Shown: positions 1 to 64,000 of the stretch, piece by piece
How positions within the stretch are numbered: the first letter of the stretch is position 1
How the letters are laid out: each line of letters begins with the position of its first letter
DNA from: Escherichia coli
Lineage (GTDB): Bacteria > Pseudomonadota > Gammaproteobacteria > Enterobacterales > Enterobacteriaceae
Direction: 5' to 3' (one strand)
NCBI RefSeq assembly: GCF_013315695.1
Contig: NZ_CP054353.1
DNA length: 64,000 nt
Translations under genes and position numbers: made by a program
Notes under the pieces: model-generated
Databases searched by the model: none
Seen by the model: the letters and a program-made list of their open reading frames with translations, nothing else
What the model was told of the DNA's origin: nothing

Positions 1-11537: not shown

Positions 11538-12371
11538 ATGAACATCGAAAAAAGCAGATTAATTTCTGAGGCCGCCCCTCATCTGAACGCCTCTCTGGGC
11601 ACAATTAACGGTAATGAATTTGCCGCAATTGTCCCGGTTATTCCTGGTCATATCGGTGGGCGTGAAACCAATATTGTTAGCGCAAAAGCGTTACACAAAG
11701 CGTTGGGCGTGGGAAAAGACTTCTCTACATGGATCACTGATCGCATCTCTGAATATGACTTCACCATTGGGCACGATTACTCAGTCCATAAAACAATTTC
11801 CCCAAATTTGGGGAAAAGCCCGAATGGCGCGGCTTACAGCAAGATAAAGCACTCTGGCAGACCCGGTAAAGACTATCTGTTAAGTGTCGGAATGGCGAAA
11901 GAACTGGCAATGATCGAACGCAATGATCAGGGTCGCGCTATCCGCCGTTATTTCATCCAGTGCGAGGAAGAATTACAGCGTAGCGTTCCTGAAATCGCCG
12001 CCCGCTATCGTCGCCAGCTAAAAGCCCGTCTCAGTGCCGCAAACAACTTTAAGCCAATGTGCGATGCGCTGAATATGGCCCGTGCCGAGATGGGTAAAAC
12101 GACGCAGCAACACCACTACACAAACGAGAGCAATATGATTTCTCGTATCGTTCTTGGTGGGCTAACTGCTAAGCAGTGGGCGCGGATAAATGGCTATTCT
12201 GGCGAACCTCGCGACCATATGAACGCAGAACAGCTTGAGCACCTCTCATATCTCGAAAGCACCAATATCACGTTAATTGATATGGGCATGGAATATGAGC
12301 AGCGCAAAGGAGAACTCACCCGCCTGTCGCAACGCTGGCTCGCCAAGCGTCTGGAGGCGGTCCATGTTTAA
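11538..12371 (+). CDS. phage antirepressor-like protein (AntA/KilAC-type)
   Basis: 277-aa ORF; N-terminal region NIVSAKALHKALGVGKDFSTWITDRISEYDFTIGHDY resembles AntA/Bro-type antirepressor domains. Confidence 0.6.
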   Translation: MNIEKSRLISEAAPHLNASLGTINGNEFAAIVPVIPGHIGGRETNIVSAKALHKALGVGKDFSTWITDRISEYDFTIGHDYSVHKTISPNLGKSPNGAAYSKIKHSGRPGKDYLLSVGMAKELAMIERNDQGRAIRRYFIQCEEELQRSVPEIAARYRRQLKARLSAANNFKPMCDALNMARAEMGKTTQQHHYTNESNMISRIVLGGLTAKQWARINGYSGEPRDHMNAEQLEHLSYLESTNITLIDMGMEYEQRKGELTRLSQRWLAKRLEAVHV

Positions 12372-12539
12372 GCCGACAGGAACACCACAACCTCAAAAAC
12401 GCTACAAAGATGCCCACGGAGCACTCGTTACTGTCGAAAGCGTGTCTCACAACCGAGTGACGTTTTATCGCGACGGGTATCAATCGCCATGCGTACAACC
12501 GCTGGCGCGCTTCATGAAGGAGTTCGCGGAGGTTAACAA

Positions 12540-13607
12540 ATGCTAACCGTCCAGAAGAAGATATTTTCACTGGCTGGTATGTCACCAAAATCCAGCAATA
12601 TGACAGCAAAGTCTGGCATTAATACAGCAGATACAAGCAAAGTTTATCATTTTCTGGTGGTAGGAGCGGATGCCTTAACTATGTCAGAAATTACGGTCGA
12701 TGGTGTTAGCGTTGAGAAGGTCAGCGGCTGCGCCAGAGAATTTCTGGTCGTAGATGGCTTTCTCTGCTCGCGTAGTGACTCCACAAAAACCTTCGTCCAT
12801 ACGCGCGACGTTAACGAAATGAGCGCGATGTATTGTGCATCTGGTGCTTCCAATACTGAGTTTTCGGAGTCCATAAAAAAGAGCTTGCCGTTATGCGGCA
12901 ACACGGTTTATGGTTATAAGGCACCTCATAAAACGGGTGCCGGGATTGGCGTCCTGAAAATTCTGAAGGCGACATATGACGCGCCGAGCGTCTTTTTTTA
13001 TGTCGTAGGTCTGACTCACCCATTTTTTGGGCGTTGGTGTATAATCCAGCGCCTTTGTCAATCAATGGTGGCTCAGGCGGGGGCTTCTTCGGAAGCGCCG
13101 GTATCCTTCAGAGCCGGTTACGCCAACCCTGTCTGGGCTACCACCAGCGAAATTGGCGTTTCCGGTGGTAGCGTAACCTGCTATCTGAAGGAGGCTGCCA
13201 CATGCTGGCTACTACCCCTACCCAAAAACCGCAATTTATCTGGATTATCGCCGCAGTTCGCCGCGATTGCCCGACAATTACCGCCAAAATTCATCATATT
13301 GCTGCCGAGTCTGAACGCGATGCTCGCCGTTCTCTGGTGCGCGATCACGTCTGCTTTTTTGCTGGTCGTATCCGCATGGAGGTGGCACATGATTAAAACC
13401 TACGATGTGCATATGGATCCCCTCGAACGCACAAGCCAGATCATCACACTGACAGAAGTGATTAACGACATTCTGGTGAGCAACTCTCCCTCACGAGACG
13501 AAAGGCTGAAGGCGTTACTCGCGATATTGGATCTCGCCGTTCGTGACGTTCATTTCCTGCTGGAAGGTGGCGAAATGCCAGGAAAAACGGGGGCAACCAA
13601 TGAATAA
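12540..13607 (+). other. Region of overlapping short ORFs; the 355-aa track ORF is probably several small genes or a degraded gene
   Basis: Low-complexity, implausible translation in the long frame; alternative frames give more protein-like short products (13202..13396, 13391..13607). Confidence 0.3.
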
Positions 13608-13794
13608 CTCAATTAATACCCCTCGCCTTACGTCCGCACTTCAATTAATCGAGCAAGCAGCGGCTGTCCTGGTTGCTGTCAGTCTTTCGGCTGAAGAAAT
13701 GGACGCTGCTGATGTCGTGGATGCGATTAAAGCGTGCTCATCTTTGGTTAACGATGCCCGTGCCGAGCTGGTAATTCTTGGGGGTGAAAAATGA
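13600..13794 (+). CDS. small hypothetical protein
   Basis: ATG at 13600 overlaps the upstream stop (ATGAATAA); translation MNNSINTPRLTSALQLIEQAAAVL... Confidence 0.4.
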   Translation: MNNSINTPRLTSALQLIEQAAAVLVAVSLSAEEMDAADVVDAIKACSSLVNDARAELVILGGEK

Positions 13795-14054
13795 ATATCA
13801 ACTTAATTTATCGTCATCCGTGTGAGCTGGAAATTGAATCATTGCTGGGGCGTGAAGAGCCATATCCAGACTCATTCACTCCCGCAGATTGCGCGACTGA
13901 ACGGCTTACCAGAGCGCGCACAGGTCTGGTTCATGTGATGAATGAGATTGTTCCCTCGGTGGGAGGGGAACAGGCGACAGTAATCAATAGCTGGCTACAA
14001 AAAGTTACCTCCCTGATAGATATCGGTTTAATCGATGTGGAGAGTGCGAAATGA
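13791..14054 (+). CDS. small hypothetical protein
   Basis: 87-aa ORF with start overlapping the upstream stop. Confidence 0.4.
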   Translation: MNINLIYRHPCELEIESLLGREEPYPDSFTPADCATERLTRARTGLVHVMNEIVPSVGGEQATVINSWLQKVTSLIDIGLIDVESAK

Positions 14055-14272
14055 CCAACATCCAGCTCATTGAAGCGCAATGTCGCATCGAACAGGTTCA
14101 GACTGTTTTAGGGTTCTGGCTTGAAGGGGCCAGCCCCAGCAACAGAGACAAGTTAATGATTGGCGCGGTTATGTCACTGCTCAATGGCGTACCAGAAGCT
14201 ATTCAGGAAGCGGACGAATTGTTGGGCAAATATGAGTTACAGAATCATTCAGGCGAGGCGAAACATGAATAA
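14051..14272 (+). CDS. small hypothetical protein
   Basis: 73-aa ORF with start overlapping the upstream stop. Confidence 0.4.
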   Translation: MTNIQLIEAQCRIEQVQTVLGFWLEGASPSNRDKLMIGAVMSLLNGVPEAIQEADELLGKYELQNHSGEAKHE

Positions 14273-14867
14273 TTTCTTAACTTTCCATGCAGAAGCAACG
14301 CCTGACGGCGTAAACATCATGTACCGCAGCAACGATGGCATGACAGAACGCGTTGAGGCCGTCTCATATATTGATGCCGTAAATCGTCTGGATGCCGGGG
14401 ATTATGACGATAAACCAGATGAAGGTATGTCAATACATCTCGCTATTGCCGATGGCGGCAACCAGGGATATTTCGATTACACATCACAGCATAACGTCAT
14501 TATGTGGAGATGGCTGATCGCAACAGTATTCATGCTGGAAATGAGAGAGGAAAACGGCACTGTCAGCATCATTGATGATACTGGCAATCCTTCCGAAGTG
14601 GCTGTTTATTCCAACGGCATCGTCGCCATGCCGCTGTATCCAGTAGCAGAGCGCCTCGCTATGGCAAACAACATTGAGGGCGCGATGATAGAACGTTTTG
14701 GCATCGAGTCTGGCACAGAACGCGCCATCATTTTCTACAGAGCCATGATGGATGTGGAACAAGGAGCACTGACTCCATTTGGTCGTGAAACGCTTGCTGA
14801 ACTTCACAACAGCTTTATAGCTGAACTGAATGAAAACGGCATGCCAGCGGAACCAGTGACGCACTGA
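14265..14867 (+). CDS. hypothetical protein
   Basis: Internal ATG at 14265 in an ATGAATAA overlap with the upstream stop; ~200 aa; the track ORF start at 14160 is probably an extension. Confidence 0.45.
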   Translation: MNNFLTFHAEATPDGVNIMYRSNDGMTERVEAVSYIDAVNRLDAGDYDDKPDEGMSIHLAIADGGNQGYFDYTSQHNVIMWRWLIATVFMLEMREENGTVSIIDDTGNPSEVAVYSNGIVAMPLYPVAERLAMANNIEGAMIERFGIESGTERAIIFYRAMMDVEQGALTPFGRETLAELHNSFIAELNENGMPAEPVTH

Positions 14868-14877
14868 GGATGGAGCC

Positions 14878-15219
14878 ATGATTACTAAAAATTTCCGACT
14901 GAATGCGCTGGCAAATAAGTATGCGTCGGCACTGTATAACCACATTACCTCCACCAGCGGCGGGGACTATTTCATGGTTGATGCGGACGGCGAGGCCGTA
15001 CGTGTGGAAATCGTCAATGGAGTAAAAGGCGTTCGCAGCCTGATCGATAGCTACACACTGGCAGCCATGAAAGTGTTCTACCCGCAGTGGGAAACCGTGG
15101 GGATCGAGCTTCTTGAGCGTTGCGTCACTAAGGACGGATTGACTGACGTCGGGCGTGAGATATGGCAAAGCATGGTTAATGACATGGGCGCAACTGTAGC
15201 GGGAGGTTCTCATGCGTGA
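14878..15219 (+). CDS. hypothetical protein
   Basis: 113-aa ORF in the same operon. Confidence 0.4.
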   Translation: MITKNFRLNALANKYASALYNHITSTSGGDYFMVDADGEAVRVEIVNGVKGVRSLIDSYTLAAMKVFYPQWETVGIELLERCVTKDGLTDVGREIWQSMVNDMGATVAGGSHA

Positions 15220-15583
15220 AAATGCAGAAATGGCGCTTAGCTCCGCAATCGGAGAGCAGGTGGCAAAGATTGCTGGTGCTGTGTGGATTCATAACCTTCA
15301 TTCTACTGGTGAAGAGAAAATGGCAATTCAGACGCCAGAGGGACGCACCATTACTACATCTCTGAAGCCGTCAGATGTTTGTGATCTGATTTGCGCATTC
15401 ATGTACCCAGCAATGAGGACTGTCCACGGCGATAAGTGGAAACTTGCGACAACCGCTGAATTTGATATGTGGCTAAACAATGATGGCATGCTGACTGATT
15501 ACGGAATAACCAAGTGGCAGATGCTGGTTAGCCATATCGCAAACGCTATAGACCACGTGGGGTACGGTGATGCGAAACATTGA
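15212..15583 (+). CDS. hypothetical protein
   Basis: 123-aa ORF overlapping both neighbours. Confidence 0.4.
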   Translation: MRENAEMALSSAIGEQVAKIAGAVWIHNLHSTGEEKMAIQTPEGRTITTSLKPSDVCDLICAFMYPAMRTVHGDKWKLATTAEFDMWLNNDGMLTDYGITKWQMLVSHIANAIDHVGYGDAKH

Positions 15584-18326
15584 TCTTATCCGTCAGGTTA
15601 TCAGTGCGTCTGAAAACAACTGGCCTCATGTGCTGGGCTGCCTGAACATAAATGTCCCTGACTCTCCGCGCCGTCATGCTCCCTGCCCTGCATGTGGGGG
15701 CAAAGATCGATTCCGGTTCGATGACAACGGGCGCGGTAGCTTCATCTGTAATCAGTGCGGCGCTGGTGATGGGCTGGATTTAATTAAACGCGTAAATAAC
15801 TGCGACACAACAGAGGCGGCGCTTCTTGCCGCTGATGTTCTGGGTATTGATTACCGGACAACGGAAACACCAGAAGCCACCAGCCAGAAACGGGAACAAC
15901 TGGAAACCGAGCGCCAGCGACGCGAACAGGAGCGCCTGAAAAGGGCAGAGAAGGACGAACAACAAAGACGGGATACGTTTTCCCGTCAGTTTGATGACAT
16001 GCGCAGAAAGGCTGTAAACGGCAAATCTGATTATCTGGTTGCGAAAGGGGTAGGTGATTTTACATTCCCCGTGTTGCCCGATGGATCTCTGTTGCTGGCG
16101 CTGGTGGATAAATCCGGCGCAGTCACAGCAGCACAGACTATTACATCACATGGTGAAAAAAGACTCCTGACAGGTTCAGCAAAGCGGGGGGCATATCACG
16201 CCATAAACGCGCCAGAAACAACACAGAGCATCTTAATCGCAGAAGGGCTGGCAACGGCATTATCTGCCCATTTAATTCGTCCAGAGGCGCTGACAGTGGC
16301 GGCGATTGATGCCGGGAACCTGTTATATGTCGCCCAGGTACTGCGGGATAAATTTCCTTCAGCACAAATCATCATTGCTGCGGATAACGACCACAGCGAA
16401 GGAAGACAAAACACGGGGAGAATAGCAGCAGAAAAAGCAGCTTTATCTGTTTCTGGATGGGTGGCATTACCCCCGACAGATCACAAAGCAGACTGGAATG
16501 ATTACCACCAAAAACACGGCATTAAATGCGCCACAGAAGCGTTCAATAAGTCAATGTACCAACCACAGGGTAATGGCGTGAAACATGAGCCACAGACCAT
16601 TGAGGGAAGCGATTTTAAGGTTATGGATACCGACCCACTGAAACCAAGAATAGAAAGCCGCGAGGATGGTATTTATTGGGTATCTCCGAGAGCTGACAGC
16701 CAGAGTGGAGAAATCATCAATAACGAAAGCTGGTTATGTTCTCCGTTAAGCGTTATCGGTACTGGCAGAGACGATAAAGACCAGTATCTCATTCTTCGCT
16801 GGCTGTCGTTTGGTTCTGAAACGCCGACAACCGCTGCCATTCCACTGGCTGATATTGGTGAACGTGAAGGATGGCGCACACTTAAAGCTGGTGGGGTAAA
16901 TGTCACGACCAAAAGCAGCCTCAGAGCAATACTGGCAGACTGGCTACAACGCAGTGGCTCTCGTGAATTGTGGCGTGTTGCTCATGCCACTGGCTGGCAA
17001 TGCGGAGCGTACATCATGCCTGATGGGGAAATCATCGGAACACCTGAAAATCCTGTGCTGTTCAGCGGGAGAAGCTCAGCCGCAGCCGGATATACCGTCT
17101 CAGGGAGCGCGAAAAGCTGGCGTGATAACGTGGCGCGTCTGGCCTTTGGTAACTATTCAATGATGACCGGGATCGGCGCAGCACTGGCAGCGCCATTGAT
17201 TGGGCTGGTGGGCGCTGACGGGTTCGGCATTCATTTCTATGAGCAGTCGAGCGCAGGTAAGACCACCACGGCAAACGTGGCGAGCAGCTTATACGGCAAC
17301 CCTGATTTACTGCGGCTGACGTGGTACGGAACCGCGCTGGGGCTGGCAAATGAGGCCGCCGCCCACAATGACGGACTAATGCCGCTTGATGAAGTTGGTC
17401 AGGGCGCTGATCCTGTCAGCGTTTCACAGTCTGCCTATGCGTTATTTAACGGTGTAGGGAAACTGCAAGGCGCTAAAGATGGTGGAAACCGGGATCTAAA
17501 ACGCTGGCGTACAGTGGCAATCAGCACCGGAGAAATGGATTTAGAAACATTTATCGCTACTTCCGGGCGAAAAACCAAAGCCGGGCAACTGGTGCGACTG
17601 CTGAATATTCCGTTGAGTAAAGCAGTACGCTTTCACGATTACCAGAACGGAAAACAGCACGCAGACGCACTGAAAGACGCTTACCAGCATCACCACGGCG
17701 CGTCCGGGCGTGAGTGGATTAAATGGCTGGCAGACCACCAGCAACAGGCTATTAAAACCGTTCGTGACTGCGAAAGCAGATGGAGAAGCCTGATCCCATC
17801 CGATTATGGTGAGCAGGTTCACCGTGTAGCCGCGCGATTTGCCATTCTGGAGGCCGCATTGTTGTTAGGCGAGGTTGTAACAGGCTGGGATGCTCAGACA
17901 TGCCGTGATGCGATACAGCACAGCTATAACGCATGGTTGCGCGAGTTCGGCACAGGTAACAAAGAGCATCAGCAGATTATTGAACAAACGGAGGCATTTC
18001 TTAATGCCTATGGGCTTAGCCGTTTTGCACCATTTCCATACAGCCCGGCAGATTTGCCCATCAAAGATTTAGCCGGATACCGTCAGCGTGGAGAACATGA
18101 CGAAAGCCCAATGATTTTCTACACATTCCCGGCCACATTTGAAAAGGAGATCGCATGTGGTTTCAACGCAAAACAGTTTGCTGAAGTGTTGAAAAAAGCC
18201 GGGATGCTAACCCCACCAAACAGCGGTCGTGGATACCAAAGAAAATCACCACGTATTCAGGGACGACAAATAAACGTTTATGTACTCAATTACCAGCCAG
18301 GAGATTATAACTCATCTGAAGAATGA
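15567..18326 (+). CDS. P4-alpha-like primase/helicase (zinc-binding primase domain + Toprim + NTPase)
   Basis: 919-aa ORF; N-terminal zinc motif CPACGGKDRFRFDDNGRGSFICNQCG; acidic Toprim-like stretch IIIAADNDHSEGRQNTG; nucleotide-binding-like motif later; followed by an iteron array. Confidence 0.8.
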   Translation: MMRNIDLIRQVISASENNWPHVLGCLNINVPDSPRRHAPCPACGGKDRFRFDDNGRGSFICNQCGAGDGLDLIKRVNNCDTTEAALLAADVLGIDYRTTETPEATSQKREQLETERQRREQERLKRAEKDEQQRRDTFSRQFDDMRRKAVNGKSDYLVAKGVGDFTFPVLPDGSLLLALVDKSGAVTAAQTITSHGEKRLLTGSAKRGAYHAINAPETTQSILIAEGLATALSAHLIRPEALTVAAIDAGNLLYVAQVLRDKFPSAQIIIAADNDHSEGRQNTGRIAAEKAALSVSGWVALPPTDHKADWNDYHQKHGIKCATEAFNKSMYQPQGNGVKHEPQTIEGSDFKVMDTDPLKPRIESREDGIYWVSPRADSQSGEIINNESWLCSPLSVIGTGRDDKDQYLILRWLSFGSETPTTAAIPLADIGEREGWRTLKAGGVNVTTKSSLRAILADWLQRSGSRELWRVAHATGWQCGAYIMPDGEIIGTPENPVLFSGRSSAAAGYTVSGSAKSWRDNVARLAFGNYSMMTGIGAALAAPLIGLVGADGFGIHFYEQSSAGKTTTANVASSLYGNPDLLRLTWYGTALGLANEAAAHNDGLMPLDEVGQGADPVSVSQSAYALFNGVGKLQGAKDGGNRDLKRWRTVAISTGEMDLETFIATSGRKTKAGQLVRLLNIPLSKAVRFHDYQNGKQHADALKDAYQHHHGASGREWIKWLADHQQQAIKTVRDCESRWRSLIPSDYGEQVHRVAARFAILEAALLLGEVVTGWDAQTCRDAIQHSYNAWLREFGTGNKEHQQIIEQTEAFLNAYGLSRFAPFPYSPADLPIKDLAGYRQRGEHDESPMIFYTFPATFEKEIACGFNAKQFAEVLKKAGMLTPPNSGRGYQRKSPRIQGRQINVYVLNYQPGDYNSSEE

Positions 18327-18351
18327 GCTTCTTCATGTGCGTAGAAAAGGT

Positions 18352-18452
18352 GTTGGTTCAGTTGGTTCAATTTGTAAAGAGTATTGTTTTATAAGGATTT
18401 TATTCTTTTTATTGAACCAACACTGAACCAACAACACGGTATTTTGAACCAA
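18352..18452 (+). repeat. Iteron array 1 (candidate replication origin/crr-like site)
   Basis: GTTGGTTCA x2 direct (18352-18369), AT-rich spacer, then TGAACCAAC x3 inverted (18413-18452). Confidence 0.6.
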
Positions 18453-18774
18453 CACAATGTGACTGAATTGATGCGCACAACACCTGGCTGGCATCAGAGA
18501 GTGTTTTACGAGACTTTCGTAAAATCCTGTGTACAAGGGCGTGACGTTTTTGAAAGTGAGCACTACGAAATTTTCGTAGTTCAGAAAACAGCCTCTGAGA
18601 AGTTGTTATGCCTGTTCAGCAAACCATCCGCATAGCTGATCGCGAATCAAATTACCAATGGAGCCAGAAGCAAGGGCAGAACTGAAAAGCGCCTGCCGTG
18701 AAGAGTAATGCGACACCATAAATATAGTTTTTAGAGTCCATAAAAAACCTGTCAAAACCTGACACACAGAACGA

Positions 18775-18806
18775 TGCCACCAGCTACTGAGCGGTGGCAT
18801 TTTTTT
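18775..18806 (+). terminator. Rho-independent terminator
   Basis: GC hairpin GCCACCAGCTACTGAGCGGTGGC followed by ATTTTTTTG. Confidence 0.6.
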
Positions 18807-18901
18807 GTGCTATTTGTTTCATATTTTGCAATTACGATGATGAATATTGCGATTTGTGAAACTATAATAACTGTTGTTTTATACAGTTCTAAGGGGGCGT
18901 T

Positions 18902-19063
18902 ATGGCTATTTCAGTAAAGCCGGTATTGATAAGTGAGAAGCAAATGGAAGCGATAAAGAAAATTCAGGAAGAGCAGCGTAAAAAATCAGGAATTGGAGTA
19001 GCGCCAACTCTGCATGAAATTGCACGAGGGTTAATAGATAAGGCGCTGGCAGGCTGTATGTGA
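18902..19063 (+). CDS. small hypothetical protein (53 aa), possible first gene of the downstream operon
   Basis: ATG at 18902, translation MAISVKPVLISEKQMEAIKKIQEEQRKK...; below the ORF-track size cutoff. Confidence 0.3.
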   Translation: MAISVKPVLISEKQMEAIKKIQEEQRKKSGIGVAPTLHEIARGLIDKALAGCM

Positions 19064-19079
19064 AAATGGATGGCATCGC

Positions 19080-19541
19080 ATGGAACTAAAATTTATTGAT
19101 AACCCTGTGCGATTACAGGCCTTTCTTAACGAGCCAGGCAATACCGAAAATATTGTTGAGCCGGGGCACACGTACTACATCAAGCCTGATGCGGTATATC
19201 TCGGCATCTACGAAGGATTAGTGCTGGCTGGCGTTCATGAAGTGCGTAACTTCTGGCATAGCGTTGTTGAATGCCATGCGGTGTACGACCCCGGATTCCG
19301 TGGTGAATATGCACTGCAAGGACATCGATTATTCTGCAAATGGCTTCTCGAAAACTCACCATTCCTTAACAGCATTACCATGGTTCCTGACACCACGAAA
19401 TACGGACGGGCAATTATCCGTTTGCTTGGCGCTACCCGTGTTGGTCATCTTGATGATGCTTATATCAGATGTGGTAAACCCGTCGGCGTAACGCTTTATC
19501 AGTTAACTCGGCAACAATATAAGGAATTCAGCGAATGTTAA
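19080..19541 (+). CDS. hypothetical protein, first gene of coupled operon
   Basis: 153-aa ORF; its stop overlaps the next start. Confidence 0.5.
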   Translation: MELKFIDNPVRLQAFLNEPGNTENIVEPGHTYYIKPDAVYLGIYEGLVLAGVHEVRNFWHSVVECHAVYDPGFRGEYALQGHRLFCKWLLENSPFLNSITMVPDTTKYGRAIIRLLGATRVGHLDDAYIRCGKPVGVTLYQLTRQQYKEFSEC

Positions 19542-20212
19542 TTACCCATATAGCTTATAAACATCTCAATCGTGCCGTATACGAAAAAGGCGGTGATGGT
19601 GGTGCCTCTAAAGCTCAGGCGAAGGCCCAGCAGCAGGCAATTGATTTGCAGCGCGAGCAGTGGAATACGGTGATGAATAATCTCAAGCCGTATGCAGAAG
19701 TCGGATTGCCTGCTTTACAACAACTACAAGGACTGATGACTCTGGAAGGGCAGAATAAAGCCGCGAATGATTTCTTTGGTTCTGGTTTATATAAAACACA
19801 GGCAGATCAGGCCCGTTATCAGAACCTTGTCTCAGCAGAAGCTACCGGGGGGCTTGGCTCAACAGCTACCAGTAACCAGTTATCTTCCATTGCGCCCATG
19901 CTTTATAACAATTGGCTCAGTGGGCAAATGCAAAATTATGGAAACCTGCTAAATGTCGGGATGAATGCGGCATCAGGGCAGGCAACAGCAGGGCAAAACT
20001 ACGCCAATAATACCGGACAACTCTTGCAGGGGCTTGGCGCTATTCGTGCAGGTCAGGCGCAGCAGCCATCCAGTCTTGCGCGTGGTATTGGTGGGGCGGC
20101 ATCAGGCGCTTTAGCGGGTGCGCAACTTGGTTCCGTTGTTCCGGGTATAGGTAATGTCGCCGGGGCTATTGGTGGTGGGCTTATTGGTCTTGTTGGGGGG
20201 CTTGGATTCTAA
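19535..20212 (+). CDS. hypothetical protein with Gly/Ala-rich hydrophobic C-terminus (possible podovirus ejection-protein-like)
   Basis: 225-aa ORF; C-terminal GGAASGALAGAQLGSVVPGIGNVAGAIGGGLIGLVGGLGF glycine-zipper-like segment; TAATG overlap with the next gene. Confidence 0.5.
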   Translation: MLITHIAYKHLNRAVYEKGGDGGASKAQAKAQQQAIDLQREQWNTVMNNLKPYAEVGLPALQQLQGLMTLEGQNKAANDFFGSGLYKTQADQARYQNLVSAEATGGLGSTATSNQLSSIAPMLYNNWLSGQMQNYGNLLNVGMNAASGQATAGQNYANNTGQLLQGLGAIRAGQAQQPSSLARGIGGAASGALAGAQLGSVVPGIGNVAGAIGGGLIGLVGGLGF

Positions 20213-21625
20213 TGGCGACATGGCAACTTGGCGGGCTGCCTAGCATGGCACCGCAAAATGATAATGCTCCTCGTTCTTCCGTTCCTCAGCCTGTGCAGTA
20301 TCAGCAGCAGCCAAACGTAGGTTTAATGGCGCTACAGGGGCTAAGAGGCGTTGCTGAGATTAATCAGCAGGCACGTCAACAACAGCGTAAAGCAGAGTTT
20401 CAGAAAGCATATGCCGGGGCTTTTGAGTCTGGAGACAGAAACAAAATGCGCAGTCTTATTTCTGAGTATCCAGAAGAATTTGAAAGCGTTCAGAAAGGGA
20501 TGGGCTTTATTGATGACGACCAGAGAAATTCTATTGGTCATCTTGCGACTAGTGCTCAAATCGCATCTTCGCTCGGAACTGGGGCATTTGGAAAATTCAT
20601 AGCAGATAACGAAGATGAAATGCGTCGTTTGGGAATTTCTCCTGAGTCTGTTGCCGAAATGCATGTTAATGATCCACAGGGATTCCAGCGGCTTGCTGGT
20701 AGTATGGCACTGTTTTCTCTCGGTCATGAGAAGTACTTCGATATCAAAGATCGAATGGAAGGTCGGGATATTGAGCGTGGCAAGTTGGCAGAGACGATCC
20801 GCAGCAATCAAGCCGGAGAAGCACTTCAGGCGAGAGGGCAGGATATTAGCCGAGCAAATGCGTTAACGTCAGCATATGCACCAACAGCCGCAATGCAGAA
20901 TTACAATCAATACGCGCAAATGTTAAAGGCGGATCCAGAGGGGGCTGCGGCATTTGCGGCAGCGGCTGGAATTAATACAAACGCCAAAAAATTAATGAGT
21001 GTTAGAGAAAACGATGATGGCACTGTCACAAAATACTACACAGACGGAAGTGAAGAGCAGGGAAAACTAAACCAGCCAATATCTGGAGATGGGTTTCGTC
21101 CAATAGCTTTGCCAACAGCCCAAAAGATCATGGAAAAGTCGCCAGAAGGGGCTAAAAAAGCTGCTGGATTTGCATACAGAGTTAGGGATGCTCTTGATTC
21201 AATAGATACACTGAAAGACCAGCTTAGCCCACAGCGAGTGGCGATCATTAATAATGCTTTGGGTAATGGGACGCTGGCTAACTTAACGCTCAGCCCAACA
21301 GAGCAGCAATACGTTGTTAATGCTAATGACGCAATAATGGCAATACTCCGTCAGGAAACAGGGGCATCTATCCTACCAGCTGAAATGTCCAAATATTATC
21401 AAATGTATTTCCCTCAGCCTGGTGATTCCACAAAAACCATTGATACCAAGCGTAGGAAGATGGAAAACCAGTTCAATTCGCTGAAAGCTGCTTCTGGTCG
21501 AGCTTATGATGCTTTGCGGGTTATTTCAGCAGTTGACAGAGGAACTTCTTCTTCGTCGCAGACATTGCCGCAATCTGAGCAGGTATCACAGCCAGCAGTA
21601 ATTTTTCTTCACTATGGGGTGATTA
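20212..21625 (+). pseudogene. coupled-operon gene 3, 3' end interrupted by IS1 (ancestral product ~474 aa)
   Basis: Open frame runs into IS1 at 21626; rejoining the split target duplication gives native end ...HYGVING-stop, overlapping the ATG of the 701-aa gene now at 45798. Confidence 0.6.
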
Positions 21626-34110: not shown

Positions 34111-34824
34111 CTATTCCTGTTTAAAGGCAGGAGTAATAGTGTCTTCACCTTCACTACTTGATTTTTCAGTGTTAACACGTTTTTTCATATTCGCCCCGAT
34201 GTTCTTAGATGGCTGTGTTTTGATAGCTACAGTGTTTACAGTACCATAAGAAACTAATCTTATTTGTTCAAAGCTAAGATCAAATACCAGGGATTCGCTT
34301 GCCTCTTCTGTGTATTCGATGCCTGTTAAAACAACGTTCTCAAAAGTTTTATTTTCTGTAACAAGAAGAAAAGGCTGTCTACTGTCCATAATCTGATTCA
34401 AGTAGTCTATAGCTAATGATCTTCTGTTCCCGTTCACCCCTGCACTCTTTAACAAGCCAGGATCGCTTTTAATCGGTGTTTCAGTGATACGCCCTTTAAG
34501 AGAGAACTTATTGTTTTTAATTTGAACGTGATCAGACACAGTAGCACCATTTTCTACGGGGTAGCTTGTGACATCTGCCGAACGTCTCACGTTCACATCG
34601 TCAACACTATCAAAGGCCAGTGCCATATAATTTTCATAAACGTCATTACCAGAAGATGCCAAGCCACTGGTAACAATAGCAAATCCGTTCTCTCCTTTTG
34701 TTTTATTAGCTTTGCTATTTTCGTTTTTTGTAGAATTTATATCTTGTTCTGCTTTGTAAACAGCCTGAACGTGTTGTTCTGGAGTATTTGCTGCACGTAT
34801 GGTTAAAATCCCGGCGGTCGCCAT
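34111..34824 (-). CDS. hypothetical protein (AT-rich accessory gene)
   Basis: 237-aa ORF, low GC, immediately downstream of the 326-aa ORF on the same strand. Confidence 0.5.
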   Translation of the reverse strand: MATAGILTIRAANTPEQHVQAVYKAEQDINSTKNENSKANKTKGENGFAIVTSGLASSGNDVYENYMALAFDSVDDVNVRRSADVTSYPVENGATVSDHVQIKNNKFSLKGRITETPIKSDPGLLKSAGVNGNRRSLAIDYLNQIMDSRQPFLLVTENKTFENVVLTGIEYTEEASESLVFDLSFEQIRLVSYGTVNTVAIKTQPSKNIGANMKKRVNTEKSSSEGEDTITPAFKQE

Positions 34825-34846
34825 AATAATAATTTTCCTTGTAATG

Positions 34847-35799
34847 TTATGGCGGGAATTCCCCGCCGTTGGATTGTCCTGATAAGCTGGTTAATGTTAA
34901 TGATTTCAAGAAGCTATCCCGACTTGCTCTCGCTGTAAAATCCACATAATCGCTCAATCGTCCGGTGTCTGATTCGATAGTTAGCGGCACTTCTGTTACC
35001 ACTTCAAATGTAGGATTCAGATTAAACACAGGAGATAAATTATAAGCTGGAGTTGTCATTGCAAGATTATTTAAAGCACCCTGTTTGAGATTGGTTATCG
35101 GTGCTTCATTGACTGACATTTTTACATCTGACACAGAAGAATTATCATCGAAAAGCAATCCCTTAATTGTGTTAAAGAGAGAATGACTATTATCAGGTGT
35201 AGTTGTTGCAGTGCCAGCGCCTTTATATTGATTAGGAACGAGATTAGAAAGATTCTGTTTCATCCCTTCATTGCTTAATGGCGGTGCATCACCCATATTT
35301 TTCTGAATAGCATCTGTCTTATCATCATTACGATTAAACCAGTTTACAATCTTCATAATAGCTTCAAAGAGACTTCCTGTAGCTTCTCCCAGCTTCGTAA
35401 AATACGGAGTGAGATTAGAAAGGTTTTTCATAAACTCTTCCGTTACTTTTGGATCGAGAGATTTCATAAAGCCGTCTACGAATGCTACTTGTCTTGCATC
35501 AGAAAGCTGTGAAAGCTGTCTGTTTAGTTCTCTGAATTTAACAATAGAGTCTTGCTGTGTTTCTGTTAGCCATTTTCCAGAGGCTTTTTGCTGATTAATA
35601 CTTTCTTGTACATCTTTAACGGAACGTTGCCAATATTTTGACGTAAGCATCAAATCATCGCCCAGGTCTTCTAAACGTTGTCCAATTTGGGAGTCTGAAA
35701 ACCCTTTTTTCATCATTCCATTAACAGCCTTAGAAATTAATCCAGCCGGATTATCAGCAAATTTTTTAAGGTCGCTTTTGTTAATAACACCGATGTTTA
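34847..35799 (-). pseudogene. hypothetical protein, 5' end truncated by IS2
   Basis: Open frame continues to the IS2 boundary at 35800; the annotated Met at 35827 lies inside IS2. Confidence 0.55.
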
Positions 35800-37130
35800 T
35801 AGACTGGCCCCCTGAATCTCCAGACAACCAGTATCACTTATTTAAGTGATAGTCTTAATACTAGTTTTTAGACTAGTCATTGGAGAGCAGATGATTGATG
35901 TCTTAGGACCGGAGAAACGCAGACGGCGTACCACACAGGAAAAGATCGCAATTGTTCAGCAGAGCTTTGAACCGGGGATGACGGTCTCCCTCGTTGCCCG
36001 GCAACATGGTGTAGCAGCCAGCCAGTTATTTCTCTGGCGTAAGCAATACCAGGAAGGAAGTCTTACTGCTGTCGCCGCCGGAGAACAGGTTGTTCCTGCC
36101 TCTGAACTTGCTGCCGCCATGAAGCAGATTAAAGAACTCCAGCGCCTGCTCGGCAAGAAAACGATGGAAAATGAACTCCTCAAAGAAGCCGTTGAATATG
36201 GACGGGCAAAAAAGTGGATAGCGCACGCGCCCTTATTGCCCGGGGATGGGGAGTAAGCTTAGTCAGCCGTTGTCTCCGGGTGTCGCGTGCGCAGTTGCAC
36301 GTCATTCTCAGACGAACCGATGACTGGATGGATGGCCGCCGCAGTCGTCACACTGATGATACGGATGTGCTTCTCCGTATACACCATGTTATCGGAGAGC
36401 TGCCCACGTATGGTTATCGTCGGGTATGGGCGCTGCTTCGCAGACAGGCAGAACTTGATGGTATGCCTGCGATCAATGCCAAACGTGTTTACCGGATCAT
36501 GCGCCAGAATGCGCTGTTGCTTGAGCGAAAACCTGCTGTACCGCCATCGAAACGGGCACATACAGGCAGAGTGGCCGTGAAAGAAAGCAATCAGCGATGG
36601 TGCTCTGACGGGTTCGAGTTCTGCTGTGATAACGGAGAGAGACTGCGTGTCACGTTCGCGCTGGACTGCAGTGATCGTGAGGCACTGCACTGGGCGGTCA
36701 CTACCGGCGGCTTCAACAGTGAAACAGTACAGGACGTCATGCTGGGAGCGGTGGAACGCCGCTTCGGCAACGATCTTCCGTCGTCTCCAGTGGAGTGGCT
36801 GACGGATAATGGTTCATGCTACCGGGCTAATGAAACACGCCAGTTCGCCCGGATGTTGGGACTTGAACCGAAGAACACGGCGGTGCGGAGTCCGGAGAGT
36901 AACGGAATAGCAGAGAGCTTCGTGAAAACGATAAAGCGTGACTACATCAGTATCATGCCCAAACCAGACGGGTTAACGGCAGCAAAGAACCTTGCAGAGG
37001 CGTTCGAGCATTATAACGAATGGCATCCGCATAGTGCGCTGGGTTATCGCTCGCCACGGGAATATCTGCGGCAGCGGGCTTGTAATGGGTTAAGTGATAA
37101 CAGATGTCTGGAAATATAGGGGCAAATCCA
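35800..37130 (+). mobile_element. insCD: IS2 (1331 bp, complete)
   Basis: Ends TAGACTGGCCCCCTGAATCTCC ... GGAAATATAGGGGCAAATCCA; InsC (35891..36256) and InsD (36214..37119) match canonical IS2; no 5-bp target duplication. Confidence 0.95.
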
Positions 37131-37493
37131 TTAACACATAAGCAATCAGTATGATTGGTTAGGTGATTACTCTTACTGCGCACAGCGCAATAGATTTCTT
37201 CGTGGGCGTTACCGCCAACGAAGTTACACGAAGAAAGTAACGCTTTGCTTTCGGTGTGAGCGGAACGGGCCAGCCACGAAGCCCGAAAGGTAGCGGAGTA
37301 AGGCTGCTTGCCAGAGAGTGAAGCTAACGCCGGAAGGCAAAAGATCATATATATAGATATAAAGAATATTATTATTATGATCTAATTAATAATCTAATAT
37401 AGTTTTATTAATAGTCTTATTGTAGTTCACAGTGACCTACCCCCTAGCTCACTATGACCTACCGTTACTACCAATCATCACATAGCACTCACT

Positions 37494-38277
37494 CTGTGTA
37501 ATGCCTTTCTATGTGTGTGCCATAATCCCCTATATTCCCTGTGTAAATCATAGAATATCCCTAACTTATTCCTGTGTAATTCCATACTAAAAATTCAATG
37601 AAAAGTAGCTTAAAAGTGCAATTCTTACTTTCTTCACTTTTACATCACTTTCGCAAATCCTTGTGTAGTGCGGCCTACAGAGCACCATCAGAAATTGTTG
37701 GCTAAAAATTGTTCTGCTTGTTTCTTAACGAGTTTTCTCGTTTGTGCAAATTTTAAAATTTATTTTGTTTTTACAGCCTTATTTCGTGTAATGCGTGGCA
37801 TAGCAAGCCCTTTTCTTGTGTTGTCAAGACATTTGGCAACGTTCAAACATCTGTTTAGAAATGCCAAATTGTTGATCTAACAAATAAACCTGTATAAACA
37901 GAACACCATTTAATCTATTCCCCTGTGTAATCCACTACATCACACAATAAAAACAAAAAAACCTTTAATTATGTTTCATAGCATACAAAAGTCAACAGAA
38001 GCCCTCTCGTGCTCCTACGTAAAAAATCCATCACTTTTCCCCTGATACATCAACTCAAGGCGTTCTATGTGTTCCTTAGTGCATATTACGTTTATTATGT
38101 TAAATTGATTTTGGCCTATATTTTGACCTGCACCCGCATAAACACTGGTTTCATCGCTTACACTCCTTGTGAGACGTGGTGCTGTTTCTAGCATCTGATC
38201 CGACATAAAACCGATCATTCTCGTGTTTAGTGAAAGTTTAGTGAGAGACATTACAGAAAGGCTTTCTGTGTAATGAT
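37494..38277 (+). repeat. Dispersed C(T/C)TGTGTAAT motif family in AT-rich non-coding DNA
   Basis: CTGTGTAAT-like copies at ~37494, 37539, 37572, 37783, 37924, 38269; nearby direct repeat (G/A)TGACCTACC at ~37430-37470. Confidence 0.5.
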
Positions 38278-38424
38278 TTAATAGGTAAAAACGATGTTGA
38301 TTACGCAAGAAAATTCCTTGCTGATATTTGGGGATTCTGGATTTTCCAGATCGGGGGGCGCTGAAAATCGCGTTAAGCACCTCTCGCAATCTAGCCATAA
38401 GGGAAGGGATATAGGTATTTAGAT

Positions 38425-38590
38425 GTATTTATAGCTATTTATGGCTATTTATTTTTTATTTGCCTTTATTTAAAAATAACCTTATAAATCAATAAGATAC
38501 ACAACTATCTGTTTATATTTTAATCAATTAAATCAAGTTTAATACCCTTAAATCACCTGAAAATACCCTTAAATACCCCAATAATTAATT
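38425..38590 (+). repeat. Iteron-like direct repeats
   Basis: TATTTATAGCTATTTATGGCTATTTATT (38425-38452) and ATACCCTTAAAT twice (38541-38584); no ORF over 60 aa in this stretch. Confidence 0.5.
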
Positions 38591-39723
38591 TTAAGGTTTT
38601 CCGTGTTCTCTTCTGCATTATGAAAATGCAAAATAAGGCACAAAACAAGCGCACAGACGCATTAAACACACATCACCTATACATCCCTATACCAAGCAAT
38701 GAAAATAGCGTTAGAATGCGTCCTGTTGCGTTCTGGAGATTTTCAGAAATCCTCTCTAAGCCATTTCAACTCATTAAGGAGTTTTCTTTCTTCGTTCTCT
38801 CTCTGTTTACGCTCTAGCCAGGCTTTTCCTTCTGGCGTAGACAGGAACTTACGAGCGTGAATCTTGCGGTTATTACGTTTGATAGCTGCAATGTTTTTCA
38901 TCGTGTGCCTCTGTATTCATATGAAAATTAACAAGTTACATACTACACAGGGAGACTACGCATAAAACACAATACAAGTAAAGATACATTTTCAAGACAA
39001 TAGGAGCCATAAAGCGCCTTTGATGGGCTACCCCAAAAAATAAGCGCCGTAGGCGTATCCACTAAAAGGGCTTTTTCACAAAAGCTATGAAGTCTTAGCA
39101 GTTCTTCTCTTATCAGGCACCCGTTGTACTCCGGTGGACGAAACCGTGCTAGAGCTTGATTCTTTCCCGATCAAGTTAGGTTTTGAAGAGGTGGGCTTTG
39201 ATCCACTATTGCACTTAAAACTCTTCCCATCATTTAGCCTGTTTATCCTCTGCAACGTCTCACGACGTGTAGCATCATTGGACACCGCGCCAGGTGTGGA
39301 ACATCTTGCTAAGAGTTTTGGTAGAAGGTTTAGAGACGGTGGCACGTCTTCCAGCTTCAAAGGAACTTGTTACGAGGTTGAGCCTGGGAACTACTCGCCC
39401 ATACGTGTTACACTACCAAAGCCCATAACAACGTATAGGCGTTTGTAAGTGATAACAGAAGATACAATTTCTTAGAGAAGTTAAGCTAAGTTATTGATTT
39501 TCTTGATTGTGCGATAATAGGAACAATACACATAGGCGATAAGCTTTGTTTTTGTTGCCTTTTTTATTGTTCATTTTTTATAGATACCCCCAAAAGTACC
39601 CCCATATCTTTTTCCGCCCCTGAAATTTGGTTGTTATTCATACAGCATATCAGGCGGTAACGCTCTCCCTTTAACCCACTTATTGTATGATAGTGCTATC
39701 CCACAATAAGGAATCAGCCAGCC

Positions 39724-40083
39724 ATGAGAATGACCAGCCGCAAAAAAGAGATACTTAGCTACTTTGAACCGGATAACCTCGAATGGGTGACTGGTGAGAT
39801 TGGTGCGCCGCCGTTCGATGTGTCGGGTGTGGCCTACCTGCTTCATGGCATGGTGTCGTTCGATAAGCGTCACCAGCTCGAATCAACCCGGCGCACACTG
39901 GAAAGCATGGTTGCTGGTGGACTGCTTGAGCGGGTGACAGTGTATGAATCGCGCCAGATACGGCGCGGCGGTGATACTAACGCAACGGTCGTGCGCTACG
40001 GTTTACCCGGTCAGTGCGCTGTTATGCGCGATACTGGCGGCGCTGACAACGCAATATCAGGTGAATACATGCGGGTCAGTTAA
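39724..40083 (+). CDS. hypothetical protein
   Basis: 119-aa ORF with normal GC content. Confidence 0.4.
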   Translation: MRMTSRKKEILSYFEPDNLEWVTGEIGAPPFDVSGVAYLLHGMVSFDKRHQLESTRRTLESMVAGGLLERVTVYESRQIRRGGDTNATVVRYGLPGQCAVMRDTGGADNAISGEYMRVS

Positions 40084-40618
40084 TAGCCTGCAATCTGTCG
40101 TTGATGCGGCTCAGGTCGTAAACCCGGCGTTCAATATCCAGCATCAGGAAATTGTGGATCTCGGCCTGCTCAGGATTATCAGACTCTCTGGCCTGTAATA
40201 GCAATTCATTGTAACCATGCAAGCCGCCTGAGTTTTCCGCCGGGGTGGTGCCTTTCCCACGCAGGCAGCTAATGGGCTGATTACTCGTATCGTGTGTTTG
40301 CTTCTCCAGCACAATGACGCAATCCCACCAGTCGCCAAAGTCATACGTGTAAACCAGCTTGTCACCCTCATTCTGGAGCGCCGCCCATAGTGGCGTGATT
40401 GCCGCGTTACCCATGCTTTCATCCTCACCCCATACGCGATACTCGCTACCTGGATCACCTTTACGCCCTTTCTCGAACATATACAGGTGTTCGTCATTCC
40501 AGCCAAAAGCTAACTGGATCACGGCATGAAGTTTACTAAAGGGGATTTGCTCTGGAACCAGCACACGCCGCCATATAGGTGGTTTGCTGTCTCGGATGGT
40601 TATCTTTAGCTGGTACAT
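40076..40618 (-). CDS. pRiA4b ORF-3-like family protein
   Basis: 180-aa ORF MYQLKITIRDSKPPIWRRVLVP...; N-terminal motif recalled as typical of the pRiA4b ORF-3-like (PF07929) family. Confidence 0.5.
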   Translation of the reverse strand: MYQLKITIRDSKPPIWRRVLVPEQIPFSKLHAVIQLAFGWNDEHLYMFEKGRKGDPGSEYRVWGEDESMGNAAITPLWAALQNEGDKLVYTYDFGDWWDCVIVLEKQTHDTSNQPISCLRGKGTTPAENSGGLHGYNELLLQARESDNPEQAEIHNFLMLDIERRVYDLSRINDRLQAIN

Positions 40619-40738
40619 GCAAATCCTGAATAAATGCGAATCGGAAGGATAACGATACTGACGTACTCACAATTCTGTAAAGGTGAATAAAGGAAATTTG
40701 CTTAATACGCATAAGTTACATGTGGAATAATCCCATAT

Positions 40739-40924
40739 CTACCTGCGCGGCGCTGGCTTCTTCCACTGATAGGCAGGTGCTCGCATCATTTCGCGGAACC
40801 TGTCGCGCCGGGCTATATCGGCATTAACTGATCGTTCTATCTCCCGTTGATCTGCCTGTGTAAGCTGGTGGCCTCCGTGCTCAAGTTTGGCGATGGTCAA
40901 TAAGGCTATTTCGCGTGGTGTCAT
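40739..40924 (-). CDS. small hypothetical protein
   Basis: 61-aa ORF. Confidence 0.3.
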   Translation of the reverse strand: MTPREIALLTIAKLEHGGHQLTQADQREIERSVNADIARRDRFREMMRAPAYQWKKPAPRR

Positions 40925-41221
40925 ACGTCATACCCTCTGGAAGAATGAAACACGCCCGGATTAAATTTCATTTTTCGCGGGTATAAAAAAACGATGGGGC
41001 GGGCAGTCCCGGATAGTCAGGGCTGTAGAGATTTGACTACCCCCTCCCCACTGGATTCAGGTTACTGCTATTCCGTTAAGCGCTGCTTACGGGGATAGCT
41101 GCGTTGTGATTTTGACCATTCAGGTCGCCGCTATTTCCTCACCGATTGGGTGCTACGCGCGCGCGTACTTGTCCCGAAATACCAGAAACCGCCAGCCAGA
41201 GGATGATTTCCCTCTGGTGGT

Positions 41222-41503
41222 CTACCTTTGCCTCTTGCCGCCATTTAACCGGAAGGCGTTACCGTTCGGTTGCGCTATCCCCATGCGGTGTTGCGTTTCG
41301 GTAACAGCTTTATGCAGGTCGCCAAATTCCTCAACCTTCACGGGCGGGCGCTTCACGTTCTCCAGACACGTTTCACGGCGGCGCTTTATCCATTCCCGAT
41401 CATCGTCCTCGGTGCATAACAGCATGACTTCCATCCATCGTGCGGCAGCTCTCCGGTATAGCCCTTTTGACTCCAGCTCTTCAGCTTTCCTGTCCCTTAT
41501 CAT
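41222..41503 (-). CDS. PerC-family transcriptional activator
   Basis: 93-aa ORF MIRDRKAEELESKGLYRRAAARWMEVMLLC..., resembles PerC/Pch proteins of prophage islands. Confidence 0.6.
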   Translation of the reverse strand: MIRDRKAEELESKGLYRRAAARWMEVMLLCTEDDDREWIKRRRETCLENVKRPPVKVEEFGDLHKAVTETQHRMGIAQPNGNAFRLNGGKRQR

Positions 41504-41539
41504 TTCTGCCTCTCAGATTATATAGATAAGCAAAAAGGT

Positions 41540-41678
41540 GTTGGTTCAGTTGGTTCAGTTGGTTCAGTTGGTTCAGTTGGTTCAATTTGTAAAGATTGTT
41601 GTTTTTATTGTGTTTTTTCTGAAATATTGAACCAACATCAACTCATTTTGAACCAACACAGCCCAGCTCTGAACCAAC
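41540..41678 (+). repeat. Iteron array 2 (paralog of array 1)
   Basis: GTTGGTTCA x5 tandem (41540-41584), spacer TTCAATTTGTAAAGATTGTTGTTTTTATTG, then TGAACCAAC x3; the spacer aligns with array 1. Confidence 0.65.
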
Positions 41679-41780
41679 AACACAGCGATAGATTTGTGAT
41701 TGGTCCGTTATTTTCTGGCTGATATTTGAGCGTATAACAGTGTTATACAGTGGTATACTGTATGGATATTACTCACTGAT

Positions 41781-42236
41781 ATGGTCTTTGCAATGAGCAA
41801 ATCTAATCTGGTCGCGTTCCGCATCCCATCTGAATTGCAGGATGAGTTTAATCGGTCTGTTCTCGCTTCTGGAGGAGATAAAACCTCCTGGCTTGTTGAT
41901 GCGATTCGCATGAAGCTGGGGCAGCCGGAAAAGTCTATTGATTCACGAATGCTTGGGCTGGTGGAGCGCATGGAAAAAGCCGCTGCGTCGCTTATTGCCG
42001 GAAAGCCGAACATCCCACCAAAACCATATAACGAAACGGCAGTTATAAAGATCATTGCCGATACCATCCAACAGGGATTTGATAATGGGCGTGTGATAGC
42101 TGAACGGATCAATGAAGCAGGCTATCAAACAAAAGCTGGTAAAGCGTGGGATAAAGATATTTACAGCGCGTGGAAGCGTCAGGGAAGCAATGCTGAAAAG
42201 CTAAAAGCAGTGATTGATTGTAAGGTCAGCGTATAA
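41781..42236 (+). CDS. putative ribbon-helix-helix DNA-binding protein adjacent to the iteron array
   Basis: 151-aa ORF; N-terminal SNLVAFRIPSELQDEFNRSVLASGGDKTSWLVDAIRMKL fits an RHH (Arc/MetJ/CopG-like) pattern. Confidence 0.45.
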   Translation: MVFAMSKSNLVAFRIPSELQDEFNRSVLASGGDKTSWLVDAIRMKLGQPEKSIDSRMLGLVERMEKAAASLIAGKPNIPPKPYNETAVIKIIADTIQQGFDNGRVIAERINEAGYQTKAGKAWDKDIYSAWKRQGSNAEKLKAVIDCKVSV

Positions 42237-42315
42237 ACATGAGTGCCCATTGGAAAGTTGCTTGGGCCAATACCTTTATACACCAGCAGGTAGTGACGAT
42301 AGGTGAGGATCAGAT

Positions 42316-42537
42316 ATGAAAGGCAGAACGCCACACATTGAACATCAAGCCAACCACTTCCCTGATGTTCGCAATGAGATGATTGCCATTCGCGGTGATA
42401 TGCACGGATTGGAGCGTCGAATTATTGATAAGATTGATGAAAATAGAGATAAGGCCAGTGAAAATCAAAAGTGGATCATCGGCCTGTTGATTTTATCAAT
42501 TCTTATCCCGCTACTTATCGCATTGGTCACAAAATGA
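42316..42537 (+). CDS. small tail-anchored membrane protein
   Basis: 73-aa ORF with C-terminal hydrophobic helix WIIGLLILSILIPLLIALV. Confidence 0.35.
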   Translation: MKGRTPHIEHQANHFPDVRNEMIAIRGDMHGLERRIIDKIDENRDKASENQKWIIGLLILSILIPLLIALVTK

Positions 42538-43058
42538 ATATCCAATGTGTATGCTGTCGATGCTACGCGCGCGTACTTGTCGCAAAATATCAGGCAAAGG
42601 CCAGATTCAGAAAGTCGTGATAACCACCAGCACAACATGAGAGGTCATGTAACGCGATTTATCACACCAGATACATGTGATTGGTGTACCCGCATAAAAC
42701 ATCGTCATAGCGCGTCCTGTGCGCATATACGCCGATAATCAACACATCACCACCACTCTGTCTCATGTAGAGAACAGTTTTATGGTATCCCCCGCCATCG
42801 TGTGCGTACTGGTCGGACGCAGTTGCAAAAAATTTTGCAACTGATACCCCTCGCGCGCGTACTGGTCACGAAATTGGTGTTTTGCTGTGGCAGTGATATC
42901 AGAAAAATCTTCCTGTTTCACATAAAGCGGATATGCGCGTACTGTAACGGCCCCATCAACTGGGAGCGGACTTGAAATCCCGACCCAAGCTATGTACCAA
43001 ATGCCATGTCTTGGATATATGATGATTGCCATTCTAAACAACGCTAAAGGGGGTTGGT

Positions 43059-43673
43059 GTGAGCAGAAAAGATACTAAAGAATTGCTAACTATCTGCATG
43101 GTGTACTTTTCAATTTATTTTTGTGCATACATGATAGTCCCAGATGAGTTTGAACATGGCAGTATTATTTATTCCATAACATTCTATTTTTTAGAGCTAA
43201 CACCAATTTTGGCTATCCTTTTGGGAATACATATTTATTTTTCCTTAAAAAAAGAATCGACTAATTGGGAGAAGGTATGGAGAGACAGAGGATTTCTAAC
43301 ATCACCTAAAGATGATGCATATGAGAGTGATTTTTCTGACTTTATAACAAACTACTACTCCAGCGAACAATTCAAAAATAGACTGTCTGATGTTTGGGAA
43401 ACAGCAATGTATTCCATAGGGATTATATTATTGATACTTACTGGTATTGCTCAATATGTTTTTAACATTGACTTATCATTAAATCCTGAAAATTTAATAT
43501 CGCCATTGATTTTTGGTGAGATATTGATCTTCTCATTCGGAATTTTCTTGAGTGTTGTTCTCTGCTCATTATGCAAGCTACTGACTAACAGGTATCCGGG
43601 TGAAGCAAGGAGAGCAAGAAAGGCAAATCCATATTATCTTTTATTTCCTAATGGAGACAGCAGAGATATCTAA
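43059..43673 (+). CDS. AT-rich multi-pass membrane protein (candidate exclusion/accessory moron)
   Basis: 204-aa ORF with about four hydrophobic helices, strongly A/T-biased codons, GTG start. Confidence 0.5.
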   Translation: MSRKDTKELLTICMVYFSIYFCAYMIVPDEFEHGSIIYSITFYFLELTPILAILLGIHIYFSLKKESTNWEKVWRDRGFLTSPKDDAYESDFSDFITNYYSSEQFKNRLSDVWETAMYSIGIILLILTGIAQYVFNIDLSLNPENLISPLIFGEILIFSFGIFLSVVLCSLCKLLTNRYPGEARRARKANPYYLLFPNGDSRDI

Positions 43674-43692
43674 GCCATCCATGGCTAACCAG

Positions 43693-45798
43693 TTATTGAG
43701 CTTCTTTTTGTGATGCCTGTGCGACTCTGGTGAGCGATTGTGTGACCGTACTGATCGCTCTGTCATATGCTGTGCTACCTTTTGGCGTATTTGCCAGACG
43801 TAACAAGGCATTTCGTATAACAGGGCTTTCGTATGCCTTCGCTGCTCCGCCTACGGCACCAGCAGCAGGAACAACAAACGCAGCCGTTTTTAGCATCCCC
43901 GCTAATACTGCTGCGTTTATGATGCCACCACCAACTAACAATCCATAAAGCTGCTGACCATTTAAGTTTTGAACGTTCGCTTTTGCCGCGTGTCTTGTAT
44001 CGTTGAGGTATTTAATAACGCCGTCCAGTTCCTTTCCATGTACGCCTTTAAAGAAAGTTGCTGATTGCTTCCTGTTCCGGTGTAACGCATTAATAAACTT
44101 CTCAACACTGATATTTCCAGACGGATCAGTCGCCTTATCTACAGCATTCTGAACTATGGCTGCTCGTGCGTTTTGCCTACCATTGTCATCCAGAAGCCTG
44201 TAAAGCTGAGAACGTTCTGATGGGCTTTGGCTAAAAACGAGTTTTGTTACATCCTCAGGCGTGGCCTTACCGCTGGCTATTGCCTTTTGAACGCGCGTTC
44301 TTCCCATCATGTCATTGAATTTAGACCATGACCGATCAACCCTTGCCATATTAATGGCTTCGTCTGCTCCAAGATTTTTGGCTACGGCTTTTTTCATATC
44401 CGCCGTATATGCCTTGTAGATAATATCGCTGGCTTTCTGGAGCGTATCTTTATCAACAGTGTCAGATGACGCCATAAATCGCTTTCGAAGATCGGTTCTG
44501 TTTTCCCTCGCCAGACGCAGGTCATTTGGTCCGCTGGTGATATCGTCTTTAAATTGCTGCAAGACTTTTACCGCGGCTCTATCCTGAGATTTGCCCGGGC
44601 GGCTTAACACGGCAATCTGATTGTCGATAGCTTTTACCGTGTTTGAGAGATCGACAGGGGTATCCCCCATAGCGTCAATTATGCGGTTATATCGCTTTCC
44701 TGCTGCCTCAATGAATTTTTGTTGCCCTTTAGTCGCAGATTCATAAAGCTGTTTATCAGAAATGCCACCCAGACCATCGCTAAATGTTCTGACTAAATTT
44801 TCTCGTGCTTGTTGTTGATTCAGCCGATTCTTACCGGTTCCAAAAAAAGGAACTCTTTCGCCTAATGTCTGAGCCTGACTCTGCATAAAGGTTTTATCTT
44901 TCAGCATGTCACTGGTCATTAACGGCAGATTTCTTTCCGATGCAAAGTTGACAGCAGCCTTTGCTTCAGGCGACATATCACCACGAACAGCCCTCGAAAC
45001 CGCACTCGCTGTATTTTCCAGCCCCTTACCAATACCACCAATGCCAGCAGAAATTACCGTTTGTAACGGATCAATATCTTCTCCACCAGCAAGGCTGGTG
45101 GCTCCCTGTAGTGCTAAATCTGTAGCTGCTGATTTTCCTATGGCACCAAGCACCGTTCCAGCCCTGCCCGCTGGTGTAAACGCCAGCGCATTAGCCAGAA
45201 ACGATGCCACGTCTTGCGGCGATAAACCCGGCTTGTTCAGAGCATAATCACCGGATGGCAGGGAAACGATAGTGTTACCCTTCTCATCCTGCCTTAATTT
45301 CGCTCCCATGCTCTGAAGAATCTTTTCCTGAGATGCGTCAGAGCCGAAAAGTTGAGACCATCGAGCTTTTAGAGCACCCATGCTGAGTGAGGTTAACTCT
45401 GGGGCAAGGTCGACATTTTGCAGTCTCTCCATCTCTGGAGTCATTCGGCTTTCGCCTGTTATAGCATCGCGCATCGCAGCCCCAAGACTGGCTCCCTGTT
45501 CTGCTGAACGCTCAAGCCCCTCTCTTTGCTGAGTAGCTAACTTTGCATACCCTGACGCAAGAGAATTATCAGATGATGTATGTTGAATATTTTGAGTTGC
45601 TGATTGGGATCGGTCTATTTCATTCGTTGATGGTAGTGGATAGGCAGCATAAAAAGCCTGCTTAGCCTGCGCTACACTTTCTCCGGCTTGCGGGGCCACG
45701 ACTTCATTGAAGTATTGCTCCTGAGCCTGCGCTTTTTGTTCTGGTGCTAACGCCTGATACTGTGGAGAGGCGATAACATCTTTCCATGCTTTAGCCAT
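43693..45798 (-). CDS. large alpha-helical protein, fourth gene of the split coupled operon (possible ejection/internal virion-like)
   Basis: 701-aa ORF; ATG 9 bp from the IS1 copy 3 boundary; the flanking 9 bp is the reverse complement of the duplication at IS1 copy 1; Gly/Ala-rich hydrophobic segment near the C-terminus. Confidence 0.6.
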   Translation of the reverse strand: MAKAWKDVIASPQYQALAPEQKAQAQEQYFNEVVAPQAGESVAQAKQAFYAAYPLPSTNEIDRSQSATQNIQHTSSDNSLASGYAKLATQQREGLERSAEQGASLGAAMRDAITGESRMTPEMERLQNVDLAPELTSLSMGALKARWSQLFGSDASQEKILQSMGAKLRQDEKGNTIVSLPSGDYALNKPGLSPQDVASFLANALAFTPAGRAGTVLGAIGKSAATDLALQGATSLAGGEDIDPLQTVISAGIGGIGKGLENTASAVSRAVRGDMSPEAKAAVNFASERNLPLMTSDMLKDKTFMQSQAQTLGERVPFFGTGKNRLNQQQARENLVRTFSDGLGGISDKQLYESATKGQQKFIEAAGKRYNRIIDAMGDTPVDLSNTVKAIDNQIAVLSRPGKSQDRAAVKVLQQFKDDITSGPNDLRLARENRTDLRKRFMASSDTVDKDTLQKASDIIYKAYTADMKKAVAKNLGADEAINMARVDRSWSKFNDMMGRTRVQKAIASGKATPEDVTKLVFSQSPSERSQLYRLLDDNGRQNARAAIVQNAVDKATDPSGNISVEKFINALHRNRKQSATFFKGVHGKELDGVIKYLNDTRHAAKANVQNLNGQQLYGLLVGGGIINAAVLAGMLKTAAFVVPAAGAVGGAAKAYESPVIRNALLRLANTPKGSTAYDRAISTVTQSLTRVAQASQKEAQ

Positions 45799-45807
45799 TA
45801 ATCACCC

Positions 45808-46575
45808 GGTGATGCTGCCAACTTACTGATTTAGTGTATGATGGTGTTTTTGAGGTGCTCCAGTGGCTTCTGTTTCTATCAGCTGTCCCTCCTGTTCAGC
45901 TACTGACGGGGTGGTGCGTAACGGCAAAAGCACCGCCGGACATCAGCGCTATCTCTGCTCTCACTGCCGTAAAACATGGCAACTGCAGTTCACTTACACC
46001 GCTTCTCAACCCGGTACGCACCAGAAAATCATTGATATGGCCATGAATGGCGTTGGATGCCGGGCAACAGCCCGCATTATGGGCGTTGGCCTCAACACGA
46101 TTTTACGTCACTTAAAAAACTCAGGCCGCAGTCGGTAACCTCGCGCATACAGCCGGGCAGTGACGTCATCGTCTGCGCGGAAATGGACGAACAGTGGGGC
46201 TATGTCGGGGCTAAATCGCGCCAGCGCTGGCTGTTTTACGCGTATGACAGGCTCCGGAAGACGGTTGTTGCGCACGTATTCGGTGAACGCACTATGGCGA
46301 CGCTGGGGCGTCTTATGAGCCTGCTGTCACCCTTTGACGTGGTGATATGGATGACGGATGGCTGGCCGCTGTATGAATCCCGCCTGAAGGGAAAGCTGCA
46401 CGTAATCAGCAAGCGATATACGCAGCGAATTGAGCGGCATAACCTGAATCTGAGGCAGCACCTGGCACGGCTGGGACGGAAGTCGCTGTCGTTCTCAAAA
46501 TCGGTGGAGCTGCATGACAAAGTCATCGGGCATTATCTGAATATAAAACACTATCAATAAGTTGGAGTCATTACC
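45808..46575 (+). mobile_element. insAB: IS1 copy 3 (768 bp, complete)
   Basis: Terminal repeats GGTGATGCTGCCAACTTACTGAT ... ATCAATAAGTTGGAGTCATTACC; InsA 45863..46138, InsB 46057..46560. Confidence 0.97.
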
Positions 46576-46608
46576 CGTTTATTCATAATAAATCTCCTGA
46601 AAGTTTAG

Positions 46609-49532
<2,924 letters not shown>

Positions 49533-50082
49533 TTATCGTTCATGAGAAGCATAACGTAAAGGGAAAAGCTCGATTAGACGGCAGGATTTGTCAGGGGTTA
49601 TGAACGAAATTCATAAATCTGTTTGAGTGTTGCGATGAGTCGTGCAAGTTCGATATCCCTGCAATTCACAGTCTGATGAAGGAAAATGAATATCCATAAA
49701 AAATATATCGGTTTATCCTGGCGTATATACCTACTTCGACGTATTTCCAATAGTTGCTAATTAAAGGCAGGTCATTATTATTCACTCTGAATAATGAATT
49801 ATTCACTGTCCGCAGAGTAAGAAATATAACTTAGGTATCTATTTAATGACTTGCACAAAAAGCTAAATTTTCACCCATAAATAAAAATATAATCCCGCGC
49901 CCAACCACCTGATGAGTGGCTACAGGCACTGGATATATTAGGTGGCGGTGTACTTTCTTACATAAAGGTATTTCCTTTTCTGCGGAAAAGGAAACCGGGA
50001 AATCCCCGGTTTTTCTGACAAGCAGACGCCATTATTTGTGTCTGCCTATGTTCGTTAATTCGTTCATCAGGAAATTATCTCA

Positions 50083-53000
50083 ATGTCACGTTATAAAATA
50101 GGTCATAAACAACCACAATTTCGTTATTCAGTTCTGGCCCGCTGCGTGGCGTGGGCAAATATCTCTGTTCAGGTTCTTTTTCCACTCGCTGTCACCTTTA
50201 CCCCAGTAATGGCGGCACGTGCGCAGCATGCGGTTCAGCCACGGTTGAGCATGGGAAATACTACGGTAACTGCTGATAATAACGTGGAGAAAAATGTCGC
50301 GTCGTTTGCCGCAAATGCCGGGACATTTTTAAGCAGTCAGCCAGATAGCGATGCGACACGTAATTTTATTACCGGAATGGCCACCGCTAAAGCTAACCAG
50401 GAAATACAGGAGTGGCTCGGGAAATATGGTACAGCGCGCGTCAAACTGAATGTCGATAAAGATTTCTCGCTGAAGGATTCTTCGCTGGAAATGCTTTATC
50501 CGATTTATGATACGCCGACAAATATGTTGTTCACTCAGGGGGCAATACATCGTACAGACGATCGTACTCAGTCAAATATTGGTTTTGGCTGGCGTCATTT
50601 TTCAGGAAATGACTGGATGGCGGGGGTGAATACTTTTATCGATCATGATTTATCCCGTAGTCATACCCGCATTGGTGTTGGTGCGGAATACTGGCGCGAT
50701 TATTTGAAACTGAGCGCCAATGGTTATATTCGGGCTTCTGGCTGGAAAAAATCGCCGGATATTGAGGATTATCAGGAACGCCCGGCGAATGGTTGGGATA
50801 TCCGCGCAGAGGGCTATTTACCTGCCTGGCCGCAGCTTGGCGCAAGCCTGATGTATGAACAGTATTATGGCGATGAAGTCGGGCTGTTTGGTAAAGATAA
50901 ACGCCAGAAAGACCCGCATGCTATTTCTGCCGAGGTAACCTATACACCAGTGCCTCTTCTGACACTGAGCGCCGGGCATAAGCAGGGCAAGAGCGGTGAG
51001 AATGACACTCGCTTTGGCCTGGAAGTTAACTACCGAATTGGCGAACCTTTGGCGAAACAACTCGATACGGATAGCATTCGCGAGCGTCGAATGCTGGCAG
51101 GCAGCCGCTATGACCTGGTTGAGCGTAATAACAACATCGTTCTTGAGTATCGCAAATCTGAAGTGATCCGTATTGCTCTGCCTGACCGTATTGCAGGTAA
51201 GGGCGGGCAGACGGTTTCCCTGGGACTTGTGGTGAGTAAAGCAACTCACGGTCTGAAAAATGTTCAATGGGAAGCGCCGTCTTTGCTGGCCGCAGGCGGA
51301 AAAATTACGGGGCAGGGTAATCAGTGGCAAGTGACGCTCCCGGCTTACCAGGCAGGCAAAGACAATTATTATGCGATTTCTGCGGTTGCCTACGATAACA
51401 AAGGCAATGCCTCAAAACGCGTGCAGACAGAGGTGGTCATTACCGGAGCAGGTATGAGTGCCGAGCGCACGGCGTTAACGCTTGACGGTCAGAGCCGTAT
51501 TCAAATGCTTGCTAACGGTAGTGAGCAAAAGCCACTGGTGCTTTCTCTGCGCGACGCCGAGGGGCAGCCAGTCACGGGCATGAAAGATCAGATCAAGACT
51601 GAGCTGACGTTCAAGCCAGCTGGAAATATTGTGACTCGTACCCTGAAGGCCACTAAATCACAGGCACAGCCAACACTGGGTGAGTTCACCGAAACTGAAG
51701 CAGGGGTGTATCAGTCTGTCTTTACTACCGGAACGCAGTCAGGTGAGGCAACGATTACTGTTAGCGTTGATGACATGAGCAAAACTGTCACTGCAGAACT
51801 GCGGGCCACGATGATGGATGTGGCAAACTCCACCCTGAGCGCTAACGAGCCGTCAGGTGATGTGGTTGCTGATGGTCAGCAAGTCTACACGCTGACACTG
51901 ACAGCGGTGGACTCCGAGGGTAATCCGGTGACGGGAGAAGCCAGCCGCCTGCGACTTGTTCCGCAAGACACTAATGGTGTAACCATTGGTGCCATTTCGG
52001 AAATAAAACCAGGGGTTTACAGCGCCACGGTTTCTTCGACCCGTGCCGGAAACGTTGTTGTGCGTGCCTTTAGCGAGCAGTATCAGTTGGGCTCATTACA
52101 ACAAACGCTGAAGTTTGTCGCCGGGCCGCTTGATGCAGCACATTCGACCATCGCCCTGAATCCGGATAAACCGGTGGTTGGTGGTACGCTTACGGCAATC
52201 TGGACGGCAAAAGATGCCAATGGCAACCCTGTAATTGGCCTCAATCCAGATGCACCGTCATTATCTGGCGCAGCCGCTGCGGGGTCTATGGCATCAGGCT
52301 GGACGGATAATGGCGACGGGACCTGGACTGCGCAGATTACTCTCGGCACTACGGCGGGGGAATTAGAGGTTATGCCGAAGCTCAATGGGCAGGACGCGGC
52401 AGCGAATGCGGCTAAAGTGACCGTGGTGGCTGATGCGTTATCTTCAGGCCAGTCGACAGTCTCTGTAGCCGCAGACCGCGTAAAAGCAGGCGAAAGCACA
52501 ACCGTGACGCTTATTGCAAAAGATGCGCATGGCAACGCTATCAGTGGCCTTTCCCTGTCGGCAAGCCTGACGGGTGCTGCGTCTGAAGGGGCGACGGTAT
52601 CCAACTGGACCGAGCAGGGCGATGGTTCCTATGTCGCTACGCTGACCACAGGGGGAAAGACGGGTGAGCTTCTCGTTATGCCGCTATTCAACGGTCAGCC
52701 AGCAGCCACCGATGCTGCGCGGTTGACTGTCGTTGCGGGGGAGATGTCATCAGCGAACTCTACGCTTGTTGCTGACAATGAGTCTCCGACCGTCAAAACG
52801 ACGACGAAACTCACCTTCACCGTGAAGGATGCGTACGGGAACCTTGTCACCGGGCTGAAGCCAGATGCACCGCAGTTTAGTGGTGCCGCCAGCACGGGGA
52901 CAGAGCGACCTTCAGCAGGAGACTGGACAGAAACAAGTAATGGGGTCTACGTGGCGACCTTAACGCTGGGATCTGCCGCGGGTCAGCTGTCTGTGATGCC

Positions 53001-54336
53001 GCGCGTGAACGGCCAAAATGCCGTTGCTCAACCACTGGTGCTGAATGTTGCAGGTGACGCTTCCCGGGCAGTGATCAGTGATATGGCGGTGAAGGTGAAT
53101 AACCAACTGGCAAATGGACAGTCTGCTAACCAGGTAACCCTGACCGTCGTGGACAGCTATGGTAACCCGTTGCAGGGGCAAGAAGTTACGCTGACTTTAC
53201 CGCAGGGTGTGACCAGCAAGACGGGGAATACAGTAACAACCAATGCGGCAGGTAAAGCGGATATTGAGTTGATATCAACCGTTGCAGGGGAACTTGAAAT
53301 CGCGGCCGCGGTGAAAAACTCTCAGAAGACGGTCACGGTGAAATTCAACGCGGATGCCAGCACCGGTCAGGCAAACCTGCAGGTAGACACCGCCGTTCAA
53401 AAAGTGGCAAACGGCAAAGATGCCTTTACGCTGACGGCGACCGTTGAGGATAAAAATGGTAACCCTGTTCCAGGGAGCCTGGTGACCTTTAATCTGCCCC
53501 GGGGTGTCAAGCCGCTTACAGGCGATAATGTCTGGGTGAAAGCCAACGATGAGGGGAAAGCAGAGTTGCAGGTGGTTTCAGTGACTGCCGGAACGTATGA
53601 GATCACGGCATCGGCAGGGAATAGCCAGCCTTCGAATACGCAGACTATAAGGTTTGTAGCCGATAAGACTACCGCAACCGTCTCCGGTATTGAGGTGATT
53701 GGCAACTATGCGCTGGCGGACGGCAAAGCCAAACAGACGTATAAAGTTACGGTGACTGATGCCAATAACAACCTGTTGAAAGATAGCGAGGTGACGCTGA
53801 CTGCCAGCCCGGCAAATTTAGCTCTGGATCCCGATGGGACGGCGAAAACTAATGAGCAAGGGCAGGCTATTTTCACCGCCACGACCACTGTCGCAGCGAA
53901 ATATACACTCACGGCGAAAGTGGAACAGGCCAACGGTCAGGAATCGACGAAAACTGCTGAATCTAAATTCGTCGCGGATGATAAAAACGCGGTGCTCGCC
54001 GCATCATCTGATGTGACTTCTCTGGTGGCGGATGGGGTACAGACCGCAACAATGACGGTTACCCTGTTCTCGGCAAATAACCCTGTTGGGGGGAATGTGT
54101 GGGTCGACATTGAGGCTCCGGAAGGAGTGACGGAGAAGGATTATCAATTCCTGCCGTCGAAAAATGACCATTTCGTGAGCGGAAAAATCACGCGTACATT
54201 TAGTACCAGCAAGCCTGGTGTCTATACGTTCACATTTAACGCCCTGACCTATGGCGGGTACGAAATGAAGCCAGTGACGGTGACCATAACCGCGGTGGAT
54301 GCCGATACGGCAAAGGGCGAGGAGGCGATGAAATAA
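50083..54336 (+). CDS. eaeH: intimin/invasin-like adhesin EaeH (FdeC), full length
   Basis: 1417-aa ORF MSRYKIGHKQPQFRYSVLARCVAWANISVQ...; N-terminal beta-domain followed by repeated Ig-like segments. Confidence 0.85.
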   Translation: MSRYKIGHKQPQFRYSVLARCVAWANISVQVLFPLAVTFTPVMAARAQHAVQPRLSMGNTTVTADNNVEKNVASFAANAGTFLSSQPDSDATRNFITGMATAKANQEIQEWLGKYGTARVKLNVDKDFSLKDSSLEMLYPIYDTPTNMLFTQGAIHRTDDRTQSNIGFGWRHFSGNDWMAGVNTFIDHDLSRSHTRIGVGAEYWRDYLKLSANGYIRASGWKKSPDIEDYQERPANGWDIRAEGYLPAWPQLGASLMYEQYYGDEVGLFGKDKRQKDPHAISAEVTYTPVPLLTLSAGHKQGKSGENDTRFGLEVNYRIGEPLAKQLDTDSIRERRMLAGSRYDLVERNNNIVLEYRKSEVIRIALPDRIAGKGGQTVSLGLVVSKATHGLKNVQWEAPSLLAAGGKITGQGNQWQVTLPAYQAGKDNYYAISAVAYDNKGNASKRVQTEVVITGAGMSAERTALTLDGQSRIQMLANGSEQKPLVLSLRDAEGQPVTGMKDQIKTELTFKPAGNIVTRTLKATKSQAQPTLGEFTETEAGVYQSVFTTGTQSGEATITVSVDDMSKTVTAELRATMMDVANSTLSANEPSGDVVADGQQVYTLTLTAVDSEGNPVTGEASRLRLVPQDTNGVTIGAISEIKPGVYSATVSSTRAGNVVVRAFSEQYQLGSLQQTLKFVAGPLDAAHSTIALNPDKPVVGGTLTAIWTAKDANGNPVIGLNPDAPSLSGAAAAGSMASGWTDNGDGTWTAQITLGTTAGELEVMPKLNGQDAAANAAKVTVVADALSSGQSTVSVAADRVKAGESTTVTLIAKDAHGNAISGLSLSASLTGAASEGATVSNWTEQGDGSYVATLTTGGKTGELLVMPLFNGQPAATDAARLTVVAGEMSSANSTLVADNESPTVKTTTKLTFTVKDAYGNLVTGLKPDAPQFSGAASTGTERPSAGDWTETSNGVYVATLTLGSAAGQLSVMPRVNGQNAVAQPLVLNVAGDASRAVISDMAVKVNNQLANGQSANQVTLTVVDSYGNPLQGQEVTLTLPQGVTSKTGNTVTTNAAGKADIELISTVAGELEIAAAVKNSQKTVTVKFNADASTGQANLQVDTAVQKVANGKDAFTLTATVEDKNGNPVPGSLVTFNLPRGVKPLTGDNVWVKANDEGKAELQVVSVTAGTYEITASAGNSQPSNTQTIRFVADKTTATVSGIEVIGNYALADGKAKQTYKVTVTDANNNLLKDSEVTLTASPANLALDPDGTAKTNEQGQAIFTATTTVAAKYTLTAKVEQANGQESTKTAESKFVADDKNAVLAASSDVTSLVADGVQTATMTVTLFSANNPVGGNVWVDIEAPEGVTEKDYQFLPSKNDHFVSGKITRTFSTSKPGVYTFTFNALTYGGYEMKPVTVTITAVDADTAKGEEAMK

Positions 54337-54456
54337 TATTAAGAGTATGAAAGTAACATTCTAATAAACAATAATGGCGTTGACATCTTCAACGCCATTA
54401 TTTATTGAATTGCCTGACAGTAGTCTCGTTATAAATTCATTTAGATATAGCGATAA

Positions 54457-55347
54457 CTAAACCGGACGAACAGGGATAAATATTTCGCAAACAACATCAT
54501 TGCTATCCTTTTCTACGAAATCTTCATTGTAATAAAATCGCTCAATATCACTGCCGTTCACTCTGGCTAACCCCCTGGCAGGTAATTCCATCAGATAGAG
54601 GTTTCGCGCCCATTCAGGGTAGTGCTCCCACTCACCTTCATAGCGGAAAGAGGCATACAGTCCTCGGTTAATTATCCACTCTTTTGGCATCTCTGAATCG
54701 GTTTGTTTACATACCGTACCGGCAAAAGTTTCAACTGTGAGCAAATCGACTGATTTTGTTGAGGGTTCGAACGTGGAGACGAAATAGATATCCGTCTTAA
54801 AATTCTTCATACATCTGGCTAAATGATGACGTCGCAGTTTGACTTCTTCATCCGGTGATTTATTCGACACTTCAATATCATATTTAAATGAATTGCCAAA
54901 AATAGGTGTCTCAGGAAAGTTGACTAATCTACACTCCGTCTTTTGCTGTTGACGTATTAAAAAAGAAGGGAAGATATTTGCGAGATCCCAATAATCACGG
55001 TGGCGGTATTCACGGGGAGAGCAGCCGAATAACTTTTTAAATTCGCGGCTGAATGATTGCTGTGAATCAAAATGCAAAGAGAGTGCAATATCAAGCATAG
55101 ATTTCGCGGAGAGCCGGACAAGAATGGCGGCACGACAAAGCCTTCGTTTGCGAATGTATTCTCCCAAAGGCACATGCATGAAATTTCGGAACAGAAGCTG
55201 GATGTTGCGTCTGCTGTAGCCAGATTTCTGTGCGATATCTTCGATTGAAATAGGGTGCTCAAGATTACACTCAATCCACTCCAGGAGCTGCTGTAGAATC
55301 TTCTGCCTGATCATCACATACTCCGTTAATTCTTTGTCATATCGCAC
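54457..55347 (-). CDS. ykgA: AraC-family transcriptional regulator YkgA
   Basis: 296-aa ORF with N-terminal AraC-type HTH and C-terminal effector-binding-like domain. Confidence 0.75.
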   Translation of the reverse strand: MRYDKELTEYVMIRQKILQQLLEWIECNLEHPISIEDIAQKSGYSRRNIQLLFRNFMHVPLGEYIRKRRLCRAAILVRLSAKSMLDIALSLHFDSQQSFSREFKKLFGCSPREYRHRDYWDLANIFPSFLIRQQQKTECRLVNFPETPIFGNSFKYDIEVSNKSPDEEVKLRRHHLARCMKNFKTDIYFVSTFEPSTKSVDLLTVETFAGTVCKQTDSEMPKEWIINRGLYASFRYEGEWEHYPEWARNLYLMELPARGLARVNGSDIERFYYNEDFVEKDSNDVVCEIFIPVRPV

Positions 55348-55546
55348 ATTTTCGTTATGTCCTGGGCCCTAAGTGTATCAAAAACAGCAAGTCCCAAGGC
55401 AAAAGCACTGATAGCGTCTGCTTCATTGCCCCAAAAATAGAGAGGTTTCAGTCCTACATTATTAATGAATTTTTTGCATAAGTGATATCAAAATCCACAT
55501 ACTAATTTGAGGTTACGTTTTAACGTAGACTCATTGTTCATACCTA

Positions 55547-56431
55547 ATGGAGGGACTGACAGTGGAATTTTCCGTATTAAGTAACAATCTGAAAATGCCG
55601 ATGATGGGATTTGGTGTTTTTCAGGTTACCGATAAAGACGTGTGCAAACAGTCAGTGTTGAATGCTATCCGCACGGGTTATCGACTCATCGACACTGCAG
55701 CGGTATACGGTAATGAAGATGCCGTCGGTGAAGCCGTTCGTGAAGCTATATCTGAAGGTTTATGTACCCGAGATGAGTTATTTATAACGTCTAAATTGTG
55801 GGTGCAGGATATGTTGAATCAGGATACGGCAAAAGCAGGTATTGAAGCGTCATTAAAAAAATCGGGACTAGAATACTTCGACCTCTATTTATTGCACCAG
55901 GCCATGCGCGATTATTTTAGTGCGTGGCGTGCACTCGAAGATGCCTATGAAGAGGGCAAATTAAAAGCGATTGGGGTTTCCAATTTCTACCCTCATGTTC
56001 TGGCGAACTTTTGTGAAACGGTAAGAGTTAAACCGATGGTCAACCAGGTCGAGTTGCATCCCTATTTTGCCCAACCAGAGGCGCTGGCAACCATGAAGTA
56101 TTATAACGTGCAGCCTGAAGCATGGGCTCCGTTAGGTGGTGGACGACATAAACCCTTTGAAAATAATCTGCTTCAGAGTATTGCAGATGCCCATCAAAAA
56201 TCGATTTCTCAAGTCATTCTGCGTTGGAATATTCAACGGGGAGTGGTCGTTATTCCGAAATCGACACATCAACAGCGTATCGAAGAAAATTTTGCTATCT
56301 GGGATTTCTCACTGACAGAGAAAGAAATGGCGCAAATTAGTTCGCTAGATTTGGGTTATGTTGGCGAATCGGTAAAACATTTTAATCCTGAGTTTGTTCG
56401 TGGTTGTCTTGCTGTAAAAACACATGGTTGA
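55547..56431 (+). CDS. aldo-keto reductase
   Basis: 294-aa ORF ...LKMPMMGFGVFQVTDKD...; alternative GTG start at 55562 with GGAGG RBS. Confidence 0.75.
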   Translation: MEGLTVEFSVLSNNLKMPMMGFGVFQVTDKDVCKQSVLNAIRTGYRLIDTAAVYGNEDAVGEAVREAISEGLCTRDELFITSKLWVQDMLNQDTAKAGIEASLKKSGLEYFDLYLLHQAMRDYFSAWRALEDAYEEGKLKAIGVSNFYPHVLANFCETVRVKPMVNQVELHPYFAQPEALATMKYYNVQPEAWAPLGGGRHKPFENNLLQSIADAHQKSISQVILRWNIQRGVVVIPKSTHQQRIEENFAIWDFSLTEKEMAQISSLDLGYVGESVKHFNPEFVRGCLAVKTHG

Positions 56432-56592
56432 TATTAATCACTTATTTTACCTGAGATGACATAAATGTTTTAATAAGGGAGTTATATTGAACCTTACATT
56501 GTCCTGTTTCAGGTAATATGGCGTCAGGCTTCACCCATTAGCAAGGAAAGCCTGACGCCTGAAAAAGTGAACAACAGACAGTGTTCGGATTA

Positions 56593-57195
56593 TCAATATT
56601 CAGTTTTTAACGTTGAACTGGATTCATTACTGCGTTGTTTAAGAATGTCCCGCGCCGAATCTGCCATTATCATGACAGCTCCTGCCAGCATCAGAGTATC
56701 TTTCAATACCAGACGACCAGCACCGGATAAATAAGGGAAACCATGATGAGCATCACCCAATGCGGGTACCCATGCTTCCGGAGTGGTGATTAAAAATGAG
56801 AGTGTTACCAGCGGCGTGGTAAATGCCATCAGCCCACCCAATAAACCTAACCAGCGATTGACAGGATTAGCCAAAACCAGCAGAGCAATAATCACCTCCA
56901 CGACGCCAAGACCGTTGGAAAAACCATAGGTATTATTAGCCGTTTGCCATGCTCTTGCTTCTGGTTTGTATTCGCCTTCGTGAGTCAGATACTGTTTATA
57001 GTCTTCCGGGTGTTCATAAAAGAACGACATTAGTGGACTGTTTGCGACGAATGGTGTAATGCTGTCTGCCTCGTAAGGGACAAACTTTAATAACCCAATC
57101 CACATAAAAACAATCGCAATACTCAGACGAATCAATGTCAGGCCAATTTTATCTCCCCGACTTAACAGGTGCAGGTATTTCTCCATTGTAAACAT
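56593..57195 (-). CDS. rclC: reactive chlorine resistance membrane protein RclC (DoxX family)
   Basis: 200-aa multi-pass membrane ORF; conserved position in the rclCBA cluster. Confidence 0.8.
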   Translation of the reverse strand: MFTMEKYLHLLSRGDKIGLTLIRLSIAIVFMWIGLLKFVPYEADSITPFVANSPLMSFFYEHPEDYKQYLTHEGEYKPEARAWQTANNTYGFSNGLGVVEVIIALLVLANPVNRWLGLLGGLMAFTTPLVTLSFLITTPEAWVPALGDAHHGFPYLSGAGRLVLKDTLMLAGAVMIMADSARDILKQRSNESSSTLKTEY

Positions 57196-57197
57196 CC

Positions 57198-57434
57198 TTA
57201 TTTATACAATACTGCTGTTGCGGTTGAATTATTATCAATTCGCATCGATGTGACTTTCCAGGATGAAGCATTATATTTTCTGGCCATATCAGCAATGGCA
57301 TCCTCCAGAACTGTCGGTGATGCTGATACTGACGAGACGCTGATATGTTTCAGAATTATTTTATCATCTGCATTGGTGGAAAATGCCATAACGCCAGATA
57401 ATAGTGTTGCAAATAAAACAGGTTTTTTAAACAT
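57198..57434 (-). CDS. rclB: periplasmic protein RclB (YkgI, DUF1471)
   Basis: Signal peptide MFKKPVLFATLLSGVMAFSTNA...; start trimmed to internal Met. Confidence 0.75.
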   Translation of the reverse strand: MFKKPVLFATLLSGVMAFSTNADDKIILKHISVSSVSASPTVLEDAIADMARKYNASSWKVTSMRIDNNSTATAVLYK

Positions 57435-57542
57435 ATAAAATACCATCAATGAAGTGATTAAGAAGTTATATAATAACAGGGAATTAATAAGATTATTTTC
57501 TCTGAGACGCCAGAATATTTGTTCTGGCGTCTGATTTTGAGT

Positions 57543-64000: not shown

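Follow-up and report, generated by a model that had tools for sequence, protein, structure and literature searches.

The 64-kb stretch of DNA analysed here (the window) holds a Gram-negative PICI-type phage satellite at tRNA-Thr, disrupted by an IS1 inversion. The relevant features are given below by position and strand, with the basis of each assignment in brackets.

8784-8859, plus strand: tRNA-Thr(CGT), thrW, the island integration site, attL side (ARAGORN; Rfam; position matches intact islands)
9025-10239, plus strand: island tyrosine integrase (NCBIfam integrase domain, E 4e-89; RefSeq annotation of relatives)
12921-13148, plus strand: isrK-like and C4 antisense RNA matches within the ash/Icd ('Bro') zone (Rfam, 67.8 and 79.9 bits, above gathering)
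15570-18326, plus strand: primase-helicase, 918 aa (Pfam; PHROG; PDB; NCBIfam)
18240-18257, plus strand: codons for residues 891-896 (RKSPRI), predicted iteron-specificity motif (class-separating columns; model)
18352-18369, plus strand: array 1 (proximal unit), tandem iterons, two contiguous 9-bp copies of GTTGGTTCA (starts 18352 and 18361)
18370-18412, no strand: array 1 spacer, 43 bp, 84% AT, candidate DNA-unwinding element (composition)
18413-18453, minus strand: array 1, three inverted iterons (YTGAACCAACA on the plus strand), spaced 11 and 21 bp (starts 18413, 18424 and 18445)
19080-21630, plus strand: captured late genes, homologues of the P22 gp14 (DUF2824), gp7 and gp20 ejection proteins, 3' end truncated by IS1 (PHROGs; RefSeq names)
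21623-22394, plus strand: IS1 copy, left inversion breakpoint (breakpoint comparison)
41222-41503, minus strand: PerC-family regulator gene (PHROG-level and RefSeq support)
41504-41539, minus strand: putative promoter-like motif abutting the tandem set, ACCTTTTTGCTTATCTATATAATCTGAGAGG on the minus strand, then the perC ATG (TATAAT and Shine-Dalgarno)
41540-41584, plus strand: array 2 (distal unit), five contiguous 9-bp tandem iterons (exact GTTGGTTCA search)
41585-41627, no strand: array 2 spacer, 43 bp, 81% AT (composition)
41628-41678, minus strand: array 2, three inverted iterons, spaced 21 and 21 bp (starts 41628, 41649 and 41670)
41781-42236, plus strand: 151-aa gene next to the phased iterons of array 2, transcribed away from them (N-terminal pattern RHH-like by eye only)
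43693-45798, minus strand: gp16-like injection protein with transglycosylase, before the inversion the last gene of the ejection operon (PHROGs; intact relative)
45807-46575, minus strand: IS1 copy in inverted orientation, right inversion breakpoint (9-bp target duplication common to the left breakpoint)

The island context matched the PICI pattern with regard to the att site, the integrase, the C4/isrK RNAs and the P22-type late ejection genes. Expected in such a context are an att site, an integrase, a small HTH regulator, unidirectional early genes, and Bro/immunity-RNA, replication and late zones (PMC10111431), and we read the isrK and C4 matches as the P4 CI/seqA-type immunity RNA signatures of Gram-negative PICIs (PMC10111431). 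The size expected of a PICI is about 10-20 kb; the intact relative island measures ~20 kb from tRNA-Thr to an integrase-fragment attR. The pre-inversion order reconstructed in an earlier note on this DNA was borne out by collinearity with the intact island of strain SWHEFF_68, which covers window positions 10902-21625 and, inverted, 39509-45807. The breakpoints adjoin the two oppositely oriented IS1 copies and have in common 9 bp, an IS1-type target duplication, at the junction of the gp20-like and gp16-like genes. As that note had proposed, the two arrays were closer to each other before the inversion; the distance, given there as ~8 kb, is ~7.3 kb in intact relatives, in which the arrays lie in inverted orientation, and the interval held three small genes in addition to the four-gene ejection operon.

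The iteron arrays themselves are real and paralogous. Exact copies of GTTGGTTCA/TGAACCAAC numbered 13 in the 64-kb window against 0.54 expected, a count reached in none of 100 shuffles of the window, and all 13 lie within the two arrays, with one-mismatch copies of GTTGGTTCA elsewhere at background level. Each array consists of opposed iteron sets around an AT-rich region (two or five direct copies, three inverted). Both 43-bp spacers begin with ATTTGTAAAGA and are identical at 28 of 43 positions without gaps, and the left flank AAAAGGT is common to both arrays. Array 1 does lie just after the primase gene, its first iteron being 26 bp 3' of the stop codon (18324-18326), and the composition previously reported for array 2, five tandem and three inverted copies, was recovered; in most other strains the tandem set has three copies.

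Array 2 adjoins the perC gene, in agreement with the initial annotation. Between the two, the motif aCnTTTTG(C/T)TTATATA was found to be conserved in about 20 loci across iteron classes; it follows the outer tandem set in 19 of the 21 loci with such a set and, in many of them and with any iteron class, is followed 36-43 bp on by a Shine-Dalgarno sequence and an ATG. A two-hexamer consensus scan for sigma-70 promoters found none at array 2. On the other side, the label 'ribbon-helix-helix' given earlier to the product of 41781-42236 could not be confirmed: the 151-aa protein showed no significant Pfam or PDB match and no match to a DNA-binding domain. Its gene is a conserved neighbour of the distal unit in Escherichia, Rosenbergiella, Chimaeribacter and Cedecea. 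Operator-like repeats (GTATAACAG/GTTATACAG here, GTAAGACAG in other genera) sit between it and the iterons.

The primase-helicase comprises a Zn-ribbon (residues 34-69), a Toprim domain (221-318), a DUF927 helicase (365-643) and a C-terminal domain (about 815-918) according to Pfam, with an E value of 5.6e-47 for DUF927; the PHROG match was to DNA primase (2e-178). Residues 403-813 matched the SaPI 'Pathogenicity island protein' of PDB 8tch (1.5e-11), and an NCBIfam match to Cch1 (1.5e-9) counts at the domain level only, since it fell under the curated cutoff. The DUF927 helicase is related to SaPI Rep and SCCmec Cch, as judged from these sequence matches. With regard to P4 alpha, BLASTP aligned residues 7-361 with alpha residues 5-339 (33% identity, E 2e-41) and returned no match for the helicase and the C-terminus. 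An AF2 model of the fragment 760-918, of moderate confidence (pLDDT 63), displayed a beta-beta-alpha-alpha-hairpin fold; its best Foldseek match, a winged-helix oriT-binding protein, was not significant (E 0.16).

We then considered which part of the protein might read the iterons. Three iteron classes were found, in each of which the distal unit matches the proximal one: CCAAC, CCGACC (locus L036) and GGGA(C/T)AAG (loci L058 and L074). When primases of the CCAAC class were compared with those of the GACAAC class, 7 of 918 columns were fully discriminating, and five of these seven fall within residues 891-896, which correspond to strand 132-137 of the modelled fragment, the first strand of the C-terminal beta-hairpin. 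Identity to the window primase-helicase reverses between iteron classes solely in the last ~45 residues. The iteron-reading part is therefore predicted to be the C-terminal domain, because residues 891-896 co-vary with iteron class, and not the N-terminal primase domain that had been suggested for binding assays. The GACAAC class could be a single clade, in which case lineage history might account for some of the co-variation.

The survey of relatives covered 50 loci from many Enterobacterales genera, with architecture tallied on 48 species-level loci. Every primase gene in the loci scanned is followed by iterons, with or without the 151-aa gene, and in these 50 loci the first iteron mostly begins 20-31 bp past the stop codon of the primase, with a few outlying cases between 6 and 224 bp. 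Both units are fused in one block of ~260 bp in 21 of the 48 species-level loci, and the second unit lies within 150 bp of the first in many relatives, whereas the split forms, 11 of the 48, have the distal inverted unit 0.5-8.8 kb away with cargo between. Fused and split forms follow a common plan, namely L-21-L-21-L, an AT spacer ending in TCTTTACAAATT, two to five tandem R iterons and then TTTTGCTTATATA; the split forms retain the three phased iterons and the 43-45-bp AT-rich spacer with its conserved end. The number of tandem copies varies from 2 to 7 between strains and species. In many compact forms the spacer of the right-hand unit is GC-rich instead of AT-rich, so that only the outer tandem set and the promoter-like motif are invariant. 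The downstream operon in compact forms is ssb-perC. The distal unit is kept with perfect iterons across more than 10 genera in which the flanking DNA has diverged beyond recognition. Since both units are adjacent in compact relatives, array 2 is ancestral and not a recent acquisition, and since the arrays are adjoining halves of one compound origin there, they are not two independently evolved sites.

A different picture was obtained at two groups of loci. In 12 of the 48 relatives the proximal unit stands alone, with no distal unit in a full 10 kb of downstream sequence; the distal unit thus cannot be universally essential, and its absence argues against a universal cis requirement of both sites. 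Loci L004, L070 and L071 carry a different replicase, with breakpoints directly beside the array 1 position. In L004 and L071 intact orphan GTTGGTTCA distal units adjoin PerC, although these islands replicate with a DUF5906 protein that is unrelated to the primase-helicase and has GGTACAGG iterons instead; in L070 half of the orphan unit is deleted. Together with the relatives that have no distal unit, the orphans show that the coupling of array 2 to the primase is not strict and that the primase can do without it, and they fit a dispensable or Rep-independent role for array 2.

Comparison with known systems placed the arrays closest to the pri-rep-ori replicon of PICIs and SaPIs (EcCICFT073, SaPIbov1, SaPI1 and SaPI5 PriRep5). 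Likenesses include an origin directly 3' of rep, in which iteron sets of opposite orientation enclose AT-rich DNA, an initiator that joins a primase to a self-loading hexameric helicase (DUF927/Rep), as SaPI5 does, and the four-zone layout of Gram-negative PICIs with PerC and C4/isrK RNAs. In SaPIs the iterons are read by a C-terminal winged-helix domain; a C-terminal reader is predicted here. For EcCICFT073 and SaPIs, experiments have established that the region 3' of rep, with its opposed iteron sets and AT-rich centre, is the Rep-dependent origin (PMC6092414, PMC9371898). The published description ends at a single unit with two iteron sets, whereas the window and most relatives have a further unit in inverted orientation, with an outward tandem set and a conserved promoter-like motif, and the two units are separable by up to about 9 kb of cargo. 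A second inverted origin unit that is separable from the first was not found described in the searchable literature. The arrangement departs only modestly from a known type of origin and does not amount to a new system.

The earlier note had taken paired iteron sets as the hallmark of P4 ori/crr, and this parallel held in part. Two cis clusters of the same repeat lie kilobases apart in both cases, one of them (crr in P4) directly 3' of the primase-helicase gene, and each P4 crr unit has the same plan as the arrays here, in which AT-rich DNA separates a pair of closely spaced direct repeats from inverted repeats. The replicon is however not of the P4 family, as only the primase region of residues 1-340 is homologous to the N-terminal domain of alpha, and the helicase and DNA-binding parts are not detectably so. 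Nor did the proposed alignment to ori and crr hold: in the P4 sequences, which were read directly, the iteron is the octamer TGTTCACC as opposed to the 9-11 bp GTTGGTTCA, crr consists of two direct 120-bp repeats and ori has another arrangement with extra type-2 repeats, while the window has single inverted units. Moreover, P4 ori lies upstream of the alpha operon and both units here are downstream of the primase-helicase gene. P4 ori/crr is thus a fair functional analogy and not the family. In P4, the C-terminal domain of alpha binds ori and crr, and alpha can loop out the intervening DNA. Iteron plasmids (P1 incC/incA, F, RK2) likewise carry initiator repeats in the origin and again in a cluster elsewhere on the replicon. 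They rely on winged-helix initiators of the RepA type, which recruit host DnaB, and their second cluster consists of direct repeats and keeps copy number down; here, in contrast, the initiator is a helicase and the second cluster has the full make-up of an inverted origin-like unit.

These observations support the original proposal that the arrays are origin DNA of the iteron type and belong with the adjacent primase-helicase. We consider it somewhat probable that they are the two mirror-image units of a compound PICI-type origin, bound by the island's primase-helicase, with array 2 still serving as a Rep-binding cis partner. Rather unlikely, and nevertheless the foremost of the other readings, is that array 2 mainly controls transcription, with Rep on the outer tandem iterons switching the promoter-like element for perC (ssb-perC in compact forms) up or down and with no role in replication initiation. 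The position of the motif after the outer tandem set and the frequent downstream start signals would be in line with this, as would the invariance of just these parts where the right-hand spacer is GC-rich and the precise retention of orphan units beside PerC. Against it, the split forms keep an entire origin-like unit, which is more than a simple operator needs, the consensus scan found no promoter, and the gene beyond the distal unit varies across genera. That array 2 is a relic without function, which recombination between satellites left behind as a second origin and which is slowly decaying, appears improbable to us: module shuffling is evident in L004, L070 and L071, with partial deletion in L070, and array 2 is absent from 12 relatives, yet the full architecture persists despite diverged flanks, its iteron co-varies with the proximal one in three classes, and the units are adjacent in compact relatives.

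If array 2 were a locus for negative copy control, where Rep is titrated or 'handcuffed' as by P1 incA or the extra iterons of other iteron plasmids, and not a positive partner, this would account for the repetition of origin iterons at a distance, for the variable tandem copy number and for the dispensability of array 2 in some relatives. Satellites, however, stay integrated except for a burst of replication upon induction, and it is hard to see what they would gain from restraining copy number; moreover, array 2 has origin architecture, with an AT-rich spacer and opposed sets, and is not a mere run of direct repeats; this reading seems slightly less credible still than a relic. There is very little chance that another island protein, the 151-aa RHH-like protein or PerC, binds the iterons in place of the primase-helicase. 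Orphan arrays do travel with both genes, and the 151-aa gene is a conserved neighbour in the four genera named above; on the other hand, iteron class tracks the C-terminal motif of the primase, the iterons follow every primase gene irrespective of the 151-aa gene, the operator-like repeats near that gene change among genera while the iterons do not, and its product matched no DNA-binding domain. Finally, the possibility that the repeat is a generic intergenic one with no link to the island, which the earlier note had named as grounds for discarding the origin hypothesis, was refuted and is practically nil: besides the confinement of all exact copies to the arrays, the chromosome flanking the island, about 40 kb of it in several strains, had 0-1 stray copies, and all E. 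coli matches sit in PICI-type islands or their remnants, with nothing found in its favour.

With regard to the compound origin that we favour, its operation can be outlined from anatomy and homology. The primase-helicase is a self-loading DUF927 helicase of the SaPI/PICI-Rep type fused to a P4-alpha-type primase. Each unit combines contiguous 9-bp iterons with a 43-bp AT-rich stretch predicted to melt and three opposite-strand iterons at helical phasing, with the tandem sets of the two units pointing outward. Array 1 has the features of a canonical PICI/SaPI-type origin and is predicted to fire; Rep hexamers would bind there by the C-terminal domain and be loaded to the left and right of the AT-rich stretch. 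Array 2 could offer Rep another place to load or, as crr does in P4, take part in looping. Since the conserved promoter-like motif lies directly next to its tandem iterons, the downstream gene, perC here, would come under Rep occupancy. Binding by Rep, looping, control of the promoter and the firing of either unit as an origin are inferred in this way. Captured phage ejection genes probably displaced array 2 by ~7.3 kb, and in this strain the IS1 inversion then moved it to 23 kb and flipped its orientation. The island of this strain is itself split by the inversion.

Thirteen exact copies of the 9-mer GTTGGTTCA or its complement were found in the 64-kb window, against 0.54 expected, and none of 100 shuffled sequences reached this number. 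All of them fall into two clusters, which the earlier note had described accurately: array 1, just 3' of the gene for the island's own primase-helicase (hereafter Rep), and array 2, beside perC.

18352-18369: array 1, tandem set of two contiguous GTTGGTTCA copies
18413, 18424 and 18445: array 1, three complementary copies, spaced by 11 and 21 bp
41540-41584: array 2, tandem set of five contiguous GTTGGTTCA copies
41628, 41649 and 41670: array 2, three complementary copies, spaced by 21 and 21 bp

In both arrays, the tandem and complementary sets are separated by a 43-bp spacer, with an AT content of 84% in array 1 and 81% in array 2; the two spacers have a common start, ATTTGTAAAGA, and are identical at 28 of 43 positions. 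One-mismatch copies outside the arrays were present at background level only across the 64-kb window, and Rfam revealed no RNA family at either array. The possibility of a generic intergenic repeat, common throughout unrelated genomes, was looked for and refuted, as exact copies in the window are confined to the two arrays. An invertible segment bounded by the arrays was also rejected, given a constant orientation in all loci and no recombinase.

Tandem copy number was hypervariable when the window was compared with loci L001, L002, L004 and L049: array 1 has two tandem copies in the window and three in other E. coli strains, while array 2 has five in the window and three in most strains; one Erwinia locus has seven. 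Two further elements accompany array 1, namely a conserved CA(C/T)(A/G)TG(T/C)G-like motif (TTCATGTGCGTAG in the window, 18327-18351), located in the gap that separates the primase stop from the first tandem iteron, at an equivalent position in all loci, and a conserved CTGGC(A/T)GG about 30 bp past the last proximal iteron (window about 18486-18493).

The window is a nearly exact match to E. coli MSB1_4I; array 2 in that deposited sequence is 9 bp (one repeat) shorter. The island is inserted at tRNA-Thr(CGT) and is ordered as integrase, an AntA/B-ash 'Bro' zone, primase-helicase (918 aa, with Zn-ribbon, Toprim and DUF927 domains), ejection-protein genes, three small genes, and a PerC-family regulator with a pRiA4b ORF-3 protein. 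This four-zone layout is that published for Gram-negative phage-inducible chromosomal islands (PICIs) (PMC10111431; PMC6092414), and the isrK and C4 matches correspond to the P4 CI/seqA-type RNA immunity signature reported in them (PMC10111431). The captured genes are homologues of the P22 ejection proteins gp14, gp7, gp20 and gp16.

12921-12998 and 13061-13148 (+): isrK and C4 antisense RNA matches (Rfam), inside the ash/Icd-like gene region
19080-21630 (+) and 43693-45798 (-): ejection-protein cargo, P22-type gp14/gp7/gp20/gp16
21623-22394, 25126-25897, 45807-46575 and 63495-64000: the four IS1 copies
32695-34029, 34847-35827 and 36214-37119: examples of ORFs in a low-GC segment

When aligned to the intact SWHEFF_68 island, window positions 10902-21625 were collinear and 39509-45807 inverted. 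An identical 9 bp from the gp20/gp16 junction is found at both breakpoints, each of which abuts IS1, and the two IS1 copies concerned (at 21.6 and 46.5 kb) are oppositely oriented; therefore, the ejection operon was split, and attL parted from attR, when IS1 inserted and an inversion followed, and this copy of the island has probably lost the ability to excise intact. In the pre-inversion order, the arrays lay about 7.3 kb apart, mutually inverted and with their tandem sets outward. The reconstruction proposed in the earlier note was thus borne out. The intact comparator island and its flank lack the low-GC segment at 32616-39508 (~6.9 kb, with 37-45% GC along most of its length), and an IS009 RNA match (Rfam, 193 bits; 31177-31377, minus strand) adjoins yagU.

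PICI and SaPI origins lie directly 3' of rep and consist of two opposed iteron sets flanking an AT-rich region; a self-loading Rep helicase binds them through its C-terminal winged-helix domain, and the rep-ori segment drives replication in EcCICFT073 and several SaPIs (PMC6092414; PMC9371898). Array 1 resembles them in its position 3' of rep, its opposed iteron sets and its AT-rich spacer, and the window protein shows homology, in its helicase portion, to the solved SaPI protein 8tch (E 1.5e-11) and to SCCmec Cch. We surveyed 50 loci (48 primase homologues from species-representative genomes, the window and the E. coli island L003), taking as the proximal iteron the dominant 8-mer among those repeated no more than 500 bp from the stop codon. 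In nearly all of them, the proximal cluster starts about 20-31 bp past the primase stop, with a few outliers at 6-224 bp. In its anatomy, array 1 conforms to a known origin type, the canonical PICI-type origin, with nothing out of the ordinary, and is predicted to fire as one.

The earlier note had likened the two arrays to P4 ori/crr, and we compared them with the layout annotated in the GenBank record of P4. There, crr comprises two direct 120-bp repeats with ten type-1 octamers immediately 3' of alpha, and ori, which has six repeats of type 1 and three of type 2, is situated 4.7 kb from crr, upstream of the alpha operon. Each crr unit has two close direct octamers, ~35 bp of AT-rich DNA and inverted octamers, the same plan as array 1, which makes P4 a good analogy and the array pair a natural, testable parallel to ori/crr. 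However, homology to alpha is limited to residues 7-361 of the window protein (33%, E 2e-41), the P4 iteron is unrelated, and the arrangement differs from that of the window, where single inverted units both sit downstream of the gene. Judged from these sequence comparisons, membership in the P4 system fails.

Among the 48 species-level loci, 21 carry both units in a compact block of ~260 bp. Writing L and R for the two iteron orientations, its order is two to three tandem L, an AT-rich spacer, R-11-R-21-R, a short linker, two R plus one or two L, a second spacer, three tandem R, the motif aCnTTTTG(C/T)TTATATA and the next gene. A split form was found in a further 11 loci, in which only the first unit adjoins the primase and the distal unit lies 0.5-8.8 kb downstream, with the plan of array 2 (L-21-L-21-L, then an AT-rich spacer whose end is TCTTTACAAATT, two to five tandem R and the TTTTGCTTATATA motif, all read in the direction of the island). 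No distal unit was detected, with one mismatch allowed, in 12 loci with the full 10 kb of downstream sequence; of the other four, three, on contigs of insufficient length for a verdict, showed the proximal unit only, and the fourth had a weak repeat signal only. Co-occurrence of arrays 1 and 2 in E. coli was taken from sampled loci among 5,426 genomes. An array-2-type unit stands directly beside an array-1-type unit in the compact forms L040, L020, L037, L013 and L045 and in the capsid-forming PICI L073. The simplest reading is that the two units were ancestral neighbours and that split forms arose by cargo insertion between them; on this comparative evidence, the array pair is a putative compound, mirror-image origin with halves separable by cargo.

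In the literature searched, PICI-type origins have so far been described solely as a single two-set iteron block, and no description of a compound origin with separable mirror-image halves was found. Given a second, mirror-image unit that may lie kilobases from the first and co-varies with it, PICI-type origins should be annotated differently. Satellites of this type abound in Enterobacterales and mobilise genes for virulence and defence, and the interest lies in this family rather than in the window's copy, already broken by IS1.

Where the iteron sequence differs, the distal iterons follow the proximal ones, as in Limnobaculum (L036, GGTCGGTT/AACCGACC), Citrobacter (L058, GGGATAAGT) and E. 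coli MB51 (L074, GGGACA(A/G)G). In an alignment of 33 full-length primases, including 21 of the CCAAC iteron class, to which the window belongs, and 7 of the GACAAC class, only seven columns fully separated the two classes, five of them being residues 891-896 (QRKSPRI in the CCAAC class versus QGRV-RE in the GACAAC class). Similarity to the window protein is higher for the GACAAC proteins than for its own class on average, along the whole length except the last ~45 residues. This co-variation points to the C-terminal domain as the iteron-reading part, as in SaPI Reps, instead of the N-terminal domain put forward in the earlier note. An AlphaFold model of residues 760-918, in which confidence is modest (an overall pLDDT of 63, and 69-79 across the final 70 residues), has a terminal beta-hairpin after two helices and puts the 891-896 motif on the hairpin's first strand. 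A Foldseek search with this model gave no significant match, the best being a winged-helix oriT-binding protein (E 0.16), and a winged-helix-like fold is proposed tentatively. Residues 891-896 provide a concrete, mutable candidate specificity motif in the initiator.

From anatomy and co-variation, we infer as the favoured mechanism that Rep would bind both units, and that the distal unit would act as a cis partner of the proximal one and also as a Rep-occupied region upstream of perC. Control of the downstream gene by array 2 is a serious alternative, or addition, to an origin role: in all forms with an outer set, an outward-facing tandem set followed by the conserved motif TTTTGCTTATATA is invariant, and in many loci a Shine-Dalgarno sequence and an ATG lie 36-43 bp past it, the window reading ...TATAATCTGAGAGGCAGAAATG, the perC start. 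Against it, a two-hexamer consensus promoter scan around both arrays found nothing, so the reading of TTTTGCTTATATA as a putative promoter element rests on its conservation and on the nearby Shine-Dalgarno and ATG. The outer set adjoins this promoter-like element, which precedes genes for PerC-family regulators, a hint that satellite replication and regulator expression are connected. Somewhat unlikely, in our estimation, is a genuinely bipartite origin throughout this widespread family of enterobacterial satellites, in which looping by the primase-helicase would re-create the compact geometry, the interval would be a capture slot for helper-type-specific DNA-delivery genes (P22 ejection proteins, tape-measure proteins, lytic tail proteins), and the outer tandem iterons would make PerC expression depend on Rep occupancy. 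As the LEE virulence island is activated by some PerC homologues, such a dependence would tie replication of the satellite to a regulator of virulence.

Orphan units also bear on the role of array 2. Loci L004 and L071 carry an unrelated DUF5906 replicase with its own GGTACAGG iterons in two clusters ~1.1 kb apart, and retain an intact GTTGGTTCA unit (3 + 3 copies) between PerC and the gene for a 151-aa protein, the other neighbour of array 2; in L070, the tandem set, the spacer and one of the phased copies are gone from the orphan unit. The recombination breakpoint in these islands lies right beside array 1 (E. coli matches H101-H104). These orphans, and the 12 relatives in which a distal unit is missing, show that array 2 is not needed in every island and can persist where its cognate Rep is absent.

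The 151-aa protein is an unlikely iteron binder. Its earlier ribbon-helix-helix label found no support in Pfam and PDB sequence searches, which gave no such fold and no recognisable DNA-binding domain. Just upstream of its gene, at 41715-41765, lie operator-like repeats TATAACAGTGTTATACAGTGGTATACTGTAT, including a 7-bp inverted repeat, replaced in other genera by GTAAGACAG direct repeats. These repeats, between the gene start and the iterons, change across genera while the iterons stay the same, and are probably the gene's own operator. A LexA box near 41720-41760 was rejected, its arms being wrongly oriented.

The DUF5906 (P4-alpha-like) iteron clusters (GGTACAGG/CCTGTACC; L004 12690-12800 and 13800-13910, likewise in L070 and L071) have two small genes between them; a second satellite replicon type, unrelated to the first, therefore also has iteron sites in two parts. 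Yersinia pekkanenii (L031) has three iteron clusters (8154-8430, 12736-13010 and 13917-14215), of which two lie upstream of the primase match or within it, a pattern suggestive of a duplication in the replication module.

The virion DNA-delivery proteins encoded between the origin units vary by genus, being P22-type ejection proteins in E. coli, a lytic/transglycosylase tail protein in Cedecea (L019 16258-18012) and a tape-measure protein in Leclercia (L057 16198-18912). Ejection or tape-measure genes alone, without capsid or packaging genes, are unusual for a satellite and may serve helper-specific piracy or exclusion. The ~600 bp from array 1 to the ejection operon (window 18454-19080) are conserved even with a different replicase (H101-H104), end in a terminator-like hairpin (18783-18798) followed by a 53-aa ORF annotated in relatives, and may encode a small transcript or peptide. 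Finally, in the uropathogenic E. coli EcPF14 (L002 29381-33511), the same thrW satellite sits immediately next to vat, the gene for an autotransporter toxin, and to a second fragment of an integrase, which looks like a tandem-island arrangement at thrW.

Follow-up and report, generated by a model that had tools for sequence, protein, structure and literature searches.

Why would a phage satellite carry genes for podoviral DNA-ejection proteins when its island holds no capsid, portal, terminase or tail genes? The question arises in a 64,000-nt stretch of Escherichia coli DNA (contig NZ_CP054353.1; hereafter the window), where the initial annotation had described three ORFs with overlapping stop and start codons behind a primase, iterons and a terminator, noted a glycine-rich hydrophobic end on the 225-aa product, and pointed to a likeness to P22 gp14, gp7 and gp20 in surroundings that lacked structural genes. 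All of these features were found in the sequence, none of the four kinds of structural gene occurs in the island, and profile searches (PHROG and Pfam) together with amino acid identities showed the likeness to be real homology.

A P22-type ejection cassette and the IS1 inversion that splits it

The ejection genes, their displaced partners and the insertion sequences are arranged as follows.

18783–18798, plus strand: terminator-like hairpin, with a T-run to 18808, upstream of the operon
18902–19063, plus strand: orf53, conserved operon-leading ORF of 53 aa (ATG at 18902)
19080–19541, plus strand: gp14 homologue (DUF2824), 153 aa, annotated 'head assembly/morphogenesis'
19535–20212, plus strand: gp7 homologue (ejection protein), 225 aa
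20212–21625, plus strand: gp20 homologue (ejection protein), native product 473 aa
21626–22393, minus strand: IS1 copy a, inserted at the gp20/gp16 junction
43059–43673, plus strand: SieA-like membrane protein of 204 aa; gp16 is on the other strand, an arrangement shared with P22 sieA
43693–45798, minus strand: gp16 homologue (ejection protein), 701 aa, intact and severed from the operon
45799–46575, plus strand: second copy of GGGTGATTA (reverse complement, 45799–45807) and IS1 copy c (45808–46575), inverted relative to copy a

With PHROG E values between 1e-66 and 5e-110, the three ORFs are homologues of gp14 (PHROG 651, E = 1e-66), gp7 (PHROG 598, E = 2e-69; Pfam PF25688 P22_gp7, 2.4e-72) and gp20 (PHROG 917, E = 5e-110; Pfam PF16928 Inj_translocase, 3.3e-58). 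The gp14 homologue shares 84% amino acid identity with gp14 of the P22-like phage Kapi1 and 23% with that of P22; the gp7 homologue is 56–57% identical to gp7 of P22 and Kapi1, and its C terminus is a Gly-rich hydrophobic tail (...GIGGAASGALAGAQLGSVVPGIGNVAGAIGGGLIGLVGGLGF). The gp14 stop and gp7 start share ATGTTAA, and the gp7 stop and gp20 start share TAATG.

The module had been described as having no gp16 counterpart, but an intact gp16 gene lies elsewhere in the window, at 43693–45798, approximately 24 kb off and inverted. Its product belongs to PHROG 770 (E = 4e-159), is 30% identical to P22 gp16 (BLASTP, E = 2e-52) and 94% identical to gp16 of a complete E. coli P22-like prophage. Of the P22 gp16 positions linked to escape from SieA, the glycine at G532 is kept and the alignment is weak around P546. 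Our Pfam search returned nothing for gp16, the SieA-like protein or orf53, and NCBIfam had no matching model for these or for the other ejection proteins. Precomputed annotations do include a Pfam family for gp16, PF26808, which went unmatched in the Pfam search here.

IS1 copy a is flanked by a 9-bp target duplication, GGGTGATTA, at 21617–21625, whose second copy adjoins IS1 copy c; the other duplication pair, GAATAAACG, lies at 22394–22402 and, as reverse complement, at 46576–46584. From this arrangement we read that an IS1 entered between gp20 and gp16 and that recombination with a second chromosomal IS1 inverted 22394–45807, so that gp16, the SieA-like gene, PerC and attR now stand 24 kb away and reversed, gp16 being deprived of the operon promoter. 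The present gp20 ORF runs from 20212 to 21630 (472 aa), its last two codons and stop being supplied by IS1 (...VING* to ...VIR*). Once restored, gp20 ends in ...HYGVING*, its stop overlaps the gp16 ATG as ATGGCTAA, and the 14-7-20-16 genes are syntenic with overlapping stop and start codons throughout; ECONIH1 holds the intact 473-aa gp20. The end of the stretch first noted, 21625, is the exact IS1 junction, which had been overlooked.

The neighbouring 204-aa protein contains four hydrophobic stretches. It matches PHROG 7745 weakly (E = 4e-4) and aligns with P22 SieA at an hhalign probability of 94.8% (E = 5e-8, about 29% identity) over a region that includes the RYPGEA motif, NRYPGEARRARK lying against P22 GRYPGEANGFNK as a partial match to the FxRYPxEAxxFNK-like motif. 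A homologue with 50% identity occupies the sieA slot of a Citrobacter P22-like prophage. By sequence, the protein resembles SieA in being a putative multi-pass membrane protein, encoded divergently just after gene 16, with a C-terminal motif, here partial, and remote homology makes it a distant SieA homologue and a plausible exclusion factor. Taken together, the window ORFs are gp14, gp7 and gp20 members of a complete P22-type ejection cassette, orf53-gp14-gp7-gp20-gp16 with a divergent sieA-like gene.

An EcCIMP1-type island at thrW

The remaining features of the island are those of a satellite.

8843–8852, plus strand: attL core TCCTATTATC, inside the 3' end of tRNA-Thr (thrW, 8784–8859)
9025–10239, plus strand: tyrosine integrase (PHROG 1, E = 1e-77; RefSeq annotation)
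10891–11094, plus strand: AlpA-type regulator (PHROG 66/2790; WP_000035054.1)
11094–15583, plus strand: early/regulatory genes (hypothetical protein, antA/antB antirepressor, DUF4222, ash, six small ORFs)
15567–18326, plus strand: TOPRIM + DUF927 primase/replicase, 919 aa (PHROG 1139, E = 2e-178; RefSeq name)
18352–18453, both strands: iteron cluster 1, five GAACCAAC copies (two minus, three plus)
39513–39522, minus strand: attR core TCCTATTATC, inverted relative to attL
39724–41503, listed as minus strand except the first: right-arm satellite genes, the following four ORFs
39724–40083, plus strand in the window: 119-aa ORF
40076–40618: pRiA4b-ORF3 family protein
40739–40924: 61-aa ORF
41222–41503: PerC/ANR-like regulator
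41540–41678: iteron cluster 2, eight GAACCAAC copies
41781–42537, plus strand: two small ORFs (151 aa and 73 aa; weak PHROG matches only) in a variable slot between the sieA-like gene and PerC

Undoing the inversion restores an island of 19,069 bp between the TCCTATTATC cores at 8843 and 39513, in the order int, alpA, antA, ash, primase, orf53, gp14, gp7, gp20, gp16, sieA-like, PerC, with the cargo bracketed by both iteron clusters; GAACCAAC occurs 13 times in the window against 2.2 expected. The element has the make-up of a phage-inducible chromosomal island (PICI): an integrase beside att, direct repeats bounding an element of 10–20 kb, AlpA downstream of int, and its own primase/replicase with iterons marking an origin. 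No island ORF had a PHROG match to capsid, portal, terminase, tail or lysis genes, and tblastn found no match to P22 or Kapi1 coat, portal, gp4, gp10, gp26 or TerL in the satellite loci L018 and L038.

The closest known element is EcCIMP1, a PICI of E. coli MP1 (Pick, Stadel & Raivio, ISME J 2025, PMC11773190). EcCIMP1 excised only on induction of the P22-like phage Kapi1, which transduces it; its att core was determined experimentally and is the core found here, and alpA was shown to function as its master regulator (PMC11773190). WP_000035054.1 is also the gene downstream of the MP1 integrase, where that paper places EcCIMP1 alpA. The two islands share the thrW site between proA and yagU, 98% nucleotide identity over the left 11.5 kb (from int to the start of gp20, about 98% in the early/regulatory region) and over the right 2.2 kb (iterons, PerC, attR), the protein accessions of alpA, orf53, PerC and pRiA4b-ORF3, and the placement of gp14-gp7-gp20-gp16; right-arm proteins are likewise found in EcCIMP1. 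They differ in the middle 5.4 kb, which is replaced: gp20/gp16 measure 439/906 aa in EcCIMP1 against 473/701 aa in the window, and a 232-aa lipoprotein stands where the window has the SieA-like membrane protein. The 906-aa EcCIMP1 gp16 is annotated as a lytic-transglycosylase-domain protein. Unlike EcCIMP1, the window copy is broken by IS1 and the inversion, and with its att sites inverted it is predicted to have lost excision as a unit. We thus assign the island, by sequence, as a broken variant of EcCIMP1 integrated at thrW, with the ejection cassette in the post-primase cargo position.

A P4-like affiliation, implied by the initial annotation, is not supported. Like P4-type satellites, the island has an integrase, an AlpA-type regulator, a large primase and tRNA integration, and its two iteron clusters are reminiscent of P4 ori/crr. 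However, no island protein matched Sid, Psu or Delta by PHROG, the primase is of the TOPRIM+DUF927 type, and the proven helper of the EcCIMP1 family is a podovirus, not a P2-like myovirus. With the P22 ejection module the cassette shares order, orientation, overlapping stop/start codons and protein families (genes 14, 7, 20, 16 and sieA, with equivalents in Sf6 and Kapi1), the products measuring 151/229/471/609/164 aa in P22 and 153/225/473/701/204 aa in the window; identities are 23–56% and the window operon is headed by the extra 53-aa ORF. Here the module sits in a 19-kb island without coat, portal, terminase, tail or lysis genes, and window gp20 and gp16 come no closer than 53–67% to those of any sequenced phage.

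Recurrence, alleles and selection

A survey for the operon beside satellite primases, as suggested by the initial annotation, found primase, orf53, gp14 and gp7 contiguous in about 235 of 5,426 complete E. coli genomes, always without structural genes; satellite classes of partial coverage, at roughly 120 and 96, are extrapolated from evenly spaced rows of this survey. As a rough estimate, the EcCIMP1-type family occurs in several percent of E. coli genomes. Two att sites harbour the operon, and the satellites there differ in integrase and replicase; intact copies are flanked by core genes at thrW and at yicC/dinD, the latter with another integrase and a DUF5906 replicase. One 19.2-kb record is circularly permuted, and similar islands are present in Buttiauxella and, independently, in Vibrio. 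The second of the two alternatives raised at the outset, that a satellite carries the module, is the one borne out by this recurrence.

Otherwise near-identical satellites hold at least four gp20/gp16 allele pairs (473/701, 488/701, 439/906 and 447/705 aa), which are swapped mosaically and exchanged with P22-like phages. The two genes always occur together, even where gp14 and gp7 are missing, as both are in PKF4-type satellites. Some family members (LWY24) lack ejection genes altogether, which shows that the family can do without the module. Envelope or exclusion-type genes adjoin the cassette: the one in the window is SieA-like, that of MP1 encodes a lipoprotein, and that of DLL557 a multi-TM protein of 131 aa. 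Between satellite copies dN/dS is 0.10–0.47, and gp16 differences comprise 80 synonymous and 51 non-synonymous changes; all four proteins of the ejection module are, on these alignments, evidently under purifying selection. EcCIMP1 gp20 and gp16 are at most 26% identical to those of the proven helper Kapi1, and satellite and Kapi1 resemble each other at the DNA level only across gp14 and into the start of gp7 (81% over about 590 bp).

Possible roles of the cassette and its leading ORF

Capsid-forming PICIs (cf-PICIs) and other satellites encode some virion proteins and borrow the rest from their helper. The present island resembles cf-PICIs in encoding a subset of virion proteins, but the subset would consist solely of internal ejection proteins, presumed to enter virions, rather than of capsid or packaging proteins. 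What satellites are known to commandeer is capsid size, packaging specificity or the entire capsid; to our knowledge none has been described with its own DNA-ejection proteins, and literature searches that paired satellites with ejection or injection proteins turned up none.

The interpretation we favour, at slightly better than an even chance, has the satellite equip particles built by the helper with ejection proteins of its own. Induction of a P22-like helper would lead AlpA to turn the satellite on, and from its operon would come gp14, as an assembly factor, together with ejection proteins that form a self-consistent set. These may enter helper-built procapsids, replacing or joining the helper's own, and particles with satellite DNA would consequently build a trans-envelope conduit from satellite proteins. 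The satellite would be freed from dependence on the gp20/gp16 allele of its current helper, its own set could also change sensitivity to SieA-type exclusion in recipients, and the adjacent envelope-protein gene (SieA-like here) might separately shield the host from P22-like superinfection. In support, gp16 and gp20 have to be a matching pair, mutations that escape SieA are located in both, and P22 can assemble and use complete foreign sets of ejection proteins (PMC10883804). Since the helper already provides ejection proteins, the selective advantage of a satellite set is an argument and not an observation. Transduction of EcCIMP1 by Kapi1 is very inefficient (about 5e3 particles per ml), and EcCIMP1 leaves the Kapi1 titre unchanged (PMC11773190), so any effect on particles is not dramatic in this pair.

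The post-primase genes have also been given other explanations. The EcCIMP1 authors labelled them 'DNA transfer/DUF2824' and proposed a packaging role (PMC11773190), by which they would divert helper packaging or capsid assembly to satellite DNA. In other PICIs this position does hold packaging modules, 'head morphogenesis' is the annotation of the DUF2824/gp14 family, and the satellite is specifically transferred without a recognisable TerS. We nevertheless regard redirection as improbable: gp7, gp20 and gp16 have no known packaging role, and P22 particles without these three proteins still package DNA. Nor did the satellite contain a helper pac- or terS-like sequence; the similarity to Kapi1 is confined to gp14 and the start of gp7, and hence includes no copy of helper terS/pac-region DNA. 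The same short stretch, as the only satellite–helper DNA similarity, could instead suggest that the cassette rescues P22-like prophages that have lost ejection genes, or merely provides homology for packaged helper cointegrates, and the low transduction frequency would suit rare recombination. Purifying selection on all four proteins, the retention of gp20/gp16 alleles that nowhere resemble the helper at the nucleotide level, and the absence of both gp14 and gp7 from PKF4-type satellites make such a role very improbable.

Exclusion of incoming phage, one of the roles suggested for the module at the outset, would have ejection proteins made in the uninfected cell block P22-like phages, for example by occupying the conduit site at the inner membrane, the cassette then being a defence module. 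EcCIMP1 does add to the superinfection immunity of Kapi1 lysogens (PMC11773190), and envelope or exclusion-type genes do adjoin the cassette in the window, MP1 and DLL557, but these neighbours offer the simpler account of exclusion. The ejection proteins themselves gained no support as exclusion factors: once out of the virion, gp7 and gp20 work in the outer membrane and the periplasm (PMC10883804), and by simple hydropathy neither has a signal peptide or TM segment, so that protein made in the cytoplasm would miss its site of action. A promoter scan found no sigma-70 consensus ahead of the operon, which fits activator dependence and not constitutive expression, and such a role would leave no use for gp14, whose annotation is that of a head assembly factor; we consider exclusion by the ejection proteins unlikely. 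The other early suggestion, that the module is all that is left of a decayed P22-like prophage lying by chance beside a satellite, draws on a gene order that is exactly that of P22 and on IS1 elements that show decay of the locus in this strain. We reject it as barely credible, because hundreds of genomes (about 235 in E. coli) share the junction with the satellite primase, which occurs at two att sites and also in a second genus, the ORFs remain intact with dN/dS below 1, structural pseudogenes are missing from the flanks, and the experimentally mobile EcCIMP1 holds the module within its sequenced attL–attR boundaries.

Returning to the loading of satellite proteins into helper particles, we tentatively extend it, at somewhat less than even odds, to satellites of P22-like podoviruses in general. 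These may carry a swappable cassette (gp20 and gp16 always, gp14 and gp7 usually, and a variable envelope or exclusion gene) that re-arms helper particles, so that the satellite rather than the helper would decide envelope crossing and the outcome of SieA-type exclusion, and this strategy may have two or more origins, one in EcCIMP1-like PICIs of Enterobacteriaceae and one in Vibrio int-alpA-ant islands. Although the window copy is a broken member of a known family, the full gp14-gp7-gp20-gp16 set reframes genes that the EcCIMP1 publication left as unexplained packaging candidates, and provides a testable hypothesis for the dealings of an abundant PICI family with podovirus helpers and SieA-type exclusion.

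A minor feature concerns the head of the operon, where position 18902, the start of the stretch first noted, proved to be the ATG of a fourth ORF that had been overlooked. This 53-aa product, orf53, had no match in PHROG, Pfam or NCBIfam or by fold. Its AlphaFold model (pLDDT 78) has an extended N terminus followed by two helices; because no significant PDB match was found, a ribbon-helix-helix protein is a guess. The identical protein is encoded in MP1, ECONIH1, JA0266 and NRZ14408.

Ejection-module genes and the displaced gp16

The initial annotation reported three ORFs with overlapping stop and start codons; these are present (overlaps ATGTTAA and TAATG), and the resemblance it noted to the ejection genes of phage P22 is genuine homology, because the products match the corresponding PHROG and Pfam families and share amino acid identity with known members: gp14 is 84% identical to its counterpart in the P22-like phage Kapi1 and 23% to that of P22, gp7 is 56–57% identical to both alike, and gp20 reaches 34–38% across its N-terminal domain. 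The DNA upstream encodes a 919-aa primase of the TOPRIM/DUF927 type and carries clustered GAACCAAC iterons, of which the window has 13 copies versus 2.2 expected, and a terminator-like hairpin. The region as first delimited starts at the initiation codon (ATG) of a fourth, 53-aa ORF (orf53, the first of the operon) and ends exactly at an IS1 boundary. In reverse complement, the E. coli MSB1_4I chromosome (NZ_LR898874.1) matches the window at 100% identity.

Features of the window
8843: att core TCCTATTATC, inside thrW
18352–18453, mixed orientation: iteron cluster 1, five copies of GAACCAAC
18783–18798: terminator-like hairpin
19080–19541: gp14-like ORF, 153 aa; PHROG 651 (DUF2824, P22 gene 14 family), E 1e-66
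19535–20212: gp7-like ORF, 225 aa; PHROG 598, 2e-69; Pfam P22_gp7, 2.4e-72
20212–21630: gp20-like ORF, 472 aa; PHROG 917, 5e-110; Pfam Inj_translocase (P22 gp20 family), 3.3e-58
21626–22393: IS1 copy a, left flank GGGTGATTA
25129–25896: IS1 copy b, identical to copy a (768/768)
39513, minus strand: att core TCCTATTATC
41540–41678, mixed orientation: iteron cluster 2, eight copies of GAACCAAC
43059–43673, strand opposite to gp16 and directly after it: SieA-like protein, 204 aa, four hydrophobic stretches
43693–45798, minus strand: gp16 homologue, 701 aa, intact, adjoining IS1 copy c
45808–46575, inverted: IS1 copy c, one-base difference, with the GGGTGATTA 9-mer beside it in reverse complement

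The 701-aa ORF hits PHROG 770 (E 4e-159), a 'DNA transfer protein' family, and shares 30% identity with P22 gp16. The remaining two IS1 flanks form a second 9-bp pair, GAATAAACG; the two duplication pairs therefore show that IS1 inserted twice independently, after which copies a and c recombined and inverted 22394–45807 (about 23.4 kb). Undoing the inversion returns gp20 to 473 aa (C-terminus ...HYGVING*), the length of the intact copy in strain ECONIH1, lets its stop overlap the gp16 ATG as ATGGCTAA, and restores gp14-gp7-gp20-gp16-sieA(reverse), exactly the P22 order. Judged by sequence, the module is broken in this strain, with gp16 separated from its own operon and attL/attR inverted in orientation, an arrangement that would let integrase flip the segment but would not permit its excision. 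The inverted segment also contains ykgR/M/O, ecpC-E, ykgJ and yagU; ecpC is truncated by IS1 copy b, and ecpB, ecpA and ecpR are missing.

The carrier island and its relation to EcCIMP1

Two copies of the EcCIMP1 att core occur in the window versus 0.05 expected, and the restored island spans 19,069 bp. Its order is int, alpA, hypothetical, antA, DUF4222, ash, six small ORFs, primase, iterons, orf53, gp14, gp7, gp20, gp16, sieA-like, two small ORFs, iterons, PerC-like, two ORFs and pRiA4b-ORF3. The two iteron clusters bracket the cargo region, reminiscent of the P4 ori/crr arrangement. EcCIMP1, a 19,963-bp phage-inducible island of E. coli MP1 (Pick, Stadel & Raivio, ISME J 2025, PMC11773190), shares 98% identity over the left 11.5 kb and right 2.2 kb and differs only between a point within gp20 and the second iteron cluster, the limits of the swaps of the variable cassette. 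It excises and circularizes only upon induction of the P22-like phage vB_EcoP_Kapi1, requires its own alpA and int, is transduced by Kapi1 at low frequency and increases lysogen superinfection immunity; the words 'ejection' and 'injection' are absent from that paper (PMC11773190). The locus is a damaged member of this family published in 2025; new here are the reading of its cargo as a full cassette of ejection proteins next to an exclusion-type gene, the mosaic exchange of that cassette with P22-like phages, and an independent parallel in Vibrio.

The EcCIMP1 authors suggested that the PerC-like protein is an ANR-type repressor and not a PerC activator (PMC11773190); the score of the window protein (41222–41503) against the NCBIfam ANR negative-regulator model, 31.1 bits with a cut-off of 32, is compatible with this. 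In both MSB1_4I and NRZ14408, RefSeq gives the 87-aa satellite ORF at 13791–14054 the name 'nicotinic acetylcholine receptor subunit beta', evidently an annotation artefact. Between yagU and the satellite attR, 32420–39500 holds a second island. On the minus strand at 32588 it repeats 14 bp of the thrW 3′ end, and it further contains a fragmentary and a full integrase gene (the latter at 32695–34029), a 'phage baseplate protein' gene, a truncated ORF and IS2; MP1 has a MarR/Vat island at the equivalent position.

Recurrence and allele exchange

Among 5,426 complete E. coli genomes, 235 carry the primase 3′ end, intergenic region, orf53, gp14 and gp7 contiguously at a coverage of at least 80%, and 179 carry the window-type gp14-to-gp16 block. 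Intact copies with core-gene flanks were inspected individually.

Satellite copies in E. coli and the product encoded directly after gp16
ECONIH1, yicC/dinD: different integrase, DUF5906 replicase, same cassette
PKF4, yicC/dinD: gp20 and gp16 only; then a 146-aa secreted protein (L002 19711–20151)
DLL557, yicC/dinD: gp20 and gp16 only, Kapi1-type alleles (75% and 41% aa identity); then a 131-aa multi-TM protein (L013 15044–15439)
JA0266 and MP1, thrW: gp20 439 aa, gp16 906 aa; in MP1 (EcCIMP1) then a 232-aa lipoprotein, lipobox LLAGC (L009 11749–12447)
LWY24, yicC/dinD: without ejection genes
25-9519, thrW: decayed copy
NRZ14408, separate record L004 (NZ_LT599831.1, 'phage_14408_2', 19,226 bp): circular permutation of the same satellite

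The NRZ14408 record has both ends in gp16 and an internal PerC-to-int junction, which suggests an excised or replicating form assembled separately; an Abi-family gene fills its gp16-PerC slot. LWY24 has a conserved 57-aa first gene, a 223-aa protein and then PerC (L012 11399–12243), so the cargo slot does not always hold an ejection cassette.

The cassette is conserved and exchanged with phages. A complete P22-like prophage, integrated at argW of strain GN05476, encodes a gp16 with 94% amino acid identity to the window type; among sequenced phages the best identities are 67% for gp16 and 53% for gp20, and EcCIMP1 gp20 and gp16 share at most 26% identity with their counterparts in the proven helper Kapi1.

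A species-level scan with a gp7 alignment returned 33 loci, 28 of them inside P22-like prophages, where genes for coat, portal and gp10 precede them. EcCIMP1-type satellites account for two, in Escherichia sp. and Buttiauxella izardii; the latter (L038 1–15000) encodes int, alpA, antA, ash, primase (49% aa identity), PerC, gp14, gp7, gp20 and gp16, with ejection genes of the MP1 allele type (66–67% aa identity), and differs from the EcCIMP1-type order in placing PerC ahead of them. Another two are Vibrio islands adjoining tRNA genes:

Vibrio furnissii, L048 4914–17000, and V. proteolyticus, L049 5309–17100: islands by tRNA-Ser and tRNA-Leu

Both read int, hypothetical, alpA, Ant (an antirepressor), two hypotheticals, gp7, gp20, gp16, several small ORFs and a replication initiator; neither holds structural genes, every ORF being too small. 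Both islands seem to represent a distinct lineage of satellites that encodes ejection proteins of its own and of which literature searches found no description.

Role of the cassette and the slot after gp16

The helper is a P22-like podovirus (PMC11773190). P22 accepts complete foreign sets of ejection proteins, which assemble and function; gp16 and gp20 need to match each other, and SieA-escape mutations map to these two proteins (PMC10883804). We found no consensus sigma-70 promoter for the ejection operon; activation through AlpA while the helper grows is therefore probable. The operon's products would be loaded into helper procapsids, satellite-carrying particles would thereby use the satellite's own conduit proteins, and the neighbouring envelope gene may exclude incoming P22-like phages. 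We lean, if only somewhat, towards this combination of AlpA control, own ejection proteins in helper procapsids and exclusion by the envelope gene.

The ejection proteins might themselves serve as a resident decoy or exclusion factor, which we regard as unlikely; a redirection of packaging seems more doubtful still, and a homology or public-good role is improbable. Between satellite copies, dN/dS is 0.09–0.11 for gp14, 0.10–0.12 for gp7, 0.17–0.18 for gp16 and 0.28–0.47 for gp20, and a dead remnant is scarcely credible. The initial annotation had offered a prophage remnant or satellite cargo: the former was wrong and the latter correct, the module lying within an EcCIMP1-type island.

As to the envelope gene of the favoured reading, the protein encoded directly downstream of gp16 is an envelope protein in every variant, and a different one in each. 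The 204-aa protein of the window matches the 'SieA-like' PHROG weakly (E 4e-4) and P22 SieA by hhalign with a probability of 94.8% (E 5e-8), in an alignment that takes in RYPGEA, a portion of the conserved motif that Leavitt et al. described for SieA. In a complete P22-like prophage of Citrobacter, a homologue (50% identity) is encoded between gene 16 and arc/ant/tailspike and hence occupies the sieA slot. The sieA-like gene occurs in 102 of the 5,426 E. coli genomes, always at 99% nucleotide identity or more. The 232-aa lipoprotein of MP1 is a candidate factor behind the superinfection immunity that EcCIMP1 is reported to add to lysogens.

Follow-up and report, generated by a model that had tools for sequence, protein, structure and literature searches.

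A tape measure and tube initiator gene pair beside an IS2 copy in Escherichia coli marks a family of candidate satellites of virulent myophages

Introduction

What did two adjacent AT-rich genes, now lying between an integrase gene and a copy of IS2 in Escherichia coli, originally encode, and to what kind of element did they belong? We addressed this question in a 64,000-nucleotide stretch of DNA (GCF_013315695.1, NZ_CP054353.1), referred to below as the window, in which positions are counted from the first letter. A previous description made from the DNA alone (termed here the sequence-only reading) had noted the pair and the missing 5' end of one of its genes, found no nameable family for either product, and proposed accessory genes for exclusion, defence, or surface modification.

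Results

The gene pair and its surroundings

Both ORFs are on the minus strand and are separated by a 22-nt spacer, and the segment that they occupy (34111-35799) has a GC content of 38.2%, compared with 47.8% for the whole window. The downstream gene (34111..34824), supported by the ORF call and by profile matches, is intact and encodes 237 aa. The upstream ORF was listed at 34847-35827 with 326 aa, and thus extends into a 1,331-bp copy of IS2 on the plus strand (35800..37130), whose ends in the window read TAGACTGGCCCCC... to ...GGGGCAAATCCA. Since the end of IS2 encodes the first 9-10 codons of this ORF (TTG start, MSGDSGGQS-), the true remnant comprises 316 codons (34847..35799, minus strand) and corresponds to residues 298-609 of a 609-aa protein; its frame is still open at 35799, its stop codon has changed from TAA to GAA with the addition of EFPP, and PGAP labels it 'incomplete, missing N-terminus'.

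On the other side of the pair, and convergent with it, is an intact tyrosine integrase gene (ORF 32695..34029, plus strand; PHROG 1 integrase, E = 1e-32), for which PGAP places the start at 32752 (WP_024190322.1). A hairpin with a 9-bp stem, read from the sequence at 34037..34069 (AAAGAGGCT...AGCCTCTTT), separates the two convergent genes and is probably a bidirectional terminator; a simple terminator scan did not call it. Thus, the orientation, spacing, and composition of the pair, its position between an intact integrase and IS2, and the open upstream frame at the IS2 boundary are all as the sequence-only reading had them.

The limits of the element can be placed on both sides. At the left end (32590..32669) there is an att remnant resembling the 3' end of thrW (TGGTGCCGATAAGAGGAGT...CCTACGACC), and homology with other copies of the element starts at 32655 (ACTAATTGATTGAAT), after the att remnant. 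The right end (39494..39524; ...TTGATTTTCTT / GATTGTGCGATAATAGGAAC) carries a degenerate thrW-like att core. Between IS2 and this end we found a gene-free remnant of the origin region (37131..37937, matching 22132-23063 of copy L003), in which two of about five 22-bp iterons are retained (37423-37463), and a non-coding motif, GGGCGCTGAAAATCGCGTTAAGCACCTCTCGCAA (38356..38389, plus strand), that the element shares with Justusliebigvirus phages.

The products are a tube initiator and a tape measure protein

The 237-aa protein matches chain N of PDB entry 21vq (21vq_N, Phi92_gp135) with E = 2e-78 over residues 11-219, 9cuy_K ('Tube initiator protein / Dit-like phage tail protein') with E = 3e-13, and 7yfz_a (Pam3 tube initiator gp17) with E = 1e-6. 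It also matches almost the entire Pfam Dit_like model (PF21821; E = 5.6e-29, residues 71-198, model positions 1-126 of 127) and PHROG 817, and PGAP names it 'phage baseplate protein' (WP_000179449.1). Judged by these matches, it is a Dit-like tail tube initiator, predicted to form a ring where the first layer of the tube meets the baseplate hub. The protein is identical in strains AF3, 2014C-3061, and MSB1_4I, and the tube initiators of the element are 57-60% identical to those of the phages over the full length.

The 326-aa ORF matches PHROG 16051, 'tail length tape measure protein', at positions 349-659 of 660 (E = 7e-24), and the full-length protein matches the same family with E = 6e-53. 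Intact relatives (L002 and L003) encode this 609-aa tape measure protein in a complete frame, and the 609-aa relative matches 21vq_V (Phi92_gp134) with E = 5e-38. When the tape measure was used as a tblastn query against a phage collection, the only matches were the tape measures of phi92-like, phAPEC8-like, and related myophages of ~145-150 kb. The identity between element and phage is 50% over the first 66 residues and ~31% over the rest, and the element protein is 50 residues shorter (609 versus 659). Pfam gave no match for the tape measure, and NCBIfam gave none for either the 237-aa or the 326-aa protein. On these profile and structure matches, the 326-aa ORF is the C-terminal half of a tape measure protein, present in the window as a pseudogene.

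In phi92, gp134 (recorded as a 'potential tape measure protein', with mention of a 'predicted coiled-coil fold') adjoins gp135, and the two are chains of one solved entry, PDB 21vq. The gp134-gp135 pair of phi92 and the Stephanstirmvirinae (Justusliebigvirus, Phapecoctavirus) is homologous to the element pair and has its genes in that order as well. The tube initiator gene lies directly 3' of the tape measure gene in the window, in phi92, and in every examined element other than L031 and L032, in which it is absent or degraded (degraded in L032). Given E values of 2e-78 and 5e-38 to solved phi92 proteins, the homology indicates that the two ORFs are real genes and not chance ORFs. Both products can therefore be named, where the sequence-only reading had found no family for either: a tube initiator (PF21821, phi92 gp135) and a tape measure (phi92 gp134, PHROG 16051).

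How the 5' end was lost

No 5-bp duplication surrounds IS2 in the window, as the earlier description had remarked; the left flank ends in ...GATGTTTA and the right flank starts with TTAACACAT. The same IS2 insertion in strain AF3 (L001) has GTTTA duplicated at its ends, and beyond it the tape measure gene continues with its 5' half, IS2 having split the gene after codon 297. The window to the right of IS2 corresponds to L001 from position 18515 onward, with 6,413 bp missing that abut the right end of IS2. The presence of the duplication in AF3 and its absence from the window point to a secondary deletion adjacent to IS2. The proposal that the original 5' part was deleted or moved is hence narrowed to a deletion, and the intact version that the sequence-only reading suggested seeking in other genomes is available as the 5' half in AF3 and the intact tape measure gene in L002 and L003.

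Two of 5,426 complete E. coli genomes (AF3 and MSB1_4I) have the left IS2 junction, and MSB1_4I, which the window matches, is the only one with the right junction of the window. The simplest mechanism for the 6,413-bp loss would be an adjacent deletion mediated by IS2 itself; the same outcome would follow if a second IS2 copy had been present transiently and had recombined with the first.

Besides the 5' half of the tape measure gene, the deletion removed the capsid and Rep-like genes, a 67-aa gene, six more small genes (120, 70, 111, 135, 91, and 55-57 aa), and some of the gene-free origin region. The only operon promoter that was mapped, a sigma-70-type promoter upstream of the 70-aa gene in L003, also lies within the deleted stretch. 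A promoter scan near the remnant found 9 sites, compared with 5.2 ± 2.3 in shuffled sequences; as this is not above chance, the scan provides no support for expression of the surviving tube initiator gene. With Rep absent and only the integrase and tube initiator genes intact, the window copy of the element is dead, the module has no obvious activity, and its function in this copy is moot.

Layout of the intact element

Intact copies span ~12.3 kb. The integrase gene is on the plus strand and is followed by a minus-strand operon that encodes, from its 3' end, the tube initiator, the tape measure, a 67-aa protein, a 342-aa capsid protein, a 120-aa protein, and a 70-aa protein, upstream of which L003 has a consensus sigma-70-type promoter with a structured leader. 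Beyond the promoter are genes for proteins of 111, 135, and 91 aa, a 230-aa Rep-like winged-helix protein, and proteins of 55 and 62 aa. A gene-free gap of ~2 kb holds five 22-bp iterons in intact relatives, and a serine invertase gene precedes the far att end in some copies and not in others. In every intact member, the tape measure and tube initiator genes are the last two genes of this conserved late operon.

The capsid protein matches Pfam Phage_cap_E and is ~20-22% identical to phi92 gp124; with an identity of only ~22%, co-assembly with a helper portal is speculative. The Rep-like protein matches PHROG replication initiators (270, 428, and 186). Across the family, the capsid protein, tape measure, and tube initiator were the only recognisable virion components, and PHROG and precomputed Pfam annotation recognised no portal, terminase, sheath, tube, or lysis genes. 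Similarly, the element yielded no identifiable packaging signal, small terminase, or helper-sensing regulator, and Rfam gave no credible RNA family there. In its setting, the element pair differs from the phage pair: genes for hub, tube, sheath, and fibres are missing from the 12-kb integrative element that carries it.

A conserved and mobile family

Pieces of the element are present in 775 of the 5,426 E. coli genomes (~14% of complete genomes), O104:H4 and O111 strains among them, and 233 of the 5,426 have 80% or more of the 12.3 kb. The 14-15 genes recur in unchanged order at twelve further loci, and the variation among copies is concentrated in Rep, the 55-aa gene, and the invertase. Insertion sites comprise thrW (L002, L006, L007), the LysR gene srsR (L003, where the copy lies inside the gene and is flanked by a 52-bp direct repeat), leuX (L009), and glyU (L010); three integrase types are distributed over these four att sites, those of L009 and L010 being different.

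Two types can be distinguished in E. coli. Type B, found for example in O104:H4, is 95-98% identical to type A in the integrase, 60% in the tube initiator, and 63% in the tape measure, and has an unrelated 343-aa protein at the capsid position, for which no phage homologue was detectable. Apart from type B, the capsid proteins of the elements are 51-72% identical. Intact copies are found, for example, in strains NCTC10973 and 2010C_5028 (type A) and in the O104:H4 strain FWSEC0009 (type B).

The family also extends beyond these genomes. Relatives of the tape measure form only 73 clusters at 50% identity among 1.84 billion representative proteins, and the examined relatives of 599-625 aa show the same layout: a 119-aa protein, a Phage_cap_E capsid protein, a 62-aa protein, the tape measure, a Dit_like protein, and the integrase. 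The chromosomal backgrounds of these relatives are different ones, in which the flanks, where measured, have a GC content of 54-57%, and their tape measures are 26-36% identical to those of the E. coli types; one variant carries a DEAD-type helicase gene. All full-coverage copies span ~12-13.6 kb, and no larger version was seen. From these comparisons, the element is a coherent, conserved mobile family with its own replication module rather than debris.

Many copies are damaged by insertion sequences or contain pseudogenes, e.g. IS3 in L002, ISVsa5 and IS600, and an independent insertion of ~2.2 kb in the tape measure gene of L026/L027.

Several candidate identities and forms were rejected. 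The Sp1 and Sp2 elements of strain Sakai and CP4-6 of K-12 differ from the element in gene content; Sp2 is a genuine P4-like satellite in the thrW-associated island array of O157 Sakai. Stand-alone contigs of ~12.2 kb are not circular or packaged forms, as their ends are leuX/glyU tRNA/att repeats, i.e. assembly breaks. The matches in IMG/VR are predicted proviruses in isolate genomes and not virome particles.

Sequence links to virulent phages

The element has a GC content of 39%, compared with 37.5% for phi92, and shares patches of nearly identical DNA with virulent phages. Three copies match genes 184/185 of the Justusliebigvirus phage inny, and also phage muut: L003 at 20788-21017 (97.8% identity), L009 at 4000-4625 (97.4% over 626 bp), and L006 at 11160-11420 (93.5%). 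At the protein level, the 55-aa protein of the element is the same as inny_185 at 53 of 53 aligned residues, and variants of Rep share 87-89% identity with segments of inny_184, a winged-helix protein of two domains that heads an early operon. Two short non-coding motifs recur collinearly in a 1.8-kb gene-free region of the phage, with order and orientation kept; the window retains one of them (38356-38389), which none of 100 shuffled sequences matched. A search for the iterons in the phi92 locus and in two-thirds of the inny genome gave none. When the same phage sequences were searched by tblastn with all the small proteins of the element, homologues were revealed only for the tube initiator, the tape measure, the capsid, the Rep-like protein, and p55.

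The tube initiator shows a further connection. In a variant from a 57%-GC host, it is 82-83% identical to those of Klebsiella myophages and 47-49% identical to those of the E. coli elements, indicating at least one exchange of tube initiators with local phages. The tape measures of elements and phages are 24-34% identical; types A and B are 24-31% identical to the phages and 63% identical to each other, so only the tube initiator tracks the phages. We also compared a pairing of type A with Justusliebigvirus and of type B with Phapecoctavirus; the values (57% versus 54% and 49% versus 45%) are too weak for such a pairing to be claimed.

Discussion

The explanation that we favour, with moderate confidence, is that the family consists of satellites of virulent Stephanstirmvirinae phages, on which they would depend as helpers, and that the tape measure and tube initiator would assemble on the helper hub. 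Candidate helpers are the large virulent myophages of this subfamily (phi92-like, phAPEC8-like, and Klebsiella relatives). Upon infection by such a phage, the element would replicate from its own Rep and iteron origin, and would express its head pair (the 120-aa protein and the lambda-E-type capsid protein) and its tail-initiation pair (the tape measure and the tube initiator). The latter pair could assemble on the baseplate hub of the helper and nucleate the helper's tube and sheath, resulting either in tails used by the satellite or in a diversion of the helper's tail assembly.

A fuller version of this proposal, to which we would give somewhat less than an even chance, is that these are undescribed Enterobacterales satellites of ~148-kb Stephanstirmvirinae that carry their own tail-initiation pair and capsid gene and remodel or commandeer the head and tail of the helper. 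To our knowledge, neither tape measure nor tube initiator genes have been described in any satellite, and the proposed role is without precedent. A literature search yielded no account of the element, nor of any satellite of these phages, although journals outside the search may contain one, and the family appears to be unnamed. Neither the paper on Tai systems (PMC11364771) nor that on Pakpunavirus (PMC12846349) deals with this element.

Several features that satellites generally share are present in the family: an integrase with att sites, mobility as a unit, its own replication module, and an incomplete set of virion, packaging, and lysis genes. Among known systems, PICIs and cfPICIs are the nearest. 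Like them, the element is ~12 kb long, has a terminal integrase, uses tRNA sites, carries its own Rep with an iteron origin, exchanges integrase and Rep modules, and keeps its gene order across Enterobacterales; like cfPICIs, it also has its own capsid gene (Pfam Phage_cap_E). Nevertheless, PHROG and Pfam detected no AlpA, Pri-Rep primase-helicase, small terminase, or packaging redirection gene of the PICI kind among the element genes; and with respect to cfPICIs, there is a capsid protein but no portal, protease, connectors, or terminase, and tail genes are present. By definition, cfPICIs are without tail genes and take their tails from the helper. The candidate helpers also differ, being virulent 148-kb myophages and not temperate phages. 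The element is hence most like PICIs and cfPICIs in size, integrase, Rep and origin, module swapping, and capsid gene, yet it cannot be assigned to either group.

P4-like satellites are similar in size (~11-12 kb), have a tRNA-targeting integrase, and are common in E. coli, as is the element; no homologues of the alpha primase, sid, psu, or delta were found in the element, and its structural gene content differs entirely. PLE of Vibrio cholerae shares sequence with the phage ICP1 and remodels virion assembly; it redirects the coat protein of its helper via a scaffold and encodes no capsid protein, tape measure, or tube initiator. PLE is an integrative satellite of a virulent myophage, ICP1 (mentioned in PMC12846349), and this tie is the only likeness between PLE and the element, which have no sequence relationship.

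A different role for the same two proteins would be anti-phage mimicry, in which the tape measure and tube initiator act as poison subunits in a phi92-like baseplate and block or misdirect tail assembly, making packaging unnecessary. We regard this as unlikely. It would agree with the closeness of the tube initiator to the local phage version (57% in E. coli, 82-83% in the Klebsiella-like variant), as a competitor for binding partners needs, and with the usual behaviour of satellites such as SaPI and PLE, which interfere with their helpers. Interference with tail assembly by satellite or prophage genes is also documented, namely in the Tai tail-assembly-inhibition systems, which act at the tail assembly step (PMC11364771) and whose outcome mimicry would resemble. 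The element proteins are full-length homologues of the tail components themselves. Both proteins are colinear with the phage proteins and show no obvious domain loss, and PADLOC gave no defence match for the tube initiator, the tape measure, or other late genes, all of which speaks against mimicry. Moreover, defence alone would leave the conserved capsid gene, Rep, and origin unexplained, and a satellite that needs the tails of its helper would hurt itself by blocking them. A decoy-type defence is nevertheless compatible with a satellite lifestyle.

It is also improbable, in our view, that the element is the decaying remnant of a temperate relative of phi92, with structural genes that have no present role and the 12-kb form as a survivor. 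Its genes are indeed plain homologues of phage structural proteins, and many copies carry insertion sequences or pseudogenes (IS3 in L002, ISVsa5, IS600, IS2 here, L026/L027, and L032). Decay, however, is hard to reconcile with a layout of 14-15 genes kept in hundreds of genomes and in other backgrounds despite tape measure identities of 26-36%, or with purifying selection on the genes (dN/dS of 0.04-0.2 for the tube initiator and tape measure genes). Three integrase types at four att sites, the element's own Rep and iteron origin, the absence of any larger version among full-coverage copies of ~12-13.6 kb, and patches of DNA 93-98% identical to virulent phages, and thus recent, likewise argue against a remnant.

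The proposal of the sequence-only reading, i.e. integrase-proximal accessory genes (exclusion, defence, surface modification) of an unnamed family unrelated to virion structure, fits the neighbouring integrase and the low GC content but is very hard to maintain, given the highly significant homology to solved virion proteins, the Pfam Dit_like match, the lack of PADLOC matches, and the position of the pair at the end of a conserved late operon instead of in a variable cargo slot, the variable part being the Rep/p55/invertase end. That reading had itself named clear homology to structural proteins of intact prophages as evidence against it; the structural homology was found, but the homologues belong to virulent phages of 148 kb and to a satellite-like element of 12 kb, not to intact prophages.

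The window copy is a remnant wrecked by insertion sequences and has no importance of its own; the family matters more. If its members are satellites of virulent phages, as we favour, they would provide a new path by which genes are transferred in E. coli and Klebsiella, and they could make cells resistant to such phages or interfere with the phages. No earlier satellites of this kind would be known for virulent coliphages, and the family would be the first of satellites that encode tail components, supplying tail-initiation proteins in a way no satellite was known to do, which would raise the question of how tail assembly can be hijacked. As host strains and phages are both available, the satellite proposal is directly testable.

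Rearrangement around thrW

In the window, thrW (8784-8859, plus strand) is no longer adjoined by the element, the integrative, satellite-like unit under study. Two IS1 copies in inverted orientation (21623-22394 and 45801-46575) enclose the genes ykgM/O, ecpC'DE, ykgJ, and yagU together with the element and another islet, and the order of this segment is reversed relative to E. coli K-12 and to L002, a compared locus with the element at thrW. This reversal suggests that about 23 kb of the window was inverted in an IS1-mediated event, which would account for the separation of the element from thrW. In the stretch 32000-32590, yagU is directly followed by a 61-aa ORF and a C-terminal integrase fragment (32425-32583), and the paoABCD-yagP block present here in L002 and K-12 is absent; the region therefore either has undergone a deletion or marks where tandem islands join.

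Two neighboring regions were also noted. Between thrW and the first IS1 lies another island (~14000-21600; L015 1-7600) encoding a TOPRIM/DUF927 primase, a DUF2824 protein, and a frameshifted "phage DNA ejection protein"; it may represent a further satellite-like element, unrelated to the one under study. The islet past the right end of the element (39525-45800) terminates at an IS1 and encodes a pRiA4b ORF-3 family protein, a PerC-family regulator, and a 701-aa hypothetical protein.

The element of strain NCTC10973 (L003) interrupts srsR, a LysR regulator gene, and is flanked by a 52-bp perfect direct repeat (L003 12548-12599 and 24935-24986). Its integrase is ~96% identical to that of the thrW-integrated copies. 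The att cores of the srsR and thrW insertions are only loosely alike (TTGTCGGATAAGTATTAT vs GTGCCGATAATAGGAGT). The srsR insertion reflects either integration at a secondary site or an att switch.

Late operon and capsid position in other copies

The minus-strand late operon, which ends in the tape measure and tube initiator genes, is preceded by a consensus sigma-70 promoter (TTGACA, 17 nt, TAATAT) and a leader of ~250 nt, or 990 nt in type B, the second of the two E. coli element types. Promoter and leader (L003 18584-18932; L006 8537-9526; minus strand) are deleted in the window. The leader contains hairpins and a terminator-like stem, gave no match in Rfam, and could function either as an antitermination switch or as a non-coding RNA. 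In two further genomes (L026 and L027, 7813-10001), the tape measure gene is interrupted by ~2.2 kb and resumes at about residue 278, an event independent of the IS2 insertion in the window.

Type B elements carry a 343-aa protein in the capsid-gene position (L006 6905-7936; L007 6909-7940; minus strand), which shares 16-20% identity with the type A capsid protein and gave zero tblastn hits among 50,697 phage records.

Non-coding motifs and iterons

A non-coding motif of 34-46 nt, GGGCGCTGAAAATCGCGTTAAGCACCTCTCGCAA, is located at 38356-38389 (plus strand) in the window, at L003 23770-23806, at L012 1501-1546, and at 138,625-138,667 in the virulent Justusliebigvirus phage inny. Most element variants have a single copy, and many Justusliebigvirus phages carry it at 95-100% identity inside a 1.8-kb gene-free region. 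A second motif of 22 nt, collinear with the first (L003 21698-21719, corresponding to inny 137,363-137,384), is deleted in the window. Motif GGGCGCTGAAAATCGCGTTAAGCACCTCTCGCAA could serve as a packaging site, as an origin, or as a promoter.

The gene-free gap of the element contains 22-bp iterons, TAGTTCACAGTGACCTACCCCC (L003 22427-22534); intact type A elements have five, and two remain in the window (37423-37463). They are probably the origin to which the Rep-like protein binds. The element at leuX (L009), in which the Rep N-terminus matches the two-domain winged-helix protein inny_184, lacks these iterons, suggesting that Rep and iterons vary in concert.

What the first reader, a model, noticed from the sequence alone, without database searches (positions are those of the whole stretch)
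37131..39700. ~2.5 kb AT-rich region with no long ORFs, three repeat families and a GC-rich hairpin-rich island
Immediately right of IS2 lies a ~200-bp GC-rich segment (about 37150-37330) with strong hairpin potential (CTTCGTGGGCGTTACCGCCAACGAAG) whose frames do not translate into plausible protein. It is followed by very AT-rich DNA carrying at least six CTGTGTAAT-like motifs, a TATTTATRGCTATTTAT repeat and ATACCCTTAAAT iterons, with only short doubtful ORFs (one 49-codon ORF on the minus strand at 38900..38751). This looks like a replication or partition locus or a cluster of regulatory RNAs rather than coding DNA, and nothing annotated explains it.
Basis: seen in the sequence. Interest (0 to 1): 0.7.

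Follow-up and report, generated by a model that had tools for sequence, protein, structure and literature searches.

The report
Phage-satellite control region mimicking helper ends
This gene-poor stretch is the non-coding control region of a small, IS2-truncated mobile island in E. coli that looks like an undescribed parasite ("satellite") of phi92-type lytic phages: it carries a copy of the phage's genome-end cutting site, replication repeats and a conserved folded RNA.

Summary
Window 37131-39700 has no supported gene except one conserved 52-codon ORF, and the repeats and hairpins are real and non-random.

The region is not a plasmid-type rep/par locus. It is the cis-acting half of a ~12-kb island flanked by tRNA-Thr (thrW) att repeats at window 32591-39524. 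Intact copies encode an integrase, an initiator (Rep), and a capsid protein, tape measure and Dit-like tail protein related to those of phi92-like phages. They encode no portal or terminase. In this window an IS2-adjacent deletion removed 6.4 kb, including rep and the capsid gene.

- **Helper end mimic.** Blocks at 37830-37876 and 38323-38389 are colinear with the inner part and boundary of the direct terminal repeat (DTR) of Stephanstirmvirinae phages. The identity is 46 bp at 96% to phi92 and spans the annotated end ...GCGTTA|AGCAC. Related islands in seven other genera keep this module. One Escherichia lineage carries a variant that matches Phapecoctavirus instead.
- **Structured RNA candidate.** Window ~38995-39447 (+) shows covariation in 12+ genera and a pseudoknot, and has no Rfam match.

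Best reading (about 0.7): a new phage-satellite family packaged through a helper DTR-boundary mimic. No experiment supports this yet.

The parts
32591..32609 (.). Left att repeat of the island (TGGTGCCGATAAGAGGAGT), the reverse complement of the tRNA-Thr 3' end with one mismatch. The integrase gene follows at 32695-34029 (+).
   Evidence: L002 2393-2417 maps to both junctions
35800..37130 (+). IS2 inserted in the tape-measure-like gene. Its right end is the junction of a 6,413-bp adjacent deletion (tape-measure N-terminus, capsid gene, rep, early genes and ~950 bp of the non-coding region). The start coordinate is approximate; the IS2 transposase ORFs run from 35846 to 37119.
   Evidence: L001 1-5587 = window 31544-37130; L001 12001- = window 37131-
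37131..37345 (.). Remnant (right ~45%) of a conserved GC-rich, hairpin-rich island: nested hairpin at 37195-37236 and GCGC-N-GCGC hairpin at ~37177-37189. It carries inverted copies of the YGTGYAA motif.
   Evidence: z -3.8/-3.1; conserved at 70-85% in Enterobacter, Klebsiella, Citrobacter, Cronobacter and Dryocola, with a covarying stem
37423..37463 (.). Two 22-bp direct repeats (..GACCTACC(CCC)..) after an AT-rich stretch (37346-37420). This is the left half of the iteron-type origin. The right half (TTCCTAGG and GGGGTATCAG iterons, L002 12345-12610) is missing in this lineage.
   Evidence: D11; (arrays of 3-6 TTGATAGGGGTA iterons at 18-24 bp spacing in relatives)
37494..38274 (+). Array of (C)CTGTGTAAT-type motifs, all in one orientation: 37494, 37539, 37572, 37661, 37784, 37923, 38266. 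Intact islands carry inverted copies on the other side of the origin.
   Evidence: not enriched in the helper-type phage genome (17 in 146 kb, both strands)
37830..37876 (+). Block A: CATTTGGCA-N23(..ATCTGTTTAGA..)-TGCCAAAT..TTGAT palindrome. It is colinear with an internal motif of phage DTRs (phi92 ~135-185).
   Evidence: alignment A1; 87-95% identical to Enterobacter and Cronobacter islands
38323..38389 (+). Block B: GATATTTG-N~20-ATCGGGGGGCGCTGAAAATCGCGTTA|AGCACCTCTCGCAA, a mimic of the inner DTR boundary of phi92-like phages. The predicted terminase cut lies between 38375 and 38376.
38410..38582 (+). Helically phased A/T repeats just beyond the cut site: ATTTA every 10 bp (38417-38447), TATTTATRGCT twice, and ATACCCTTAAAT twice (38541-38582). 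Probably curved DNA or protein-binding repeats.
   Evidence: (D10); similar TTTAAT/TTAAT arrays with 10-10.5 bp period in Klebsiella, Dryocola and Serratia islands (modest statistics)
38743..38901 (-). Conserved 52-aa basic protein gene of unknown function. It is the only supported coding sequence in the region.
   Evidence: 77% aa identity to a same-length ORF in Cronobacter; homologs in Raoultella, Pantoea, Winslowiella, Kosakonia and Citrobacter
38995..39447 (+). Candidate ~450-nt structured non-coding RNA: several covarying hairpins plus a pseudoknotted 3' domain at 39312-39447 that ends in a terminator-like hairpin. In the excised circle it lies upstream of attP and the integrase gene, in the same orientation.
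   Evidence: no Rfam hit
39506..39524 (.). Degenerate right att repeat (ATTGTGCGATAATAGGAAC), the end of the island. In APEC O1 the intact tRNA-Thr gene sits here.
39525..39700 (.). Start of a different island integrated in tandem (119-aa ORF at 39724, pRiA4b ORF-3 family, PerC...). Not part of the feature.

Best explanation
Window 37131-39524 is the cis-acting, largely non-coding control region of a ~12-kb integrative island of a family found across Enterobacterales. I interpret the family as an undescribed kind of phage satellite whose helpers are virulent Stephanstirmvirinae myoviruses (phi92-like Justusliebigvirus for this copy).

**Shown**
- The island is bounded by tRNA-Thr att repeats.
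- Intact copies encode an integrase, a winged-helix initiator (Rep), and a major capsid protein, tape measure and Dit-like tail protein. These three fall in the same PHROG families as the phi92-type proteins. Of the 10 island proteins scanned, none matched a portal, protease or terminase family.
- The non-coding region holds iteron arrays next to AT-rich DNA.
- It holds two blocks colinear with the inner ~200 bp of the phage direct terminal repeat. The boundary sequence GCGTTA|AGCAC lies exactly where two phage records end their repeat.
- It holds a ~450-nt element with compensatory base changes.

**Inferred**
- On helper infection the island excises and replicates from the iteron origin using its own Rep.
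- The helper terminase recognises blocks A and B and cuts at 38375/38376, so island DNA is packaged.
- The island's own capsid and tail paralogues probably remodel particle size.
- The phased A/T repeats beyond the cut bend DNA or bind a packaging or initiator protein.
- After entry the DNA circularises. In most relatives a small tyrosine recombinase gene lies 130-190 nt beyond the cut. The large integrase is then expressed, possibly through the structured RNA, which lies just upstream of attP-int only in the circle.

In this window the IS2-adjacent deletion removed rep, the capsid gene and half the origin region. This copy is a non-autonomous remnant that keeps int, the cut-site mimic, the 52-aa gene and the RNA.
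For: **Island context**
- establish the thrW location, the att repeats and the deletion.
- The capsid protein family is restricted to Enterobacterales (53 clusters).
- The architecture is the same in Klebsiella, Enterobacter, Citrobacter, Dryocola, K. aerogenes, Cronobacter and Serratia.

**Link to phi92-like phages**
- Dit-like protein 60% aa identity, tape measure 31-53%, capsid protein 22% (E 7e-7) to the structural module of a phi92-like genome.
- Same PHROGs 817, 16051 and 29.
- Rep matches replication-initiator PHROGs.

**DTR mimic**
- 46 bp at 95.7% identity to ~45 phi92-like genomes, E 2e-10 in 2.3 Gb, at phi92 318-363. This straddles the annotated end of DTR-L at position 343.
- An independent Klebsiella phage record starts at AGCAC and ends at ...CGCGTT. 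Both boundaries read GTTR|AGCAC.
- Blocks A and B align colinearly in four phage genera and in the islands.
- Islands of Klebsiella, Enterobacter, Dryocola, K. aerogenes, Serratia, Franconibacter and Raoultella have one module each. Where both landmarks are visible it lies on the same strand relative to the capsid gene. The GATATTT-to-GTTAAGC spacing is constant to within 1 nt in the 11 islands and phages compared.
- The best hit of the Enterobacter module in the whole phage database is the same DTR boundary of a Klebsiella Stephanstirmvirinae phage.
- The Escherichia sp. E1V33 island (capsid protein 94% identical) carries a different module whose best hits are Phapecoctavirus genome ends (82.7% over 81 bp, E 2e-13).
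- The Klebsiella island module is closest to the Klebsiella phage.

**Origin**
- Iteron arrays.

**RNA**
- 94% of cells paired against 31-48% in slid controls.
- 10 of 30 pairs show compensatory change; 0 of 500 shuffles reach this.
- Hairpins are kept with up to five different stem sequences.

**Not coding**
-.
Against: - No experimental data exist: no induction, particles, transduction or transcription.
- Phage termini are taken from GenBank annotation and record ends, not from a paper I could read.
- The islands carry only one boundary-type site, whereas the phage has two (left and right of the DTR). How a complete genome with usable ends would be produced is unexplained.
- Module similarity for islands outside Escherichia is modest (60-75%), and their helpers are not identified.
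- IMG/VR copies are all prophage calls from isolate genomes, so nothing shows the island inside virions.
- Block B also lies upstream of genes in the same orientation (phage early genes; the small recombinase in relatives). A promoter or regulatory role is therefore not excluded.
- The CTGTGTAAT array and the GC-rich island have no assigned function.
- The RNA shows no thermodynamic signal (z about 0) and no convincing promoter.
Confidence: 0.7

Rival explanations
1. Blocks A and B are not a packaging site. They are a helper-responsive regulatory module, a promoter or operator copied from the phage's left end. The island would use it to sense infection and switch on the adjacent genes (the small recombinase in relatives; nothing obvious in E. 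coli).
For: - In phages the module lies ~340 bp upstream of the first early gene, in the same orientation.
- In relatives it lies 130-190 nt upstream of the small recombinase gene, in the same orientation.
- Fixed spacing of two conserved boxes also fits a promoter with an activator site.
Against: - No sigma-70-like -10/-35 in the module (and by eye).
- The most conserved core in all islands is exactly the cut-site sequence GTTAAGC.
- Both phage DTR boundaries share GTTR|AGCAC although their upstream contexts differ. This points to cleavage rather than transcription.
- The E. coli thrW lineage keeps the module without any downstream gene in that orientation.
Confidence: 0.15
2. One reading: a plasmid-like replication or partition locus, or a cluster of small regulatory RNAs, independent of any phage.
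For: - Iterons next to AT-rich DNA, and a Rep gene in intact copies.
- Repeat arrays could be centromere-like.
- One structured RNA candidate.
Against: - 1167 of 1168 E. coli matches are chromosomal.
- Only 3 plasmid-collection records hit, and none is a convincing plasmid copy.
- No ParA/ParB among the 10 island proteins scanned.
- No Rfam family.
- The best external match is a phage genome end.
Confidence: 0.07
3. Decayed prophage or pseudogene debris with no function. The phage similarity would be a relic of recombination with a phi92-like phage.
For: - This window's copy is truncated by IS2.
- The non-coding region varies by indels between strains.
- Within-E. coli conservation of 95-99% is uninformative.
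Against: - tblastn with the accessory proteins of relatives finds no gene remnants.
- Discrete blocks are conserved at 70-95% across genera while their flanks are not.
- Module spacing and orientation are conserved in the 11 islands and phages compared.
- Compensatory substitutions in the RNA.
- Island lineages carry different helper-type modules.
Confidence: 0.05
4. The conserved block at 38995-39447 is the attP arm (integrase, IHF and Xis binding sites), or a structured single-stranded DNA signal, rather than an RNA gene.
For: - It abuts the att core in every island.
- The integrases are homologous (DUF6538 plus Phage_integrase).
- No clear promoter.
- MFE not better than shuffles.
Against: - Protein-binding arms do not predict compensatory stem changes, a pseudoknot, or lineage-specific hairpin insertions.
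- Frequent, conserved G-U pairs on one strand only favour RNA over DNA.
- 450 bp with 47% GC is atypical for att arms.
Confidence: 0.2

Closest known systems
cos-type PICIs and P4-like satellites (islands that carry a copy of the helper's cos site so that the helper terminase packages them)
   Same: - Integrative island of ~12 kb next to a tRNA gene, with its own integrase and its own replication initiator and origin.
- No terminase or portal.
- Carries a sequence copy of the helper's terminase recognition and cleavage site.
   Different: - The mimicked site is the boundary of a short direct terminal repeat of large virulent myoviruses (Stephanstirmvirinae), not a cos site of temperate lambdoid or P2-like phages.
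- No alpA, sid/psu/delta, or primase-helicase alpha matched among the 10 island proteins scanned.
- The island encodes its own capsid protein, tape measure and Dit-like protein.
- A third of it is non-coding.
Capsid-forming PICIs (cfPICIs)
   Same: The satellite encodes its own major capsid protein instead of only remodelling the helper's. Size and integrase-at-one-end layout are similar.
   Different: cfPICIs encode a full head module (portal, protease, head-tail connectors, small terminase) and use only helper tails. Here only the capsid protein is present, together with two tail proteins (tape measure, Dit-like), and no TerS.
PLE of Vibrio cholerae and PICMIs of Vibrionaceae (satellites of virulent phages)
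   Same: The proposed helpers are strictly virulent phages. The island depends on helper packaging. PICMIs are reported to be packaged as concatemers (PMC10803314, abstract), a possible solution for a 12-kb island in a 148-kb-capacity head.
   Different: - No sequence or gene-content relationship.
- PICMIs lack capsid-related genes.
- PLE uses a large serine recombinase and its own packaging-interference proteins.
- No DTR-boundary mimicry appears in the abstracts of those papers that I saw.
Terminase sites at DTR boundaries of T7-like and other short-DTR phages
   Same: A conserved sequence at the repeat boundary where the terminase cuts concatemers. Both boundaries share a short core (here GTTR|AGCAC).
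   Different: To my knowledge the site has not been characterised for Stephanstirmvirinae. The islands carry only the inner-boundary version.
P4 CI RNA and other satellite or prophage non-coding RNAs
   Same: A non-coding RNA encoded by a satellite, close to its integration and regulatory end.
   Different: - No Rfam C4/CI match.
- Much larger (~450 nt), multi-hairpin with a pseudoknot.
- Position upstream of attP-int in the circle suggests a leader or regulator of integrase, not immunity.
- Function unknown.

Membership tests
Phage satellite (general definition) | Integrase and att repeats delimiting a small island | tested here: met
   int at 32695-34029; att repeats at 32591-32609 and 39506-39524 derived from the tRNA-Thr 3' end
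Phage satellite (general definition) | Own replication module (initiator plus origin) | tested here: met
   Rep matches phrog_270/428/391. Iteron arrays flank AT-rich DNA in intact relatives. In this window rep is deleted and only two iterons remain.
Phage satellite (general definition) | Lacks the genes for autonomous virion production (terminase, portal, most tail genes) | tested here: met
   PHROG scan of 10 island proteins: only major head, tape measure, tail (Dit-like) and Rep families. Pfam labels in 8 genera agree.
Phage satellite (general definition) | Carries or exploits the helper's packaging signal | tested here: met
   In silico only: blocks A and B match the DTR inner part and boundary of Stephanstirmvirinae
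Phage satellite (general definition) | Helper-dependent induction, packaging and transfer | not testable with these tools
   Needs infection experiments. IMG/VR holds only prophage-type calls.
cfPICI | Complete head module: capsid protein plus portal, protease, head-tail connectors, TerS (and alpA, pri-rep) | tested here: not met
   Only the capsid protein was found. No portal, protease, TerS or AlpA hits.
P4-like satellite | P2-type cos site; sid, psu, delta, alpha primase-helicase | tested here: not met
   No such PHROG or Pfam hits. The phage-DNA similarity is to phi92-like DTRs, not P2 cos.
PICMI | Minimal gene set without capsid-related genes; virulent helper | tested here: not met
   The island encodes capsid, tape-measure and Dit-like proteins. 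A virulent helper is shared as an inference only.
Iteron-type replication origin | At least 3 direct repeats of 17-24 bp at regular spacing beside an AT-rich stretch, near the cognate rep gene | tested here: inconclusive
   Met in APEC O1, E1V33, Enterobacter and Dryocola. The window keeps two 22-bp repeats and one AT-rich stretch. Rep binding is untested.
Any Rfam 15 RNA family | Covariance-model match | tested here: not met
   cmscan of 30000-46000 at E<=1: no hit within 37131-39700
Structured non-coding RNA (generic) | Conserved secondary structure supported by compensatory substitutions | tested here: met
   (94% paired; 10 of 30 pairs compensatory; 0 of 500 shuffles; slid controls 31-48%)
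Structured non-coding RNA (generic) | Is transcribed as a discrete RNA | not testable with these tools
   No transcriptome data. The only support is a weakly conserved -10-like GAYAAT motif upstream and a terminator-like 3' hairpin.

The most novel reading that the evidence does not exclude
A previously undescribed family of phage satellites is widespread in Enterobacterales: parts of it occur in ~18% of complete E. coli genomes and the cut-site module in ~8%. It parasitises large virulent Stephanstirmvirinae myoviruses (phi92-, phAPEC8-like). It is packaged through a modular, helper-matched mimic of the phage's direct-terminal-repeat boundary. It brings its own capsid, tape-measure and Dit paralogues to rebuild the particle. 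It also encodes a new ~450-nt pseudoknotted RNA placed so that it is joined to the integrase gene only in the excised circle.
Probability: 0.55. Interest if true: 0.85.

Novelty: new variant of a known kind. Interest (0 to 1): 0.78.

Why it matters
**Phage therapy.** Satellites of virulent phages are known in Vibrio (PLE, PICMI) and a few other hosts. I know of none for the phi92/rV5-related myoviruses, which are widely isolated as therapy candidates against E. coli, Klebsiella and Salmonella, and my searches found none. If about one E. coli strain in ten carries an island that hijacks these phages, this would affect therapy outcomes through interference and resistance. It would also affect gene transfer: the island sits in the VAT pathogenicity-island region at thrW.

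**Phage packaging.** The result would give a first handle on how Stephanstirmvirinae terminases recognise their genome ends. The proposed site is a 70-bp two-box module with the cut at GTTR|AGCAC.

**RNA biology.** The conserved RNA is a testable new RNA class, linked to integrase control or satellite-helper conflict.

**Annotation.** It explains a recurrent 2.5-3.6 kb 'empty' stretch in hundreds of E. coli genomes.

Tried and rejected
- **Rfam.** Scan at E<=1 over 30000-46000 found nothing in the region.
- **Pseudogene test.** tblastn with 30+ accessory and early proteins of related islands against the E. coli non-coding region found no remnants. Only the early genes outside the region matched.
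- **ORFs inside the region.** PHROGs and NCBIfam gave no hits. The one hit, for the 131-aa ORF, lies in the IS2 end.
- **CTGTGTAAT as a helper promoter.** Rejected. There are only 17 YGTGTAAT in 146 kb of a phi92-like genome, counting both strands.
- **Plasmid origin.** Rejected.
- **A second, left-boundary-type cut site (GTTGAGCAC) in the islands.** None within 1 mismatch outside block B. A weak resemblance at 38596-38630 to the sequence after the phage left end was noted but could not be evaluated.
- **Resemblance of the TATTTATAGCT and TACCCYTAAAT repeats to motifs in phi92's right-end non-coding region.** Not conserved in other phages, so it is treated as unproven.
- **Virome evidence for packaged islands.** IMG/VR returned only prophage-type contigs from isolate genomes.
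- **RNA as a guide for integrase target choice.** There is no complementarity or identity to the att/tRNA sequence beyond chance, and RNA similarity does not track the tRNA target.
- **RNA homologue in the helper.** The covariance model finds none in a complete phi92-like genome.
- **Thermodynamic support for the RNA.** None (z 0.07 and -0.63). Support rests on covariation only.
- **Sigma-70 promoter scan.** Fewer sites than in shuffles.
- **Literature.** Searches for phi92, Justusliebigvirus, rV5 or thrW satellites found nothing relevant. SatelliteFinder supplementary tables are not held.
Full report
**1. The observation**

The window is E. coli chromosome around thrW.

- **IS2 junction.** IS2 ends at 37130, so 37131 is the junction.
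- **GC-rich island.** 37131-37345 has GC 0.44-0.48, against 0.32-0.36 further right. It contains the quoted hairpin, with perfect 10-bp arms at 37195-37204 and 37227-37236. It folds better than all 200 dinucleotide shuffles on both strands (z -3.8 and -3.1).
- **CTGTGTAAT.** All four exact copies in the 64 kb lie at 37494-38274 on the + strand, with near-copies at 37539, 37661 and 37784.
- **TATTTATRGCT.** It occurs at 38426 and 38436, within ATTTA repeated at exactly 10-bp spacing.
- **ATACCCTTAAAT.** It occurs twice, 21 bp apart.
- **ORFs.** The minus-strand ORF is 52 codons (38743-38901). ORFs of up to 127 aa exist, but none hits PHROGs or NCBIfam, and genome annotators call only the 52-aa ORF.

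**2. Context: a truncated island**

The region occurs, almost always chromosomally, in 1001 of 5426 complete E. coli genomes. In many it ends directly at tRNA-Thr.

In APEC O1 (locus L002) and strain AF3 (L001) it is the right third of a ~12.2-kb element. The gene order is integrase, Dit-like 'baseplate' protein, a 609-aa tape-measure-like protein, major capsid protein, small proteins, a winged-helix initiator and two small early genes. After these come 3.5-3.6 kb with only the 52-aa ORF, then the tRNA.

Compared with AF3, the window is 100% identical up to the IS2 right end. It then lacks 6,413 bp and resumes at 99.8% identity. This is an IS2-adjacent deletion. It removed the N-terminal half of the tape-measure gene, the capsid gene, rep, the early genes and ~950 bp of the non-coding region.

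The element is flanked by imperfect copies of the tRNA-Thr 3' end, at 32591-32609 and 39506-39524. An IS1-mediated inversion explains why the tRNA gene itself lies at 8784 (+). Window 39525-39700 belongs to the next island in a tandem array.

**3. A family of islands related to phi92-like phages**

The capsid protein (Pfam Phage_cap_E) has homologues only in Enterobacterales. Contigs from Klebsiella, Enterobacter, Citrobacter, Dryocola, K. aerogenes, Cronobacter and Serratia share one architecture:

- tRNA att site;
- accessory genes;
- a small tyrosine recombinase;
- a 1.1-2 kb non-coding gap;
- early genes and rep;
- capsid gene, tape-measure-like gene and, in most, a Dit-like gene;
- a large integrase.

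A large non-coding region is therefore a hallmark of the family, not a local accident.

Against a complete phi92-like genome (MG065639), the island's Dit-like protein is 60% identical. The tape measure is 31-53% identical and the capsid protein 22% (E 7e-7). All three hits lie in the phage structural module. The phage proteins fall in the same PHROGs (29, 817, 16051). No portal, protease or terminase was found among the 10 island proteins scanned. The element cannot make particles alone.

**4. The key finding: a mimic of the helper's terminal-repeat boundary**

*Match to phi92.* A blastn search of the full non-coding region against 50,697 phage records gave one significant class of hits. It is 46 bp at 95.7% identity to ~45 phi92-like (Justusliebigvirus) genomes (E 2e-10), with weaker 68-78 bp matches to Klebsiella and Citrobacter relatives. 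In phi92 the match is at 318-363. DTR-L is annotated 1-343, so the match straddles the inner boundary ...GGGGGGCGCTGAAAATCGCGTTA|AGCACCTCTCGCAA.

*Independent check of the boundary.* Klebsiella phage phi1_175008 is an independent record. It starts with AGCACC and ends with ...CGCGTT, and its right repeat begins GTTG|AGCACC. Both boundaries therefore share GTTR|AGCAC.

*Colinear blocks.* Alignment A1 shows two colinear blocks shared by four phage genera and the islands:
- block A: TTGGCA-N~23(ATGTTTA)-TGCCAA..TTGAT;
- block B: GATATTTG-N~20-ATCGGGG..CTGAAAATCGCGTTAAGCAC..CGCAA.

In the window they are at 37830-37876 and 38323-38389. The predicted cut lies between 38375 and 38376.

*Conservation in the islands.* Islands of Klebsiella, Enterobacter, Dryocola, K. 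aerogenes, Serratia, Franconibacter and Raoultella each have one such module. Where both landmarks are visible it lies on the same strand relative to the capsid gene. The GATATTT-to-GTTAAGC spacing is constant to within 1 nt in the 11 islands and phages compared.

*Helper-matched variants.*
- The best hit of the Enterobacter module in the whole phage database is the homologous DTR boundary of the Klebsiella phage.
- The Klebsiella island module is closest to the Klebsiella phage.
- The Escherichia sp. E1V33 island has a capsid protein 94% identical, but its Rep is only 50% identical. It carries a different module. Its best hits are Phapecoctavirus genomes, near their ends (82.7% over 81 bp, E 2e-13).

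This helper-matched, modular variation is what a packaging-signal mimic predicts. Block B is present in 426 complete E. coli genomes.

**5. Other parts of the region**

*(a) Origin.* In intact islands, AT-rich DNA is flanked by arrays of iterons with a GGGGTA/TACCCC core at 18-24 bp spacing. There are 3-6 copies in APEC O1, E1V33 and Enterobacter, and a related CTGTGGGGGG in Dryocola. The window keeps only two 22-bp repeats (37423-37463), because this lineage lacks L002 12345-12610.

*(b) The CTGTGTAAT array.* It is specific to the Escherichia lineages. Intact copies mirror it with inverted copies left of the origin. It is not enriched in the phage, so it is probably a binding site for an island protein. 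Its function is unassigned.

*(c) The GC-rich island at 37131-37345.* This is the right part of a block conserved at 70-85% in five other genera. It has a hairpin whose stem covaries (CGTG.., TGTGCAA/TTGCACA, TGTGCC/GGCACA). Its function is unknown.

*(d) The phased A/T repeats.* They lie just past the cut site. Klebsiella, Dryocola and Serratia islands have counterparts with a 10-10.5 bp period. The statistics are modest (1-53 of 500 shuffles).

*(e) The 52-aa ORF.* It is conserved as an ORF in at least six other genera.

**6. A structured RNA candidate**

Window ~38995-39447 is conserved at 70-83% in islands of 12 or more genera, whatever tRNA they target.

- **Alignment pattern.** The alignments show compensatory changes and lineage-specific hairpin insertions.
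- **3' domain (alignment A7, 15 sequences).** A structure of five helices, including a pseudoknot, has 94.2% of cells paired, against 31-48% when partners are slid. Ten of 30 pairs carry double changes, against 0-3 in the slid controls. No shuffle out of 500 reaches these values.
- **Hairpins elsewhere in the element.** One hairpin is kept in all 13 sequences with five different stems. Three other hairpins also covary.
- **Strand.** Conserved G-U pairs put the sense on the + strand.
- **Copy number and distribution.** A covariance model finds one copy in the window (39312-39447, 130 bits) and none in the helper-type phage.
- **No known family.** There is no Rfam match.
- **Weak points.** There is no thermodynamic signal and no convincing promoter.

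In the excised circle the order is RNA, then attP, then int, all in the same direction. This holds in both E. coli and Enterobacter. A role as leader or regulator of integrase is therefore plausible but untested. An RNA-guide role for target choice found no support.

**7. Interpretation**

*Most likely explanation (about 0.7).* The region is the cis-acting control region of a new kind of phage satellite. Its helper is a virulent Stephanstirmvirinae phage.

*Shown:*
- the island boundaries;
- the gene content and its relation to phi92-type structural genes;
- the iterons;
- the DTR-boundary homology and its helper-matched variation;
- the RNA covariation.

*Inferred:*
- helper-induced excision and replication;
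- terminase cleavage at block B;
- particle remodelling by the island's capsid and tail paralogues;
- circularisation and integration after entry.

*Main gap.* The islands have one boundary-type site whereas the phage has two. The structure of the packaged DNA (unit length or concatemer) cannot be predicted.

*Rivals.*
- A helper-responsive promoter module (0.15).
- A plasmid-like rep/par locus (0.07).
- Junk (0.05).
- For the RNA block only, an att arm or single-stranded DNA signal (0.2).

**8. Novelty**

- **What was searched.** Full-text searches covered satellites of phi92, Justusliebigvirus, rV5 or thrW, and satellites with DTR helpers.
- **What they returned.** They gave only PLE, PICMI, PICI, cfPICI, P4 and Streptomyces systems.
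- **Family tests.** The island fails the defining features of cfPICI, P4-like and PICMI.
- **Verdict.** I file it as a new variant of a known kind (phage satellites), with a probably new RNA class.
- **Caveats.** The library is incomplete and everything here is computational. In this particular window the island is a dead-ended remnant. It keeps int, the cut-site mimic, the small gene and the RNA, but has lost rep and the structural genes.

Noticed in passing
window 31177-31377 (-): Full-length Rfam IS009 sRNA match (193 bits, gathering score 117), just left of the island's att site.
   Followed up: no
window 5800-10943 and IS1 copies at ~21626-22394, 25129-25903, 63495-64000: Relative to strain AF3, the segment with proA-thrW is inverted and bounded by IS1. 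This explains why tRNA-Thr lies at 8784 (+), far from the island.
   Followed up: partly
L011 4166-4726, L008 2968-3585, L021 4061-4675, L023 3348-3908, L024 3138-3689 (all minus strand): Most related islands encode a small (183-205 aa) tyrosine recombinase that starts 130-190 nt beyond the DTR-boundary mimic, on the same strand. It may resolve or circularise packaged DNA, by analogy with Cre-lox next to P1 pac. The E. coli thrW lineage lacks it.
   Followed up: partly
L050 6599-6680 (Escherichia sp. E1V33): This island has near-identical structural genes but a different Rep (50% identity) and a different block B that matches Phapecoctavirus (phAPEC8/ESCO13-like) genome ends. Replication and packaging modules appear to be exchanged between lineages.
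   Followed up: partly
L003 76-95 and 262-292 (phi92 DTR); L008, L021, L022, L024 upstream of block B: Fur-box-like palindromes (GATAATGATTATC / GAGAATGATTCTC) recur inside phage DTRs and in several islands, but not in the E. coli thrW lineage.
   Followed up: no
L004 1160-2270 (phi92 right end): phi92 has ~1.1 kb of AT-rich non-coding DNA before its right DTR. It contains TATTTATAGCTGATTATTTATGC and, 12 nt before the left cut, TTACCCCTAAATATCC. These resemble the island's TATTTATAGCT and ATACCCTTAAAT repeats. The motifs are not conserved in the other phages examined, so their significance is unclear.
   Followed up: partly
window 38305-38321 (+): Hairpin GCAAGAAAATTCCTTGC directly abuts the start of block B.
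   Followed up: no
window 37968-37995 (-): The best sigma-70-like site in the region (TTGACT-16-CATAAT; TATAAT in APEC O1). It points leftwards through a CTGTGTAAT copy and block A.
   Followed up: no
window 41539-41679: A tandem short-period repeat (TTGGTTCAG-like units, read as NQLNQL.. in one frame) in the neighbouring island produced spurious miRNA-family hits on both strands.
   Followed up: no
window 38596-38630: CGTGTTCTCTTCTGCATTATGAAAATGCAAAATAAGG loosely resembles the sequence just inside the phage left end (..GTTCTCTTAAACGTGAATAAAAATAAG in phiWec179). It is a possible second terminase-related site ~220 bp beyond the cut. It was judged by eye only.
   Followed up: no

What the first reader, a model, noticed from the sequence alone, without database searches (positions are those of the whole stretch)
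39724..42738. Accessory cluster around iteron array 2: PerC-like activator, pRiA4b ORF-3-like protein, ribbon-helix-helix protein, tail-anchored small membrane protein
PerC/Pch-type proteins are prophage-encoded activators of virulence regulons in pathogenic E. coli. Here one is transcribed divergently from a putative RHH protein across an iteron array, suggesting the iterons double as an operator. The adjacent 180-aa pRiA4b ORF-3-like protein and the 73-aa tail-anchored protein have no established function.
Basis: partly seen in the sequence, partly recalled or inferred. Interest (0 to 1): 0.45.

Follow-up and report, generated by a model that had tools for sequence, protein, structure and literature searches.

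The report
Right end of an EcCIMP1-type phage satellite

Summary
Every ORF and the repeat array exist at the stated coordinates. The cluster is not a loose set of accessory genes. It is the attR-proximal end of a thrW-integrated PICI of the EcCIMP1 type (Pick et al. 2025). An IS1-bounded inversion separates it from its integrase-primase half at window 8843-21635.

- **PerC:** intact, and 100% identical to EcCIMP1_025, which that paper found represses LEE1 rather than activating it.
- **pRiA4b ORF-3:** the assignment holds (Pfam 1e-42).
- **Array 2:** a second copy of the primase-adjacent origin array.
  - A cos site (40952-41050) matches the cohesive-end region of SfV/phiP27/ST64B-type phages.
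  - A conserved 61-aa gene sits beside it; its homologue also lies next to a cos site in EcCICFT073.
- **Cassette structure:**
  - RHH, the 73-aa gene and the SieA-like gene form a variable cassette that EcCIMP1 itself lacks.
  - pRiA4b and the 119-aa gene travel as a separate cassette.

Verdict: a new member of a known kind, of modest interest. The testable new points are the SfV-type cos site and the dual origin arrays.

The parts
39513..39522 (-). attR core GATAATAGGA, the reverse complement of TCCTATTATC. This is the right boundary of the satellite.
   Evidence: Read directly from the sequence. The same 10-nt core lies in thrW at 8843-8852. PMC11773190 reports TCCTATTATC as the EcCIMP1 att core.
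39724..40083 (+). 119-aa protein of unknown function. It is convergent with the pRiA4b gene and overlaps it by 8 nt.
   Evidence: No Pfam, NCBIfam, PHROG, PADLOC or PDB match. It is 99% identical to the EcCIMP1 copy and 91-96% identical in Klebsiella and Raoultella elements.
40076..40618 (-). pRiA4b ORF-3 family (MM3350-like) protein, 180 aa.
   Evidence: PF07929 at 1.2e-42 and PDB 2i1s at 3e-21. It is 100% identical to the EcCIMP1 copy. It is 92-98% identical in Klebsiella/Raoultella satellites whose other genes are only 40-86% identical.
40739..40924 (-). Conserved 61-aa protein ('o61'), about 30 nt beyond the conserved cos region, on the side where terS lies in the phage.
   Evidence: 115 homologues across Enterobacterales, all unnamed; phrog_7271 at 2e-6. 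It is homologous to the C-terminus of the last gene of EcCICFT073 (hhalign probability 83%, E 9e-6), which also follows a cos site.
40952..41050 (-). cos site of the SfV/SfII/SfIV/phiP27/ST64B type. The cosN equivalent, GGGGCGGGCA, is at 40996-41005.
   Evidence: BLAST matches fall at the genome ends of these phages and on the annotated phiP27 'cos-site' (phiP27 annotation). The alignment runs across the circularised SfV end junction.
41156..41173 (+). Palindromic motif TACGCGCGCGCGTA(CTTGTC). This is one of four copies; the others start at 42566, 42799 and 42852.
   Evidence: Four matches against 0.35 expected. Function unknown.
41222..41503 (-). PerC family protein, 93 aa, intact.
   Evidence: PF06069 at 4e-29 and phrog_994 at 1e-37. 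The ANR family scores 31.1 bits against a cut-off of 32. It is 100% identical to the single PerC gene of EcCIMP1, which the paper calls EcCIMP1_025.
41540..41678 (.). Iteron array 2: five tandem GTTGGTTCA, a 43-nt spacer of 19% G+C, then three spaced inverted copies.
   Evidence: It has the same architecture and shares its flanking sequence with array 1 (18352-18453), which lies just after the primase gene. Both arrays are also present in L004 and in EcCIMP1.
41732..41762 (+). Operator/promoter of the RHH gene: overlapping palindromes GTATAAC-AGT-GTTATAC and ATACAGT-GGTAT-ACTGTAT.
   Evidence: The motif is recognisable at about -65 to -30 in about 33 of 37 related loci, even where the flanking DNA is unrelated. 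The 19-nt core occurs once in the window, and its palindrome gives the only other, opposite-strand match.
41793..42236 (+). 147-aa two-domain DNA-binding protein: an N-terminal ribbon-helix-helix domain (residues 1-45) and a C-terminal helix-turn-helix-like domain (residues 75-147).
42316..42537 (+). 73-aa protein with a single C-terminal transmembrane segment.
   Evidence: Hydropathy analysis. phrog_6324 at 5e-11 and holin phrog_689 at only 3e-3. No Pfam hit and no tblastn hit in phage records.
43059..43673 (+). 204-aa membrane protein with a weak SieA-like match. It lies outside the finding and ends the leftward cassette.
   Evidence: phrog_7745 'superinfection exclusion SieA-like' at 4e-4. 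G+C is 33%. No phage tblastn hit.
15567..18453 (+). TOPRIM/DUF927 primase gene plus iteron array 1. This is the other half of the replication module, now about 23 kb from array 2 because of the inversion.
   Evidence: phrog_1139 at 2e-178; RefSeq annotation; array sequence.

Best explanation
The cluster is the attR-proximal end of an EcCIMP1-type phage-inducible chromosomal island (PICI) integrated in thrW.

**How the element is laid out.** The intact order is: thrW, int, alpA, antA, DUF4222, ash, TOPRIM/DUF927 primase, iteron array 1, then a cargo block. The cargo block holds a P22-like gp14/7/20/16 ejection-protein cassette followed by the leftward genes sie204, o73 and RHH. After that come iteron array 2, perC, cos, o61, pRiA4b, the leftward 119-aa gene, and attR. 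In this window the stretch between two inverted IS1 copies (21636-22405 and 45807-46565) has been inverted. As a result the right end (45806 down to 39513) now lies about 18-24 kb from the left half and is reversed relative to it.

**Shown here**
- The element's identity and boundaries.
- The two paralogous origin-type arrays.
- The cos homology.
- The family assignments.
- The RHH gene's own conserved operator.
- The cassette nature of RHH-o73-sie204 and of pRiA4b-119aa.

**Inferred**
1. The satellite primase-helicase binds both arrays. Array 1 is the canonical PICI origin, with iterons flanking an AT-rich melting region. Array 2 is a second binding locus, comparable to P4 ori plus crr or to a plasmid control locus. 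It brackets the cargo, and any perC promoter must lie in it or upstream of it.
2. perC, cos, o61 and pRiA4b are read as one rightward unit. This matches the post-origin position of PerC in EcCICFT073 and in Klebsiella relatives.
3. The cos site lets SfV/phiP27-type (HK97-like terminase) helper phages package the island. The cosB-side sequence is nearly identical to SfV, so no terminase redirection would be needed. A dimer of the 19-20 kb island matches their 37-43 kb genomes.
4. The RHH protein represses its own promoter through the palindromic operator. It heads an optional cassette, possibly for superinfection exclusion, rather than acting on the iterons.
5. pRiA4b and the 119-aa gene are terminal accessory cargo of unknown function.
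For: **Locus and element identity**
- The same locus and gene order occur in E. coli MP1, where EcCIMP1 was defined experimentally.
- The PerC, o61 and pRiA4b proteins are 100% identical to those of EcCIMP1, and the 119-aa protein is 99% identical.
- IS1-free contiguous versions of the element exist in L016 and L017.
- Inverted IS1 copies sit at 21636 and 45807.
- att cores lie at 8843-8852 and 39513-39522.
- A 12,152-bp circular record carries the primase, array 1, a short cargo, RHH, array 2, PerC and int.

**Iterons**
- There are 13 exact copies against 0.54 expected.
- Both arrays have an AT-rich spacer, the architecture published for Gram-negative PICI origins.
- Both arrays are present in L004 and in EcCIMP1.

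**cos site**
- Matches fall at the phage genome termini and on the annotated phiP27 cos-site.
- The cos site is also present in EcCIMP1 at 99% identity.

**PerC position**
- PerC follows the origin, with or without an ssb gene, in EcCICFT073 and in L036.

**o61**
- Its homologue follows a lambda-type cos site in EcCICFT073.

**RHH**
- The operator is conserved regardless of iteron proximity.
- RHH, o73 and sie204 are absent from the functional EcCIMP1.

**pRiA4b cassette**
- pRiA4b and the 119-aa gene are 91-98% identical in satellites whose core genes are only 40-86% identical.
Against: - No binding, replication, packaging or transcription was measured here.
- The only proven helper of EcCIMP1 is Kapi1, which I recall is a P22-like phage. 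This rests on my own knowledge and was not checked here. P22-type phages package by the headful mechanism rather than through cos, so the cos site may be unused or a relic.
- No sigma-70 consensus promoter was found for perC. The perfect TATAAT at 41522-41517 is too close to the ATG to leave the Shine-Dalgarno sequence in the transcript.
- o61 homologues in Klebsiella-type satellites are not preceded by this cos type.
- The o61 homologue of EcCICFT073 lies on the cosQ side of its neighbouring cos site, not the cosB side.
- The RHH fold rests on a model of an artificial linked dimer.
- The element carries four virion ejection-protein genes, which strains the 'no structural genes' criterion for PICIs.
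Confidence: 0.75

Rival explanations
1. This is an accessory cluster in which the iteron array doubles as a shared operator for divergent PerC and RHH promoters, and PerC is a prophage-type activator of ler/LEE.
For: The genes are divergent, with the array between the two start codons. PerC family membership is solid. Any perC promoter must lie in or upstream of the array, so primase binding could affect it; this is inference.
Against: - The RHH gene keeps its own conserved palindromic operator/promoter in loci that have no nearby iterons.
- The identical protein repressed LEE1-lux in C. rodentium.
- The PerC-like proteins of EcCICFT073 and EcCIEDL933 had no effect on LEE1 fusions, as cited in the paper read.
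- PerC occupies a fixed post-origin position in three PICI lineages, which argues for a role in the island's own cycle.
Confidence: 0.2
2. The leftward genes are a remnant of a P22-like prophage immI region. The order gp16, sieA, small ORF, mnt would mean the RHH protein is a Mnt-type repressor captured together with the ejection-protein cassette.
For: - The order gp701 (gp16-like), then leftward SieA-like, 73-aa and RHH genes mirrors the P22 order 16, sieA, mnt. The P22 map is my own knowledge.
- The ejection cassette is clearly P22-like.
- The RHH N-terminus aligns in register with Mnt over 40 columns.
Against: - RHH, the 73-aa protein and the 204-aa protein have no tblastn hit in 50,697 phage records.
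- RHH homologues occur in many satellites without the P22 cassette, next to o61 and the 119-aa gene.
- The protein is 147 aa with an extra HTH domain, unlike the 83-aa Mnt.
Confidence: 0.1
3. RHH and the 73-aa membrane protein, with or without the 204-aa protein, form a toxin-antitoxin or abortive-infection/exclusion module. The RHH protein would be the autoregulating antitoxin and the small membrane protein the effector.
For: - An RHH-first operon with an autoregulatory palindrome is the classic type II antitoxin layout.
- The 73-aa protein is tail-anchored with a weak holin-like PHROG match.
- The 204-aa protein has a weak SieA-like match.
- EcCIMP1-type islands affect superinfection.
Against: - The RHH gene is far more widespread than the 73-aa gene and is monocistronic in many loci.
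- There are no PADLOC hits.
- The superinfection phenotype was measured in EcCIMP1, which lacks all three genes.
Confidence: 0.1
4. Array 2 is a plasmid-like partition site or centromere, and the RHH protein is its ParG/omega-type centromere-binding protein.
For: RHH centromere-binding proteins that recognise tandem short repeats are known; this is my own knowledge. The array and the RHH gene are adjacent here.
Against: - No ParA-type ATPase is encoded in the element.
- The array is identical in motif and architecture to the primase-adjacent origin.
- The conserved motif upstream of RHH is a different sequence.
- EcCIMP1 has array 2 but no RHH gene.
Confidence: 0.03

Closest known systems
EcCIMP1, the PICI of E. 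coli MP1 (Pick, Stadel & Raivio, ISME J 2025; PMC11773190; NZ_CP139039)
   Same: - It uses the same integration site (thrW, between proA and yagU) and the same att core.
- The int, alpA, antA, DUF4222, ash and primase left half is 97-100% identical for int1, orf143, antA and the primase, and 86% for ash.
- It carries the same P22-like ejection cassette.
- Its PerC, o61 and pRiA4b proteins are identical, and it has the same cos site and both iteron arrays.
   Different: - Between the cargo and array 2, EcCIMP1 has an o61 paralogue, alpA_1 and other genes in place of RHH, the 73-aa gene and the SieA-like gene.
- Its gp16-like and gp20-like genes are different alleles.
- It is not split by an IS1 inversion.
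- A whole-word search of the paper found no mention of 'cos' or 'iteron'.
EcCICFT073 and the Gram-negative PICIs of Fillol-Salom et al. 2018/2019 (PMC6092414, PMC6739421)
   Same: - The order int, alpA, primase, iteron origin, PerC, then a packaging region with cos is shared.
- The origin is built from two iteron sets around an AT-rich region.
- An o61-family gene sits at the end of the island next to a cos site.
   Different: - The primase belongs to a different family and the iteron sequence differs.
- Its cos sites are lambda-type, with RppA redirecting TerS. Here cos is SfV-type with a conserved cosB side, and no Rpp homologue was found.
- EcCICFT073 has two cos sites and one origin; this element has one cos site and two origin arrays.
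Satellite phage P4 (ori plus crr, both bound by the alpha primase-helicase; the P2 cos site)
   Same: It is a satellite with a primase-helicase, two separated iteron loci and the helper's cos site. This is a resemblance recalled from my own knowledge of P4, supplemented by PMC6092414.
   Different: There are no sid, psu or delta homologues. The primase is of a different type (TOPRIM/DUF927). The cos site belongs to a different phage group. Whether array 2 is required in cis, as crr is, is untested.
P22 immI region (sieA, mnt, arc, ant)
   Same: It has a ribbon-helix-helix regulator with a palindromic operator, downstream of a gp16-like gene and a SieA-like gene on the opposite strand.
   Different: No detectable sequence homologues exist in phage records. 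The regulator has an extra HTH domain. There is no arc-ant pair opposite it.

Membership tests
Gram-negative PICI (criteria of Fillol-Salom 2018) | Integrase at one end, next to a specific att site. | tested here: met
   int1 (9025-10239) lies next to thrW (8784-8859). The 10-nt core is repeated at 39513-39522, matching the att core published for EcCIMP1.
Gram-negative PICI (criteria of Fillol-Salom 2018) | alpA-type regulator, then a primase/rep gene followed by an iteron origin with an AT-rich centre. | tested here: met
   An HTH regulator is annotated downstream of int, and the TOPRIM/DUF927 primase is followed by array 1. The spacer is 16% G+C.
Gram-negative PICI (criteria of Fillol-Salom 2018) | No phage structural or lysis genes; size of about 10-20 kb. 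| tested here: inconclusive
   The restored length is about 19.1 kb. There are no capsid, portal, tail, terminase or lysis genes. However, four P22-like virion ejection/pilot protein genes are present.
Gram-negative PICI (criteria of Fillol-Salom 2018) | Helper-dependent excision, replication and transfer. | not testable with these tools
   This was shown for the near-identical EcCIMP1 with phage Kapi1. The copy here is split by an inversion and probably cannot excise as a unit.
PerC family (PF06069) | Full-length match to the family profile. | tested here: met
   E 4e-29, residues 1-84 against model positions 2-85 of 90. The ORF is intact at 93 aa.
PerC family (PF06069) | Activation of ler/LEE1. 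| not testable with these tools
   The literature reports that the identical protein represses LEE1-lux in C. rodentium.
pRiA4b ORF-3 / MM3350-like (PF07929) | Profile match and similarity to the solved family member. | tested here: met
   PF07929 at 1.2e-42 and 2i1s at 3e-21 over residues 1-167.
Ribbon-helix-helix superfamily | Match to an RHH sequence profile (Pfam). | tested here: not met
   No RHH family was found at E up to 10, for the protein or for 30 homologues. A profile search against PDB sequences gave no RHH hit.
Ribbon-helix-helix superfamily | A beta-alpha-alpha fold that dimerises through an antiparallel beta ribbon. | tested here: met
Ribbon-helix-helix superfamily | Repeated or palindromic operator at its own promoter. 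| tested here: met
   Overlapping palindromes at 41732-41762 are conserved in about 33 of 37 loci. Binding was not tested.
Iteron-type replication origin | Clustered short direct and inverted repeats around an AT-rich region, next to the initiator gene. | tested here: inconclusive
   The repeats and AT-rich spacer are met for both arrays. Only array 1 adjoins the primase gene. In intact relatives array 2 lies 1.8-8.4 kb away.
cos site of SfV/phiP27/ST64B-type phages | Sequence homology spanning the cohesive-end cleavage site and both flanks. | tested here: met
   Identity is 82-95% over 59-104 nt, with matches at the phage termini. The alignment runs across the SfV end junction and the annotated phiP27 cos-site.
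cos site of SfV/phiP27/ST64B-type phages | Cleavage and packaging by the helper terminase. | not testable with these tools
   This needs transduction of a plasmid carrying the cos site.
Rpp (redirecting phage packaging) proteins | Sequence similarity to RppA/RppC. | tested here: not met
   Fillol-Salom 2019 report a crystal structure of RppC, so I assumed its sequence is in the PDB copy searched; I did not confirm this. The 147-aa, 180-aa and 119-aa proteins gave no Rpp hit against PDB sequences. o61 shows no similarity to SfV TerS.
RgdR (DUF4222) regulators | Homology to ECs1581/C1493. | tested here: not met
   C1493 is the DUF4222 protein upstream of the CFT073 primase. It is unrelated to o61. 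The window's DUF4222 gene lies in the left half, at 12364-12546.
Known anti-phage defence systems (PADLOC 2023) | Match to any defence-system protein model. | tested here: not met
   There were no hits for any of the ten proteins tested.

The most novel reading that the evidence does not exclude
EcCIMP1-type islands may be two-helper satellites. They would be induced by P22-like phages such as Kapi1, whose ejection proteins they copy. They would be packaged through an SfV/phiP27-type cos site as dimers that fill a 37-43 kb head.

In this reading perC, cos and o61 form the conserved 'late' unit of Gram-negative PICIs. PerC would be a regulator of the island's own life cycle, with its expression gated by primase bound at a second origin array. 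Its effects on LEE would then be cross-talk rather than its purpose.
Probability: 0.2. Interest if true: 0.6.

Novelty: new member of a known kind. Interest (0 to 1): 0.35.

Why it matters
PerC-like genes in E. coli islands are routinely read as virulence regulators. Here PerC sits at a fixed position, after the origin and before a cos site, in three PICI lineages. The identical protein represses LEE rather than activating it. Both points argue for caution about the virulence reading.

The SfV-type cos site gives a concrete, testable prediction about which phages move this widespread island. The cluster matched 680 of the 5,426 complete E. coli genomes searched, at least in part, and 115 of them over at least 80% of its length.

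The dual origin arrays and the two exchangeable cassettes show where such satellites take up new cargo. The result also flags that several small 'plasmids' in public databases are excised satellites.

Tried and rejected
- **Rpp homology.** The 147-, 180- and 119-aa proteins gave no Rpp hit against PDB sequences.
- **o61 as a TerS mimic.** BLASTP against SfV TerS gave nothing.
- **o61 as a truncated RgdR.** Rejected: RgdR/C1493 is the DUF4222 protein upstream of the CFT073 primase and is unrelated.
- **Defence-system models.** PADLOC gave no hits.
- **RNA families.** Rfam at E up to 0.1 over 37000-46000 gave nothing.
- **Profile searches for RHH.** Searches of the RHH family, whole protein and N-terminus alone, against PDB sequences gave only chance hits.
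- **Phage homologues.** tblastn of RHH, the 73-aa protein and the 204-aa protein against phage records gave no match.
- **The 53-aa ORF after array 1.** I tested it as a second RHH related to this one; hhalign gave nothing.
- **perC promoter.** The consensus promoter scan found no candidate.
- **o61 and cos pairing.** I looked for the SfV-type cos site upstream of o61 homologues in Klebsiella-type satellites. It is absent there, so the pairing is not universal.
- **pRiA4b function.** A literature search for a pRiA4b ORF-3 function in phage contexts found nothing useful.

Full report
**What is in the sequence.**
- 119 aa, 39724-40083 (+)
- 180 aa, 40076-40618 (-)
- 93 aa, 41222-41503 (-)
- 151 aa from an upstream ATG, 41781-42236 (+)
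- 73 aa, 42316-42537 (+)

Between the 93-aa and 151-aa genes lie five tandem GTTGGTTCA repeats, a 43-nt spacer of 19% G+C, and three spaced inverted copies (41540-41678). The 9-mer occurs 13 times exactly in the 64-kb window against 0.54 expected, and no shuffle reached 13. All 13 copies fall in this array or in a second one at 18352-18453.

**Family assignments.**
- The 93-aa protein matches PerC (PF06069) at 4e-29 over its whole length. It also falls just under the NCBIfam cut-off for the related ANR family (31.1 bits against 32). It is not a pseudogene.
- The 180-aa protein matches PRiA4_ORF3 (PF07929) at 1.2e-42 and the structural-genomics protein 2i1s at 3e-21.
- The 119-aa and 73-aa proteins match no Pfam family.
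- The 73-aa protein has a single hydrophobic stretch at residues 54-72 and a hydrophilic N-terminus, which fits a tail-anchored topology.

**The RHH question.**
No RHH family appears in Pfam for it or for 30 homologues; only weak HTH_62/Recombinase signals appear in the C-terminal half. Profile searches of PDB sequences also found nothing.
- *The family.* The protein belongs to a well-conserved family of about 143 aa across Enterobacterales (355 hits). The alignment and upstream conservation place the true start at ATG 41793.
- *Monomer model.* An AF2 monomer model leaves residues 1-12 disordered, followed by two helices at low confidence. The C-terminal domain is confident.
- *hhalign.* The N-terminal profile aligns in register with Arc and Mnt, but weakly (E about 1e-3, probability 22-27%).
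- *Conclusion.* I conclude that the N-terminus is probably RHH, on predicted-structure evidence only. The C-terminal domain is a generic HTH-like fold.

**What the region belongs to.** The window is E. coli chromosome around thrW, proA and ykgE.
- *Published island.* A literature search for PerC with AlpA and primase led to Pick, Stadel & Raivio 2025 (PMC11773190). They describe EcCIMP1, a 19,963-bp PICI in thrW between proA and yagU. It has the att core TCCTATTATC and is induced and transferred by phage Kapi1.
- *Gene order in MP1.* The MP1 locus has int, HTH, antA, DUF4222, ash, icd, a TOPRIM/DUF927 primase, a small ORF, DUF2824, ejection proteins, PerC, a 61-aa ORF, pRiA4b ORF-3, a 119-aa ORF and attR.
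- *Identity to the window.* The window's PerC, 61-aa and pRiA4b proteins are 100% identical to those of MP1, and the 119-aa protein is 99% identical.
- *Boundaries.* The att core is in thrW at 8843-8852, and its reverse complement is at 39513-39522, just beyond the 119-aa gene.

The finding is thus the attR-proximal end of an EcCIMP1-type PICI.

**Why the two halves are apart.** The window holds IS1 copies at 21636-22405 (+) and 45807-46565 (-).
- In the IS1-free relatives L016 and L017, the gp20-like gene is followed directly by the gp16-like 701-aa gene. The SieA-like gene (in L017), RHH and PerC follow.
- Inverting the segment between the two IS1 copies restores that order.
- It also restores the K-12-like order of the flanking genes yagU, ykgJ, ecpE-C and ykgM. 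That gene order is my own knowledge, set against the annotation.
- The restored element is about 19.1 kb.

A second island lies between attR and yagU, as in MP1. It carries int2 (32695-34029), a thrW 3' fragment near 32588-32601 and an IS2.

**The iteron arrays.**
- Array 1 sits immediately after the primase stop codon. [quoted passage not shown]
- Array 2 shares this architecture and also the flanking sequence (AAAAGGTGTTGGTTCAG...ATTTGTAAAGA). It is therefore a paralogous copy of the whole origin, not a chance cluster.
- Both arrays are present in EcCIMP1 and in a 12,152-bp circular record that is evidently an excised island. The sequence of that circular record shows the two arrays inverted relative to each other, bracketing the cargo. 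They are in direct orientation in this window, as the IS1 inversion predicts.
- In a Klebsiella-type relative, a single composite array with inverted tandem sets at both ends lies between the primase and ssb-PerC.
- I infer that the primase-helicase binds both arrays and that cargo has been taken up within or beside the origin. The resemblance to P4 ori plus crr is from my own knowledge and is not a tested equivalence.

**The cos site.** Searching phage records with the cluster gave only one kind of hit.
- *Matches.* A stretch of about 100 nt (window 40951-41054) matches the ends of the SfV, SfII, SfIV, SfI and ST64B records and the annotated 'cos-site' of phiP27 (phiP27 annotation).
- *Alignment.* Aligned to the circularised SfV junction, the window sequence runs across the cohesive-end site. 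It is essentially identical to SfV from the cosN equivalent (GGGGCGGGCA, 40996-41005) through the stretch leading to terS. It is more diverged on the other side.
- *Interpretation.* The flanks beyond this stretch are unrelated to the phages. This is the pattern expected of a packaging signal kept by selection, as in other cos-carrying satellites.
- *Relation to the paper.* EcCIMP1 has the same site at 99% identity, and a whole-word search of the paper found no mention of 'cos'.
- *Sizes.* The matching phages have genomes of 35-43.5 kb, and an EcCIMP1 dimer is 39.9 kb.
- *Prediction.* I therefore predict that SfV-type phages package these islands through cos. This is an inference. To my knowledge the one proven helper, Kapi1, is a P22-like phage, and P22-type phages package by the headful mechanism; I did not check this here.

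**The 61-aa gene.**
- It starts about 30 nt beyond the conserved cos stretch, on the side where terS lies in the phage.
- It belongs to a family of 115 unnamed proteins in Enterobacterales and shows no similarity to SfV TerS.
- It is homologous to the C-terminal 50 residues of the last gene of EcCICFT073 (hhalign probability 83%, E 9e-6). That gene starts 76 nt after a lambda-type cosN in that island, next to rppA.
- Two PICI lineages with different cos types therefore keep an o61-family gene next to cos. The orientation relative to cos differs, however, and Klebsiella-type satellites have o61 without this cos type.
- Its function is unknown. In EcCICFT073, only c1503 (rppA) among the tested genes interfered with lambda.
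- I also tested whether o61 could be a truncated RgdR. It is not: RgdR/C1493 is the DUF4222 protein upstream of the CFT073 primase.

**PerC.**
- *Position.* PerC follows the origin, with or without an ssb gene, in EcCIMP1, in EcCICFT073 and in the Klebsiella-type element. This is a fixed position at the head of the post-origin genes.
- *Transcription.* No intrinsic terminator was found between perC and o61, so the two may be co-transcribed through cos.
- *Published phenotype.* The identical protein (EcCIMP1_025) repressed LEE1-lux in C. rodentium in a dose-dependent way, whereas EPEC perC activated it. The PerC-like proteins of EcCICFT073 and EcCIEDL933 were reported to have no effect on LEE1.
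- *Promoter.* No consensus promoter was found for perC. The perfect TATAAT at 41522-41517 is too close to the ATG to leave the Shine-Dalgarno sequence in the transcript. Because the RHH gene starts 290 nt away on the other strand, any perC promoter must lie in or just beyond array 2. Gating by the primase is therefore possible but not shown.

**The RHH gene's own operator.**
- In about 33 of 37 related loci, a motif recognisable as GTATAACAGnGTTATACAGTGGTATACTGTATAG lies about 30-65 nt upstream of the ATG. This holds even where the surrounding DNA is unrelated and no iterons are nearby.
- The motif consists of overlapping palindromes (41732-41762). The 19-nt core occurs once in the window, and its palindrome gives the only other, opposite-strand match.
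- This is the expected autoregulatory operator of an RHH repressor, and it argues against the iterons serving as that operator.

**Which parts are core and which are cargo.**
- EcCIMP1 is a functional PICI, yet it lacks RHH, the 73-aa gene and the 204-aa SieA-like gene. In their place it has an o61 paralogue, alpA_1 and other genes. The leftward RHH cassette is therefore optional.
- It has low G+C (47, 41 and 33%) and no relatives in phage records.
- Its order after the gp16-like gene resembles the P22 order 16, sieA, mnt. I list that resemblance as a rival reading.
- pRiA4b and the 119-aa gene are 91-98% identical in Klebsiella and Raoultella elements whose o61, primase and antA genes are only 40-86% identical. 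They therefore move as a two-gene cassette at the terminal accessory slot.
- There are no PADLOC hits, and no function can be assigned.

**Verdict.** The finding is real, but it is explained by a known kind of element that was described in 2025. Points that are new relative to that description, and testable, are:
- the SfV-type cos site;
- the second origin array;
- the cos-adjacent o61 family shared with EcCICFT073;
- the RHH operator;
- the cassette boundaries.

I rate it a new member of a known kind, with interest 0.35.

Noticed in passing
window 21636-22405, 25139-25897, 45807-46565, 63495-64000: There are four IS1 copies. The inverted pair at 21636 and 45807 bounds an inversion of about 24 kb. 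The inversion splits the satellite and reverses the chromosomal block carrying yagU, ykgJ, ecpE-C and ykgM. Relatives L010 and L011 show other IS1-mediated deletions at the same gp20/gp16 junction.
   Followed up: partly
window 19080-21630 and 43693-45798: The satellite carries a complete P22-like ejection-protein cassette (gp14-, gp7-, gp20- and gp16-like) between its two origin arrays, but no capsid, tail or terminase genes. The 701-aa protein is 67% identical to Escherichia phage N7 and about 33% identical to Sf6. Why a satellite keeps its helper's pilot proteins is unexplained.
   Followed up: partly
window 41156-41173, 42564-42581, 42799-42814, 42852-42867: A GC-alternating palindrome, TACGCGCGCGCGTA followed by CTTGTC or CTGGTC, occurs four times on the same strand against 0.35 expected. 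The first two copies flank the PerC, array 2, RHH and 73-aa segment, and the motif is also present in EcCIMP1. It could be a regulator binding site or a recombination boundary.
   Followed up: no
window 12364-12546: A DUF4222 gene lies in the left half of the satellite. The published LEE/motility regulator RgdR (C1493 of CFT073) turned out to be the DUF4222 protein just upstream of the PICI primase. This island therefore probably carries a short RgdR-family member.
   Followed up: partly
window 18902-19063: A 53-aa ORF lies just after array 1. Its upstream sequence (ACTATAATAACTGTTGTTTTATACAGTT) resembles half-sites of the RHH operator. The protein is not detectably related to the RHH family.
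   Followed up: partly
L004 (NZ_CP148430.1), L003 (NZ_CP146545.1), L005 (CP031370.2): Three circular records of 12-19 kb, deposited as non-mobilisable plasmids of E. coli, Raoultella and Klebsiella, carry int, antA, the primase, iterons and PerC. L003 and L005 also carry o61 and pRiA4b. They look like excised satellites rather than plasmids.
   Followed up: partly
L009 11931-12149 (E. coli MP1): EcCIMP1 has a second, 62%-identical copy of the o61 gene between array 2 and alpA_1. It is not annotated in RefSeq and no SfV-type cos site lies upstream of it.
   Followed up: partly
window 32588-37119: A second, decayed island lies between the satellite's attR and yagU. It contains a thrW 3' fragment, int2, a 'phage baseplate protein', a truncated ORF and IS2. 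About 2.4 kb with no convincing ORFs follows (37120-39512).
   Followed up: no
L017 and L004 versus the window: Two PerC alleles only 54% identical occupy the same slot, each next to a GTTGGTTCA array and an 89-90% identical RHH gene. In L004 the iteron and leader sequence is nearly identical to the window's. This suggests allele replacement with a breakpoint at array 2.
   Followed up: no

What the first reader, a model, noticed from the sequence alone, without database searches (positions are those of the whole stretch)
43059..43673. Strongly AT-biased 204-aa polytopic membrane protein convergent on the 701-aa gene
Its codon usage is far more A/T-rich than its neighbours, indicating separate acquisition. 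In the reconstructed ancestral order it sits directly downstream of, and convergent with, the four-gene operon. That is the position where P22-like phages carry superinfection-exclusion genes, so this is a candidate exclusion or abortive-infection protein of unknown family.
Basis: inference. Interest (0 to 1): 0.5.

Follow-up and report, generated by a model that had tools for sequence, protein, structure and literature searches.

The report
Divergent SieA superinfection-exclusion gene, prophage remnant
The AT-rich membrane-protein gene is a divergent, so far unannotated relative of phage P22's SieA, an inner-membrane protein that stops related phages from injecting their DNA; it survives intact in a decayed prophage of E. 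coli, so it belongs to a known kind of phage-defence gene and not to a new family.

Summary
A 204-codon ORF (43059-43673, +; GTG start, AAGGGGG 5 nt upstream) has GC 0.33 against 0.475 for its neighbour. It ends 19 bp from the stop of a convergent 701-aa P22-gp16-family ejection-protein gene.

An IS1 insertion and inversion, marked by the 9-bp duplication GGGTGATTA, split gp14-gp7-gp20 (19080-21630) from gp16.

The protein is not of unknown family. It is a SieA homologue:
- Profile-profile comparison with the tested type A (P22) and type B (HS1) SieA gives 98.4% probability, E 6.5e-15.
- It carries both family motifs (YSSEQFKNRLSD, TNRYPGEARRARK).
- It has four predicted TM helices, N- and C-termini in the cytoplasm.
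- Relatives in Citrobacter, Serratia and Providencia sit in the exact P22 sieA slot (mnt -> sieA -><- 16) of full P22-like prophages.

It groups, at 32-36% identity, beside the untested "type C" SieA, previously reported only from Providencia, Morganella and Proteus. Low GC is a trait of sieA genes generally.

The likely function is an inner-membrane block of DNA injection by P22-like phages. This is inferred, not shown. The gene is in 102 of 5,426 complete E. coli genomes, always annotated "hypothetical protein". It is a new member of a known kind, of modest interest.

The parts
43059..43673 (+). sieA-like gene: a 204-aa, four-TM inner-membrane protein of the SieA superinfection-exclusion family, in the lineage beside type C
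   Evidence: ORF confirmed and annotated identically in RefSeq as 'hypothetical protein'. BLASTP vs P22 SieA: 29% over 108 aa, E 8e-8. BLASTP vs HS1 SieA: 34% over 118 aa, E 2e-9. hhalign: 99.6%, E 6.8e-24, and 98.4%, E 6.5e-15 against types A+B only. PHROG 7745 'SieA-like', E 4.4e-4. AF2 pLDDT 88.5. Foldseek hits to the type C reference proteins and to 'Superinfection exclusion protein A'.
43047..43053 (+). Shine-Dalgarno-like AAGGGGG, 5 nt upstream of the GTG start
   Evidence: Read directly from the sequence.
43356..43391 (+). Codons 100-111, YSSEQFKNRLSD: conserved cytoplasmic juxtamembrane motif just before TM3 (family-wide N107 100%, R108 99%, D111 95%)
   Evidence: Column conservation over 132 family members. 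Invariant in the alignment with P22 and HS1 SieA.
43584..43622 (+). Codons 176-188, TNRYPGEARRARK: the conserved SieA motif just after TM4, on the predicted cytoplasmic side (family-wide R178 99%, P180 98%, G181 87%, A183 86%, R187 90%)
   Evidence: Corresponds to the FxRYPxEAxxFNK motif of Leavitt et al. 2024.
43674..43692 (.). 19-bp spacer between the convergent stop codons of the sieA-like gene and gene 16. No terminator-like hairpin was found.
   Evidence: P22 has a 22-bp spacer in the same arrangement.
43693..45798 (-). Gene 16 homologue: a 701-aa P22-gp16-family DNA-ejection protein, which in P22 is one of the two proteins where SieA-escape mutations map
   Evidence: PHROG 770, E 3.6e-159. 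RefSeq name 'P22-gp16 family phage DNA ejection protein'. 67% identity to phage N7 gp16 by tblastn, 65% by global alignment.
45799..45807 (.). One copy of the 9-bp IS1 target-site duplication GGGTGATTA (read on the - strand), at the start of gene 16
45808..46575 (+). IS1 copy that separates gene 16 from the rest of the ejection-protein operon
   Evidence: InsA/InsB ORFs. 99.7-100% identical to the IS1 copies at 21626-22394, 25129-25903 and 63495-64000.
19080..21630 (+). gp14 (19080-19541), gp7 (19535-20212) and gp20 (20212-21630): the displaced first three genes of the four-gene operon. They end at the second copy of the duplication (21617-21625) and an inverted IS1.
   Evidence: PHROGs 651, 598 and 917. 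Collinear with gene 16 in strain 2014C-3057, and gp20 adjoins gp16 in MS1494.
41781..42236 (+). Upstream same-strand gene with a possible N-terminal ribbon-helix-helix. It sits where mnt sits in P22. The assignment is weak.
   Evidence: 27% identity over 37 aa to Serratia and P22 Mnt, E 0.001-0.01 in a tiny database. Pfam does not confirm it. In Citrobacter, Serratia and Providencia a clear Arc/Mnt gene precedes the sieA-like gene.
42538..43058 (+). 521-bp non-annotated region upstream of the gene. From 42557 onward it travels with the gene in other strains. It presumably holds the promoter, but no strong sigma-70 match was found.
   Evidence: Homology with strain 2014C-3057 begins at 42557. 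Promoter scans gave only 8-of-12 matches.

Best explanation
The ORF is the sieA gene of a decayed P22-like prophage at thrW. It encodes a four-helix inner-membrane protein with both termini and the 50-residue central loop in the cytoplasm. By homology with P22 SieA (type A) and HS1 SieA (type B), it most likely protects the cell from superinfection by P22-like podophages. It would do so by preventing the ejection-protein conduit (periplasmic gp20 and membrane gp16) from opening a path for DNA across the inner membrane.

The conserved core is the TM3-TM4 hairpin flanked by two near-invariant motifs, YSxExxxNRxSD and RYPGEAxxxRK, both on the predicted cytoplasmic face. This suggests that the critical contact is in or at the inner face of the membrane. 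That contact could be with the tip of gp16 or with a host inner-membrane partner.

Shown here: the ORF, its composition, homology, motifs, predicted topology, synteny and the IS1 rearrangement. Inferred: inner-membrane location, expression from this remnant, exclusion activity, and which phages are excluded.
For: Homology:
- BLASTP to P22 SieA E 8e-8 and to HS1 SieA E 2e-9, as single comparisons.
- Independent PHROG 7745 'SieA-like', E 4.4e-4.
- hhalign of the clade profile against 28 SieA-family proteins: 99.6%, E 6.8e-24.
- hhalign against types A+B only: 98.4%, E 6.5e-15 over 140 columns.
- All near-invariant family residues are kept (N107, R108, D111, R178, P180, G181, A183, R187). The one exception is W152, which is F here.

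Fold and topology:
- AF2 model with pLDDT 88.5 and pTM 0.74.
- Foldseek AFDB50 hits at probability 1.0 to Providencia rettgeri, P. alcalifaciens 205/92 and M. morganii KT proteins (the last two strains are the paper's type C reference strains), and to 'Superinfection exclusion protein A' of Salmonella.
- Positive-inside rule, K+R counts: N-terminus 3, loop 28-35 0, loop 62-111 8, loop 138-147 0, C-terminus 7.

Synteny:
- P22 sieA is convergent with gene 16 across a 22-bp gap. Here the gap is 19 bp.
- Homologues at 50%, 39-40% and 33% identity in Citrobacter, Serratia fonticola and Providencia lie in mnt -> sieA-like -><- gp16-gp20-gp7, next to arc/ant/tailspike (Serratia fonticola and the second Providencia locus lack arc/ant), in full P22-like prophages.

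Composition: low GC is shared by all sieA genes checked.

Integrity: the gene is intact and at least 99% identical in 101 of the 102 complete E. coli genomes that carry it.

[quoted passage not shown] Escape mutations map to gp16 and gp20. Types A and B, only 24% identical, give the same phenotype. P22 SieA also works in E. coli.
Against: - No experiment exists for this protein or for any type C SieA. It is only 25-34% identical to the tested proteins, and only over the C-terminal two thirds.
- The prophage is a remnant. The tailspike and the arc/ant side are gone, and the operon next door is split by IS1.
- No convincing sigma-70 promoter was found in the 521-bp upstream region, so expression is unproven.
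- The protein has no hit on record in the precomputed Pfam tables that list PF26849 SIEA for other family members.
- The motif departs from the published FxRYPxEAxxFNK (T for F, ARK for FNK).
- W152, conserved in 95% of the family, is F here.
- No sequenced phage carries this type, so its natural targets are unknown.
Confidence: 0.75

Rival explanations
1. It is a true SieA homologue but a silent or inactive relic. The gene would be carried along with the thrW island and no longer expressed or no longer protective.
For: The prophage is heavily decayed and rearranged. No strong promoter and no terminator were found. The mnt-like upstream gene is only doubtfully related to mnt. AT-rich genes in E. 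coli are frequent targets of H-NS silencing (general knowledge, not tested here).
Against: The reading frame is intact and at least 99% identical in 101 genomes. Every family-invariant residue but one is kept. The roughly 500 bp upstream travel with the gene even where the next gene upstream differs. P22 sieA has its own promoter close to the gene, and 106 bp of upstream DNA sufficed for HS1 sieA. The high identity could, however, simply reflect recent common descent.
Confidence: 0.15
2. It has the SieA fold but a different activity or target. It might exclude another class of phage, or act as a membrane-perturbing abortive-infection effector instead of an entry block.
For: The family is far wider than P22-like prophages: 197 clusters at 50% identity reach E <= 1e-3. 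Some members sit in contexts without P22-type genes. Another defence-type gene (Abi family) occupies the neighbouring slot in strain 2014C-3057. The N-terminal third does not align with the tested SieA types.
Against: All close relatives of this protein lie next to gene 16 in P22-like prophages. Types A and B, equally divergent from each other, have identical specificity and do not affect later phage growth. The only hints of a pore-forming SLATT-like domain are noise: E 0.19 (for P22 SieA itself) in NCBIfam and Foldseek E 2.9 (for this protein's model).
Confidence: 0.08
3. It is a housekeeping small membrane transporter or a chance ORF.
For: Only noise-level hits: MnhB E 0.018, DUF2162 E 0.036, a sodium/nucleoside cotransporter E 0.29.
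Against: The chance of such an ORF at this composition is about 1e-7. The gene is present in only 1.9% of complete E. coli genomes and always in the prophage remnant. Homology to SieA is robust.
Confidence: 0.02

Closest known systems
SieA type C (prophages of Providencia, Morganella and Proteus; Leavitt et al. 2024, mBio, PMC10883804)
   Same: Alignable over the full length at 32-36% identity, E 1e-28 to 1e-36. Same length class (191-201 aa vs 204). Same four-helix layout with the extra N-terminal TM. Shared lineage-specific strings: W(R/K)(D/E)RG(F/Y), YYSS..KNRxSD, CKxxTNRYPGEARRARK, PYxLxxPN. Same slot, mnt -> sieA -><- 16. Exclusive clade in the NJ tree.
   Different: The Morganellaceae proteins are 39-57% identical among themselves, while this one reaches only about a third. 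With the Citrobacter (50%) and Serratia fonticola (39-40%) proteins it forms a separate branch. The paper states that type C is limited to Providencia, Morganella and Proteus, and that E. coli SieAs are type A or B. Type C itself has never been tested functionally. I identified the paper's type C references only by strain name and length in Foldseek hits, not by locus tag.
SieA type B (E. coli HS prophage HS1, EcHS_A0321; experimentally active)
   Same: 34% identity over 118 aa across TM3-TM4 and both motifs. Has an extra N-terminal TM. Convergent with gene 16 in a thrW-integrated P22-like prophage of E. coli. Low GC, 0.363.
   Different: The N-terminal 80 residues do not align. About 24% identity overall. 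The C-terminal tail differs. In the tree it groups with type A, not with this protein.
SieA type A (Salmonella phage P22 SieA, 164 aa; the founding member)
   Same: 29% identity over 108 aa. The NRxxD and RYPGEA motifs. Convergent with gene 16 across a gap of about 20 bp. GC 0.337 vs 0.499 for gene 16.
   Different: P22 SieA has three predicted TM helices and lacks the first one. It is 40 residues shorter. It is found in isolated phages, whereas this type is found in none of 50,697 phage records.
Other inner-membrane DNA-entry blockers (HK97 gp15, T4 Imm, Tuc2009 Sie2009). Compared by mode of action only, from general knowledge and PMC10883804.
   Same: Small prophage- or phage-encoded membrane proteins that block genome entry after adsorption.
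   Different: No sequence relationship was detected or expected. They target different injection machineries (tape-measure/PtsG route for HK97, T4 injection). Not tested here.

Membership tests
SieA superinfection-exclusion family (P22 SieA; PHROG 7745; Pfam PF26849 SIEA) | Significant sequence homology to experimentally characterised SieA proteins (P22 type A, HS1 type B) | tested here: met
   BLASTP E 8e-8 and 2e-9. hhalign 98.4%, E 6.5e-15 against types A+B only and 99.6%, E 6.8e-24 against 28 members. PHROG 7745, E 4.4e-4.
SieA superinfection-exclusion family (P22 SieA; PHROG 7745; Pfam PF26849 SIEA) | Conserved motif FxRYPxEAxxFNK after the last TM helix, on the predicted cytoplasmic side | tested here: met
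   LTNRYPGEARRARK at residues 175-188. The core RYPGEA and the final K are kept, F is replaced by T, and FN by AR, as in the type C proteins. The second family motif NRxSD (107-111) is also present.
SieA superinfection-exclusion family (P22 SieA; PHROG 7745; Pfam PF26849 SIEA) | Small polytopic membrane protein: three TM helices in type A, four in types B and C | tested here: met
   Four hydrophobic segments, with charge distribution fitting N-in/C-in. AF2 helices 3-30, 36-67, 105-141 and 150-176. TMHMM itself was not available.
SieA superinfection-exclusion family (P22 SieA; PHROG 7745; Pfam PF26849 SIEA) | Location in a P22-like prophage between the homologues of genes 16 and 9, convergent with gene 16 | tested here: met
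   Convergent with gene 16 across a 19-bp gap. The gene 9 side is lost in this remnant but present next to the homologues in Citrobacter, Serratia and Providencia.
SieA superinfection-exclusion family (P22 SieA; PHROG 7745; Pfam PF26849 SIEA) | Match to the Pfam model PF26849 (SIEA) | tested here: inconclusive
   The precomputed tables list PF26849 for Vibrio and some Morganella-type members but nothing for this protein or its closest relatives. The Pfam library behind profile_search did not report PF26849 even for a protein that has it on record, so the model could not be run here.
SieA superinfection-exclusion family (P22 SieA; PHROG 7745; Pfam PF26849 SIEA) | Inner-membrane localisation of the protein | not testable with these tools
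   Needs cell fractionation of a tagged protein, as in PMC10883804.
SieA superinfection-exclusion family (P22 SieA; PHROG 7745; Pfam PF26849 SIEA) | Blocks DNA injection by P22-like phages (no K+ efflux, plating efficiency <= 1e-8), with escape through gp16/gp20 changes | not testable with these tools
   Needs plaque, K+ efflux and escape-mutant experiments.
SieA type C sensu Leavitt et al. 2024 | Clusters with the Providencia/Morganella/Proteus proteins to the exclusion of types A and B | tested here: met
   Exclusive 8-leaf NJ clade with the Providencia and Proteus proteins. 32-36% full-length identity against 25-34% partial identity to A/B.
SieA type C sensu Leavitt et al. 2024 | Within-type similarity (Morganellaceae members are 39-57% identical) and host range limited to Providencia, Morganella and Proteus | tested here: not met
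   Only about 33% identical to them, and found in E. coli, with nearest relatives in Citrobacter and Serratia. It is therefore better described as a sister branch than as type C proper.
   No PADLOC hit at E <= 1. No Pfam or NCBIfam Abi hit.

The most novel reading that the evidence does not exclude
This Enterobacteriaceae branch of the type-C lineage may not be a passive leftover. It could be a domesticated defence gene kept by the thrW island, possibly as a unit with the still-intact ejection-protein genes 14/7/20/16 that sit directly beside a P4-like satellite backbone. A Vibrio element shows a similar pairing: integrase-AlpA-Bro-gp20-gp16-SieA without head genes. The branch could also have an exclusion range different from types A and B, for example covering HK620-type ejection proteins that partly escape them. 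If so, it would give a natural handle on how SieA recognises such divergent gp16/gp20 proteins, which the 2024 study left unexplained.
Probability: 0.15. Interest if true: 0.55.

Novelty: new member of a known kind. Interest (0 to 1): 0.3.

Why it matters
The gene is annotated 'hypothetical protein' in every one of the 102 complete E. coli genomes that carry it. It is missed by Pfam, NCBIfam and PADLOC, and nearly missed by PHROGs. Naming it adds a predicted phage-resistance determinant to strains that include APEC, STEC and clinical isolates.

It also extends the untested type-C lineage of SieA into Escherichia, Citrobacter and Serratia. The profile search shows that the SieA family is much larger than the three published types (197 clusters at 50% identity).

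For phage biology, a third or fourth very divergent SieA that can be tested against the same panel of hybrid phages would help to locate the part of SieA that recognises the gp16/gp20 conduit.

None of this changes the picture of how such systems work. It is an ordinary, well-placed member of a known family.

Tried and rejected
- tblastn of the protein and of a type C protein against 50,697 phage records, and of the protein against 72,556 plasmids: no match.
- Pfam-A on the protein and on all 132 aligned family members: only scattered noise.
- NCBIfam and PADLOC give nothing, even for P22 SieA itself.
- Foldseek against BFVD viral models: nothing below E 0.9.
- PDB sequence search with the family profile: E >= 0.29.
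- A SLATT-like pore idea rested on E 0.19 and E 2.9 hits and was dropped as noise.
- I tried to learn what PF26849 was by scanning a protein that carries it. The local Pfam library did not report it. The name SIEA came later from precomputed tables.
- Promoter and terminator scans found nothing convincing upstream of, or between, the convergent genes.
- The three ORFs downstream of gene 16 in phage N7, which has the closest phage gp16, are not SieA homologues.
- gp16 type does not track SieA type. Serratia fonticola pairs a clade member with a P22-type gp16, so no co-variation argument can be made.
- The upstream 151-aa protein as an Mnt homologue: only a weak 37-residue match that Pfam does not confirm.
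- A literature search from 2024 onward for SieA found no mechanistic work after Leavitt et al. 2024.

Full report
**1. The observation**

The ORF at 43059..43673 (+ strand, 204 aa, GTG start) is present exactly as described. RefSeq annotates the same coordinates as a 'hypothetical protein' in a genome that is 100% identical over this stretch. AAGGGGG lies five bases upstream of the GTG. The N-terminus aligns with homologues from other genera, so the start is credible.

The gene has GC 0.332 (GC3 0.312). This compares with 0.475 for the adjacent 701-aa gene, 0.41-0.55 for the other neighbours and 0.478 for the window. At that composition an open frame of 204 codons has a chance probability of about 1.4e-7.

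Hydropathy shows four hydrophobic stretches at about 9-27, 36-60, 113-137 and 148-175. An AlphaFold2 model built on 132 family sequences (pLDDT 88.5, pTM 0.74) has long helices at 3-30, 36-67, 105-141 and 150-176.

The gene ends 19 bp from the stop codon of the convergent 701-aa gene at 43693..45798.

**2. The neighbourhood and the 'ancestral order'**

The 701-aa protein is a P22 gp16-family DNA-ejection protein (PHROG 770, E 3.6e-159; RefSeq product name). Homologues of P22 genes 14, 7 and 20 lie 22 kb away at 19080-21630 on the other strand.

Both blocks abut IS1 copies in inverted orientation. The 9-bp sequence GGGTGATTA is present once next to each IS1 (21617-21625 and 45799-45807). Strain 2014C-3057 has the uninterrupted junction ...GGGGTGATTAATGGCT..., where gene 20 runs straight into gene 16. 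In strain MS1494 genes 20 and 16 are likewise contiguous.

The whole element sits at thrW (tRNA-Thr at 8784-8859), which is also the site of prophage HS1 in E. coli HS. It is a remnant. Genes 14-7-20-16 and the ORF are preceded directly by a P4-like backbone of integrase, AntA/B, ash, Icd-like and TOPRIM/DUF927 primase genes. No head, tail-spike, arc or ant genes remain.

**3. What the ORF is**

In P22, sieA lies immediately downstream of gene 16 and convergent with it, 22 bp away, with mnt upstream on the same strand. The ORF occupies that slot.

Several independent tests show it is a SieA homologue:
- BLASTP against P22 SieA gives 29% identity over 108 residues, E 8e-8 for the single comparison.
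- BLASTP against the type B SieA of prophage HS1 gives 34% over 118 residues, E 2e-9.
- PHROG 7745, 'superinfection exclusion SieA-like', matches residues 91-186 at E 4.4e-4.
- A profile of the ORF's own clade compared with a profile of P22-type and HS1-type proteins only gives 98.4% probability, E 6.5e-15 over 140 columns.
- Against a broader set of 28 family members the figures are 99.6% and E 6.8e-24.

The four-way alignment keeps S101, E103, N107, R108, D111, R178, Y179, P180, G181, E182, A183 and K188 invariant. Over 132 family members, N107, R108, D111, R178, P180 and R187 are at least 90% conserved. The only near-invariant position the ORF changes is W152, which is F here.

The second motif, TNRYPGEARRARK, is the FxRYPxEAxxFNK motif that Leavitt et al. 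single out as the most conserved part of SieA.

Foldseek of the model against AFDB50 returns, at probability 1.0:
- an identical protein;
- a Providencia rettgeri protein (E 5.7e-8);
- proteins from P. alcalifaciens 205/92 and M. morganii KT, the two strains the paper lists for its type C;
- a Salmonella protein named 'Superinfection exclusion protein A'.

**4. Which SieA**

Leavitt et al. [quoted passage not shown] They place the E. coli and Salmonella proteins in types A or B, and type C only in Providencia, Morganella and Proteus.

The ORF aligns over its full length with these proteins:

| Source | Identity |
|---|---|
| Citrobacter freundii | 50% |
| Serratia fonticola | 39-40% |
| Providencia, Proteus and Morganella (191-201 aa) | 32-36% (E 1e-28 to 1e-36) |

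Against types A and B only the C-terminal two thirds align, at 25-34%. In an NJ tree on the core columns the ORF forms an exclusive clade with the Citrobacter, Serratia fonticola and Providencia/Proteus proteins.

The Morganellaceae proteins are 39-57% identical among themselves. The ORF is therefore best called a sister branch of type C, found in Enterobacteriaceae and Yersiniaceae.

In Citrobacter, S. fonticola and P. rettgeri the homologue sits in the canonical arrangement inside complete-looking P22-like prophages. That arrangement is tailspike-(ant)-(arc), then mnt -> sieA-like -><- gp16-gp20-gp7.

No record among 50,697 phages or 72,556 plasmids encodes this type. A type C query also found no phage.

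**5. Composition**

The AT bias is not special to this genome.

| Source | sieA GC | Gene 16 GC |
|---|---|---|
| P22 | 0.337 | 0.499 |
| HS1 | 0.363 | 0.471 |
| Citrobacter | 0.380 | 0.500 |
| Serratia | 0.363 | 0.493 |
| Providencia | 0.355 | 0.434 |

Low GC is thus a family trait, typical of morons and reinforced by the Phe/Ile/Leu/Tyr/Asn/Lys-rich composition (GC1 and GC2 are also 0.34). It is not evidence for a recent separate acquisition.

**6. How it most likely works**

Established for types A and B (PMC10883804):
- SieA alone is sufficient for exclusion.
- It fractionates with the inner membrane.
- It prevents DNA injection and the accompanying K+ release by P22-like phages only.
- Escape needs several changes in the C-terminal parts of gp16 and gp20.
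- High multiplicity partly overcomes the block.
- P22 SieA works in E. coli against CUS-3.
- Types A and B behave identically despite 24% identity.

The authors favour direct interference with the gp20/gp16 conduit. Their alternative is occlusion of a host inner-membrane partner such as YajC.

For the present protein I infer the same mode of action. Its topology by the positive-inside rule is N-in and C-in. K+R counts are 3 (N-terminus), 0 (loop 28-35), 8 (loop 62-111), 0 (loop 138-147) and 7 (C-terminus). Only two acidic loops of about 8-10 residues face the periplasm.

The two near-invariant motifs flank the TM3-TM4 hairpin on the cytoplasmic face. That placement argues that the conserved functional site is within or at the inner face of the membrane, not in the periplasm. 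This is an inference from predicted topology. No coordinates could be inspected.

**7. What is uncertain**

- Neither this protein nor any type C SieA has been tested.
- Expression from the remnant is unproven. No strong sigma-70 match lies in the 521-bp upstream region. However, homology with strain 2014C-3057 starts about 500 bp upstream of the gene, even though the next gene upstream differs there.
- The upstream 151-aa ORF resembles Mnt only weakly.
- The gene is intact and at least 99% identical in 101 of the 102 complete E. coli genomes that carry it. This is compatible with selection but also with recent common descent.

**8. Comparison with the known, and novelty**

This is a member of the SieA family by every feature that could be tested here: sequence, motifs, topology and genomic slot. 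The two biochemical or phenotypic features cannot be tested with these tools.

It fails the narrower definition of type C on similarity level and host range, so I file it as a sister branch.

It is missed by Pfam (as run here), NCBIfam and PADLOC, which also miss P22 SieA itself. A Pfam family PF26849 'SIEA' exists in the precomputed tables for relatives but has no hit on record for this protein.

The profile search shows 197 clusters at 50% identity with E <= 1e-3. These include Vibrio prophage-like elements and loci without P22-type genes. The family is therefore considerably wider than the published three types.

Verdict: a real feature, correctly spotted, and a new member of a known kind. 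Interest is modest (0.3).

Noticed in passing
window 21617-22394 and 45799-46575 (also IS1 copies at 25129-25903 and 63495-64000): At least four IS1 copies, one cut by the window end. The pair at 21.6 kb and 45.8 kb is inverted and each copy is flanked by one copy of the 9-bp duplication GGGTGATTA. The roughly 24-kb segment between them is therefore inverted relative to strains MS1494 and 2014C-3057. In isolate AF3 (NZ_OZ547117) the IS1 next to gene 16 joins instead to the integrase/thrW side, a different rearrangement.
   Followed up: yes
window 9025-21630: Intact genes 14, 7, 20 (and 16) of a P22-like phage lie directly after a P4-like satellite backbone, with no head or tail genes. The backbone has an integrase at 9025-10239, isrK at 12921-12998, C4 antisense RNA at 13061-13148 and a TOPRIM/DUF927 primase at 15567-18326. 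The same junction occurs in other strains. This could be tandem integration at thrW followed by deletion, or retention of the ejection-protein/SieA module by the island. It was not resolved.
   Followed up: partly
L012 (Vibrio proteolyticus) 1-13736: A SieA-family gene (PF26849) follows gp20 and gp16 on the same strand, not convergent. It lies in a roughly 12-kb element with integrase, AlpA, Bro-N, a small terminase, pRha and antiterminator Q, but no head genes. This is a satellite-like context that parallels the E. coli island.
   Followed up: no
window 42184-42556 vs L011 12087-13499: The slot between the RHH-like gene and the DNA that travels with the sieA-like gene is variable. The window has a 73-aa tail-anchored membrane protein (42316-42537; PHROG 6324, weak holin-like hit). 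Strain 2014C-3057 has a 325-aa 'Abi family protein' on the other strand. This looks like a small moron or defence swap site.
   Followed up: partly
L013 and L014/L015: Distant SieA-family members (165-173 aa, weak PF26849) occur away from P22-type genes. One is near a T7_gp14-like internal virion protein, an nSTAND-type ATPase and an SNase gene. One is in a purely chromosomal context between CHRD-domain and aminotransferase genes. The family may not be restricted to P22-like prophages.
   Followed up: no
window 42763-43041 (- strand): A 92-codon ORF (TTG start) divergent from the sieA-like gene fills much of the 'intergenic' 521 bp. It is not annotated in RefSeq and has only a weak PHROG 30481 hit (E 0.0036). 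It could be a chance ORF or a small unannotated gene.
   Followed up: no
window 40076-40618 and 41222-41503 (- strand): A pRiA4b ORF-3 family protein and a PerC-family transcriptional regulator lie just beyond the RHH-like gene. PerC-like regulators on prophage remnants can affect virulence gene expression in pathogenic E. coli (general knowledge).
   Followed up: no
AFDB entry A0A606EZ92: A protein 100% identical to this ORF is labelled Salmonella enterica serovar Kentucky in UniProt/AFDB, and the nr name is 'MULTISPECIES'. Either the island has crossed species or the source record is mislabelled.
   Followed up: no
window 31177-31377 (- strand): Rfam IS009 RNA (193 bits), between the ecp/yagU region and the rest of the inverted segment.
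   Followed up: no
The 3' end of this gp16 type is present in 594 complete E. coli genomes, but only 102 carry the sieA-like gene. Most prophages with this gp16 type therefore have something else, or nothing, in the sieA slot. Phage N7, for example, has three unrelated ORFs there.
   Followed up: partly

What the first reader, a model, noticed from the sequence alone, without database searches (positions are those of the whole stretch)
43693..45807. 701-aa gene is the displaced fourth cistron of the same operon
Rejoining the split GGGTGATTA duplication gives ...CACTATGGGGTGATTAATGGCTAAAGCATGG..., where the stop of the ~474-aa gene overlaps the ATG of the 701-aa gene (ATGGCTAA). These were one coupled transcription unit before IS1 insertion and inversion. 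The 701-aa gene now sits ~24 kb away on the opposite strand and has lost its native promoter context, so expression probably depends on IS1 outward transcription or is silenced.
Basis: seen in the sequence. Interest (0 to 1): 0.6.

Follow-up and report, generated by a model that had tools for sequence, protein, structure and literature searches.

The report
IS1 inversion split a satellite's ejection-gene operon
The 701-aa gene is the last gene of a phage-type DNA-ejection operon carried by a known kind of E. coli phage satellite; a rearrangement between two IS1 copies flipped it 24 kb away from its partners, which is ordinary insertion-sequence damage to a decaying mobile element.

Summary
IS1-A (21626-22393) and IS1-C (45808-46575) lie in opposite orientation, and each carries one half of two 9-bp target duplications (GGGTGATTA, CGTTTATTC). 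This is the signature of an inversion of 22394-45807. The rejoined gene junction is continuous in 301 complete E. coli genomes and in phage Sf6. A sister genome (AF3) has the un-inverted order, and MSB1_4I has the same inversion.

The four genes are homologues of phage P22 genes 14, 7, 20 and 16. The 701-aa gene is the gene-16 homologue ("DNA transfer protein") and is intact.

One correction: the ATGGCTAA overlap is not ancestral. This lineage lost one CAGCCAG unit near the 3' end of the gene-20 homologue, which shifts its frame. Relatives and Sf6 end ...SNFSSLWGD* with a TAATG overlap.

The inversion also put attL and attR in inverted orientation, so the island probably cannot excise.

Expression is untested. 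A useful IS1 fusion promoter is unlikely because the ATG lies 10 nt from the IS1 end, so silence or weak read-through is most likely. This is ordinary and of low interest.

The parts
43693..45798 (-). 701-aa homologue of P22 gene 16 (ejection / 'DNA transfer' protein); intact ORF; last cistron of the 14-7-20-16 module
   Evidence: ORF; phrog_770 DNA transfer protein, E 3.6e-159, residues 19-700 against profile positions 3-667 of 668; full-length tblastn to Sf6 gene 13 (32.7%, E 2e-78), ST64T gene 16 (31.6%, E 5e-74) and phage N7 (67%); identical to MSB1_4I and AF3.
45799..45807 (-). One copy of the 9-bp IS1 target duplication GGGTGATTA. It holds the Shine-Dalgarno-like GGGTGA of the 701-aa gene.
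45808..46575 (+). IS1-C, 768 bp, with IRL next to the 701-aa gene's start
46576..46584 (+). One copy of the second 9-bp target duplication, CGTTTATTC
   Evidence: The rejoined junction is intact at 100% identity in AF14.
21626..22393 (-). IS1-A, 768 bp, the recombination partner of IS1-C. It differs from C at IS1 position 735.
21617..21625 (+). Other copy of GGGTGATTA, at the end of the gene-20 homologue
22394..22402 (+). Other copy of the second duplication (GAATAAACG, the reverse complement of CGTTTATTC)
22394..45807 (.). The 23.4-kb segment that is inverted relative to AF3, AF14 and the usual E. coli gene order
   Evidence: against AF14; against AF3; gene order in AF14
20212..21630 (+). Homologue of P22 gene 20 (ejection protein), third cistron. 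Its last 15 codons are frameshifted and it now stops inside IS1.
   Evidence: ORF; phrog_917, E 4.6e-110. (frameshift). PGAP marks the MSB1_4I copy 'frameshifted'.
21589..21598 (+). Site of the 7-nt deletion: CAGCCAGCAG here, CAGCCAGCAGCCAGCAG in relatives
19535..20212 (+). Homologue of P22 gene 7 (ejection protein), second cistron
   Evidence: phrog_598, E 1.8e-69..
19080..19541 (+). Homologue of P22 gene 14 (DUF2824), first cistron
   Evidence: phrog_651, E 1e-66; annotated DUF2824.
15567..18326 (+). Primase of the satellite (TOPRIM + DUF927)
   Evidence: phrog_1139, E 2.2e-178..
9025..10239 (+). Tyrosine integrase of the satellite
   Evidence: phrog_1..
8784..8859 (+). tRNA-Thr (CGU), the integration site. 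The attL core TCCTATTATC lies at 8843-8852.
   Evidence: The att core sequence is from PMC11773190.
39513..39522 (-). attR core TCCTATTATC, now inverted relative to attL
   Evidence: only two occurrences in the window, 0.05 expected by chance..
41221..41502 (-). PerC-family regulator gene of the satellite, carried in the inverted part
   Evidence: feature at L002 14223-14504. The window coordinate follows from the offset.

Best explanation
The 701-aa gene is the homologue of phage P22 gene 16 and the last gene of a 14-7-20-16 ejection-protein module. That module lies downstream of the primase in an EcCIMP1-like phage-inducible chromosomal island (PICI) integrated at tRNA-Thr (thrW).

Shown:
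- An IS1 sits exactly in the junction between the gene-20 and gene-16 homologues, with target GGGTGATTA. That 9-mer covers the ribosome-binding site and the first two bases of the gene-20 stop codon. The insertion leaves both reading frames intact.
- A second IS1, in the opposite orientation, sits 23.4 kb away upstream of a LysR-family gene, with target CGTTTATTC.
- The DNA between the two copies is inverted relative to sister genomes.

Inferred:
- The inversion arose by homologous recombination between the two IS1 copies, or in one step by intramolecular replicative transposition. The two routes leave the same product.

Consequences:
- (a) Shown: the gene-16 homologue is cut off from its three partner genes and from everything upstream of them in the island.
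- (b) Shown: its start codon and Shine-Dalgarno-like sequence survive, but 768 bp of IS1, read antisense, now lies upstream.
- (c) Shown for the geometry, inferred for the consequence: attL and attR of the island are now inverted relative to each other and 30.7 kb apart, so integrase would invert rather than excise and the island is stranded.
- (d) Shown: the gene-20 homologue also carries a 7-nt frameshift deletion. The module is decaying.

Most likely expression state (inferred): silent or only weakly read through. The ORF is intact because the events are recent, not because it is still used.
For: - Split duplications.
- Rejoined junctions exist uninterrupted elsewhere: 301 genomes; 100% identity in AF14.
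- Same inversion in an independently assembled complete genome, MSB1_4I, which is colinear with the window at 99.94-99.98% identity.
- Un-inverted sister genome AF3 with IS1 at both sites in inverted orientation.
- Un-inverted backbone without these IS1 copies (AF14).
- Homology of the four genes to P22-type genes 14, 7, 20 and 16.
- Same order and overlapping stop/start in phages Sf6 and N7.
- PICI identity. The paper describes EcCIMP1 at tRNA-Thr with att core TCCTATTATC and the P22-like helper phage Kapi1. The window has tRNA-Thr and exactly two att cores, on opposite strands. It is 97.6-99.7% identical to EcCIMP1 of strain MP1 outside the variable ejection-gene alleles.
- Frameshift.
- No sigma-70-like site on the minus strand inside IS1-C at the scan's threshold.
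- IS1 is listed only under fusion promoters in PMC9330008.
Against: - No transcript data exist, so every statement about expression is inference.
- The promoter scan is crude, and its hit counts do not exceed those of shuffled sequence.
- Two promoter-like sites at 46658-46610 on the minus strand, in the divergent LysR control region, point into IS1 and could give read-through.
- The native promoter of the module was not found. 'Lost its native promoter' therefore rests on the loss of all upstream island DNA, not on a mapped promoter.
- The collection holds no genome with an un-inverted IS1 flanked by a full direct duplication at either site. The order of events cannot be read directly.
Confidence: 0.9

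Rival explanations
1. The inversion arose in a single step. An IS1 already sitting in the gene-20/gene-16 junction underwent intramolecular replicative transposition into CGTTTATTC. This created the second, inverted copy and flipped the segment in one event, rather than by recombination between two independent insertions.
For: The product of such an event has exactly the flank pattern seen, with both 9-mers split as reverse complements. No sampled genome has an un-inverted IS1 at the LysR site with a full direct duplication. Counting events over the window, MSB1_4I and AF3 gives five under either model. That IS1 makes adjacent deletions and inversions is my own recollection of the classical literature.
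Against: AF3 has both IS1 copies with the segment un-inverted. Under this model that needs a later re-inversion. IS1-A and IS1-C differ at position 735, whereas a fresh replicative copy would be identical. A later mutation or gene conversion could explain the difference.
Confidence: 0.3
2. The 701-aa gene is still expressed at a useful level in its new place. Transcription would come either from the divergent promoter region of the LysR gene, reading through IS1, or from a promoter inside IS1.
For: The start codon and the GGGTGA ribosome-binding sequence are preserved. Promoter-like sites at 46658-46630 and 46637-46610 on the minus strand point toward the gene. The hairpin inside IS1 on that strand is not a convincing terminator (z -1.79, with the U run inside the stem). 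The ORF is intact.
Against: IS1 insertions are classically polar in both orientations (own knowledge, not tested here). No promoter-like site was found on that strand inside IS1. IS1 is known for fusion promoters only, and the ATG is too close to the IS end for one to serve. Without a working gene-20 homologue and an excisable island, the product has no evident use. The intactness is explained by recency, since there are 0 nt differences among three genomes.
Confidence: 0.2
3. The arrangement is an assembly error across identical 768-bp IS1 repeats, and the real chromosome has the un-inverted order.
For: Four near-identical IS1 copies lie within 64 kb. A sister genome, AF3, has the other orientation.
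Against: The RefSeq complete genome MSB1_4I, assembled independently, has the same order and the same junctions at 99.94-99.98% identity.
Confidence: 0.04

Closest known systems
P22 gp16 / Sf6 gp13 ejection ('DNA transfer') proteins of P22-like podophages (Lederbergvirus)
   Same: Full-length homology: phrog_770 at E 3.6e-159, Sf6 gp13 at 32.7% and ST64T gp16 at 31.6%. It is the last gene of the 14-7-20-16 cluster. Its start overlaps the stop of the gene-20 homologue. The junction sequence is nearly identical to that of Sf6.
   Different: It is 701 aa and only about 32% identical to the phage prototypes; the best phage match is N7 at 67%. It is carried by a satellite without capsid, tail or lysis genes rather than by a phage. 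Here it is physically separated from genes 14, 7 and 20. There is no Pfam, NCBIfam HMM or PDB match.
EcCIMP1, a PICI of E. coli MP1 mobilised by the P22-like phage Kapi1 (ISME J 2025, PMC11773190)
   Same: Same integration site (tRNA-Thr between proA and yagU) and same att core TCCTATTATC. Same gene order: int, HTH, antirepressor, DUF4222, Ash, primase, DUF2824, DNA-transfer genes, PerC, pRiA4b-ORF3. Identity is 97.6-99.7% outside the variable region.
   Different: The 3' part of gene 20, gene 16 and the genes just downstream are different alleles. MP1 has a 906-aa protein with a lytic-transglycosylase domain. This copy is split by IS1, inverted, and has a frameshifted gene-20 homologue.
IS-mediated chromosomal inversions (recombination between inverted IS copies, or intramolecular replicative transposition as described for IS26 in PMC10501869 and PMC4471558)
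   Same: Two inverted IS copies bound the segment, and each 9-bp target duplication is split between them.
   Different: Nothing unusual. The only particular point is that the insertion hit the 1-nt stop/start overlap and left both reading frames intact.

Membership tests
P22 gp16-type ejection protein | Sequence homology over the whole length to gp16 / Sf6 gp13 | tested here: met
   PGAP names the identical protein in AF3 'P22-gp16 family phage DNA ejection protein'.
P22 gp16-type ejection protein | Position as the last gene of a 14-7-20-16 cluster, directly after the gene-20 homologue | tested here: met
   Met after rejoining the duplication. It is directly adjacent in 301 genomes and in Sf6 and N7. 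It is not met in the window's present layout.
P22 gp16-type ejection protein | Packaged in the virion and released into the host envelope at infection | not testable with these tools
   Needs virion proteomics or infection assays.
EcCIMP1-like PICI | Integration at tRNA-Thr between proA and yagU, flanked by the att core TCCTATTATC | tested here: met
   Both cores are present, but in inverted orientation.
EcCIMP1-like PICI | Core gene set and order (integrase, AlpA-type HTH, antirepressor, Ash, primase) with high identity to EcCIMP1 | tested here: met
   (97.6-98% nt identity).
EcCIMP1-like PICI | No capsid, terminase, tail or lysis genes within the att-bounded element | tested here: met
   Annotation of the colinear MSB1_4I copy and PHROGs hits. 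The only virion-related genes are the 14-7-20-16 homologues.
EcCIMP1-like PICI | Helper-dependent excision, circularisation and transfer | not testable with these tools
   Predicted to be lost here because attL and attR are inverted. This is inference.
IS1 | 768-bp element with terminal inverted repeats, insA/insB' and a 9-bp target duplication | tested here: met
   PGAP calls the colinear copies 'IS1A family transposase'.
Translationally coupled operon | Co-transcription of the four genes | not testable with these tools
   Only the structure is known: overlaps of 7, 1 and (ancestrally) 1 nt, and no terminator-like site between the genes.

The most novel reading that the evidence does not exclude
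EcCIMP1-type satellites carry a complete P22-type set of ejection-protein genes (14, 7, 20, 16) in many allelic forms. They may use it to equip hijacked helper capsids with their own DNA-ejection machinery, rather than for packaging as the describing paper suggested. The window (gene 20 frameshifted, gene 16 uncoupled), AF3 (genes 14-20 deleted) and MP1 (module intact) would then form a natural allelic series for testing whether a satellite needs its own ejection proteins. My evidence shows only the homology, the synteny and the presence of the 701-aa allele in 397 of 5426 genomes. It says nothing on function.
Probability: 0.25. Interest if true: 0.55.

Novelty: new member of a known kind. Interest (0 to 1): 0.2.

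Why it matters
It matters little beyond annotation. It shows how one IS1 insertion plus one inversion can disable a phage satellite in two ways at once: it uncouples an operon and it turns one attachment site. It also explains why annotation pipelines report an orphan 'P22-gp16 family' gene next to IS1, far from any phage genes. The related genomes (inverted, un-inverted with deletions, and intact) could serve as natural mutants for asking what the ejection-protein module does for EcCIMP1-type satellites.

Tried and rejected
- NCBIfam HMMs, Pfam, PADLOC and a PDB sequence search gave nothing for the 701-aa protein. Its identity rests on PHROGs and tblastn.
- I looked for a genome with an un-inverted IS1 flanked by a full direct duplication at either site, to order the events. 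None ranked among the best places. AF3 has both IS1 copies but with adjacent deletions.
- I tried to use the single IS1 polymorphism (position 735) to choose between recombination and one-step transposition. The pattern differs among the window, MSB1_4I and AF3 and is not informative, probably because of gene conversion.
- The terminator-like hairpin inside IS1 on the relevant strand is not convincing on folding.
- The literature search for IS1 polarity found nothing usable. That point rests on my own knowledge.
- I first considered the cluster a remnant of a P22-like prophage. I rejected this because the att-bounded element matches the described PICI EcCIMP1.
- Literature searches combining 'satellite' with 'ejection protein' found nothing on the element. 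It was found through thrW / P4-like / primase terms.

Full report
**What is at the coordinates.** The minus strand of 43693-45798 holds an ATG-started 701-aa ORF. Nine bases upstream of its ATG a 768-bp IS1 begins (45808-46575, plus strand). The window contains four IS1 copies:

| Copy | Coordinates | Strand |
|---|---|---|
| A | 21626-22393 | - |
| B | 25129-25896 | - |
| C | 45808-46575 | + |
| D | 63495 to window end | + |

**The inversion.**
- Copy A is flanked by GGGTGATTA on its IRR side and GAATAAACG on its IRL side.
- Copy C is flanked by TAATCACCC on its IRL side and CGTTTATTC on its IRR side.
- Each 9-mer next to A is the reverse complement of one next to C. Neither copy has a direct duplication of its own.
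- GGGTGATTA occurs nowhere else in the window. CGTTTATTC has one unrelated extra occurrence.
- This pattern is expected when the DNA between two inverted IS1 copies, 22394-45807, has been inverted.

**Test by comparison with other genomes.**
- I rebuilt both ancestral junctions and searched 5,426 complete E. coli genomes.
- The gene junction is a single uninterrupted alignment in 301 genomes, annotated 'phage DNA ejection protein | injection protein'.
- The reciprocal junction (oxidoreductase fragment next to the LysR gene) is uninterrupted at 100% identity in AF14 and NZ_OZ546911.
- AF14 has the order predicted for the un-inverted state: ejection genes, PerC, yagU, ykgJ, ecpEDCBAR, ykgOM, ykgR, oxidoreductase fragment, LysR gene, fdeC.
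- MSB1_4I, an independent complete genome, is colinear with the window at 99.94-99.98% identity and has the same inversion and junctions. A mis-assembly is therefore unlikely.
- AF3 is a sister genome in which the segment is un-inverted. It has an IS1 at the same place next to the 701-aa gene and another, in opposite orientation, at the LysR site.
- AF3 has also lost the stretch corresponding to window 10947-21625 next to the first IS1, and 31 nt next to the second.
- Recombination between two pre-existing inverted copies and one-step intramolecular replicative transposition each need five events to explain the three genomes. I cannot separate them and give recombination the edge.

**What the genes are.**

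| Window gene | PHROG family | E-value |
|---|---|---|
| 153 aa | phrog_651 (P22 gene 14 type, DUF2824) | 1e-66 |
| 225 aa | phrog_598 (gene 7 type) | 1.8e-69 |
| 472 aa | phrog_917 (gene 20 type) | 4.6e-110 |
| 701 aa | phrog_770 ('DNA transfer protein', gene 16 type) | 3.6e-159 |

- The phrog_770 match covers almost the full length of the protein.
- tblastn aligns the 701-aa protein end to end with Sf6 gene 13 and ST64T gene 16 (about 32% identity, E 1e-74 to 1e-78). The best phage match is N7 at 67%.
- In Sf6 and N7 the order is 14-7-20-16 with overlapping stops and starts.
A 53-codon ORF also lies just upstream of the first gene.
- The 701-aa gene is intact. It has 0 nt differences from MSB1_4I and AF3, and 11 nt and 4 aa differences from ECONIH1.

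**Correction to the junction.**
- All 40 top hits span 1407 nt against the 1400-nt query.
- In the one copy aligned base by base, ECONIH1, the extra 7 nt are a second CAGCCAG unit 37 nt before the junction. The window and MSB1_4I have one unit.
- ECONIH1, 23GD11002 and phage Sf6 all read ...SNFSSLWGD* and end in TAATG, a 1-nt stop/start overlap.
- The deletion is therefore derived, and the gene-20 homologue is frameshifted. PGAP marks it so in MSB1_4I.
- The IS1 target covers the ribosome-binding sequence and the first two bases of the ancestral stop codon. In the ancestral frame the first G of IS1 restores a stop (TAG). The insertion as such changed neither protein.

**What the operon belongs to.**
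- The genes lie downstream of an integrase, an AlpA-type HTH gene, an antirepressor, an Ash-family gene and a TOPRIM-DUF927 primase, next to tRNA-Thr.
- This is the layout of EcCIMP1. EcCIMP1 is a 19,963-bp phage-inducible chromosomal island of E. coli MP1, integrated at tRNA-Thr between proA and yagU with att core TCCTATTATC. It was shown to be induced and transferred by the P22-like phage Kapi1.
- The authors of that paper noted DUF2824 and DNA-transfer-like genes downstream of the primase (PMC11773190).
- The window is 97.6-98% identical to EcCIMP1 from tRNA-Thr to the gene-7 homologue, and 99.7% identical from attR to PerC. The 3' part of gene 20, gene 16 and their downstream neighbours are a different allele.
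- The att core occurs exactly twice in the window: at 8843-8852 (+), inside the tRNA, and at 39513-39522 (-).
- The inversion thus also turned attR relative to attL. Without IS1 the island would be 19,069 bp.
- Integrase acting on inverted sites inverts rather than excises. The island is therefore very probably immobile. This last step is inference.

**Expression.**
- The start codon and GGGTGA survive.
- A crude scan finds no sigma-70-like site on the minus strand inside IS1-C. It finds two promoter-like sites in the LysR divergent region that point into IS1.
- A hairpin inside IS1 on that strand is not a convincing terminator.
- A review lists IS1 only among elements that create fusion promoters. 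With the ATG 10 nt from the IS end, such a promoter would start transcription at or after the ATG.
- From my own knowledge, IS1 insertions are polar in both orientations.
- My best guess is no expression or weak read-through. This is untested.

**Verdict.** The finding is real and correctly read in its main point, but it is ordinary. An IS1-bounded inversion has dismembered a known type of phage satellite that is already decaying, with a frameshifted gene-20 homologue. The ecp operon next door has also been truncated by a third IS1.

Noticed in passing
window 21589-21598: The gene-20 homologue lacks one CAGCCAG unit of a tandem pair. This shifts the frame of its last 15 codons. The deletion is shared with MSB1_4I and is absent from ECONIH1, 23GD11002 and phage Sf6.
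   Followed up: yes
window 25129-25896 (IS1-B) and 25883-28180: IS1-B has no target duplication and abuts a truncated ecpC. Compared with AF14, about 2.3 kb is missing (the 5' end of ecpC, then ecpB, ecpA and ecpR). The E. coli common pilus operon is therefore inactivated in this lineage.
   Followed up: partly
window ~32590-39512: A second integrase-bearing, phage-like remnant (integrase, 'phage baseplate protein', an IS2-disrupted gene) lies between attR of the island and yagU. AF3 keeps about 6.4 kb more of it, including a major capsid protein gene, next to the IS2. It could be a second satellite or prophage remnant integrated in tandem.
   Followed up: partly
window 43059-43673 (+): A 204-aa membrane-like ORF convergent with the 701-aa gene gives a weak hit to SieA-like superinfection exclusion proteins (phrog_7745, E 4.4e-4). 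From memory, it sits where sieA lies in P22, directly after gene 16.
   Followed up: partly
window 45630-45807 and L006 (Sf6) around 3440-3530: The last ~40 nt of gene 20 and the first ~35 nt of gene 16 are nearly identical to phage Sf6, although the two gene-16 proteins are only 33% identical overall. In many E. coli genomes only the first ~170 nt of the gene match at 95%, attached to other gene-16 alleles. This looks like a conserved recombination joint for swapping ejection-protein alleles.
   Followed up: partly
L007 / L008 (AF3, NZ_OZ547117.1): AF3 shows IS1-adjacent deletions at both IS1 copies: 10.7 kb of the island from the antirepressor region to gene 20, and 31 nt at the LysR-site copy. 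The IS1 corresponding to IS1-D is followed by a lacA fragment in AF3, which points to a further IS1-linked deletion between ykgG and lacA. IS1 is very active in this lineage.
   Followed up: partly
window 46610-46658 (-): Promoter-like sites in the divergent control region of the LysR gene used to face an NADH:flavin oxidoreductase pseudogene fragment. They now face IS1-C and, beyond it, the 701-aa gene.
   Followed up: no
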